A stretch of 63,672 bases of DNA, filler included, from Collodictyon triciliatum (lineage: Eukaryota), in assembly GCA_043381765.1 (NCBI GenBank). It is 5 parts of 5 records of this genome, joined end to end, with 100 filler letters (N's around TTAATTAATTAA, not from the genome) between each part and the next. Parts side by side here need not be neighbours in the genome. Positions count along the whole stretch, not along the records: positions 42,460 to 56,498 come from JBHJMP010001881.1; 4 more parts are not named here. One strand, 5' to 3'. The notes below the pieces were generated by a model. The model had not been told where the DNA came from. It saw nothing but the letters and a program-made list of their open reading frames with translations, and ran no database searches. A program made the translations under genes and the position numbers. This document shows positions 1 to 63,672 of the stretch, piece by piece (position 1 is the stretch's first letter; each line of letters starts with the position of its first letter).

Positions 1-413
1 GGCGTTAAAAGTCCGGAAGTTGGGGCTTTCCTTTTTTTTTTTTTTTTTTTGTCATTTTTTTCACACCTTTTTTTGGTTTCTTTTCAACAGTTTATCGAGA
101 GAAAACAAAGCCGAGGAAACCGCCTTCGCCTCTAGGACAAAAAATGAGCTGTGGACGAGACAGTGGAAAACCCGGATTGTGTGGTTGGAGGTTTTGTGTT
201 TTGGGTGGAAAGAAAGAAAAGGAAAGAGAAAAAGAAAATAGATAGGAGAAAGTGTTCTTACACGGAGACTATTCTACCCGAAGTGAATGAGCTCCAACGT
301 GATTTCTAGTTGTATTCGAGACTGACAGAAGAGCGGATAAAGTTGTCGGGTCGATGAAAGTACGCACATGGCAGTTACTTCTCAAATCGATTCCGACTAG
401 TCCTTTCAACCGT

Positions 414-1826
414 CTATCTCAGACAAGGTTTACATCCCATTTCATTCCACAGGATGAGTCTTTTGAGGGGACAACGGGTCATTTTCCTTGCGTTTCTTGC
501 TGGGCGACTTAGACAAAAAGCGATATATCGTTGTTGGTCTGGAATTATCGGAAGTGGCGCTTGACCGTCCCCTGGTTTCGGAACCATGCGCAGTCGGCAG
601 TGGACTTTGCTTAACCGGAGTTGGATATGCGTTCGTGGTTTTAGAAACATACGCTCCTGCTTGCTCGGACTGTCTTGGGTGTGTGGAGTTTCAAGCTCGG
701 ATTCGACTTGTGCTGTTTGCTCTTGCTCTTTGGTTCTCGGTGCGACGGGCTGGGGCAGGATAAACGGACTATCTTTGGTGGGCGCTGGTTCTTGTGTTGC
801 CTTCGCTTTGGAGTATCCTTTCGGACAAGTAACATAGACTGTCTTGATGCCTCCTATGTTAACCATATTCACGCCAGTCTGAATTGGTAGTTTAAGGGGG
901 ATTTCTTTCGGGGTTTGGAGATGCGCTGCTCTTGGGTCTTGCGATGTGCGAGCTTGCCCGGTGTTGGCGGTGAAGAAGGGCTCGAGTGCGAGGATTCTGA
1001 AGAGGAACCGAGATTTCCTTCCATGTCATCGTCGATGTCGCTGTATGCGCGTGTCTGCTGTGAGTCTTGCGGGCTCAGTTGTTGCCTGGCCTTGGCTTCC
1101 TTGACCCCGTTGCTGCTTGTCTGCTTGGCAGGTTGTAATCTTTTGCGGGGCTTTTACTTGTCGTTCGTTGTTCGCGGCTGGCGGACGCTTTTTGAGGATG
1201 CGCTTTGGACACTTTTTGCCCATGACCGTAAACTTTGCAGGGAGATGGTTCTTGTGACAAAGAAGCTTCACTACGGCCGTGTCTGTGAAGAAGCCTTTGT
1301 CCTTTTTGATATCCACGTGTGTCGGTCTGAACGGCTTCAGCCTCTCACGAAGGAGTTGCGGCCACACGTCCAGTGGTAGTTGGCAGAGCATCACCGAAGT
1401 CTCTGTTGGTTTACTTCTGCTGAAGCTAATCGTAATATCGCTCAAACTTACCTGCTTCAGCTCCAGAAGTTTTCGGGCGTTTTCTGCAGTGCGGAAGGCG
1501 ATCAGGCAAACGCCTTCGCTGTCCGGTAAGCGCAATTGGATGGACTCTTCCCAAAGTTTGTTCGCTTTCAAGAAGGAGGCGAGCACATCTGTGAACCTTT
1601 GGGCCTTGTTCTTGTTATAGACGACTTGCTCGACCCCAAGAAAGAATACTGTCCGCTCAGACAGACTTACGAGCAACCCGGCGTTTTTCTGCGCCAGCGT
1701 TGGAGCCAGAAGAACTGGCTGCAACTTGCGGAACATGACGGGTCGCGGCTTGCGTCGATCTCCCTGTCTCGGCTCGTGTTTTCCATCGGGCGCGGACTTT
1801 TTTTTTTTTTTCGATCCTAAAAGCAT
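414..1826 (-). mobile_element. Degenerate non-LTR retrotransposon ORF1-like (RRM/gag-like) relic; no ORF2 seen
   Basis: Intronless, relatively GC-rich ORFs 1026-1826 and 414-872. Motifs CLIAFRTAENARKLL and VMLCQLPLDVWPQLLRERL resemble the RRM-like region of L1/Tx1-type ORF1 proteins, followed by basic and Ser/Pro-rich tails broken by frameshifts. Family call is by motif resemblance only. Confidence 0.4.
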
Positions 1827-2541
1827 CCAGAAGCGAATGTTGCACTTGACTCTTTCTATCTGGATTTAAATCACATTGTTCTCTTTTGGCAGCCATTGCG
1901 AATATTTGGATGTCGCTCCATCGAAGCGCGGTGTGTTCATCGGCCTTGCTGGTGTGGGGTAAGGGAACATCTTGTCAGACCGCATCCCCGTGCCATTGTG
2001 CATCCAAGCGCGCAGCTTGTGGCCGGCCGCGCGTTTTTGTGCAACGTCATGTCCATTTTTGGAATTTATAAATATATGCTTAGTGCGAGCCAAATGACTA
2101 AAGTGTCGTTCATTGTATTTTCAATCTGAGCCAATCCAGTAATAATCTATATTGATAAATTGGTTAACAGGTTTAATGTGCCAGACATAACTGGCAGTGA
2201 TTTAATAAAGGAATTTCTCTGCTGTTTTTATGTCTCGATTGTCCTAATTCCCGCCCCATTGTGCCGAACCACAACCTGCCACACCATGACGCAGCTTTTT
2301 GGCGGCCATGTTTCTTGCAACAAGCCGAGCCACTTCCGCAATGATCATGTGCTAGTGTTACCCGGCGCAAGAAGCTCTGGGTCTTTGCCACTTTGAACAG
2401 AACTCATCAGAAGTCCTGTTGTTCGCCTTTGGTCTCAGTCGTGAAAAAGGAGGAGAGAAGAGAACAGGGAAAACCCGCTCAGTGGCCACAAAATCCAGCA
2501 CTTTACTCACCTTACACACCACCAAGGCCACGTCTTTTCAA

Positions 2542-3658
2542 ATGCTGGGTGTCAAAGAGCGCAACTTCTTCCGCTTCATCTTCACCGAATACTGGGCCTC
2601 GTCCTGGCTTGCTATCCTGGCCTCGGTGATCTTCCTTCCCCAGTACTTTTTTGCTATAGTCGGGCTGTACTACCTCGGTTCAAACCTTTTTGAGTTTGCC
2701 AAGTGGGTCTTCAAGCACAAGTTCCGCAAACCGCTTCCTGATCTCCGCACCAAGTACGGCGGCTGGGCACGTGGGTTTTTTTTCTTGCCCTGGGACGATT
2801 GCTGTCACCCTTGCCTATACAGAAGCTAGCACTTTCTACTTAATATGATCTTTGTCGTGCCTTTCCACTTTTTTTTTTTTTTTTTTTTTTTTTTTTCTTT
2901 TCCTTTTTTCCCTTTCCTTTTTTTTTTTGCTTGCTTGCACTCTCTGACACGTCGTCCAAAGTGGTGACCGGCGCCTCGGAAGGCATTGGGCGTGCCTTGG
3001 CTTTGGAGCTTGCTGCCCGTGGCTTCCCAGTAGTTTTGGTTTCCCGCACGCAGAGCAAGTTGGACGGCGTGGCGAAGGAGATCGAAAAGACTTACCCTGG
3101 CGTCAAGACCCGCGTGGTGACGGCCGACTTTTCGGACCCCAAGCGCAGCTGGATTGAAAAGATCAAGACTGAGACACAAGACCTGGAGATCGGTGTTCTG
3201 GTCAACAATGTCGGTTCGGCAGACTCCATCCCAACAGACTTTTTGGAGGTTCCGGAGGAGTTTATGTTCCAGATGTTTGAGCTCAATGTCTTTGCTGCCA
3301 CACTGATGACCCGTATCTTCATGCCGCAAATGGTGGAGCGGTATGGGACTCCTTTCTAGAAACAGTCGCCGAGCTCTCTTGCATCGTTGTAGATGTAGCA
3401 TTTTTTCCACTCTATGATATCTTTTGCACTCATCAAAGTCTTTCTCTCGAACGTATTAGCAAACGCGGAGCTGTTGTGAATGTTGGCTCGTGCTCGGCCA
3501 GCCACCCCACACCCATGCTTGCCATCTATTCTGCCACCAAGGCCTATCTTCGACAATGGTCAGAGTGTCTCACCCATGAGTATGTCCTAGCATTTTTTTT
3601 TTGCTGTTCCCTTTTCTTTTACATACGATAGAAAAACATGTCTTGTGAAGCATGATGT

Positions 3659-3693
<35 letters not shown>

Positions 3694-4237
3694 GTATTGT
3701 TTTTGTTTCTGAGTGACAATCCCACTCGCTTCTGTTTTTTTCTTTTGGTGGGGATCATTCTGATTTATGTATCTTTAACCTTAACTTGTTTTCTCTGAAA
3801 TAACACAGATACCGCGAAAAGAACGTAGATGTCATCATGGTGTCGCCTTATTATGTCGTATGCTTCTCCCTGCAGATTCGCCACAATCGTTATTGCATAA
3901 TATACCTAATCGAATCTTATCTTATCTCATCGCATCACATCGCATCACATCGCATCACATCGCATCACATCGCATCGCATCACAGGTCTCTAGCCTGAGC
4001 GGCATCAAGAACGCATCGCTCTTAGTCCCGACTGCCGAGACCTTTGCCAGCGCCGCCATGCGCGACCTCGGCTACGGAGAGAGCTACAGCAACCCCTACT
4101 GGTTCCACGCCCTGTTCGAGTGGGCCTCAAAGATCTACTCCCGCACGCCAGAGCGCCTTCACATGATGATGAAAAAGTCCCGCGAGCGCAACATGAGCCG
4201 CCAGAAAGCTGGCGACAAAAGCCGATCCCTTGCTTAG
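2542..4237 (+). CDS. Short-chain dehydrogenase, very-long-chain 3-oxoacyl-CoA reductase/17beta-HSD12-like (5 exons)
   Basis: N-terminal hydrophobic segments, then KYGGWA|LVTGASEGIG (TGxxxGIG), LVNNVG, catalytic YSATK in the exon at ~3460-3579, and PYWFHAL near the C-terminus. GT-AG junctions are phase-compatible. Confidence 0.9.
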
Positions 4238-4268
4238 AGCTAGACCTCATAAACACAACATCAAGCCT

Positions 4269-4520
4269 TTTGATCACGCTTTTGATCACGCTTTTGATCA
4301 CGCTTTTGATCACACTTTTGATCATGCTTTTGATCACACTTTTGATCACGGTCTTGATCACGCTTTTGATCACACTTTTGATCACGCTTTTGTTCACGCT
4401 TTTGTTCACGCTTTTGATCACACTTTTGTTCACGCTTTTGATCACACTTTTGATCACACTTTTGATCACACTTTTGATCACGCTTTTGATCACGGTCTTG
4501 ATCACGCTTTTGATCACACT
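4269..4520. repeat. 12-bp minisatellite, 21 copies of TTTGATCACRCT
   Basis: Directly visible tandem array (reads FDHA/FDHT in one frame) between the SDR stop and the next ATG at 4542. Confidence 0.97.
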
Positions 4521-4541
4521 TTGACACAGGACACAGCCTCC

Positions 4542-5170
4542 ATGGACAACATCCGATCGCACTTCCCCACACGACATCGAACTGTGTCACCATCCTCTCC
4601 CTCAAGCAGCCTTTTTTCCGCACCACCATCCTCTTTCGCAAACAGCCCCACACATTCCTCTCCGCCCGTGCAGAATCGAGTGGGAAGAGTGAGTCCGTCG
4701 CAAGGCTCGCTCGCGCTCTCTTTTCATCACACGCCCACGCACTCTGTCTCAACTGGACAGGCTTTTGTGCCGCCCAATCAGTCGACACGGACACAGCTGC
4801 TCGGCTCGGCATTGCAGACTTCCCTCCCTGCTGTTGCTGTTGCTGCTGCGACAAAACCAGTCACAACGCTACGGGAGGCCATCGGGCGAAACGATCTTTG
4901 GCGAGTCTGTGAGTTGGTCAATGGCGGAGAAGATGTCAACGAGCGAGACAGAGTCGGTGGCTGGACTGCGATGCATTGGGGCTGCTTCGTTGGAAATAGC
5001 GATATTGTTCGGTATCTTCACTCAAAAGATGCTTCTGCACATGTCCTCGATGCCATGGGAGAGACTCCGCTCCATCTGGCAGCACGAGAAGGACATAAGG
5101 TTTCTTTACACTTTTATGATTATTTATCTCTTTGGATATGTTTGCTTGAACGCATATGTATGTATGTATG

Positions 5171-5204
<34 letters not shown>

Positions 5205-8200
5205 TGTATGTATGTATGTATGTATGTATGTATGTATGTATGTATGTATGTATGTATTTCTGCCTTTATTAATATAGCTGTGAACAGGATATTGTCTTGT
5301 TTTTGGTAGCAGAGACAAGTGCCCGCACCGATGTTGTTAGTTCTGATGGATATACACCATACGATGTAGCCAAAAAGAAAGAAATTAAATTGATTCTTCA
5401 AGGTATAATCAACTCTACATTTCCCAAATTATAATTCACTATCAAAATAATTGGTGACCATATCGCCTTGAGAACACATATTTATGAAAAGAATTATGGA
5501 AAAAGATTCATTATTCTTTCTACATCATCAAAATTATTCGGAACTATGAATCTGATTCGATTTCTATGATACGCTATTATTATTGTTAGTTTTATTATTG
5601 AACCCATCCTCTTTATATAAAGCTTCAGAGCTGGGGGCCGACCCACTCTTACTTAAAGCTTTGGGAACAGGAAGTTTGCGCGTTGGCAAAACACATATTG
5701 AAGCCGCCCAAGAAGGAACAGGCTCGACTATTTTGCTCAGGTTCATTTTTTTTATTCATGGTGACGACATGCCTTCCTATCTGATACATACGCAGGTTCT
5801 TGAAAGTCATCCATTTATTTGGTTTATTTTGCTGAAAAATCTTATCATGATTTCACCAAACGATGCTCAAAAGATGTTCGGAGATTGGCTCCTTTGATTT
5901 GGTTGTTCAACTTGTGAATCTTGGTGCAGATTTCAATCGCAAGGATTTTAATGGGAAAACACCGCTCATATTGGCATCCAAGAATGGTCATGAGATGGTA
6001 TCATTTTTACACACCCCAAGAATCGTCAATTCTGGTGTTGAATATTTGGATTAAAATACAGTTTTATGCCCAAGTCCTCTTTATCTTTTTTTTTAAAAAT
6101 AATCATGTCTCAAATATTTATGAAATTATTATCATGGAAGCAAAGACGGAACTCTTGATTTTTTTTTTAATCAAAACAACAACACCAACACCAACACCAA
6201 CACCACCAACAACAACAAAAAAAAAAAAAACGTATAAAAATCAACCGAAGATAATGCCTTGGAGGATTCACCAGTATCTATTTTGCATGAATATAGGTTG
6301 TGGAGTGGTTGCTTAAGCATGGGGCAGACCCGAAACTGGTCGATAACTTTGGGTTATCTGCCTTCCACCACGCAGTAAATAATGGCCACCTCAACATCTC
6401 CAAAATACTCGCATTTGTTTACCCAGATGCTATTCACAGCAGGTAAATGATGAGGAATGTCCCTGCTTCCTCTATGGCCGTGTATAACCACATCATGATT
6501 CCATCGAAAAATTACTTTAAAGTTAATTTAAGTCTTTCAGGGATGGACTAAATCGAACGCCGCTGCACTATGCTGCCTACAATGGCTACAAGGATGTAGG
6601 TGTCTTTCTACTAGAGTCTGGAGCCGAACCGAATGTCCAGGTAGGCGCAGTCCTCACAAACCGGTCCAGCACGGCCACGCTTTTTTTCTTCTTCTTTGGG
6701 ATGTATTAACATATACAAATACATTTATTGGGTCTCTAATGTTTCTTAATAAATGAAGGATGACGAGGAACGAAGTCCACTTTTTTGTGCCGCTTCAAAC
6801 GGAAGAAATATTCTTGTTCGGCTCCTGATGGACTATGATGCAAACATTGACGAAGTTGACTTTATGGTTTGGTCTAGATATTACATATCGTTTGCAACTC
6901 TTTATTTGTTGTATATAATTTATGACTTTTGATATTTCGCATGACTACGAGAATCCAAAAACTGGTTCTCTTATTTGAATTCGTTTTAGTGTGTGCGTAT
7001 GTAAAAATTAAACAAAATTTAAACAAAGTAAGTTGAAATAAAATGCAATTTAGGGACGGAATGCACTTATTCAATGCGCTTACAACGGACATTATTTATG
7101 TACAAGATGTCTGCTCGAGGCCGGCGCTTATGTCAATGCTGCTGATCAAAGAGGTAGCAAACCTAAACAAGACAATCTCACCGTTTGACCGTTGTGTATA
7201 TATCTCATAAATACATATTTTTTTCGTCTTCTTTTTTCGTACCAGGTGTATAGGCTATGTTTGACCCATTGAAATTTAACGCTGCCGTTCAAACTTTGTT
7301 GCAGTGTCAGTTATTGTGCATTCCTTCCTTTATTAATAGGGAATGATAATTATAGTTATGAGGATTTCAATTTATTAAATAGGGATGACTGCCATGCATC
7401 ACACTGCAACTTTTGGACATACAGAAATACTGTCGTTATTGCTTGACTTTGGGGCCTCTCTTGAGATTAAAGTTTTTGATAGTTGTTATTGAGGATGTGT
7501 TTGACATATGATATATTCAATTCAAACTCGAATAATAATTCTTGATGTAAATCGATTTCGGCCACTGGTCTATGTCTTTCTCAGGACGCAGTGGGCTACA
7601 CACCGCTTCACTATGCGATGGCAAATGAAAGAAAGGAAACTGTCATGGTGTGAACGTGATCTGCATTAATCATATTTTTCCCCATATCGTCGGCTGTGTC
7701 GACATTATTGGTTGCATGACAAACTCTTCTATTCATATGAAGACCTGATGACCAGGTCCTGGTTAAATCTGGCGCAGACATTGAGGCTGTGAGTCATGAT
7801 GGTCTGAGTCCTGCTGATTGTACAAGAAATCGAGGAATAATAAAGCTCCTATTGAGTAAGCTTCTAGAAAGATTTATATCCACGATATTTTCCTTTTGTT
7901 GGTCTATTTACTCCCAAAATGTAAAGACTTCTTTGCACTAAATTTTTGAATTGAAATTTCATCTAAAGCTCAGTTTTATTATTATTATTATTATTAATGT
8001 TCAGATCAATATCAGATGTTTCTTTTCTATTATATGATTAAAAAATAATAATTTAAAAAGAAGCCAAAAACAAGATACAAGTAAACAAAACGAAAGTGAG
8101 ACCAAGTATTAATAGTCTAATATATCAATAGGCAATTTCGATCACAAACTTGTATCACCAAATGAAGGTTTCTTCTTTACGTGTGCCACCTTGTCAAACA

Positions 8201-10233
8201 TACGGGATAGAAAGTATATGTGTTTACAAATCAACGTCCGATTTTTTTTTTTTATTATTATTGCAGATGAAACGAGGTCAAGAAACTCAAACAGTTGTCC
8301 GACGAACATATCCCAATTCATTTCCGATGAAATTTTCGACGCAGAGAGGAATGACAATCTCGAAATGAAAGTGCCCTTGTTACAGTATGGGAGTGCTTCT
8401 GTGCTCGGGGGCCTTCCTATCCAGTCACCTCATTCTTCCTTATCTCGGACACCCACATCGTGAGATGATTCTAAGTTTTATTTTTCCTTCTCACCCCTCT
8501 ACTCTACTTATGGTTGTATTATTATAAAAGACATCACCTTACGCCTGTATCTTTACGCTTTGTAGCTTACTAATGCTTACCATATTCATGTGGTTTCAAG
8601 AAATTTAGCCAGTACTCAACGAAGAAGAAAAGGTCGTTCTAAAGTTTTTTTCAAAATAATTGTAATGGGAGAGACCGGGTATGTCTATTTTGGCTAGCTT
8701 TGATGAGTCCATACATTCCATGACAATCAATAACTCGATCAATGATTCAAATTATATGTGTAATTTAGTAAATTATAAGATGCAATATCTAACGTGGCAT
8801 AATATTCATCAGAGTCGGGAAGTCCTCGCTTATAAGCCAGTATCCAATTCCAATTTAGACCTAATGCATACCAAATTTAAGCCAGTTATATTCTCTTTCA
8901 TTTTCAAGGATGTCCCCATTTTTCTTGATAATTGGAGATACATTTTTAAGCAAGTTGGAATCCCAATTCACAGCTACATGAGTAAGCAAGCTTTCGTCCA
9001 AGACAATGTCCTATGTTTGCAGGTGATTATTCATTGACCTAGTAGGAGCAGTTGGTTTGTTCTTAAAAGAAGGAAAGAGAGGGACAAAATAAAGCCGCTG
9101 GCCTGAACCTGATTTTATCAACATGTTTTCGATCACCCATTTCCACAAGCTCTTATAAAGTCATAATTTAAAATAGGTTTGGGAGGGTCCAGCAAATCCA
9201 AAAGATCAAAAGAGCATGTTTGCATCGCTTGCCTCTGGGGCTGACTGTTGTATTCTTGTCTTTGACATAACAAATCCGTCATCCTTTGAAAATTTGGACC
9301 AGTAAGTCACTCATCACAAAGCCGTCTCCTTTTTGCGTTTTGATTCAGATGAATTCAATCAAATTGCGCGTGGGTAATCTGAATCATTCCAAAATACCGG
9401 TGCGCAAATGTAGCTGGAGAGATGGTATACTTGCCAGAAGCAAGTCAGTACTACCTTTTATTCTTGTTGGAAACAAAGCAGATTTAATATCAAAAAATCC
9501 TTCCAATACCAAGGTTCTAATTACTGTCATCTCCCTTTTATTTTCCATGATTTTTTCACTTTATCACCTGATTCCCTAATATGAATGCAAATAATATTCT
9601 TTCTAATTTACATGAATATTTGAGCATAATCAAACCAATCCTGGACCAATTTTTTTGCCAAGAAAGCCAACGAATGAAATAAATGAACTAACCATTCAAG
9701 AAATCATCACAAGATGAATCAGCACGTCATTGAATCCTGGTGCCGTCTTAGGGGAAGAATACCTTATTTTCCGCTGTGGTAGAAAGCAGTTCGATTTAAA
9801 GAAAGCACTTCCAACTCTTTCTATTTTTTTGTTTTGTTTTGTTTTGTCTGCTCAGATGCATCAATAAAGGGAGATTCGTAAAATCCAACACCATTGATTT
9901 CATGTTAAATAATTAGTTCTCTGGAAAACAAGGAAGTTGATACACTATTTAATGCTGCTGCTCTATGCGCGTATCAAAGTCATGAACGTTTATTGTAATT
10001 CCTTATTGAAAATTTTTATCACAATCGCCCTTACCTCTCTATACTATCTCATAGTTTATACAACCTGAATTTCGGTCGTCAAAACCCCCTTCTTTTCTTT
10101 TTTTTTTTCTTAAGCAAACTGAAATTCTTTACGATCCTTTACTATAAAAAACAGGTCGCGGCACACGTTGCATCGCATCGCAAGTACACCAACTTTGCAT
10201 GTTCCACAAAAAGAGGGTAACTCATGCATCTAA
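4542..10233 (+). CDS. Multi-exon ankyrin-repeat protein with C-terminal Rab7-like small GTPase domain (degenerate G3/G5)
   Basis: Ankyrin motifs GWTAMHWGC, GETPLHLAA, GKTPLILAS, RTPLHYAA, GMTAMHHTA, GYTPLHYA. Phase-consistent exons then lead to KIIVMGETG|VGKSS, GADCCILVFDITNPSSFENL, PFILVGNKADL and WCRLRGRIPYF; ends EGNSCI*. Confidence 0.8.
5156..5256. repeat. (GTAT)n intronic microsatellite
   Basis: Direct tetranucleotide array in intron 1 of the ankyrin gene. Confidence 0.95.
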
Positions 10234-11758
10234 ACGCCTCATTTTTACATTATATACTTTTCTTTTTATCGTTGCGTATTTCTCTCAGCTCTTTTCTCTC
10301 ATCGTTTGAATGCACCCAGTAAAATCAATAAATCCACGGGTATATCCTTTCTCTTCCTGCTTAAGTCTTTGAGTTTTCACTCTTATGCTCGCAAAATCTG
10401 GCTTTGCAACTTCTTTCATTCCCTCCATTATCCCACTTTCAAGTGGGTCTGTTTTATACCAAGTCGGAAAAAATTATACCTGTTTCGCAACTCATCAAAG
10501 TTCATTACATACATAGCTTTGCAACACAAGCGCGCACGTCACAGACATTCGCCAAGCTCGAACGTAGCTTATTGTACAATCATATGACCATGTCTCATTC
10601 ATCGCTGCTGCTTCTCCTGAATTACATATAGGCAACATAAGACAAAATGTCTGCGTCCATCGGCATCAACCATCTTTACAAGGACTTCTTAAAAGGAAAC
10701 TTGCTGGTTGTTGTGGTCGTTTGATTCCATCATATGGACTTCTGTAGAGACATAAACCTATTTTTTTCAAGACAGCTTCCCTCTCGTTGTGAAACGAAAA
10801 AAAAAAAAAAAAAACAGTCGGGAGTAGACTTAGGTGTTTAGCCTATACACAAATGTTAGTGCTCGAGGCGATGATATATCAGCAGCATTTATTGTAGCTT
10901 ATATAAATCTTGGGGTGCACCAGGGAAACATATTTTATTTATTTTAAAACTTCCCGTTGGAGCTGTTTTTTTATATACTTTCATATTGAGTAGTTTAATT
11001 TGTATCTTAGTGTATGTATGTATGCATTTTTTTATCATGGTTATTTCCGTGGCGTGTCCATTTATTTTGGTGTCTTGCTGTAACATAGTTTTTGTTTAAT
11101 CTACCCTGGGTTATTTACCGTTTCATCAAACCACATTGCAATAGAAATGCTTGATATAATACTCGTGATGCAAGACAGAAACTTATGCAAAAGCGTTATG
11201 ACATAATCAGCAAGTTCCTCGCTTCATGTCGCCCTCACAGAAAAGCAGCTGTGAAGATAGAATATACCCTTTTAGTTTTTGACATCGATATTCGCGCTCA
11301 TCATAGTGTGTTTTCATTGCTCGTTTTCGATTCATCGTAAATAAATGGTTTTTTTAATTATGTAATCTCTCAAGTCACGTCCAGTCTTCCTTTATTTTGA
11401 TACACAAATAATTGTTATTTGTATTCACATAGTTTTCGCAACGATTCATCACATCTATCATAAGGCAGCAAAGCAGCTGTGACATTACAGTGTTTCGTTG
11501 TCTGGGCCGATGAAAAGCGCAGATGAAAAAGGGGTTGTTCAAGAGCCATGCTCATATTTGCATTAACACTAAAAAATTTGAAGGTGTTTTCACACAGATA
11601 GGTGAAGATAGGTACTATACAAAGCATACAAACACATCAAATACACAGATAAGTAATATGTAGGTGGTTATATGCATTAAAAAATTGTATGTTCGCGATA
11701 GTGTCAACACAAGCAGCGAATGGGGAAAAAAACAAAACTCCTGTCCTCACAAAGGTCT

Positions 11759-13152
11759 TTATAGTTTGGGTGTTGGGCGACTAGAGAAGAAGTTGAGAAT
11801 AGCTTCCATGAATTCGTCTGATTGCCAGCGGTTTACTAGAAGAGCAACTTCGCGCCGATTGGTTTGAAGTAGTAAGTCTTTTTGGGACTGACGGATCAGC
11901 TGCTTGCAATCACGAAGCGCTTGCTTTGGCAAGGCAGCAAGTTTTTTTGCAAGCATAAATACCTTAAATGCGGAGCATATAAAAAGGAGCATTTTTTTAA
12001 AAGAAAGTATCAATTTATTATTGTCTTCATTAAGTTTGGATTGATTGAAGTATCGTGAGGTAGGAACTTGGATTGAATGTGGTTTTTTTTTTCAGAACAC
12101 GACAAGTGAATCATGAAATATATTAATTTGTAATGGAAATTATTTTGACCTCGTTCTGAAAATCGTCTCCAGACAGAACAGATGTAACGAGGTTGCATCT
12201 TTCGGCTTGGTCAGCAGTGATAGTCTGGTCGGCCATCAACATCAGATTAGCCTTTCTTCCCATGAGTTGTGGGAACAAGAGAGAGGAGCAACCCTCGGGC
12301 GCCTGTGCCAATCTCATAAAAGGCGTGGAAAATGTTGCCCTGCAAATACAATTGAATGATCACTTATACTACGCATTCGAAACGTGGCACACCCTGGTAA
12401 AATGGATGCTATGTCATTATGGAAATAAGACTGTTTTGGAATACGAATAGTCCAAATATTCAAATACATTATCTGATAAAGATATAGCATCATCGGCTTT
12501 TCCTTTTCCTCTCTTTTCTCATTTTTATGCAAGGCAATCTCTCACTTTGGATGCGCATAAACAAAGTCGCAGAGACCAAGAGTCGTGGTAGCGACACCGA
12601 TGGACGGTCCGTTTACAGCTGCAATCAGCGGTTTATCAAAGAGAATGAAGGCATCGATGAACCGAGTCAACATGACCTTGGACTGCTCCAGCTTTGCCTG
12701 AGGGTCTTCAACCTGCGTAAATCCTGATAAATCGTTTCCACTGCTGTAGTAATCCCCAGTTCCGGTGAGCATCTGAGAACGATGAACCATCAGCATCAAA
12801 TGGCGTGCGAAAAAAAATAATATACAAACGTTCTCAAACAAGTCGTTCATCAAAGGATGGGAATATATAAAAACATGTGATGAGGATTATACACAATAAT
12901 ATAAAACAAACAGAGAGCAAATTTGAATCGAATAAAGGAAAGAAAAAGAAAACAAACAAACAAACAGAACGATAAAGCAGAATTAAGCATTACTGCAACG
13001 TGAACATCGTCATCGACCGAGGCTAGGCGAAGGGCGTTTATGATTTCCTCGTACGTTACTTCGGCAAACGCGTTCTTTCTCTTTGGGCGATTGAACTGGA
13101 TCACAGCCACTTTGTCCTTTACTTCGTAGATGAGCGTTTCAAACTTGGCCAT
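11759..13152 (-). CDS. Delta3,Delta2-enoyl-CoA isomerase (crotonase family, ECI2/PECI-like, no ACBP domain)
   Basis: IQFNRPKRKNAF, LTGTGDYYSSGNDL, KPLIAAVNGPSIGVATTTLGLCD, LAQAPEGCSSLLFPQLMG; C-terminal ...PKL is PTS1-like. Confidence 0.9.
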
Positions 13153-14060
13153 CCTCGACTTCTTTTGCTGTGGAAGTTAATATGGCTCACAACAGGTTGA
13201 TAGTATTTCAATATTTGAAGGCTTCGGCGTCTCCATCGAGAAACAACAAGGTGAGAAAGGCAGGAAAAAAAAACCAGTAGAAAACACTATGGCAATCGCA
13301 GCCGCCATTATGTGTTGGGAGGCGGAGAAGGAATGGCCTCTGATAAACCCATACAGCTCCTCTTCGAAAGGCACAGTTTTTGTGACGTTTCTCGTGTACT
13401 GTGCTTGTGATCAGCCGTATCAAATGGTTTTTTTTGGCTGATCAGTTGTCCTTGGCAAAGCAACGCGCTTCGGGTTGATGTTGAGTTTGCGGGGGTACTA
13501 GCAAACATAATAATACCTCAAAAAACGCCGGGAACTAGCGCATCTTTCGTCTATTTTAGCACCAAGACACGAATCGCTCTCGGTTTCAGTTATTCATTGC
13601 TTCTCTACTTTTGTCGCGCTCCCATCCTTTCTGGTTATCTAGTGCGATATCGCTTTTCATAGTTTTTTTCTTATTTACGACAGACTTAGCTGTTGAGCCC
13701 GTCTCAATAATCTTTCATTCAACCATCAGGCAAGTAGTTCCAAAGAGGTGGGGATGTATGGGAGATAGAAAAAAAAGGAAAATAACAGGGATAAAAATAA
13801 AGAAAAAAGGGAAAAGAGAGGTCCTTGAGGCTTGATAAGAGACGCATGGATTTCTTTTGCGGACGCATGATAGTGTCCCGCGAGCATGAGAAAAAGGGGC
13901 GGGTGATATTGATTGGATGGAGGAGGGAGAATACTGCTTTGATGGCGCAAGGTGTCGAATAGGATGGTGAAAAGAGAAGTGAGGTTCGTTTGATAAGCAC
14001 TAGGTCGAGTGCAAAGAGGACTTCTCTGCATGGTTGACTCACCTCCTTCCAGACCGTATT

Positions 14061-14160
14061 NNNNNNNNNNNNNNNNNNNNNNNNNNNNNNNNNNNNNNNN
14101 NNNNTTAATTAATTAANNNNNNNNNNNNNNNNNNNNNNNNNNNNNNNNNNNNNNNNNNNN
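14061..14160. other. Artificial assembly linker N44-TTAATTAATTAA-N44
   Basis: 100-nt spacer with stop codons in all six frames; the same spacer occurs four times. Confidence 0.98.
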
Positions 14161-14275
14161 ACAAAACAAAACAAAACAAAACAAAACAAAACAAAACAAA
14201 ACAAAACAAAACAAAACAAAACAAAACAAAACAAAACAAAACAAAACAAAACAAAACAAAACAAAACAAAACAAA

Positions 14276-14306
<31 letters not shown>

Positions 14307-14401
14307 CAAAACAAAACAAAACAAAACAAAACAAAACAAAACAAAACAAAACAAAACAAAACAAAACAAAACAAAACAAAACAAAACAAAACAAAACAAA
14401 A
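14161..14401. repeat. (ACAAA)n microsatellite at contig end
   Basis: Direct pentanucleotide array. Confidence 0.97.
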
Positions 14402-14544
14402 ACACCAAAACAACAACTTAACAGAAACGCAAAACATATATGAAGGGTTCATTTTTATATACAATAATCCTCTACATATCTATTTACTTTTTTCCCTTCC
14501 ATTTCGAATACCTATGCACTTATAAACTTGGTCACACTGCGTAG

Positions 14545-16571
<2,027 letters not shown>

Positions 16572-16852
16572 ACTGCTGTTGAGAGCTGTTAAGAGAGATG
16601 CAGTCAGGCCCATCCACAGAGCCGAGGCGAACCACATAAACACAATTGAACCACCCCGCTTTGCAAGGCTGCAGTTGCACTGGTCGTGGATGCAGCGATG
16701 GGATTTATCTACGAGGAAGCAACGTCTGTGGCACAGCAACCGGTAATCATCCAAGAAAAAAGGAGAAAAAAAAGGAGAAAAAAAAGGAGAAAAAAAAGAG
16801 AAAAAAAAGGAGAAAAAAAAGGAAGAAAAAGATTTTGCAACAACAACACAGG

Positions 16853-18897
16853 TCAGTTTGTCGAACCGGCAGAAGAGGTCAGAGACGCTGCGGTTTGTTG
16901 GGGGTTGGGGGTGTGCGACGCTTGTCTCGAAACGCCACCGGCTGTGGGTGTCTGTGTTTGGAGACTTTGGGGCGGAGCAGAACTTTGAGGCTGCAGCGTG
17001 GCGAGCGCAGGGTAGAGGAACTTCACCTGCTGATGAACAATCATCTCGGCGCAGCTGTGCAGGTCGTCGCACATCGGGTCGAGGACGTGGTTCTGCGCAC
17101 CAACACAAGGAAGGAGAAAGTATCCCGTGTGGATGGGTAGGAGCGAGCGGTCAGCGTCTGTTGGTTTGAGGGAGTCGTCTGCTTGCGTGTGTGCATCAGA
17201 ACATGTGTGATGGACGGGCAAACCTTCAGTCGAGAATCCAGTTTCAAGGCCATCTCATAAACAGACCCCTCCCGCGGCCCGCGGTCTTGTTCCTTATCCC
17301 GCATAAATGGAAAGGGTGAGGCATAAAGTATTGCAATGCGAAAGGGAGCATTTCTTCTATTTGGTCACGGCTATGACAAAGACGTCCTTATTTTCTTGTG
17401 TGTGTAGTGGGAATCGATGAGAATGTGGATAATAAGACTTACTTGGTCACATAGCAGAAGTTTGTTGTAGAGATTGGCCAAAGTCTCACACATGGAAAAC
17501 AATACCTCCCGATAATCCAAAGAGCCAGGCTGTCAATACAGATACAATTAGTGCGCAGAAGGGATGCTATGTTAAGGTATTACACATAATGCACCAGCGA
17601 CGATATGGATGCTCTAAATAAATATCTATAGTTGTGTGCAGTCGTTTGTAAAATAAGAATTCAATTACTCTGTTTTATTTTATTTTATTTATTACTTAAG
17701 ATCGAACAAAGTGGTATAACTCGTGCAAAAAGAAATAGAAAAAAGTAGCGTGTGATTTATCAAATGTCTCACGAGATTTGGGATTCGCAAGAGTTCATAC
17801 GCAGGTATTGCGTTTGCGGTGTACGACGGAGGTGGGCTGGGAGATGAAAATGTAGGCTCCGAGCCCTCTGTGTTTCCTCCACGGAGAAGCTTTTTCTGCA
17901 TGTATATTAATGCTAAAGTTCAGAATAGCATGTATCAAAGCATCACTTTTTTAACATATATGTATAATTTTTCTTCTGTATGAACAAAAGCTGCAAGAAG
18001 AAAAAAAAGTAAATGGCGTATATAATCAAAAAGAAAAGAGAACATCAACAAGATACTCACCACCGCAGCCACACCGCGCACAGTCATATTTCCAAAGTGG
18101 GATTCATATTCGTCCATGAGGCGAGTGAGTGCCCGAACACCAGACGGAGAGGAGGAAAGCTGGAGAAAGAGACTGATGCTGAACCCAAGGCAGACCCACT
18201 GCTCGCACCTGCACAAGGACAAACCCACCGAAATAAATATTATCTTTCCAGGCATCCACAAGCGTGGAACAAGAAAAACCTTCAGTGTATCACCACCACA
18301 CCAAAAGACTCATGCAAAAGCAGAAGGTCAATTTTCATTAAAAAAAAATTAGAAAGAAGTGTTGTTCTTTCTTGTCTTGTATTTACTCGGCAAGTTCGCC
18401 TTTTCCCCCTCCTTTTCAAAGAATAAGAAGAAAGTGTGCTGTGCTGTGTTGTATTACCGTTTCTGTAGCTGGTTTGGATCCAGTGTAGACAAGTACTTGT
18501 CAAAGTCGCTTTGCCGGCACAGCACAGAGTCCATCCAAAGCTTCCGATTTCCGCTCTGGTGCATCTTCTGGATGTATTCTTGAAAATAGGAAAAAAAGAA
18601 AAAGAAAAAGAAAAAGAAAAAGAAAAAGAAAAAGAAAAAGAAAAAGAAAAAGAAAAAGAAAAAGAAAAAGAAAAAGAAAAAGAAAAAGATGGCAATGGGC
18701 TCTTCAGTAGACCCAATATTCTGCTTCCAAGCCATTTCGAACGAGGTCCCCACCCTGCAAACAGGCAGGTTCCTTTATGCACAGACAAACAAACAGAAGC
18801 ACTAACCAAGATTCTGCTTGCGGAGGGTCACGAGCTTCTCGACATTCAGCCGCTTTGTTTCCTCCTCTTGTGGCGTCATCCGGTCATCTGTGGACAT
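16853..18897 (-). CDS. Uncharacterised multi-exon protein
   Basis: Spliced reading MSTDD...KLVTLRKQNL|EYIQKMHQSGNRKLWMDSV...LGFSISLFL...ALTRLMDEYE...YELLRIPNL|PGSLDYREVLFSMCETLANLYNKLL...ALKLDSRLK|NHVLDP... with GT-AG junctions. Confidence 0.75.
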
Positions 18898-19378
18898 TTT
18901 CGTCGCCTCACCTACAGAACATATCTGTGTTTGCATCTCTCATCGCTCGCTCCGCTGCCTCATGGCCTCCTGCCTTGCTCTGCGCAGAAGGCTCGCTTGT
19001 GCCGATCTGCTTTTGCGATCAAAGAAAATCCAAGAAACACTGCGAAGAAAATAAATTCCAAAGTTGGACAATCTAGTTACGGTATTATCCATATTAGTAC
19101 ATAGATGGACGTCGTTTTTTTTTTGACCTGGGTTTTGCAAGCGCGAAGGCACGCAGGCTGCAGTCCGCAAAGGCCACCGCAGCAGAAGTAACCCGAGGGA
19201 GACTCGCCTTTGATTCTAAACAAGAGGCAGGGCCGAGTTTCGATACACTTACACAAAAGAAGCGCGACAGAAAGAAACTGTCTAAAGAACTTGACCGCAG
19301 CACTCTATTCCGCTACTGAGCCGCACAAATCCCACACGTCCAGCGGATCTTCGTTCCCTTCTGGCTCGGCTCTCCAAG

Positions 19379-25913
<6,535 letters not shown>

Positions 25914-26299
25914 CGCGCAGCACATCAACAACCCTGCAGTTCTCTGTGGCGTTCTTTTGTCGCTTTTGTATTCTGTGTTCGTTCCGGGAGACTTTAAAGG
26001 CCACACGCAAAAAACATCCTGACTAAATAGATAAAAAAAAAAAAAAACGTACGAAAGCAGCAGCAAACCCAAAAACGTTGTTTCGACTCGAATACAATGG
26101 AGACCGATCAACACAAAGAAATAAGATGCAAGAAAAGAACTACCGTCTTTGCGGTATGTGGTGGATAATATGTCATAAGTATACCTCTCTCCCCTGGGAT
26201 ATCCAAGAGCGAAGAAACGTGCTGCGTCTTTATACTGGGGATGTGCTAACAAGGCATCAATATAGCCAGGCACGCTTTAACGCCGGGGTATTCTCGACC

Positions 26300-28069
26300 A
26301 TGGGAAGGCCAAAGAAAGGTAACAATCGACCGAGTCACCAACCTTCTGCCTCTGCTTCAGCCTCTGCTTCAGCCTCTGGGAAGACTTATAAAGTGTGCGT
26401 ACCTGATCGGGTCGACACTCCGGTTTGTGTACCCTCTACCGCCAAACACTTTTTCTACATTTATCTTGTTTAAGGGATTAGGAACACACCTGAAAAAAAC
26501 AATTATAGGTTCATTCCGCATTTGAATAGTCTTTATTTATTTATTTATTATTTATTTATTTATTTATTATTTATTTATTTATTCACTTATTTTATTTATT
26601 TATTTACTTATTTTTGCATTCGAAATGCGATACGGCACTGATTTCTTGAACAATAATTATGAACAATTAACGACAATTAAGTAAAAGGAAAGGAAAGGAA
26701 AGGAAAGATAAAGAAAAAAAGAAAAAAGGAAGGACACATCCTGACATTTTAATTTATAGATATTATTATGCTTTTAGAAAATGATTGAAGAGCAAAGAAA
26801 GCTTGATGAATTGCTTCTGGAAAAGCTTCTGTTCAGAAAAAAAATGCCAAAGGACGGCTCGTGCCTTGTATGAGTTACAACCCCAACAATTTGATATTCT
26901 ATCCAATAGTATTAATTTAAATTATCATTTTTTTTATCATGCTTTATTTCTGCAGTTCAGAGCAGTCGCCGACCAAGTAAGTTCTATTATTCAATTCTTT
27001 CTGAGAACGATATCGATTGGTTGGCACTGTTTCTCTATTACCCTGTATTCAAACATATTTTAATTGCATAAATTTTATGTAACAACTCTACCCAAGATTT
27101 TCAAGAATCAAATACATCACATTGCTCTTCGTTACCAATGTGTTGACCATATGAGGCGAAACGCGGACATTTTTTCTCCTTTTGCAAGTACAGAGGACGT
27201 CCCCTTCGACATATATCTATCTGGCATGAAGTTGGTATGTTCCTTTACAAACATATTACTCTCGACACGAGAGTCTGGTGTACACGTCAAGTCTGATTAT
27301 TTCAAAACATTTTATCTTCTGTAGACACATACCTGGGGGAGTGATATTGAAATCCAGGCACTCTCTGAAATTTTCGAGTAAGCAATTACATATAGTGCTG
27401 GACGGTGTATGTGCAACGATGATATCCAAACATTTGGATTGAGGAATGTCATTTTTACTTTTCTTTTAACCTTTGATTAAAATTTTAGTGCGGCTTTCCT
27501 GGTATATGAATTGCAAGGCGACCATATTTTAGAGACAAAACTGGGGCGACCTGTAGAATATGCCAAGCGTACCATCCAACTGGCATTTTGTTTTGGAAAC
27601 CATTATGATTCGATTTTTTCCATGGAACATTATGAAAATGTGATCATGTGCCAAGGTTGATGAGTTTCATTTTTAATCGGTACATCAAGTCACAATAACA
27701 CACAGTGAATTAAATTCTTTCAAAACTGTATGAATCTGACACTGCGCTCAAAAATACCATAGAAATTCTCTTTGAGGCTATCCAATTAACTCTCGACATC
27801 AAATTCGAGGAGACTATGAGCCAAGCATATTACAAAGAACTGGATATCAAAGAGTGGAAGTCATACGTCCAGCGTTAGTCCTTAGTTGTCGTTTTCCGCA
27901 TAAACCTGTTTTGGATTATTTGTTTCATATCACTTATTTAAAATTAATTATCTCGACGAACTCTTCTGACATTCATAATACACAACTATGGGGTTGAATC
28001 GAAAAATAGAGCAAGACAGCAGTGATGCACAATTAGCGCGTCAATTATATCAAGAAGATTTAGAAAGAT
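26300..28069 (+). CDS. OTU-domain deubiquitinase (OTUD4/OTUD5-like); 3' end truncated by contig edge
   Basis: Catalytic Cys loop KDGSCL|FRAVADQ, TWGSDIEIQALSEIF and His loop GNHYDSI. Confidence 0.9.
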
Positions 28070-28219
28070 GTATGCGTTTTAGCATACGAACCAACGATAC
28101 CTCTGCATTTTTATTCTCTTTCTCTCTCTCTCTTTCTCTTTCTCTTTCTCTTTCTCTTTCTCTTTCTCTTTCTCTTTCTCTTTCTCTTTCTCTTTCTCTT
28201 TCTCTTTCTCTTTCTCTTT

Positions 28220-28319
28220 NNNNNNNNNNNNNNNNNNNNNNNNNNNNNNNNNNNNNNNNNNNNTTAATTAATTAANNNNNNNNNNNNNNNNNNNNNNNNN
28301 NNNNNNNNNNNNNNNNNNN
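28220..28319. other. Artificial assembly linker N44-TTAATTAATTAA-N44
   Basis: Identical 100-nt spacer. Confidence 0.98.
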
Positions 28320-28718
28320 AAACAATAAAAACAATAAAAACAATAAAAACAATAAAAACAATAAAAACAATAAAAACAATAAAAACAATAAAAACAATAA
28401 AAACAATAAAAACAATAAAAGCAATAAATACAATAAAAAACAATAAAAACAACAACAAAAAAAAAGTGTGGTCAGCAGAGCAGGGGATTTTGAAAGGAAT
28501 AATGAACGAATACATGGTAAATAAATGAATGATTAATAAGTAAAAAAACACAGCAATCCGATAGAAGAAAGAAAAGAGAGACAGGAATGAAGGGTGAAGA
28601 GAGTTATGTGATATTGAGAAAATATGAAAATCACACAAACTGAAAGGTATAATAAAAAAACATTGAGAAATTATGAGAATCCTTTGAACAAGAGAACAAG
28701 AAAAATCAGTTATCAAAC

Positions 28719-31633
28719 CGTGACTTTTCTCCATCGAGTTTCTTAAGTAGGTCCGCGGCTTTATTCATCCGTCCTTCAGTATCAGCAAGACTGGATTTAA
28801 GGGCCTGTGCTTCGGCTGTTCTTTGCTCAAAGTCTTGTTTGAGCCTTTCTACCTTTTCATCCACTTCAGTTAATTCCTTTTCAAGCTGTCCAATACGTGT
28901 TCGACTGGCTTCTAGGGACGCTGTCAATTTTTTCAGATCGTTTGTCAAGGGCTCAATTCGGTCTAACACAGAGGCATACCTATCAAAAAGTATTTAATCG
29001 CTTTTAATTGATTCTAGTCTAACGTATATATAAAAAGAAAAAACAAATGGAATGCAGTTGAAATCAATAACTAGGGACTGAATTTGATTAAAATATCTTA
29101 CGAAACAGTGGCTTTCACCCATTGGGCTATTGGGGCTGCTGCTGCGCTACTACGCTTTGCAGCCTTTTCATCAAAGGAATCCCCTTTCTTTTCGAGAAAC
29201 TTTTCTGTTCGAATGCGATTTTCTATAGCCAAGAGTAAACTTTAGTTAGGTAAAACAAGAAACAAGAAACAAACCACACAAAAAACTCAGAGCGACTAAG
29301 AACGAGCATTCGTAATTTTCATGCTGAATATTACCTCGATTAACATTATCCATATCGAAATTAAGGATATCATCCTTAAGCTTCAACAAGAATGTCTTCA
29401 TCGTTGCCCATGATGTGTCTTGAATACCCATGAGACACATAACACCTTCGAGTATATCTCTGATAACTTCTGGAGGAGCACGTAGTGCACGAATCTCTTG
29501 GATATCTTTTGCACTTATGGAACCAACTGCACTCTTTGCAGATTCTAGTATGGGTTGAATAGATGCAAGTTCAGATTGAATCTTTCCTTGGCGAATCGTT
29601 TGTTCTTTTTCCTCTACAGCTAGTGTGGACGACAATTGTTCGATTTCAGTCCTTTGTTTGCTGGCCTAGTCATATATTGAAGAGTTAGTTTCATATCTAG
29701 ACCGTAAATTAATTGTTATGGAATGCAATCATCTGTGATGGAGCTATTTTACAGAGTTCATGCTCTTTGTAATCTGGCTCAACGCCTGGTCAGCAGCCTT
29801 CTGTTTCTTGTTTAGTTCTTCTTTCTTCTTGGATGCTTCTTTCTTTAACTCATCCACAACGGCCTTTCAGAGTTTTAAAGTTTATATTAGAAGTAGAATA
29901 ATACATATTTTTGTACTTGAGCGAATAAATAAATACCGCAGCATCCTTCAATTTTTTGAGGCCGTTCTGGAGGAAGGTGTATTGCTCCTTCGTGTTTCCG
30001 CTTCGGGCATCTATTCATTCAATCAAATTCAACAAATTCATAATCTTGAGAGAGCAAGGTTATTGGAGTGTAAGTGTACTTATATACATATGAGAACTTG
30101 TATAGTTAATTTATCACCGTATATTCTCGTGTATGTGTTCAGGAAGGCGATATAGTCTCTTGGAGTGGCTCCTCGTTCTACACACCTCTTGTGAATTTCA
30201 ACGAACCGATTGACATGCTCTTTCTTGTCCCCCTTTAGAATAAATGAGCGGTTAATGAAGATGAACTCAGCCTGACCCTTAGATGATAAAAAGGCTACTT
30301 TGATTTCCTTCAAATGGCTTCGAAGCAAGATTCGAGGAACTTGTTTCATTCCTTCGTCAGTCCACGAGTCAAACCACTGTAAAGAACAGATGGTATACAG
30401 AGCTGGATTTGCTTCAGTTCGTTGCTGAAATTCGATATTTGTCGGGTCCATCCTATGAAATCATTATGGCTGATGTATAAAGGAATAAAGGAATAAAGGA
30501 ATAAAGGAATAAAGGAATAAAGGAATAAAGGAATAAAGGAATAAAGGAATAAAGGAATAAAGGAATAAAGGAATAAAGGAATAAAGGAAGAAACGAGCAG
30601 ATAAATATGAATGAGTCAATACCCGAATACCACATGCAGATATTTCTTAATCCTACTGACAAAAAATGCGAAGGTTGTCCCACGAAAGCCTTGGTCTTTA
30701 AGGAGGTCCTGCAGAGATATGAAAAAGAGTATGAGTATCTGAAAATTACTAGACAACTAATCATGTGCTATTTTTCAATATGAATCAGAGCATCCTTGAG
30801 TCGAATAAAAAAAGCTGGAAGATAGAAGATCATGTTATTATATGGAAATTATAATATAATAGATTACTCTCAAAGGAAGTAATAGATTCTCAAGCTCTTC
30901 GCTAGAGTACAGTCCTGGGACTTCACCAGCACTCAAAATACTATTCATAATCTCAAGGAACGTTCTAAGCATAATAATTTATTTTCATCAGAGGATTTCC
31001 TGTTAATTCATACAAGTAAAATTGGACATATTAACAGGGCCACCTTTGAATAATGATTTTAGAAGAGATACAAAAAGCAACAAAAACTTAGGTACCCTTT
31101 AATCATTTGATGGTCTTCCAGGTAAAAAACTGTGTGTTCTCCTTCTACACCAGACTTTGCCAATACAGCCTTCAGGTCCGCATAAAATGCTAATATATCC
31201 CGTTTATTTATGTTTTTTTTTTTTTAAAAAAAAAGAGTTAATTTTATACAGAAAATGACCCAAGGTTCTTGATATCGAAAACTATACTTCTTTTGAAAGT
31301 AGATATGATTACATTTCATATTATAATCGCGGGTAATGTTCGGGGAGTAAAACGTCATTCGCGACATGAAACATGCCAAGGCTACTGATGTTCTTCGACC
31401 AACTCCTCCACGGCCCGCCATCAGCAAAGACCCGCCCTCCGTTGAAAGGACTCGATCAACCCGTGATATGTGCGCCAATATTTCGGGGAATAGGAAAATG
31501 TTGAGCTCTTTGACTTCTCGTTCGTACCCCTGGAGGCCCGTAGCGACGACGACAAGGTAATCTTTTGCCTCGGCCTTTTTCAGTAATTTGACTTTTTCTT
31601 TTTTGTTAGTCGCTATGAACAATCCTTTGAAGC

Positions 31634-31732
<99 letters not shown>

Positions 31733-34700
31733 CTTGCGCATTTGCAGGAGAACCAAAACTAGTAAAGTAGACTTCTTTCAAATCAGCCGATGAACCCCAT
31801 TGTTTTGCAATTGGGGTAATTAGGTTGTCCCATTTCTTTGATTTAAATATGGAAATAAGCATTATAAAGGTTACTCAAACGTAAAAGAGTCATAAATTAT
31901 TCAGGACATGATAGTATTGAAAATAAATGAAAAAAATAAAGGCATAAGAACAAAGTACGTCTTGCGATTGTGTTCCAACTAGTTTGTCTCTAAATATTCT
32001 TTGTGCTTCATAAACCCTAAATATTGTTATAATATTAAACCCAAAAACAAAGTAATTTTGGATGATGTTGTGACATTTAAAACTCATGTTGGTCACAAAG
32101 CATTCCGAACGTGTTTCTTGTAACACTTAATACCATATCTCCATAAAGTCTGCAGAGTTGAAGTCGTATCTCAATAAACCAAAGAGCCATTGAGTCAAAT
32201 CACGGGGCGTGAAGATATAGTGCGGTTGCATATCGACAGTAAATTGTACCTGGTTAGGTTTTTCATTTCGAGAGATTAAGTGGTAAGTACATGAAAAATA
32301 AAAGAAAAAAAAACATCAAAATTCATACCCTTGTCCGCTCATATATCTCCACCATCGATGATGACAACTTGGCAATACTCGAAGGGTCACTAAACCTCTG
32401 CGATGTTTTCAGAGATGAACTTAAGAGCCCCTTTGCCAGTTCAGCGTATATAAGACTCAGTTGATCAGTTGACGGATAATCAATATCTAAATATTTCAAC
32501 AAAACAGGATATTTTAGAAGGAAGCCAAGCAAAATTTAAATAGCCTCTTTATGAAAAAAAAAAAAAAAAAAGGTACTAAGATTATCATGAAAGGCATACA
32601 ATATAGTCGGACAGTGCTGGTGAATCGAGTGTTGAGAGGATGTCGACCAACAGTTGTTGCTGGGTTCATCGACCCAATAATTTGAATATTTGTAATTCCA
32701 ACCCATTCATTATTCGCGTCAAAGAAGCCCTAAAATAGAACATACAATTTGAGTAAAATTGTTCATATGCTACTTTCACATGATTTTTTTTTTTTACTAC
32801 GCACTGTTGTAATTCTTCATTATTATCTTTCTTTTTTAAAAAAGAAACAAGAAAAAAAAAAACGAACCTTATATGTTATCAATTGTTGAAGAAATGATAT
32901 AAGTTGGGATGTTGCATATTTATCTGGTTTAGGCAGGTTCAAATCTTTCAGGTAGAGAATAAGCCTCTCTCCTTCTTTCGGTCTCAGCACACGACCTATT
33001 TGATTTGGTTTATTCCGAGTATTCAAAAGCCATATTCTTGATATTCATTTCCAAAAAAAAATATTTTTTTTTCTTTTACAAAATCTATGCAAGTACCTGT
33101 ATTGCTGCTGATTGCACTAGTCATTTGCATAAGCTTATTAATAACATCGGTCGCTTGGGTCTGTGCATTACAATGGACAGTTGCAACAGAGATATTTGGT
33201 ATTGAGGCGAAACATTTTCTCAGATGCATTCTCTTTCCACAGCCCTAATTACCATGCAAATATTCATTAGAGCCTTGTCTTCATATGAGCAAAGATCCAA
33301 ACGCCGGATTAATATATAGATCAAACCTCTGGGCCAACGATAATGAACGGCTCCATCTTCTTCATCCACGGTTCCAAAACACTTGAAACTCTTTGTACCT
33401 CAGCTGTATTAGCGATGTGACCACCCAATACTTCGCTCGGAGACAGCGATTGCGAAGGACTGTGCTCGTATGTTGCCATGGATTTCCCGGCCCAGAAATT
33501 ATCCTGCAGGGTCGTATGAGTAAATGGTTTTTTTTTTATTTTTTTATTCTTCCTTTCAATTTTGTGCAGAGTAAATGGTTGTTGTTAACAAAGACAATGT
33601 GGAGATCTGCAGCAATTTTCAAAATATTAAGGCAGCCAAAATTAACCAAGATTCTCTTCAAATCTGCAGCCCGAATGCCAGTTTTTTCAAGAACTTCCCT
33701 AGCTAATAAGTTTCGTGCTTCGATGCTCAGATTGCCGCCGAGCCCACGAATGAGACCCACTGCAAATTCTTCCAGGCATTTTGCGTGTGCAACTTGCGAG
33801 AGTCCATTCAAGACAAGGCCGACCTAATACAAGATGGCATACGTATTTTTTTTTAAAATAAAGAAGCTATATGGCCACATATGGAAAAAATGAGTAAGGA
33901 GTATATACCCTTGTAGTTTCGATGATAAATTGGTCCTGCTCAAGAGTATAGTCAAGCATTTTGACAAAATAATCACGAATCCACGGTTCCAGCAACTTTT
34001 TTTCTGACTCAGACTTTGTATTACGAAAATTTCAATAAGTCGTGGTAATTAATATATAAAAACACAGCTTTAGGAAATTATGTATTTTCTGTAGCACATT
34101 ACAGCAGATATATAATCAAAAATCTCATGTGATTACAAGTTGTTGCATCCATGTCTTCATCAGGCCAGGGATATCAACATCCTCATCTGACATGAAAATC
34201 ATACCCATTCTAGATGTTTTTTTTTAAAAAAAAAAAGAAAAGAGAAAAACTGACATTAGTATTCCTATGATTGGTACTGCTCCAATAAACTCGTATCAGT
34301 TTTAGAATATACCTGCTGACCGTAGCTGGTGACGCATAACTTAGACTGTGAGTTTCAAATATAAAGTTGACATTATTTCCAAACTGGATTCGTTCTCCAT
34401 TTGGCATGGTCAAAAGTTTGTTATCATCCAAAACAGAATTGAGCGACTCAACCCACTCTGGGTCGACATCACCATCACACAAAATCCATGACCTGACTTC
34501 GGGCGGCTCTACTACGACCTAAATTACCGAGAAGATGAAAAAAGCAACGGAGCTTAAACTAAAGATGGTTTTAAAAAAGCATAAATTAAAGGAGCTGTTT
34601 TCTTCAAATAATAAAATTATTTTCCACATGTACAAGAATCAAACTTTTCTCGATGCCGATGTTAATATTCCATCATGCCATTCTCGTGTGTCCATATTCA

Positions 34701-37700
34701 TGTGACCAAGTAATTGCTGTCTTGGCATGGCCTTTGGATTCATCTGGTATAACCTGAATTCATTGGAATCGATATGTCAGTAACTTTGAATTCCATGAGC
34801 TCTTGATTATGTAATTAAGGGTACATCTCATGTTGAATAATGAGTACTTTACAACTTGTCCACACTTGTGCAAGGCCAAACGAAGAGTCTGCCAAATAGT
34901 TGATTTTCCACACCCAGAAGGGCCTGTAACCACCACACCCATACGCTGTCGCGTGGCTTCGTAAAATTGGAGGATTTTTCGGATCTGAGTATGATTCTCC
35001 TGTAACTTTTGTTCAGTGAGAGCTTCCTATAATTTTACAAGACGATGTCAGAAAAAATAATGTTGATAAAACTTGCAAATAATCATATTATATCATTTTG
35101 CTTATCCTAACTTTCCTTTTTGAAGGAGAAAAATCATTATATCTTTCGATGATGAATCGTCGAACCTTAATTTTTTCAGTAAGTGTGGCATAGTCAACAT
35201 CTTGAACTTCGGTGCCCGGAAAAATGTCCTGAATAAGTGCTTGGAATCGTTGCAAATCTGTAAACGTGAGCTTTGAAAGAGTATTTACACGCAAAGACTT
35301 GACGACAAGCTGGTTTTCGATTTTGGCATCAATATTTGTCCTAGCCTTTCGTTCCTCCTTGTATAATAATGGTAAATACATTTAAATACAACATATACTC
35401 AGCTAAAGTATAAATTGCATAGCGTAGGGATAATGATTAGTGTCAACAATTTTTTTCTCGTTAAAAGGCAATGAATCACCTGGAGAAGCTGTCCAGCAAC
35501 TCGTAAGACAGTTTTCAGGGCACGGAGCCCCCAATCATAATGCTGTTGTGAACTAAGGAGTTGCTTTGATAGTGTAAATACCGAAACTATCTTACGACCA
35601 CATTCTCTGGCATTCATGTAGCCTTCAGCATACCTATTTTATATAAAAAGAAAAAATCCTGTTATTTCAGATATATTTATATTAGATAATTTGTCTACTT
35701 AAGCGCAAAAAGAGGCGATGTCCCCGTCAATACACACGACAATAGAAAGTTGTGTACTACAGAGGGCAAGTATGTCAATAAATAAAATGAAGGAAGGTAG
35801 GAAGGAAGGGAGTAATATTACAAAAGTGTCTCCGCAATCAAATCATTGTCTGGCGCAGACATTGCAACAGGGCGGAAAAGCTGTTTCAAATTGTCCGGTA
35901 GCTTAGAACGACCTCCATAACTATAATCGTGTGGCATCAGTTTTTCTTTCTATATCTTACTTTTTTTTTTTGCATACAAAAAAAAAAACCGTCAAATTTA
36001 CCGCAATAATTATTCGTTTCTTTTCATTTTTTTTTTTAAAAAAACAAATATTAAAAATATAAAGTTGCGATCGTACCCTTTCCCAGCGGGGTTCAGGGTG
36101 ACGAATATGGCGGCATTGTGGTCGACTTCGATTACTCTCTCCAGTAATTCCAACTTCTCGCTTTTTTTTCTTAACGCATCCTATTAAATTCGTGAGAAAA
36201 AGAAAGATGATATTCATCCAACATGATGAAAAGGGAATGATTGAATTCTATTTACACATCCAGTATTAATTATATATGAGAAAAATGAAAGACTTACTTG
36301 GATAACTTGGATTTGAGTAGAAACTGCAGAGAGCACATCTTCTTCCAGACGATTAAACTCATCAAAACATCCCCTTTTGTTCAAAGGTGGATTTAGCTAA
36401 TCCCCCCTTTTTTTTCAGAAAAATGAATGTGATATTCGATAAATGATGTATATATATTACCATGCGCCTGACTTTACAAGACCCGCAAATATACGACCCA
36501 TGCTTTTGTAGTCAATTCCTTCATCGCAATTAAAAACGAGAACTTGTCGCCCAAATGCTAGCCCAAGAGCCTTTACAGATTCTGTTTTTCCTGTTATATT
36601 GTAAAGCATTTGCAAACGGTATGTTATTATGGCATAGCCGAGTATTTTATTCTAACACAAAAACAACCTATTTCCCTTGTTCTATAATGGATATCATAAT
36701 ACCTGTTCCAGCCGGCCCGTAAGGATTTCCTCCCATTCCCAAAGAGAGCCCTTGAGTCAAGGTCAGATAGCACTTGTCTGTTAGTGGAGTGTGGACAAGA
36801 CGGGGTGCATTTCCTTGATACTCGTAGGTATAGTCGAAAAATCCCTATATTTAAACGTCACGGCGTTGACAACGAATAAATAAATAAATAAATAAAATTA
36901 GAGGAGGAAGAGAAATAAAAATAAAACAAAAGGACAAAAGTGAAACCAGAGAAAAAATGATACATTATTATTATGATTGGAATTAATTTTTTGTTTGTTT
37001 GTTTGCTCGTTTGAAAGAAAGACGCACGGAACTCATCCTAATATTAATCAGGCTCTTCTCGTTGAGATAAAAGCGGAGTTGTTTCTGCCATTCCCAAGAA
37101 TTCAAAGTTGTGACCTGTGCAGCCGAGAGTTGGTCTACTACATCCATATTGTGGATGACATCCAGGATTAGGCCTGCATAATTAAAAGAAAAAGGGCAGT
37201 CAGTATCAAAGTGAATTTTGTATCATAAATGTACACTTTAAGAAAAAGTAGCCACAGTTGATAAAATATACCTTGAATCTTAAGGAATAGGACTCGATCA
37301 TCTCCTGCGGTTATTTCAGTCAGTTGTTTCAATCGACCCTTTCAGAAAGAAAAAAACACCAACTTAACAGTGTCACTAGCTACAAAAAATAAGAAAGATT
37401 GGAGCAATCACATGAAATATCATTCTTTGTTGATAAGAAGAATTATAAAGACTACCTTTTGAACATCTTTGAATTTTCCTAACCCTTTCTGGGTGATGGC
37501 CTCTTCGCATCCCTTTGTGAAGCTGGTGCATTCTGAAAGGGACAATATTTGTGCTGGAAACACACTTGGGTCTGCCTTTTTTATGCATTCAATTACCATT
37601 TTCTGGAGCGTCGACTGGTTGAAAGATACGATTATCAATCGAGATTAATAAATAGTCAATTGAAATTGAAATATTATCTTAAATGATGTGGTATAATACA

Positions 37701-40700
37701 TGATACGGTTTTTCTTTCGTATCTTTATTTGTAAATGGTTGATACCTTCATTTCATCTGTGAGAGATGACAACCACACCTCAACTTCTTCGGTAATTGCA
37801 ACTTCCTTTGATAAAGGGACAACTTCTCCTTCGGAACTCTACGATTAAGGATGTTTTGAATTTTCGCCTGTTAATGTTCCATGAGTTGAATTGCAGTAAG
37901 TAGAGAAATTTACATAGTTGCATAGTAGAATTTAGAAGGGTCCATTTTAGGTTGTTACCTTAATTTCTAGAATAGAGCTTTTATTAGCATTAAACGTGAC
38001 ACGGCGAATGCCAGCATAGAGTTTTTGCATTTGACTTTCGATGACTTGGGGATCCTTTGATTGACCTAGAATCTCCAGCAAATCGTCGTCGCCGATAAAG
38101 TAGAACCGGGGGAACTTACTCCTTTTCTCCTCAAGGAAGTTGGCAAGCGCTTTCTGACATCTCTCAAGTTGGTCGAGCATAGTCTGTGGCGTTAATAAAC
38201 ATTTATTTATTTTTAAAAAAAGGGGGGTTATCACCAAATAGTTCAACATAATTAAACCTTGCTGATAATGAACATGAATGATAAGGCAAATTACTTTGCA
38301 GTTTTCTAGTAAATTTGGAAAAGATGTGAGGGTAACAACACGGTTATCACGTGTAAGAGAGCTCATAATGCTGCGGAAATCTTCATCGATACGACGGAAT
38401 CGTCTGTATAATAAGGTTCAAATTATCGACATCAGCAATACAATGTTAACATTTCGTTTTAGCTTATTGGTCGATATTGTAAGAAGTAAATACGATTGCT
38501 CGCTGGGCAATGAGCCTCGTGAAAAAATAGGCTCCAGGTAAACCCATTTTCGTTGGATTTGATTAAGCAGTAACAGAAGCTCGTCCAGAATGATAAACTA
38601 AATCATACATGTCACTAAGGGTGAAACTTTTCAAGAAGAATGATATAAGAAAATATAGAGAGAAAAAAGGAAGCCCAAAAGCGAGATAAAAAATAAGTTG
38701 TAGATAAATTATTTTCTCAGTCTCAAAAACCTTCGATTCCCATGCTGCTGCATCTGCCTGGAAACGTCCAAAGAATGGAGACACTTTTAGCGATTGAACC
38801 AAAGCCTGGTTATCACCAATACTAGTCATAACATCCTTCCATTCCTTAATCAAACATATTGGTTTGGCAGCCTAATAATATGCAAAGTAATGAATTACAC
38901 AAGTAAAATGAACTGAGTCAAAGATATAGCAGAGGCAGTCATATATTCTAAATTTATTATCACAATACCTCTGTGCGTTCCATCATCACGAATTTACAAT
39001 CCTGCGCCCATTTTTCAACCTCTTCCAAGGCTTCGCGAATTGATACCTCACCTTGGGCTCTAGCGATAAGGTCCTATGCGTAGGGCAGAAAAGAGGATTT
39101 TGTGGGTAATGGAGTTTATGAAGAATTGTTAACACTCAATTTATTTATCTTGAGTTGTTTCATGCAGGGAAAAGAAGGTCTCAGTGAAGGTTCATGCAAC
39201 GAGATTAAGACACTTATACCTTAATGTCTTGAAGCTTCTGAATTAATGCATCCCCTGTTTTGAGAAAATGGCCAAATTGGAGTGTATCTCTACTCACTCC
39301 TGGCAATCCCAACATTCTAAACAACTGTTGCCAGTGCTCGATTTCCATTTGATCTCCTCTTACAATCCTAGCGAGAACAATATGGCAATTAATGAGAGAA
39401 TAAGATATTTACCTTATTGTGACAAATTTAATCATATGCAGGTATATACCTGTTTTTTTTTTTAATTAGAAAATAAGTAAAATAGTAAATAATATTATTT
39501 GCCTACTCGACTAAAATATAAGAAAGTACTTACTTCAGTGCAGGAATATACGATTGATATGCTTGAAGATTTTTCTTCATATTCAACACAATGGGTTCGT
39601 TCGGCACTGTTTTCAACTTCTCGTCCCATTTGATAACAAAGTCCTCAAACACGTAAATCCTTAATCGGAACGTCAACCAGTCCTGCTTCTCCAAATCGTT
39701 AAGCTCACTCAACATCTCGTATAGTACACCCCAATCATCTTCGTACCTTAATATTGAAATAGTGTTGAATTTTTCGACAAAAAAATAGAAAAAAAAAGCT
39801 CTTGTGGTGGGATTACATATAAAGAAGCTGATTATCTGGTAGTCCTTCTAACCTTTTCAGTTCAGTGCCAGCATTATCAAATTTATCAAACTTCGGCAGT
39901 GTAACATTGAAGTGTGTGCTCTCAGTGCGAAGATCAGATAATTCTTTGGCAAGTTCATCGTATTCTTGTCGTTTTCCAGATATCAAATCAACCACTTTCT
40001 TGGCCTCCCTTCAAGGGTTTCATTAATGTCATATATTAACAAGAGGAATAATTCAGTACCATTGCAATACATTTGTTTTGTTTTTGTTCACAGTCAAAAG
40101 TTCCGCAAGTTGCATAATACAAAAAATTACTCATAGGTGGCAAGTGTAGTGTTCGGACGTGATTCGTTCTACGATAAGGGATTATATAAGATTAAGTAAT
40201 CAATCGCCTAGTATATGGAAAAAAAAAAAAAAGTTGGTGACAGAATAGGGCGAAAGAGATAAGGAATGTGGTGACATATACTGACCCATTTATTAACATA
40301 TTTGTCAGCTCTTCCTTGAAATTCTTTCAGGCGCTCTTTCATTCCAGCTTTAATAATTTCTGTTTGTTTTGATATGATTTGATTGTGTCCTTTCAACGCC
40401 ATGTCCAGTTGCTATCAAGAGAAGAAGCCAAAGGTCAGATTTATAGAGCTTACATGAAATCGAACTATATTTATAATGAATGTTCACCGCACCTCCATTC
40501 TGGTTTGAATTCCAACAACATCTATTCCAAACCCGATAATTGATTTGAGTAATTGATTCTTCACTTCAAATTCTTGGTATGTTTCTTGGACTTTAACCTA
40601 TTTTGAAGTTTTAATTCAAAAACTACAGGTATATATACTATTAAAGATATAGGAAAAAGAGAAAGCAATTACAGCGAATCTATAAGAAAAGATGTTTTTT

Positions 40701-42283
40701 TTTTTTAAAGCTGCATTGAATAATAAGAAACTTCTTATCTGTGATAAAAAAAATACATTTTGTTCTTGAATCTGAACACGGGCGTCACGGGCATCTTTTA
40801 CTTCGGATATAGTTTTGGGTTTACCACTCAATCGTTCCAGCGACCTAGCGCGCAAGTCGTATAACAATTAATGTAAACTTACAAAATGTGAATATCTCAT
40901 TTCATTTCATTTCATTCCTTTATCTCTCTCTCTCTCTCTTTTTTTTTTTTTTGGAGGGGCGGCGTTAAATCTTTGAAGACTCACACTGTGATGAAATTAT
41001 CAACTTCTGCCAAATCCCTCATCGCAGCCGACTTCAATGAAGAGACGATAGCATCGACAAATCGCTTCAGATTTTTACTTGTTAACACGCTATATTGCTC
41101 CAGAAGGACAATATGTACGAAAAGGTACATAACTCAATTGCATAATTTCGTGTAAAATTAAAACAACCTGCAGTATGTCAGACAACGCAGCCTTCATCGG
41201 CGCAGCTGATATTGTGAAGCAATCAACCTGAATCCATCATGATTACATTATACATGATATTTAAATTGATATGAATATTCTAATATAGGGGAATATTAAT
41301 CATAAAAAGATAACAATACCAAATTGAATGAAAAATGATGTATAATCATATTTAACTCTAGCATACAATTCTTCAAAACCTTATATGTATCCAATAATTT
41401 TGTCAGGTCCTTTTCTTTGTTCCTAATCATCTTGACGCTACCCTCAAAGCTTGAAATTCCTTTCACGTTCTGTAGATGTATTGAATCACTTTCATTCGAA
41501 TTTGTGTCAAACCCGAAAATGATGAATATATAATGGATTTGTGGAGGATTGTACATACATCGTCGACAAATCTGTCTATATCCACCACTGATGCAAAGGC
41601 AGACCATTCGTAAAAAGAATCTTGTAGGCTAAGCAGGCGAGAAAATAAATCCTCTGATTTTTTGAACACGGTATATAAAGCCTCTGGATTTCTGTTCAGG
41701 ATGGCCTACAGGTAAGATTATCGATTTTGTGTCAAAGATCTTAAATAATTATTGATTTTTTAGCAATATTTTTTTTTAAAAAAAAAGGTTGATTTTGATT
41801 TACTCTGAATATAGAAGATTCTCCGACACCAGAAAAGTTATTAGGGATTGAGATGAATTTCTTCATTTCACGAAAATATCTTGAACGAAGCTCTTCGATG
41901 GGTGGGTTGAACTATATTGTTTGTTTATTCATTCATTTAGAAGATGAATACGTCAGGACAAACAGAAGGATTAAAAAAATACCACTCTACGACTATATTT
42001 TTTTTTGTCGGTTAGAATGTATATTTTAACAAATTATTCATTCATTTTTCATACTTGAAGGCGTTGTTTCTGGACAATTAATTGGCATGGTATTTCAGTA
42101 AGATTTTCGTTTAGGCACTCAAGGCCTAATATGAACTGAAGGGAAATTTGAGAATGAATGTTTTCTTGATTTTTCTATTACTTGAGAAACTATTGAACTT
42201 GGGACAGCTCTTATACCTGAAATTCCAATGCTTTGAATAGTTGATAATCGCAGTGCATCTTCCACATGGACAAATCGCTGTAG
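28719..42283 (-). CDS. DYNC2H1: Cytoplasmic dynein-2 (IFT retrograde) heavy chain, internal fragment filling the whole contig
   Basis: [20 protein letters not shown]1 GPAGT|GKTE, AAA2 [39 protein letters not shown], dynein-2-type [10 protein letters not shown] and [39 protein letters not shown]4 GRGGVGRR, then stalk coiled coil. Both ends are missing. Confidence 0.92.
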
Positions 42284-42350
<67 letters not shown>

Positions 42351-42359
42351 AAAAAAAAA

Positions 42360-42459
42360 NNNNNNNNNNNNNNNNNNNNNNNNNNNNNNNNNNNNNNNNN
42401 NNNTTAATTAATTAANNNNNNNNNNNNNNNNNNNNNNNNNNNNNNNNNNNNNNNNNNNN
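42360..42459. other. Artificial assembly linker N44-TTAATTAATTAA-N44
   Basis: Identical 100-nt spacer. Confidence 0.98.
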
Positions 42460-43271
42460 CCTTTCTTTTTCTTTTCTTTTTCTTTTTCTTTTTCTTTTTC
42501 TTTTTCTTTTTCTTTTTCTTTTTCTTTTTCTTTTTTTCTCTTTTCCTTGTTTTTATTTTCCTTTTTTCTTCGGTTTCATTCATCCTGTAAATGGATAAAC
42601 TTCATTACAAAGGTTGTGACGAACTTGGTTTTGTCCCTTTCAAGGCACAACACTTTTTATACAACAAAAGTGTACCCATGTATAGCAGTTTATTGCACAG
42701 ACAACCATCGAATTAAATCTGGATTGACGAAAGCAGGAGCTTTGAATAATCCATGAAACAACCAGAATAATATAATAGTATGATTAGTATAAAATAAAAT
42801 AAGGTTAAAACTACTTAATAATCATTCTATTCCTATAATCAATTTATACTTTTTTTTCATCGATGTATGTACTATCATTAAGATTCATAAATGACAAACA
42901 AGCCGCTGTCTTAGCCCAAACAGAACCCACCCTATCATCCTGCCACCAAACATGCATTTAAAAAAAAGCATACTATCCACACTTGCGGCGGTAATCATGT
43001 TGTTTTGAGCCGATATGTTGACTTTCAATCACAATGGCTCTACGGCCATCCTATCGAACTCACCGAATCGGCTCTCAGCGTTTTGTCTCAAATCACTTAT
43101 AAAAAAAAACTTATTGTTGTTGTTTGTCACAAAGCGCACATTTTGAGAGTCTCATAGATGCTTAATTTTACATAGATTGATATTGTGCAGTTGTTTTTTT
43201 TAAAAAATTAACTTGATTAATTGACTGATTGACTAAAGTTTTTTTAAATTGAGAAATCGGTAGTTTTCTAA

Positions 43272-45249
43272 AGGAAAAAGAAAAGCAAAGACTTTCACAC
43301 GAAGAAAAGAAAACATCTTGAGTCTAGGAATCTAAAGTCTGTGAAACCAGGCTATCGAAATGTGAGAACATCTCTCAAGTCGATTGTAAAGAATGCGGAT
43401 GACTATTACAAAATCAACGATACGGTTTTATTGTGTCATAATTTGGTTACCGACACTTATCTGTTAACAAGATGCTACCTATTGAAATCACAACAACCCC
43501 CAAAAATCGATGAAAAGTTTTTTTTCTGTATGCTTTAAAGACAGTCGGAATAGTTTCACAAGGTAGACCTGCAAGACTAAAAAAAAAAAAAAACATCCAG
43601 AAATGTGAGAAATGACATGATGACTTTTATCTCAATGATTTTTGATTCCTTTTGTCCCGGAAAGAACGCTTTCCGTTGGTCGGACTGTCTCATGTATTAC
43701 CCTACTTGGTGAAGCAAATGCTAACAGCTTATCATAATAACATTAAGGAACATTTTGTTAAGAGGTTCCTGTGCTTTATAAATCAAACAGTTCCTCAAGA
43801 TGAGAATATGACGGAATCTATTAATAAAGACAGAGTTACGAAAGTTAAAAAAAAAAAGCCATCTTCAAGAAACTCGAAATACCAGAACAATATAAAGAAT
43901 GGTCTATAACGTATTTGCGTCATATCATTCCCAACAGTATTGTAAAAGGTATCAAATATGACGCCAAAGTCAATCAAAATAAGTACGCACCATGTTTGAT
44001 TTACATGAATCGCATTTTTTGGGGACATTTGAGCCAAACTGTTTCAACCAATCTCTATAAGAGCTAACAATATACCATGTCATATTAGTCTAGATACTGC
44101 ATGTTTGATAGCTATTAGTATTGTCTGGAAAAACATTATTACTGAAGAATATATCAGGATGCAATGAGACCATATGGGATAAGTTCTTTGAAATGAAGAA
44201 GAGGGTCTTTCATCAAACATACTACAATTTTAAATACACGATACAAACAGACGGCTTTGCAGTGTCATTATTATTTGAAAAGAAAGGCATTTCAAATTCA
44301 AAAATCAATTAAAATCAAAAAAACAAGAATATGTTTATTTAGATGAACTTTCCGAAGAGCGGTTATCTTTAATCAGCGACAAACAAATGTAGTTGGAGTA
44401 GACGCAGGCAAGTTTAATTTTGTTTACATGGTGGATGAGACAGGTAAGCAATTACGTTACGCGGCACACCAAAGAAGACATGATAACAAGTCTCTTAAAA
44501 ATCACAAAATACTCTTGCGCGAAAAAAAAAAAGTAGAGTACAATTAGTCAGGGATATGCATGTCAACAAGCTTACAGAGTACTGTTTCTTTTGGTCACAT
44601 GTCTTTTGAAGAGAATCAGCGGTTTGAGACTTCAAGAGCATCTTTAGTCGATTTAGACACATAACTGAGTTAACATAATTCATGCACGGTTGATTATGAA
44701 AAATTTCGAAAATATGTATCTATGAAATCAAGATACCAGATAGAATTATCCAGATTTTACGAACACGTAACTTTTCGAAAGATGAGATGGAGACAATATG
44801 TTAATACAAAAAAAGTGAAGAGTTGTTTATGGACCGAATCGAAAAGACATTTGGCAAGGATGTTGTACTGGCGTATGGAGACTGGAGCAGAAAATCTCAG
44901 ATGAACCATTTTATACCAAAAATCGGAAGAGGGTAACGAAAAATACTATCCAAACGTTTTGAAACAGTTAGCGTAGATGAATTTAGAACCTCCAAGATGT
45001 GTTGCAACTGCGAAAAAGAGCTGGAATATATGACACTGAAAGGAAATTCAAAAAAAAATATGTCTCATATGTAAGGAATGCAATCGCTCAGAAAGCAAAC
45101 AAAGTTTATTCTTGACAAGGGACTTTAACAGCGCTTATGATGTACTCAACAAAGAACTTTTAATCCTTCAAAAAATGCATACATCTTCATCTAAAAAACA
45201 GGCTGCTGGGTCTTTCCTGGCAGCCTTCACCACTACACAATCTTTGTGA
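43272..45249 (+). pseudogene. Fanzor1 (eukaryotic TnpB-family RNA-guided endonuclease), near full length, multiply frameshifted
   Basis: Stitched frames give RKKKSKDFHTKKRK..VRTSLKSIVK..LPYLVKQMLTAYHNNIKEHFVKRF..KYDAKVN..LIYMN..KLFQPISIRANNIPCHISLDT..IWDKFF..TIQTDGFAVSLLF..VVGVDAGK (RuvC-I D, 44401)..LRYAAHQRR..HNSCTVDYEKF..FRKMRWRQY..VLAYGDWS..VDEFRTSKMCCNC (RuvC-II E, 44979)..CKEC..TRDFNSA (RuvC-III D, 45121). Confidence 0.9.
44544..44649. mobile_element. 94-bp insertion inside Fanzor flanked by 6-bp direct repeat TTAGTC (possible target-site duplication)
   Basis: TTAGTC at 44544-44549 and 44644-44649. Removing the insert brings KILLREKKK next to (L)VDLDT*LS*HNSCTVDYEKF at a plausible spacing. 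Confidence 0.55.
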
Positions 45250-45330
45250 AAAGTGGTGAGACCTTGGATACTAGCGCACCTGGTTTACCAATCGAAAGAA
45301 TTGTGTATACTTCTAGTAATGTGTATTTAA
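45200..45330 (+). ncRNA. Putative Fanzor omegaRNA (fRNA) scaffold
   Basis: Three adjacent stems overlapping the 3' end of the Fanzor frame. (1) AGGCTGCTGGG/CCTGGCAGCCT at 45200-45226. (2) TCACCACT/AGTGGTGA with inner CACAA/TTGTG at 45227-45259. (3) TACTAG/CTAGTA at 45269-45318, enclosing a GAAA-tetraloop hairpin at 45286-45308. Confidence 0.65.
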
Positions 45331-46161
45331 TGACCATACCACCAAATCTGTGAATCTCTTGATACACAGTATAAAATTACAATTTTGTATGTATGGTGCT
45401 CCTTTTGTGGACTACTTGCAATTCTATCACCAAGGTGACCTCGGCAGCAGTCCCTTTGGAGAACAGATGTTTCATAATCAAGTTTTGGTGGTTGCAGAGT
45501 AAAAACTTTTAAGTAACTACGAAAAGTCATATGACGAACCAATGAAATATCTACTGCAATTACCTTGATGGTCACATGCAACCTGGAAGTGAGGATGACT
45601 GAATCAGGGGAAAACTAGTAGCAATTATAATACACAAGAGCAAATAATAAGATATATACATAAATCACTAAATTGTAACAATTAACTATTTACCTATTTT
45701 CTGTTTAGATGAACGCGCACTGCACAACCACACCAGCACAATCTCCAGACAAGCAAAGACACCGAATCAATTGCCAGTCCAGCCAAATCATTCCGATACG
45801 ATTAGAGAGTGTCTCCACCCTTCGCTCATTTTCCAGAACTGGATATAGCGGCGCATAGCGGGCGGCAGTTTAGTTGTAGCGCACCGCGCTGGACGTGTCT
45901 AAACATGCCAATCTGCCAACTCACACCGAACCAGATGCGCAGCGAAAGGCGCGCGAGCCATCCTATTCTACTATTCTTTTTCCTTCGTGATCAGAGCAGA
46001 GACGGAGGGAAAAAAAAAAAAAGAGACAGAGACGAGCGTAGCGATACGGCCGAAGCCTGCCTGCTTGGCTCCTCGAGTCGCCTCGTGCGGCCTGTGATCG
46101 ACTCCACAGACGGGTCACGCCACTACCGACCTTGTGTGTTTGGGTGGACAATACCTGTTTC

Positions 46162-46410
46162 CTTTTTCCTTTTTTTCTTTTTTCTTTTTTTCTTTTTCTT
46201 TTTTCTTTTTTCTTTTTTCTTTTTTCTTTTTTCTTTTTTCTTTTTTCTTTTTTCTTTTTTCTTTTTTCTTTTTTCTTTTTCTTTTTTCTTTTTTTCTTTT
46301 TTTCTTTTTTTCTTTTTTCTTTTTTCTTTTTTTCTTTTTCTTTTTTCTTTTTCTTTTTCTTTTCTTTTCTTTTTTCTTTTTTCTTTTTTCTTCTTTCTTT
46401 TTTTCTTGTT
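46162..46410. repeat. (TnC)n polypyrimidine low-complexity tract
   Basis: Direct T-run/C array that explains the spurious poly-K and poly-F ORFs. Confidence 0.93.
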
Positions 46411-47023
46411 TTGTTTTTGTTTTTCACTGTTGCACTTGACTCTTTGAGTTTGAGTGGATTGTTCGATGAAGAGACCTACCGGCAGTAACTGCACTGGCAA
46501 ACAAAAAAAAGCAAGCAAAAGCGGGCTTAGTGGACTTTTCACTATTCATACGAGTCGTATGTGTATGTATATGTGTATGCATATGTATATCTAAGTAAAG
46601 AAGACCAAGTGAGAGCATTCACAAAAGAACGAAAAGAACCACGCGTGGCTACGTATTTTCAGGGGTCTCTGTAACAGATGATTTGAGTGTGTTTCTATAT
46701 GCCGCTACTCCCAGGGAATGAGTGTTATATCGCTGATAAAATAAAATAAAAAAAAAGTATTTTCATCGAGACGTTCATGCATTTTCCCTATATGTCGGAG
46801 GACACTTACGCAACATACACTCATCAGCTCAGAAAGCAGCGGACCACAAGTCTAGTCTGGAAGGGAAGAAGAGCAAGAGGAAGATTTTCGGAAGGAACCA
46901 TAGTGAATAACTAACAAACAAACAAACAAACAAACAGACAAAACGACAAGAAAAGTAGCAAACAAGCAATCATACTCGAGAACATAGAAAGGAGAGAAGA
47001 AGAAGAAGAAAACGCAACCGCAA

Positions 47024-48778
47024 ATGAGTCATTCTGGAACGAAAGGAAAGTACACGTCTGTGCGTGGATACGGTGTGGAAGAGGAGCGCAACCCGCGCTT
47101 TCGCCGAACCATGGAGGCAAGTCCATATCTCTTTTCCGCTCATTTCTTCATTTCACAATACATCGTCTTGTCTTGTCTTGTCTTGTCTTGTTATGTCTTG
47201 TCTTGTCTTGTCTTGCCTTGTCTTGCCATACGGTATATCTATTGGTCGCTTTCGTATCTGTCTCGTGCTGTCGTTCCTCTTCCTCGTCCATTGTCATCTT
47301 TTCCTCTCTTAAAGACTTTGTCTTCTATCGTGACCGATATATGCAGGATGCGCATATCTTCATCGATGGCTTCGACAATGTGCCTGAGCAGTTCTTTGCT
47401 GCGATATATGATGGACACGGTGGTCGCGGGGCAGTTGACTTTGTTGTGGAGACTCTTCATGTGGTGAGTATGGAGGGATTCTCTTTCTTTTCTTTTCTTT
47501 TCTTTTCTTTTCTTTTCTTTTCTTTTCTTTTCTTTTCTTTTCTTTTCTTTTCTTTTCTTTTCTTTTCTTTTCTTTTCTTTTCTTTTCTCTGTTATTTCAA
47601 ATACCTAAATACCGGGCGATCCGTTATTTATGCAATAACGTACTCTATACGGAAAAAAAAAACGCACCAATCGAATGTAGAATCTGCTCAATGGGCTCCG
47701 AGCAAGCAGTGGGTTTCCAGATATGCCCAAGCTATGGCGTTCGTCTTATCTCCTCACGGACACGCAGATGCAAGAGAAAGGAATCATGTACGCTGGCACG
47801 ACAGCCATCACTGCATATGTGCACAAGACCGAGAACGGAAAGTATCTCTTCACCGCGAATGTTGGTGATGCCCGTATTGTCTTAAGGTTAGCCTACTATT
47901 TTTATTTTCTTCCTTTCTTTCTCATTTTTCTCCTATTCATCATATATATATCAGACTTTTTTTATCCTTGCTTTTATACATACCTGCCCACTGCACAATA
48001 CTAAGCGTTCGTTTATTCAGTCGAGGTGGCAAAGCACACCGCCTCACCTACGACCATAAAGGATCCGATCCTGAGGAAATTAAACGCATTATCGAGGCTG
48101 GAGGATTCATCAACTCCAATCGTGTCAACGGTGACTTGACTCTACATCAGCTAATCGACCAAATATACACTTTGTTGCTTGGCATTAATATGCTCAAGTT
48201 TTTGCTACCTCCTTGTAATCATATTAAGTTCGGTCCTTGAACGGTATTCATTGCATCCCGTTCTATCGCCCAGGTATTCTGGCCGTGACAAGGTCGCTTG
48301 GAGATCACACCATGAAAGACTACGTGATTGCAGACCCATACACATTTGAGGTTCTGTTACAGGAACAGGACAATCTCCTGATATTGGCATGCGACGGGGT
48401 TTGTCATTATATATAATTCTTTTTTTTTTTCCTTTTCTTCTGCTCTCTTTGGATATCACACCCCTCCCGTGTGATAACTACTGGACAATCAAACAAATAT
48501 TATTATTACTTTGGAAAATAATATAATTGGGTTTGAGTATACTTAGCACATGCTTATTTGCATGTATGCTCGTTACTTGATCCAGAATAATAAGAGATGG
48601 TAATTTCAAATTAATTTGGTGTTGATTGCAATAGCTCTGGGACGTTATGACGGACCAGGAAGCCCTTGATTTCATCAAGGAAGAGCGAAGCGCAGAGAAG
48701 GCTGCAAAGATTCTGCTGGACCAGGCCCTGAGACTCGGGACAACAGACAACGTTAGTGTCATCGTGATTCACCTATGA
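47024..48778 (+). CDS. Protein phosphatase 2C (PPM family, Ptc1-like); possible extra upstream exon from ATG 46792
   Basis: [60 protein letters not shown]. Confidence 0.93.
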
Positions 48779-49420
48779 TAAAGACCATTGTTTCCTCTTT
48801 TTCCTTTTTCTTTCTTTCTTTTCTTTTGGAAGTTACGTCTGATAAACAAATGACACGCCCGTTCGAGAAAAATCGAAAGAAAATGAATTGGCATGGCAGC
48901 CTCCGACTATAATACATGAAGCCAACTAAAGTAATAAAAAAAAAAAAAAAAAAAAAAAAAAAACGAGTAAGTCCTACAAATGAATACCCTAAAAAAATAT
49001 CAATCGATGTCGAAAGCAACCACATAAAGTTTGGGTACCTGCAATTCACATAGTTTTTTGTCGATAGCGGGAACTGTGTATTGGTAGGTTATTTTTGTTC
49101 CAAGTATATGGAGGCCAAAGAAAAAGATTATGAAAATGGATGTGGTATTTGCTGTGGGCACATGGAAACGTCAGTAATTTGGGGAACCTTGACATAATTA
49201 GTTGTTTGGCTTAGAAGCGGCAAGGAAGGAAAAGAGGAGAGGAGAGAGACAGACACACAAGGGAGAAGAAAAAAAAGATTTTATGACAAAGGTAGCGCAT
49301 TTGATGGAAGACTGATTTTGTTGTGAATCGCCGCAAACTATTGCGCTTTTTCCCCAATTTTTTTTCTTTCTCTTTGTTGTCTCTTCCAACGTTTCTCATT
49401 TTATTGTCCTGGAGGCACAG

Positions 49421-52400
49421 TCAGTAGACTTTCCAAGCTGGATCGCTTTCGCTGTATGACATGGATGGTTGTTCAGTCAGCTCCAAACGTGGGACATTCG
49501 CCGCGTTTACGATATTATCTCTGCTGACTGGAACGGCGTCTGTGGGAAAGAAAACTGGTATGTAAGTAATTTGGTGATGCATATCCATAGCCATCTAAAG
49601 TGTAGTTTGAAAAAAGTGAAATGGTACGTTGGCCTTTAATCTATGCAGGTAAATGCGGATGACATTTTGCTCAAACAGAAATGCATATAAAAGTTCAGAG
49701 GAATTCAACACAAAACAAGACCACTGTTGCGAAATGGGTCTACCTTGTCGCGGCTCGACAGCAGCGAGGTCTCGCATCGGAATATTGCGAGGACCCGCCG
49801 GTGATTCGACAATAGAGTTGTCTGCTCGGGGGCCCCGGTTCTTCTTCCTGGCTCTTTCCATGTATGCCATCTCGCGGATAATGGTAGTACATGACGGCTT
49901 CAGAAATCCGTAGGCACTAGAGAATGTCCATCGGAATCGATGGAATGATAATGATTAGTTCAACTGCCACATTTTCATTAATCCAGAGGGGCATACATAC
50001 ATAGATACAACGGCACGTAAAATAAATAAATAATAATTAATTATGCACGCTTGGTTTAGAGGCAAAACCTTGTGATTGCAAAGTCAATCATGCAGCCGAG
50101 TAATGGAGCAGCAAATATAGTGAACCAGAAAGCTGGCATCGCAGCGAGATTGAAAAATACCCCATAAACCTCGGCAATTGTCACAACATCAATAGAGTGG
50201 TAAATTATCATAAAGATAAACCAATTGACTACACTGCCTATAGTAAAGAGCCAGTTCCAGCCAGTCCACGTACTAAATTAAAATATGCATTTATTTAAAG
50301 GTGCTCAATTGACTGCCACACAGAGGATGTGATGCATGCGGATTCAATTTGTATAGGCTTAGGTGTTATATGCGATTTGTATGCCCTTGTTTTACACCGA
50401 ACACAACTGACCTCGTCATGAAAGAAACCTTTAGGTTAACCATCAGGATGATGCATGTGTATGATGTTGTTCCCAGGGCCCATAAACTATCGCCACCGCC
50501 TATTCCATCTTCTGAGGTGGTAGTGTGATTGACAAAGACCAAGTATGGGAAGAAGAAGCAAATCTAAGCAAATAATGGGTAAAAAAAAAAAAATTAAAAA
50601 AAAAAGGTTCCTTAAATTTGGTATTTTATAATCGCTGCTAGACAAAACGTCCCCTATAAGCCTTATTTTTTTTTTATTAAACCAAACTATTAGTATTGTC
50701 ATGCATTAATCTATATTTATATTTACAAACCAGTGAGTGTATGAACCCATCGAAAATCCATATCCAGAAACTTTTCATATCAAACTATTGTGTATATTTG
50801 TAAATCATTAATCGCACATAAACGCACCCACATGAATATGAGGTTATAAAATATGTTCCATATCACCAAAATACTACGGCTAAAACAAAAAAAACAAAAA
50901 ACAAAAAACAAAAACAAAAAACAAAAAACAAAAAACAAAAAACAAAAAACAAAAAACAAAAACAAAAAACAAAAAACAAAAAACAAAAACAACATAAATG
51001 AGAGAATATGGAGAACTGTCAAAATAAAAAAAATGTGTGTTGTCGCGTTCAAATACCCTTTCGGTTTGTTGTCGGTAAGTGTATAATTTTGGATATACTC
51101 GCATAGCTCTTCTGGGGACATCACGGTCAAAAATAGCAAGACCCATAATTGGGAGTGAAGTGAAAAACACATTGAATACTGCGATGTAGAAACTGTCTAG
51201 AAGGGTCTACTTTCGAAAGTTTAGCAAGGGCCAATAGATCATATTTCTTTTTTAAAACAAACAAACAAACAAACAAACAAACAAACAAACAAACAAACAA
51301 ACAAACAAACAAACAAACAAACAAACAAACAAACAAACAAACAAACAAACCTGTCCCGAGAATCCGGTGAATATAGAAAACCATAAATGGGATAATGTAA
51401 AGCAAATGTTCTTGTAGAAGCTATAGCGAACAATTTGGCTGATACGAAGATACGACCAACGTCCATGGACCACGAGCAGAGGAAGGAGAAATGTTTTCGT
51501 ATTAAGGGTGATATTTATTAGAAGGAAGTTGTAAGAAAAAGACGCATGTGTGTATCAAGCTATCATAAACCGTGGTTTTCATAAAAGGATATCGAAACTG
51601 GGCGATGGCGTAGTCACTAGACATGACAGCCTGCATTCCCTCTTGGCCACTGATTCCAACACCTGAATCAATCGTTTGTAGAGCGTGACCAGCATCAATA
51701 GATTATATCGGTTTCAAGATTGTCGAACAGAGATATGTTGGCAGCATGAGACTTTGGATTGAATAGAGGTGAAATAATTAAAAAAAAGAAAAAAGATCGT
51801 CAGCCAGACGAAAATTCTGTTCAGAGTACTTACCTATGTGTGCTTCCTTTATCATGCTTACATCATTGGCACCATCTCCAATAGAGAGTGTAATCGCGTT
51901 GACTGAATCCTTCATTAATTTAACCACACGTGCCTACCAACCAACAAGGTTTGGAGATTGATTAATCAGATTGCTCGTATATGATTTTCGTAATATGAAT
52001 AGCTATAATACTGTTCATTAAAAATACAGAGAGATAAATGTGACATGGAGAAGGAATCAAAACCTTTTGGGCTGGTGACACGCGACAACAAATCACCGAT
52101 TTACTGATTGAAGCTAGCTTCAAGAACTCTTCTCTGCATTCGATTAGGCCAAAATTTAACGTAGCTCCATCAATCACAAGCCCGATTTCACGGCCCTGGG
52201 AAAATAACAGGGCAAATTCATTAAATACTTTGTTGTGCTTTGGATTATATATTATTAGTGCCTCCTTGGAATCAAATAAAGGAGAAAAAATATTATTAGC
52301 GCCCTGTCCCCAGCTATTACCTTGTTTTCTTTAAGCTCGTATTCATATCGCTCAACTAGAATTCGGCGAGTCTCTTCGGGAGTAGGAGCGTTGACAATGA

Positions 52401-55400
52401 TGATAGACATTTCCTGGTCAATCAGTCGGCAGGAATAGCCAATGTTAATGGCTGTCTCTTGTTTGTCACCAGTGAGAACCCATATCTTCAATCCAGCCTG
52501 TTCAATTTCCGTCAGTGATCCAATACAATAGTTGGTTAAGATTAACAAGGTGAAGGAGCCACGTAATGTAAAAGGATAAATCGGTATAAGGTTTACTTCG
52601 CGAAGAGCTCCAATACATTCTGGAACACCATCTTGTAGCTTATCTTCAATGGCAGATGCACCCACTAATATAAGGTCTTGCTCAATTTCTTCAGCGATCT
52701 TTTCCACCTGGTACAAATGAATCATTTTTTCAAATAAGCTGGTCAGAATGTTTCATGAATATGTATACACATTGGGCATTCACAAAGAAAAAACAACATT
52801 TTATTTTGTTAAATAGCGCCAGAATATAATCGATAGAACGAAAACTATTGCTGAGAGTATAAAAAAAAAAAAAATTAATGTAAATATATGCACTCACAAG
52901 CTCTTCTCTGTCTGTTAAAGAAATACTGGCATCGATAAATTTCCTGTTCCACGAATCGTATAAATGGGCTGGAATCTCTTTTGATCCTAAGCATAGTGTG
53001 CGCAGTCCATCTGCACCGAATTCCTATTTAGAATTTATTCAATTTAGTTGTAAGTTGGCATTCTTGACACTCTTTTTTTTCTTGACACTTTTTTTTTTGA
53101 TAAAAAAATTGTTTGCAAAATGGTAACAGGATAGAAAATGGAAAAGGACTGATGGACTGTTTTTTGAACTAAATGCAGCGGAAAATAGACGATGATGTGT
53201 ATCCATTAATTACAGAAATATGATAGGAAAACAAACATCGAGATGTCTTTTCATCGTTGCGATTGAAGCTTCTTGACCAGCAGCAAACCGTGGAAACATG
53301 ACTGTGTCGGCTCCTTTGCAGAAAAGAATGACCTTTCCTACATATAATAGCATATATTACATTTTGGTTCCAGCAAGGCTCACGTTCATTCATAATTATA
53401 GAGTATGTGTTTGAGTATATTCTGGTACTTAATGATGGAATACAATGTGTATTACCCGTCGGCGATCTGGCGATAAGTGACATTCTTTTTCTATTGCTAT
53501 TGAATTCGATGACGTTAAGAACTTGCCAATCCTCATCACGATTTAATGAGTTTATTGTGACCATTGTTGGTGTTCTCGTCTAGATTTATCAACTTTGGAT
53601 TAGATTGGATTTTGCTGCATGCATTTCATATTAATAATGCGAAACAAATTACAAATTAGAGAATCGTAAAGATGTTCAGACTTTCCATTGGCTCCTTATG
53701 TGTGTTTGACATAAAATCATGCTCTTGATTTCCTTTTTTTTTTAAAAAAAAAACCTTGAATTTAAATCCAAAATATCTAGCAGCGTTCACCAGAGCTCCC
53801 TCATCAGGCGATGATGCTTGGTAGACAATAGCTAATCGCCAACCAGTGATGATATTTTATGACGATGCATGTAAAATTATATAGTGAAACCAAATGAATT
53901 TCATGAATAATTCCAAAGGATTTTGACATACTCACTAATACAGCCATCTTGATTAAACAATACAAGGAAAAGAAATAATAATAATAATAATAATAAATGA
54001 AGGATAAAAATAAAAGGAAGAAAAGTGCCGATACGAAAGAATTTGTGTAATCTACTTACAGTCAATACTATCAGGATTATCCTTATCGATTTCAGGAATG
54101 ACTGTGTGGCAAATTGACATGAGAAACATAAAGTCATAGATTTTCTTGGATTGGTCAGTTTGGCCTGACATAAGCTCATCTTGAAGTCTCCTATCACTGA
54201 AAGAGTACGTCTACCAAAAATAAGCCATTAATTCGTTGATTGTTTAACATGCACATTAATTGAATGTTCAGTCAATACAATTCTATTTAAGTATATAATA
54301 TGATAAAGTATATGTTAACTACCGATTCGTTATTGGGATCAATAGTCCCATAGACAACACCGCCTATACTGCACTTTTTGAATTCCATGATATTTCTTGT
54401 CAAAGTGCCGGTCTTGTCTGAAAAGATATATTGAATCTGTCGGAAAGGCAAAGTAATAAAATTGATCACTTCGATATTAGAGTTTGAAGCCGATATCTTG
54501 TAAAGTCCATGCAAGTCAACGATGATTTACCCTTTTGTGAGAAAATTACCTCGCCAAGTTCGTCGCTCAAATTTGAAGTTCGAGCTTGCGCAGGTGTATC
54601 ATTCTCAGCATAGTACATGTCCAAATCAGAATTAATTAGGAGCGCTTGGGCAACTTTGACCATTTCGATAGATACATATAGCGATATCGGAATCAATGTA
54701 TTGTAAAGAATAATGTAAGTCAAGATCCCCATTCCACCGTAGTTGACAGAATCTGTGCTAGATTTGAAGTCCAAGTACCAGGTATCGTGCTTGTTATTAC
54801 TCTTTTTTTTTTTTTTTTTTTTTGAGAACGAAGAAAAGGGAAGAAGAAAAGGAATTAATTGGTTTACTTGCTCTGACACTAGGCTATGCACATGAGAATA
54901 AACTAATACTTTTGTGAGATCTTAATATTCAAATAATTGTAAAAAGAAAAGAAAAAGTAAAAGAAAACAAACCACAAATACACCACCAAGAATACCACTT
55001 ATCACAGAGAGCGAGATAAGGACTGAGAACACTGACAGAATGTACCCATTTAAATTTCTCTCTATCGAGCTTGCCTTCATCTTTGTCTTGCTGATGAGGT
55101 GAATACGAACAACAATAAAATACATCAAAAATAAATTTGCGTAAGAAAGGAGGAAACCATCGTGTTAAAAGCTGAATATAAATGATATGATTCAAATTTT
55201 GATTAGTGTGCCATATTTCTTCCACTTTCTTGATTTCTTGTTGTCTTTTGTCTATGAGAGGGAAATTATGCTCACGATGAGTTTTGCATCAATTTTGTAT
55301 CATGTCCAGCGAAAATTATTATACCAACGATCCACTCGGTGTTGCGAAGCTGACAACCCTGTGATAAAGTATTGCTAAGAGAGAATAGTCATAACATAAT

Positions 55401-56282
55401 GACAATTGGCACGATAAATTAACTTACTCTCAGCAGAATTTGATTGTTGTCCAATGGGATGGTATCAGAGCCTAACAGAGTTATGTTTCCCTCAAACTTG
55501 TATAGTTGATTATTGGGGTGTTCGCACTTGATTACCGATTGCACCAAATTGTCGAAAGCAGAAACCGATGCAATCTGTCTTTCAATAACAGTGGGAGCTT
55601 GCTTGACTTTAAGGTTTGTTTCTCTGTTACCAGGCAATATCAGACACATTAGCTCTTTCAATTATTCTTATTTTTTAACATTAGATAGCCACAACTGATT
55701 AGATTTCTTGTTATCGCTTTTTTTTTCGCACTTCAATTTAAATAAGTGTAATGTTATCTTAATCAGATATAGTTAAAATATGACAGAGGATTTATTCCCC
55801 CAAATAACTATTGGCTGAGAACAATAACAATTATAATCGAATCGGTTACCCATCCAAGTTTGCGGTTTCTATGTAGCATATGCTATCTACAGTATTTGAT
55901 TTGACCATGAGTAAATCAGCTGGGAAGAACTCGCGGTCTTTCACTTGAACAATGTCTCCAACTCGGAGATCTTTCCAAACTGTAGGGCGAAACTTTTTTT
56001 CCTCGATATCATATGCAAGGACTGGACGATTATTTATCTCATTGTCTTGTTTATGACGAAGCTGTAAGGATTTAATATTTATTTTATCACTAAAATTATT
56101 CGGAACTGAACACACGGGGGGGGGGGGGGAACATGAGAGAATTAAGTATATATTGATACAAAACAAAATAAATCCATCTCACAAAGTCCTCTCTAGCTTC
56201 CTTAATGGCAGACACTCCCAATACGAATAATAGAGGCAACATACTAAGAAAGGGATTCACCGGAGAAACCCCAGGAATCGCC
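49421..56282 (-). CDS. P4-type ATPase phospholipid flippase (ATP8A/Drs2-like); 5' end missing at contig edge
   Basis: [107 protein letters not shown]. Confidence 0.95.
51493..51592 (-). other. AT-AC U12-type (minor spliceosome) intron, 100 nt
   Basis: Minus strand ...CAGTTTCG|ATATCCTTTT...CCCTTAATACGAAAAC|ATTTCTC.... Removal restores the conserved [20 protein letters not shown]. Confidence 0.9.
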
Positions 56283-56433
56283 TAGAATAATAGCTATAAT
56301 CAAACTCTTCATATGCTGGTATGTGAATTCGAAGCACCACAAAACTTCAAGCATAATATATATGGTTATGGTTAAACAGAAGGGCACCATCATTTTCAAA
56401 GTAATAATGTGATGAGGAATCAATAAAAGCATG

Positions 56434-56490
<57 letters not shown>

Positions 56491-56498
56491 ACACCCAC

Positions 56499-56598
56499 NN
56501 NNNNNNNNNNNNNNNNNNNNNNNNNNNNNNNNNNNNNNNNNNTTAATTAATTAANNNNNNNNNNNNNNNNNNNNNNNNNNNNNNNNNNNNNNNNNNNN
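56499..56598. other. Artificial assembly linker N44-TTAATTAATTAA-N44
   Basis: Identical 100-nt spacer. Confidence 0.98.
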
Positions 56599-56843
56599 TT
56601 TCTTTTAATTTTTTTTTTTTAAAAAAAAAAAGTGAGTAGGAAAGCAACGATTAGATAAGAAAACAAGAGAAAACAAAGGAAGGGAAAGGAAAACAAAACA
56701 AAACAAAACAAAACAAAACAAAACAAAACAAAACAAAACAAAACAAAACAAAACAAAACAAAACTCAATCGAGGATGGCTGCTTTGCACATTTTTTTAGC
56801 GGGCACAAAAGCAGTCTTTGAACTTAAGCCGGGAATATACACT

Positions 56844-59800
56844 ATGGTGCGCTTTCGGACCGCGTCTCTTCTGTTCGCAGTGGGGGCGGTCACCCTCTGC
56901 CTCTCGTGGTTTTTTTCATCCTCCAAGCTGTACAAAAGTTTGTATAGATACTATTGAAGAAACCAGAATTCTCTTTTAACTCCCCTCAAAGATATATTCG
57001 ATTGATAAGTTTACATGTTAGTCATTATTATTCATAGGCGTTCTTTTCTTTCATTTTGCCCTTCTTTTGCTTATTTGTTAAATGAGAAAACCAGTTATAG
57101 AAACCACTTCGGTGCTCAATGCGCGCTCAGATAATGACGATATCAATCACGAGTGCCCTGTGTGCCCCACCTGTTTGGCAGGTGGTCTTCTTTCTCTTTT
57201 TTCTTCTTTTTTCTTCTTTTTTCTTCTTTTTTCTTCTTTTTCTTCTTTTTTCTCTTTTTATATATAGTAAATCAATATCTGCAAGATCTGAATATAACCC
57301 CCTTAATGTTAATCTTATCACCTGAGAAGAAACTATACTTATTATTTTACTTTTGAACGCTCTGGGCAACCTCAATCCATAGAAAACAATACAACGCGAT
57401 GGGTAGCACATTTTAATGCCGCAATTACCCATTAAATCCCCACAGACTTGCTATAGAATCTAATCGATATTAAACTGTCGCACTTACTCTGCAAACCATA
57501 TTGGTAGAACCCCTATCCATACCACCCTCTGAGTCGGCAACGACTGCGCAGAGACGCGGCCCCTCTTCCGCCTCCATCAGATCAGATCCCATCACTCGAG
57601 CCATATGAGAAAATAATCAACAGTTTGATGCTTTGATGGATAGATATTCTATGTCGAATTTTTTACCCTAATTTTTCGAAAAGAACGAAATCGAGAAGTT
57701 GGAATCAGTTGCCACGCACAGTTATTATTTTCATACATAAATATACCTTCGTATCTAGAGAGATGTCCCAACGAATGTTCTAGAAATGGAATCTGCGACA
57801 TACATGGAGTCTGCAATTGCGAGCATGGCTTTTCAGGAGTATCCTGCGAAGAGAAGAGTTAGTTCTATAGAGTGTTTACCGTCATTTGACATCCCCGTTC
57901 ATCATATTAGGCTTTTCATCGATAATTTACTTTTTGACATGCAGAGGAGATAAAAGCAGAGTACGATTTCAAAAACTTCCCAGGCGGGCCCAAAGAGTTG
58001 GACATATTTTCCCAAGAGTATGATTTAACTGCATTATATCAATAAATGCAAAAACTCTTCATATCATACCGTGTGTTCGTGTGTGCTTTTCAATTATTTC
58101 ATAACAAATATGTGTACCCATTTTTATCTCATAGAGTATATGAAAGTTGAATCTTATCTTCGTGTAAAAGAAATCTGTGTACATTTTTCAACCCCTAGGT
58201 ATTCGTGTCATGAAGACGAAATCAAAGCGCTAGTGGAACTAGAGTTAAGTATGTTCCGCGAGGGCTATATCAGCTCCGAACTATTGACTCAATGCCAGGG
58301 ATTCGACGAAAAATGCGTTCGAATCCAGGTTCACCAGGCGGTCCTAAATATACTCACCTTCACCATTTTAAAACGGTTGATTACATCGTTGTCTCTTTTT
58401 TCCTTTCATTCCACTGATTCTGGTGTACGTAAATTTATGCAGATTATTGATAACGTCGTGTATCGCATTTCAAAAAGACCGCCGACACCAAATAGATGGA
58501 GAAGGTGGAAAAGACTCATAGTTAGCTTCGTCCGACGAATTAGAGTCCCTGATACAGAATTTGTGGTATAAATCGAGTCGATATTTTTAAAAGAGAAATA
58601 CGATGACATTTTTGAATAATTTATCCATTCCTAGAGAGATGGGTTATAATTTTAAAGAGGCAGCGGTGGTCTGCTAAAATTAATTTATTCAAAATTGATA
58701 AATATTCCTTGTAAAAATCCGTAAAATATTAAGAAAAAATCCATAAAATAGATTTGCTTCGACGATAGGCCGATAGTAGTGAGACATATGCCACTTCCTA
58801 TATTCGGTTTCTACAAAACTGATAACCACAACGACATACTAGTCCCTGGAGATTTCCATCACGAATATTACCTGAAAGGACTTGTATGTGGCAACATTTT
58901 TTATCACACCCGATTGACTATATTGATAGCAATGGCTGACTACTTTAAGGTATCTTTCGTATGTACGTTCCACTTGACTTATCAATGCTTCGGTGCAAAC
59001 TATTTCAAATAGTCATCGATGAGACTTTATGAAGAAAGGCACAAGTATCCATGGGAGGAGAAGAAGCCTGTCGCGATGTGGCGAGGTTCGCCGAATGGCA
59101 TTTGGGAGTTCAATCCATATTCATTCGGAAATTATCATTATTGGCCTCGCGTTCGACTTTCGAAACTATCGTTGGAAAATATGGAGTATCTTGATGCCGC
59201 TTTCTCTGGTTCCTATGGGGATTATGAAAATGATGCTCGGGTATTTTCATTTTGAGTATATTGCAGTATTTCAAAATTAAAATAATAAATAATAGTAAAA
59301 TATCTTATGTGGATTTAAATACATTTAGCTATGTAACTGAAGCTTTTTTTTCCTTTTAATGTAATCATCATACAAAGTCGTTGTATCCCGTCAAACTCAT
59401 AACTCATCCCTTAAAAAAAAACCGCTTATATAGATGCCTAAAATCATGGAGCAATATACACGGAAAGGTTTGCCCATGGAAAAGCAGATGACCTACAAGT
59501 ACCTAGTCGTTGTAGACGGAAACGGCTCGTCTGATCGTTTTCATTCCTTCCTGGAGACATCATCGGTGGTTCTGAAGCCGTTTGGGCCGTATTATGAATA
59601 CTTTCAAAACTTGCTTATGCCGTATAAGCATTACATTCCCATCGAATACGATTTCACTGACCTCATTGACAAGGTAGCTGCTGTATGTTTGCACCTCGCT
59701 TTTCTGTCAATATATCATCTATAATATATCTTGTATACACGCGCATGGTTCTTTATATGACCATGAAAGCAAGCAGCACATCGGGTGGTATGCCTTGCTT

Positions 59801-60202
59801 CTTTTTTTTTTTTTAATTCATTCAAAAAATCGCTTAGAAAGCAAGTATTTCTCATAGATTAAGTGGGCTCGAGAGAACGACGAGGCAGTCAAGAGAATGG
59901 CTGAACATGGTACTATTTGGTCCCGGAATCATTTGCGCTATGAGGAGATTTTCTGCTATTACGGAAAGTTTGTGTATTGCTGATAGTACTCGATTCATCT
60001 GTTGCCGTTTATTCTCGATTGCGATTTGACTTTGTGTCTGTTAACATCATACAATTGATGCACTCCCCTTGATTTACAGGAATAAAAATATCTTATCGTT
60101 CTCTTATCATTCAGGATGATTCACGAATATACAAAACTATTGGACTTCAAGCCAACGCTGCAACCCGATGCAGTCCGTGTAGACGATGCAGAGCTGAGCT
60201 AA
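56844..60202 (+). CDS. Glycosyltransferase family 90 (CAP10/POGLUT-like) type II membrane protein with an EGF-like domain
   Basis: N-terminal signal anchor; EGF-like CPNECSRNGICDIHGVCNCEHGFSGVSC; PDTEFV, DILVP, YPWEEKKPVAMWRGS, YKYLVVVDGNGSSDRF, LMPYKHYIP, IKWARENDE. Some 5' junctions unresolved. Confidence 0.85.
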
Positions 60203-60356
60203 TGATTTTGCTTAATTTTTTTTTCTATATGCATCCGTTTGCTTCTCGTCGAACACGATTTGGTTTAAGGAGGAAAAATAATAATCGAGTGATGCTACGA
60301 GATATCCAAAGGTGCAGATAAGACAAGTAAAAAAAAAAAAAAAAAAAGAAAGGAAG

Positions 60357-60394
<38 letters not shown>

Positions 60395-60444
60395 ACTCGA
60401 AAATAAAAAAAATGATATCAATTTCGATTATTGTTGAATATCTT

Positions 60445-63358
60445 TTATTTGAACATTTTGGAATATAACTTCTTTTGAGAGTTTCGGTGCTCCACCTCAA
60501 TCTTTTTGAAAGCGGCATATTCTTTGATTATTTCCTTGTTGCTTGGGTCCAGCTCCACTGCGCGTTTGAAGTCACAATCCGCTTGGTCAATGTCCCCCTA
60601 AGTTGAAAGAAACCAACAGTATTTAATCCACCAAAACACATTTCAATAACTCGCACAACCATCAAATATATACCGCATACATCAAATTATGCTGTCATCC
60701 TTTGGATATAGCAATTAATTGAAATGGAAGCCAAACCCGATCTGCATAAGCCTTTGCACGACGGAAGAAAGCTTTGACATTTTTTGAATCCACAGATATG
60801 ACCTTCATGTCGAATGAAATAAAATATGAGCGAAATCATATGAAAAAAACAAAAACAAAACAAAAGAAAAAAACGATGGTCAGCAACAATCCTTGATTAC
60901 ATTTGTTGCTCGGTTGATGGACTCTTTTAGGTCTCCCAACTTGTACTGTATCAAGCTGAGATTCAAGTCGCATGGGATTTGAATACTCGTCTTGATTTGC
61001 TCTTTCATGGAAAGGGGAACATCAGGTTCGTAACGAAATACGTCCAAGGCGCTCTCATACTTTTTCTTTGCCTCAAGATACCTCCGCAACTATTTCATTA
61101 GGGTTTATTAGATGTACAGCGAGAAAGACCAAAGTTGACATGAAATTAGTAAAAGAAAAAAATGACTATCAGACTCAGAAATGTACTAATTAGGACATAA
61201 GCTGAGCATAAATTGTACCTTGAATAACCTATTGCCGACATCTTTTATCATTATCCCACACTCAAGCTTCTTTTCCAAATTGACAAGCCATGTAAAATCC
61301 TCCTAAAAAAGTTTCAAAAAAATATGAATGATTCATTGTTCTCTTCCTTTTGATGTTGTCTCGTACAACTAATCTACTCTATTGCATGTATGGGAATGAA
61401 AGATAAAAACATAGGGAAAATGGAAGAGTAAATACCGACTTTAATAGGAAGAAAAAACAACACAAACCGGCGTAATTTCAAAAACTTCAATTTCAACCTC
61501 CAGAATCTCTGGGACTTGGGTTGGGGCAAACTTTGTTTCATACAAATCCGCATCATTCCACTGTGACTTTTCTACTTTTGAGAGTGAAACCTCCCCAACC
61601 TTCATAGACTCTGCGATACTATCAATCGCCTCAGGGACAAATCCTTGTGTGTATTTATGTCGAATTAATGGTATGGAAGCCACAAATACCCAAATGAAAA
61701 TATTTGTCAGCCTTTTTACAAGCGCTCATTTTTCTCAAGTATAGTATAGATCCAGAGTTTGGTATAAACCATGTCCTATTGTGAACTGAATAGGAGAATC
61801 CATTGGCGAAGAGTAAACAACTTCACCATCTGATTTTCGAGTGGTTACACGAGCTTTTTTTTTTTAAAAAAAAAAAGTAGAATGTATTTCAATTAGATTT
61901 TGGTATTTTGGCTTTGGGATAATTTTGGATGTAATTATGAGGTTTATGTATTATTTTGCTTGCTATAGTTTCTTGCTAACAATATAATGGCATTAATTTT
62001 ATCGTGTGTTTATTAATTAGCCCTTTTATTTATTATTTTACCTCTGACAACCGACCCATCTTTTCCCTTTGTGGAGCCCGTACCTTCTCTGAGAATCCTC
62101 TTCAGTATTTTACCATTATCTTTGATATCTGACACTTCAACCCAAGAAATCAAATCAAGCTGGTAAATGAAAGTAGATTTGCCCTATGAAATATTTACGT
62201 ATAATATTTTTTAATAGGCACACACACAAGTTGTAAGGCAACCTTCATATTAATATGTATTTAATAAAAAAAAAAATGAATGAATCGTATTCTAAATGAT
62301 GTAAAATAATTACTAATGACGCATCACATGGGCGAGCATATTCACTCGAGCAGTTGAGCTGAGCAAACTCTTCGTTCATCATCGTCGTTAACAAAGTATT
62401 CAGACCAGTTCCAAATGATTCATCTCCAACAAATCCCTTTAATTGCCCTCCAGAATCCACAGAAGAGTACAGTTTGTTCATACTTTCGTCATATACGCTG
62501 ACATGATCTGTCGATTATAATTCAACACGTTACTTTTGTAATGAGGAAAAAAGAGTTCGTTACTGGATGTTGGACAAAAGATACAAGTTCAAAGGAATAT
62601 ATAGTGAATCCAAGAGAATATGAAAGCGCTTTTTATGATAAGTAAACAAAATACAATACATTTTATTTCATCATATTTCTTAAGTCGGATGTACTGGTTT
62701 CCATGACGTAGGATGCGCTTCACTAAACTGGAATCTTGAGTGAGCCTTTCTACTTTGGTAAAAACTACAAGCTTAACTTCCAAGAACAAGTCTGTCTTGG
62801 GGAACTGGACGAGTATTACAAAAAGAAATGTATAAATTAGAAGGAAAATAACTTAGCTATACTGAATCATACCAAGAAGGTAGGGTTAGGCTTTTGGTTT
62901 AATATTTTAATTTCTGAATGTAAAGCTATTGTTGATTTTTCCAGCGTTTGCAAACAGTTTATACTGCGTATTGATTGTATGATAAAATGGCATACCTTTG
63001 TTAGGTCAACCAATTGACCTGGAATCGAGGCTGTGATAGAAGAATTTGCTTTCATTTTGGGTATTATTTGGTCAGCTGCTGGTATGGGCGCAAGGTCTTT
63101 TTTTTTTTTTTCGTGTGTGTGAGAATTAGTTTGTATATTCTCAAAAGAAAATCATTATTAGCCATAGAATCATACTTCCATAGTATTATATTCTTTTCTT
63201 TTTATTCTTCCTTTCAATTTTGTGCAGGATGGTGAATAGTATTATATTCTTAAAATGAAAGCACAACAACCTTCTCCATAAATGAATGTCACTGGTTTGT
63301 CTCCGAACGTACTTTCCAAAATCAGGTTATCGAAGGACCGGATGACTCTGTAATGAAC
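60445..63358 (-). CDS. Multi-FKBP-domain TPR immunophilin (FKBP4/ROF1-like); 5' end outside the window
   Basis: FKBP-like repeats (VHYRVI..., LVKRILRHG, ILKRILREGTG, ESMKVGE) followed by TPRs (KDVGNRLFK, CDLNLSLIQYKL, NVKAFFRRAKA, AVELDPSNKEI) and terminal KKLYSKMFK*. Confidence 0.85.
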
Positions 63359-63672
63359 TTAATTCATGGCCGCAGTTTAGTTAAATAGGAGGACATGATT
63401 TGAAATTCTATCATTTATGAACAAAAACAATATAATTTATTTTCGTTTCAGTGGCTCCTATGATAGAAATCACCGAAAGACACATATGATCAAGAATGAT
63501 TCAAGAAAAGAACTAGAAATATTCCAAGGCATCACGAAAAAAAATTGTGAAATACATCGATATGTGAGCTTAATTTGTGAATTCTTTAATATTTTATGAA
63601 TAAAATTTTTAAATTTAAGCTACTAAAAGCTCAGCGAAATGGAGCTAGTAATCAATAAACGAATAAAAAAAA

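Follow-up and report, generated by a model that had tools for sequence, protein, structure and literature searches.

The window, a stretch of 63,672 nucleotides from Collodictyon triciliatum, is eukaryotic nuclear DNA that carries the intron-split exons of several host genes. These include dynein heavy chain exons and a PP2C phosphatase (Table 1), as well as an enoyl-CoA hydratase and an ankyrin protein. The exon at 41466-41705 on the minus strand matches DYNC2H1 weakly (E 0.054), and an open frame at 45330-45614, on the same strand, matched nothing. Eight runs of 44 Ns, which form four pairs spaced about 14.1 kb from pair to pair, have the look of masking and not of biology. In the midst of these intron-bearing genes the plus-strand stretch 43290-45249 is, we hold with high confidence, a dead copy of a Fanzor1 gene, lying within a mobile element that is present in multiple copies, measures at least 2.65 kb and extends from about 42600 to a point within 45250-45335. 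This element may lie in an intron of the dynein-2 heavy-chain gene or upstream of that gene. Fanzor1 proteins constitute the eukaryotic and viral branch of the TnpB-Cas12 family of RNA-guided DNA endonucleases with a single RuvC domain.

Table 1. Features of the Fanzor1 locus and of the host DNA, in coordinates of the window
Feature	Position	Strand	Evidence or remark
Dynein heavy chain exons	~29-42 kb	-	MT stalk, AAA_8, DHC_N2 domains
Upstream part of repeated element, apparently non-coding	42600-43289	+	Contigs of 4 runs at >=80% likeness
Fanzor1 pseudogene, ~650 codons read through, 8 frameshifts and 6 in-frame stops	43290-45249	+	tblastn, frameshift-aware alignment
RuvC-I, VGVDAG	44392-44409	+	Motif position and alignment
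Sub-family-specific extra segment, ~35 codons after RuvC-I	44533-44660	+	Absent from P0011 and SpuFz1
Canonical RuvC-II position, YGDWS	44874-44888	+	Gly (44877) in place of the usual Glu
VDEFRTSK	44973-44996	+	Alternative catalytic Glu codon 44979 aligns with SpuFz1 E541
CCCC zinc finger	45000-45081	+	Cys codons 45000, 45009, 45070, 45079
RuvC-III, TRDFNSA	45115-45135	+	Asp codon 45121 aligns with SpuFz1 D606 via P0011 D581
Pair of predicted hairpins, side by side, spanning the stop codon	45200-45259	+	Fold z-scores -3.6 and -4.8 vs 200 shuffles
Interval holding the right end of the element	45250-45335	.	4/4 runs cover bin 45222-45335
PP2C phosphatase	47.9-48.2 kb

The gene is not apparent from its open frames: on the plus strand of 43272-45249 these are short (31-88 aa; 60-85 aa in the initial annotation). 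A 90-aa read-through piece (P0002; 44805-45074, with stops written as X) was used in a HMMER scan of 1.84 billion representative sequences; 919 proteins matched at E<=1e-3, of which 141 reached E<=1e-10, and the top match had an E of 1.2e-27. The closest full-length match among the matches listed for this piece is a protein of 634 aa (P0011). The frameshift-aware alignment that had been proposed as a check was run against this relative and bore the proposal out, with its residues 3-588 placed on 43302-45144 in 571 aligned pairs at 44.5% identity; the N-terminal half, which corresponds to the REC and WED regions (residues 3-371), falls on 43302-44400. A tblastn search with the same protein recovered six collinear segments spanning 43302-45210 in three frames, with a summed E of 2e-90, a collinearity that, as judged from sequence comparison, is far beyond chance. 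Among the 968 tblastn segments obtained with the fetched relatives none lay outside 43250-45300. The terminal stop is the TGA at 45247-45249, and no ATG occurs between the upstream stop and 43302.

Comparison with solved structures supported the assignment to Fanzor1 that had been made initially. The 90-aa piece gave six matches at E<=10, namely the Fanzor1 proteins of Parasitella (E 3.2e-9), Spizellomyces (0.0069) and Guillardia (0.11) together with three unrelated chains. A second piece (P0001; 44347-44904) matches Spizellomyces Fanzor1 (SpuFz1) in two collinear stretches, at chain residues 771-809 and 821-884 (E 0.022), which are located directly upstream of the match of the 90-aa piece at 877-950. 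When tried alone, neither the C-terminal piece (45040-45249) nor the piece 44112-44312 matched a Fanzor chain among the solved structures. The 634-aa relative aligned end to end with SpuFz1 (residues 14-607, E 9e-37) and also matched the Parasitella (7e-34) and Guillardia (7e-16) proteins, so that all three of its structure matches at E<=0.01 are Fanzor1; no TnpB, Cas12 or Fanzor2 chain was among its matches at E 0.01. Profile matches of the window pieces to Pfam were below threshold, with 17.6 bits for OrfB_IS605 (cut-off 30.5, E 0.0047) and 18.3 bits for Cas12f1-like_TNB (cut-off 26.3, E 0.0027), and the other seven of the nine pieces had no match to TnpB-related families; intact relatives barely reach the Pfam cut-off too (1 of 8). 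A word-based homologue search with the 90-aa piece scored none of 29 candidates, and a scan of the whole window against Rfam gave no match at the gathering score.

The motifs named in the initial annotation are all present on the plus strand and in the order given there, spread over three frames. The RuvC-I Asp (codon 44401) aligns with SpuFz1 D383, which together with E541, D606 and N385 coordinates two magnesium ions in that protein (Saito 2023, PMC10432273), and the window copy has kept the catalytic Asp, Glu and Asp as well as all four zinc cysteines. The zinc finger is composed of CCNC at 45000-45011 and CLIC/CKEC at 45061-45081, with a frameshift near 45049 interrupting it. The alternative catalytic Glu, 35 residues beyond the canonical RuvC-II position, is invariant in 49 of 49 relatives. 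A Gly or Pro at the canonical position, combined with an alternative Glu some 45 residues further on, is described for Fanzors generally and for the 'TnpB2' group (Jiang 2023, PMC10530073); hence the Glu just before the zinc finger, originally regarded as typical of Fanzor1, is indeed there but, according to that source, characterizes all Fanzors as well as 'TnpB2'. In an alignment of the same 49 relatives, which are the 560-760-aa proteins among 150 listed matches of the 90-aa piece, the window retains 27 of the 31 columns conserved at >=90% and 73 of the 91 conserved at >=70%. The four lost columns of the stricter class are the Pro after the RuvC-I Asp, which is invariant in the family and has become Ala in the window copy, two Glu and one Asn. 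The motif D-X(125,275)-[TS][TS]-X-X-C4-X(5,50)-RD of Bao & Jurka 2013 (PMC3627910) can be traced through the locus, with about 195 residues between the Asp and the TS and twelve between the last Cys and the RD. Thus, the locus has the sequence similarity, the RuvC residues, the CCCC finger with its spacing, the long N-terminal half and the eukaryotic residence of a Fanzor1, and the sole Fanzor1 feature that it lacks is an intact reading frame.

Among characterized systems, the SpuFz1 protein of the Spu-1 element of Spizellomyces punctatus (Saito 2023, PMC10432273; PDB 8gkh) has the same architecture, and Spu-1 is also a multi-copy family with partial gene copies, having 42 loci of which 19 are full-length (PMC10432273). 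SpuFz1 is nevertheless distant in sequence (E 0.007-0.02 for the window pieces), has an Asn two residues after the RuvC-I Asp where the window has Gly, and lacks the extra segment of about 35 aa that follows RuvC-I in the sub-family of the window; nor were 30-nt inverted repeats found at the window element. The Parasitella parasitica protein (PpFz1, PDB 9cf0) is the best solved-structure match of the piece that contains RuvC-II and the zinc finger, whereas Guillardia theta Fanzor1 (GtFz1, PDB 9cer) gives a weak match. Both proteins share the GNWS/GDWS and DEFRTS motifs with the window. PpFz1 is larger, with long insertions, and the 634-aa relative aligns to it in three separate stretches.

The element that contains the gene, at least 2.65 kb long, belongs to a multi-copy family, since contigs of four public sequencing runs, at 80-99% likeness, cover the interval from about 42600 to 45335 and stop there. 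These are Logan contigs of two runs with coded organism labels and two freshwater metagenomes (X1-X4), placed on 42600-46000 at >=80% likeness. In the four runs 472, 482, 73 and 193 contigs were placed, respectively; these figures describe copies in those runs and not in the window's own genome, and none of the public runs contains more than 0.12 of the 31-mers of the stretch. In X1, 44 contigs are alike at >=99%, 95 at 95-99%, 170 at 90-95% and 163 at <90%. Every bin from 42600 to 45335 is covered in all four runs, and cover is zero over 45336-46000. The apparently non-coding upstream part is linked to the gene by individual contigs, for instance those at 42962-43388 and 42895-43304; none of the 968 tblastn segments falls in it, and its open frames have no Pfam match. 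The left end of the element lies at or beyond 42600, where the analysed stretch began, and further left there are N runs and simple repeats. On the right the listed contigs stop at 45228-45250, placing the end of the element within about 85 nt after the stop codon. Relative to the window, the copies in the runs carry many substitutions as well as small indels, the latter at numerous places (12 listed and 189 more). It had been suggested that intact copies might exist elsewhere: the family is indeed multi-copy in the four runs, but among their contigs no intact copy of the window sub-family was seen.

Terminal inverted repeats did not rise above chance (best arm score 22; shuffled sequences averaged 20.4 and reached 29), which was also the outcome of a repeat search in the window, and no TA duplication was found at the window element. 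Within the window, a blastn search with the element matched only the element itself. The lack of an adjacent transposase, reported at the outset, is borne out, as tblastn with the partner transposase of the viral relatives gave a best E of 1.9 in the window, and 10 open frames flanking the gene carry no Pfam domain.

The relatives of the 634-aa protein number 1638 at E<=1e-10 among 5708 candidates and are nearly all metagenomic; one is named 'Transposase, viral metagenome' at its source. All 120 of those listed carry the family PF26935.1 in precomputed annotation, to which there was no match in our Pfam scan. Proteins similar to the 634-aa relative are encoded at five IMG/VR loci (L001-L005), one of which is on a 254-kb contig of a giant-virus MAG and is 88% identical to that relative. 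Four of them, L001-L004, have in common a unit of some 3.3 kb that has inverted repeats of about 40 nt at its ends and also encodes a 346-aa transposase with HTH_28 and DDE_3 domains (E 1.3e-13). The fifth has no convincing inverted repeat, its best arm match scoring 25. A scan of metagenome contigs with a window piece gave one further locus (L006), which is cut at its 5' end and belongs to the viral clade of the 634-aa protein, to which it is 76.7% identical. The arrangement in L001-L004, a DDE transposase and a Fanzor1 between inverted repeats, is that of PGv-1, PUl-1 and PUl-4 from giant viruses and oomycetes (PMC3627910). Fanzor1-only derivatives of Mariner-type elements have likewise been described (Bao & Jurka 2013, PMC3627910). 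The window element differs from the PGv-1 type in that neither a remnant of a transposase nor a matching inverted repeat nor a TA duplication was found; since its left end is not visible, it may nonetheless be a non-autonomous derivative of that type. Given that the closest intact relatives found sit on giant-virus contigs, in elements of the Tc1/mariner type, the distribution points to exchange of this Fanzor1 lineage between giant viruses and hosts, in one direction or the other.

Alignment to the 634-aa relative locates the eight frameshifts near 43520, 43849, 44033, 44112, 44279, 44371, 44808 and 45049, and the six in-frame stops are at 43613, 43643, 44545, 44662, 44671 and 44934 (two TGA, one TAG and three TAA). 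Two of these stops (44545 and 44662) are assigned to the extra segment after RuvC-I, and 44671 is just 3' of it. A relative (P0005) carries this segment in open form, and its alignment with the window is ungapped over 205 aa, with 56.6% identity; on the strength of this alignment, the segment is a coding insertion specific to the sub-family. Its alternative interpretation as an intron is ruled out, since it is open in that relative and no GT-AG interval removes the stops. The absence of introns noted initially therefore holds, the locus being collinear with intronless viral homologues. With the motifs, the alignment and the structure matches all fitting Fanzor1 and the frame broken, the locus is a Fanzor1 relic. 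The window copy is a pseudogene because its stops are of all three kinds and four of its frameshifts lie outside homopolymer tracts; the description of a gene hidden by frameshifts, though right about the frameshifts, had left out the in-frame stops. Most of the conserved residues are kept in spite of the 14 frame breaks, and the decay thus probably followed a long period under selection.

Could the gene nevertheless be intact, with breaks that are artefacts of homopolymer errors in the assembly, of introns that went unrecognized or of a variant genetic code? Four of the eight frameshifts are indeed beside runs of 7-10 identical bases, the copies in the public runs show small indels of which some are in the same tracts as those of the window, and the retention of conserved residues described above would also be expected of a functional gene. 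Yet the remaining four frameshifts are away from homopolymers, no single codon reassignment explains stops of all three kinds, and the host exons of the window are open under the standard code. The sole long extra segment, as noted above, is coding in a relative. Hence, neither assembly error nor a variant code nor introns can rescue the frame, and we regard an intact gene as very improbable.

A pseudogene of this kind might alternatively be the relic of an integrated giant-virus genome instead of a copy from a cellular transposon family. This would agree with the location of the closest intact relatives found on giant-virus contigs, with the source name of the relative from a viral metagenome and with a locus that has no introns, unlike the host genes. 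It is, however, at variance with a repeated block of about 2.7 kb that ends sharply near 45250-45335, with unique sequence and host genes on both sides in the window, and with the hundreds of contigs, 1-20% diverged, in the two organism-labelled runs, a picture that fits a dispersed repeat. Moreover, no other viral genes were seen nearby, and the identity to the viral clade is only 44.5%. We accordingly consider a viral relic improbable. The probability is negligible that the sequence is instead a prokaryotic TnpB of the IS200/IS605 or IS607 type, introduced by contamination or recent transfer from bacteria, or a Fanzor2. TnpB (as in ISDra2) and Fanzor2 resemble the window gene in the single RuvC, the CCCC finger and the Bao & Jurka motif, and their guide RNA comes from the right end of the element; the weak Pfam matches to OrfB_IS605 and Cas12f1-like TNB involve domains that are common to all these families. 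Their proteins are much shorter, however, while the window encoded one of about 650 aa, collinear with SpuFz1 in its N-terminal half; the RuvC-II Glu of canonical TnpB is a Gly in the window; the solved-structure matches are to Fanzor1 chains only; and the flanking genes are eukaryotic and bear introns. The preferred reading is thus a decayed Fanzor1 gene within a dispersed element of the host.

By extrapolation from the family, an intact member of the element would encode a protein of about 650 aa. With a transcript of the element's 3' end bound as its guide, this protein would cut DNA next to a short adjacent motif by means of the Asp/Glu/Asp residues and the CCCC zinc finger. The window copy, its frame being broken 14 times, is incapable of this. 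Of the two hairpins predicted at the 3' end of this copy, the first (45200-45226) has a stem of 11 bp, and the second (45227-45259) has a stem of 8 bp that encloses another of 5 bp. Among 21 sliding 200-nt windows of the plus strand, 45190-45389 has the lowest z-score (-4.68), followed by 45340-45539 (-3.16) and 42940-43139 (-3.01); in a separate fold around 45190-45389 the z-score was -4.79, and none of 200 shuffles folded as well. Strong structure is likewise predicted at the 3' end of the viral relative L001 (z -5.35), and a guide RNA that overlaps the end of its gene has been reported for GtFz1. These predicted folds make the hairpins a candidate for an omegaRNA scaffold or for a structure of the element end, and a guide RNA is plausible.

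Fanzor1 genes are already in print from protists, fungi, plants, arthropods and giant viruses, as are partial copies beside full-length ones and Fanzor1 genes in Mariner-type elements (PMC10432273, PMC3627910), and the supplementary host and locus tables of the Fanzor papers may already include the family of the window. A wider reading, which we put forward only tentatively and think rather doubtful, is that the window represents an undescribed Fanzor1 sub-lineage, distinguished by the insertion of about 35 residues that it has in common with P0005; that its element is or was recently active at high copy number in a barely sampled freshwater eukaryote and was exchanged with giant viruses through carriers of the Tc1/mariner type; and that intact copies, in which the two hairpins at the stop codon make up a guide RNA, exist elsewhere in its genome. 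If such copies exist, they would provide further natural RNA-guided nucleases to test; the window copy itself is dead and adds nothing new on mechanism. Through this sub-family a cellular repeat family is linked to a large, mostly metagenomic clade that includes members on giant-virus contigs, and the known spread of Fanzor1 gains one more sub-family and one more host lineage. That host lineage is poorly sampled, inasmuch as even a housekeeping exon of the window, that of a 3-oxoacyl-CoA reductase at 2958-3359, has as its nearest proteins two from EukProt transcriptomes with 78% and 69% identity, and is at most 52% identical to named animal or fungal proteins.

In contigs of two of the public sequencing runs, the sequence lying directly before the equivalent of window position 42701 is common to both and unlike that of the window, while other contigs cross this position. 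Hence, either the family of elements carrying the dead Fanzor1 gene includes sub-types that differ in their 5' part, or the window copy has been rearranged at 42701. Contigs of two runs also lack a 184-nt stretch (43079-43262).

The viral contig loci L001-L004, which encode proteins like P0011 (the closest full-length Fanzor1 relative of the relic), present an element in which the nuclease gene is intact. In these a 634-aa Fanzor1 is divergently encoded with respect to a Tc1/mariner-like transposase with HTH_28 and DDE_3 domains, and the unit is bounded by terminal inverted repeats of ~40 nt. The right inverted repeat begins ~15 nt past the Fanzor stop codon and is part of a strong hairpin. 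The family PF26935.1 is present as a precomputed Pfam annotation on all 120 of the P0011 relatives among the matches listed; the Pfam scan of this analysis returned no match to it.

Features of the window and of the viral contigs
Feature	Position	Strand	Remarks
Fanzor1 and transposase unit, ~3.3 kb	L001 4627-7960 (similar in L002-L004)		giant-virus contigs
Paired N runs	14061-14160, 28220-28319, 42360-42459, 56499-56598
Dynein heavy chain gene, intron-split	~29200-41900	-	MT stalk, AAA_8 and DHC_N2 domains
Exons with P-type-ATPase-like motifs	51960-56180	-	tentative identification

The window contains eight N runs, each of exactly 44 N, which form four pairs with 12 bases between the two members and ~14.1 kb from pair to pair. 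This regular spacing suggests that they represent masking rather than assembly gaps. One such pair lies directly to the left of the Fanzor element and conceals its possible left end.

Human cytoplasmic dynein 2 is weakly matched, around native residue 830, by one exon of the dynein gene. Exons for the N-terminal part of the dynein may lie on both sides of the Fanzor relic; in that case the relic would be intronic and antisense. The motifs of the other exon group are presumably typical of P-type (phospholipid-flipping) ATPases; when two open frames from this region were scanned against Pfam, nothing reached E<=0.001.

GC content is 45-49% in the exon-rich parts of the window, as against 30-37% elsewhere. 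Simple repeats are plentiful in many places, e.g. coding-like K/E-rich repeats at 46.0-46.5 kb and (CTTTTT)n at 42460-42540; additionally, there is a long CAG/CTG (poly-Gln/poly-Leu) tract at 16150-16570.
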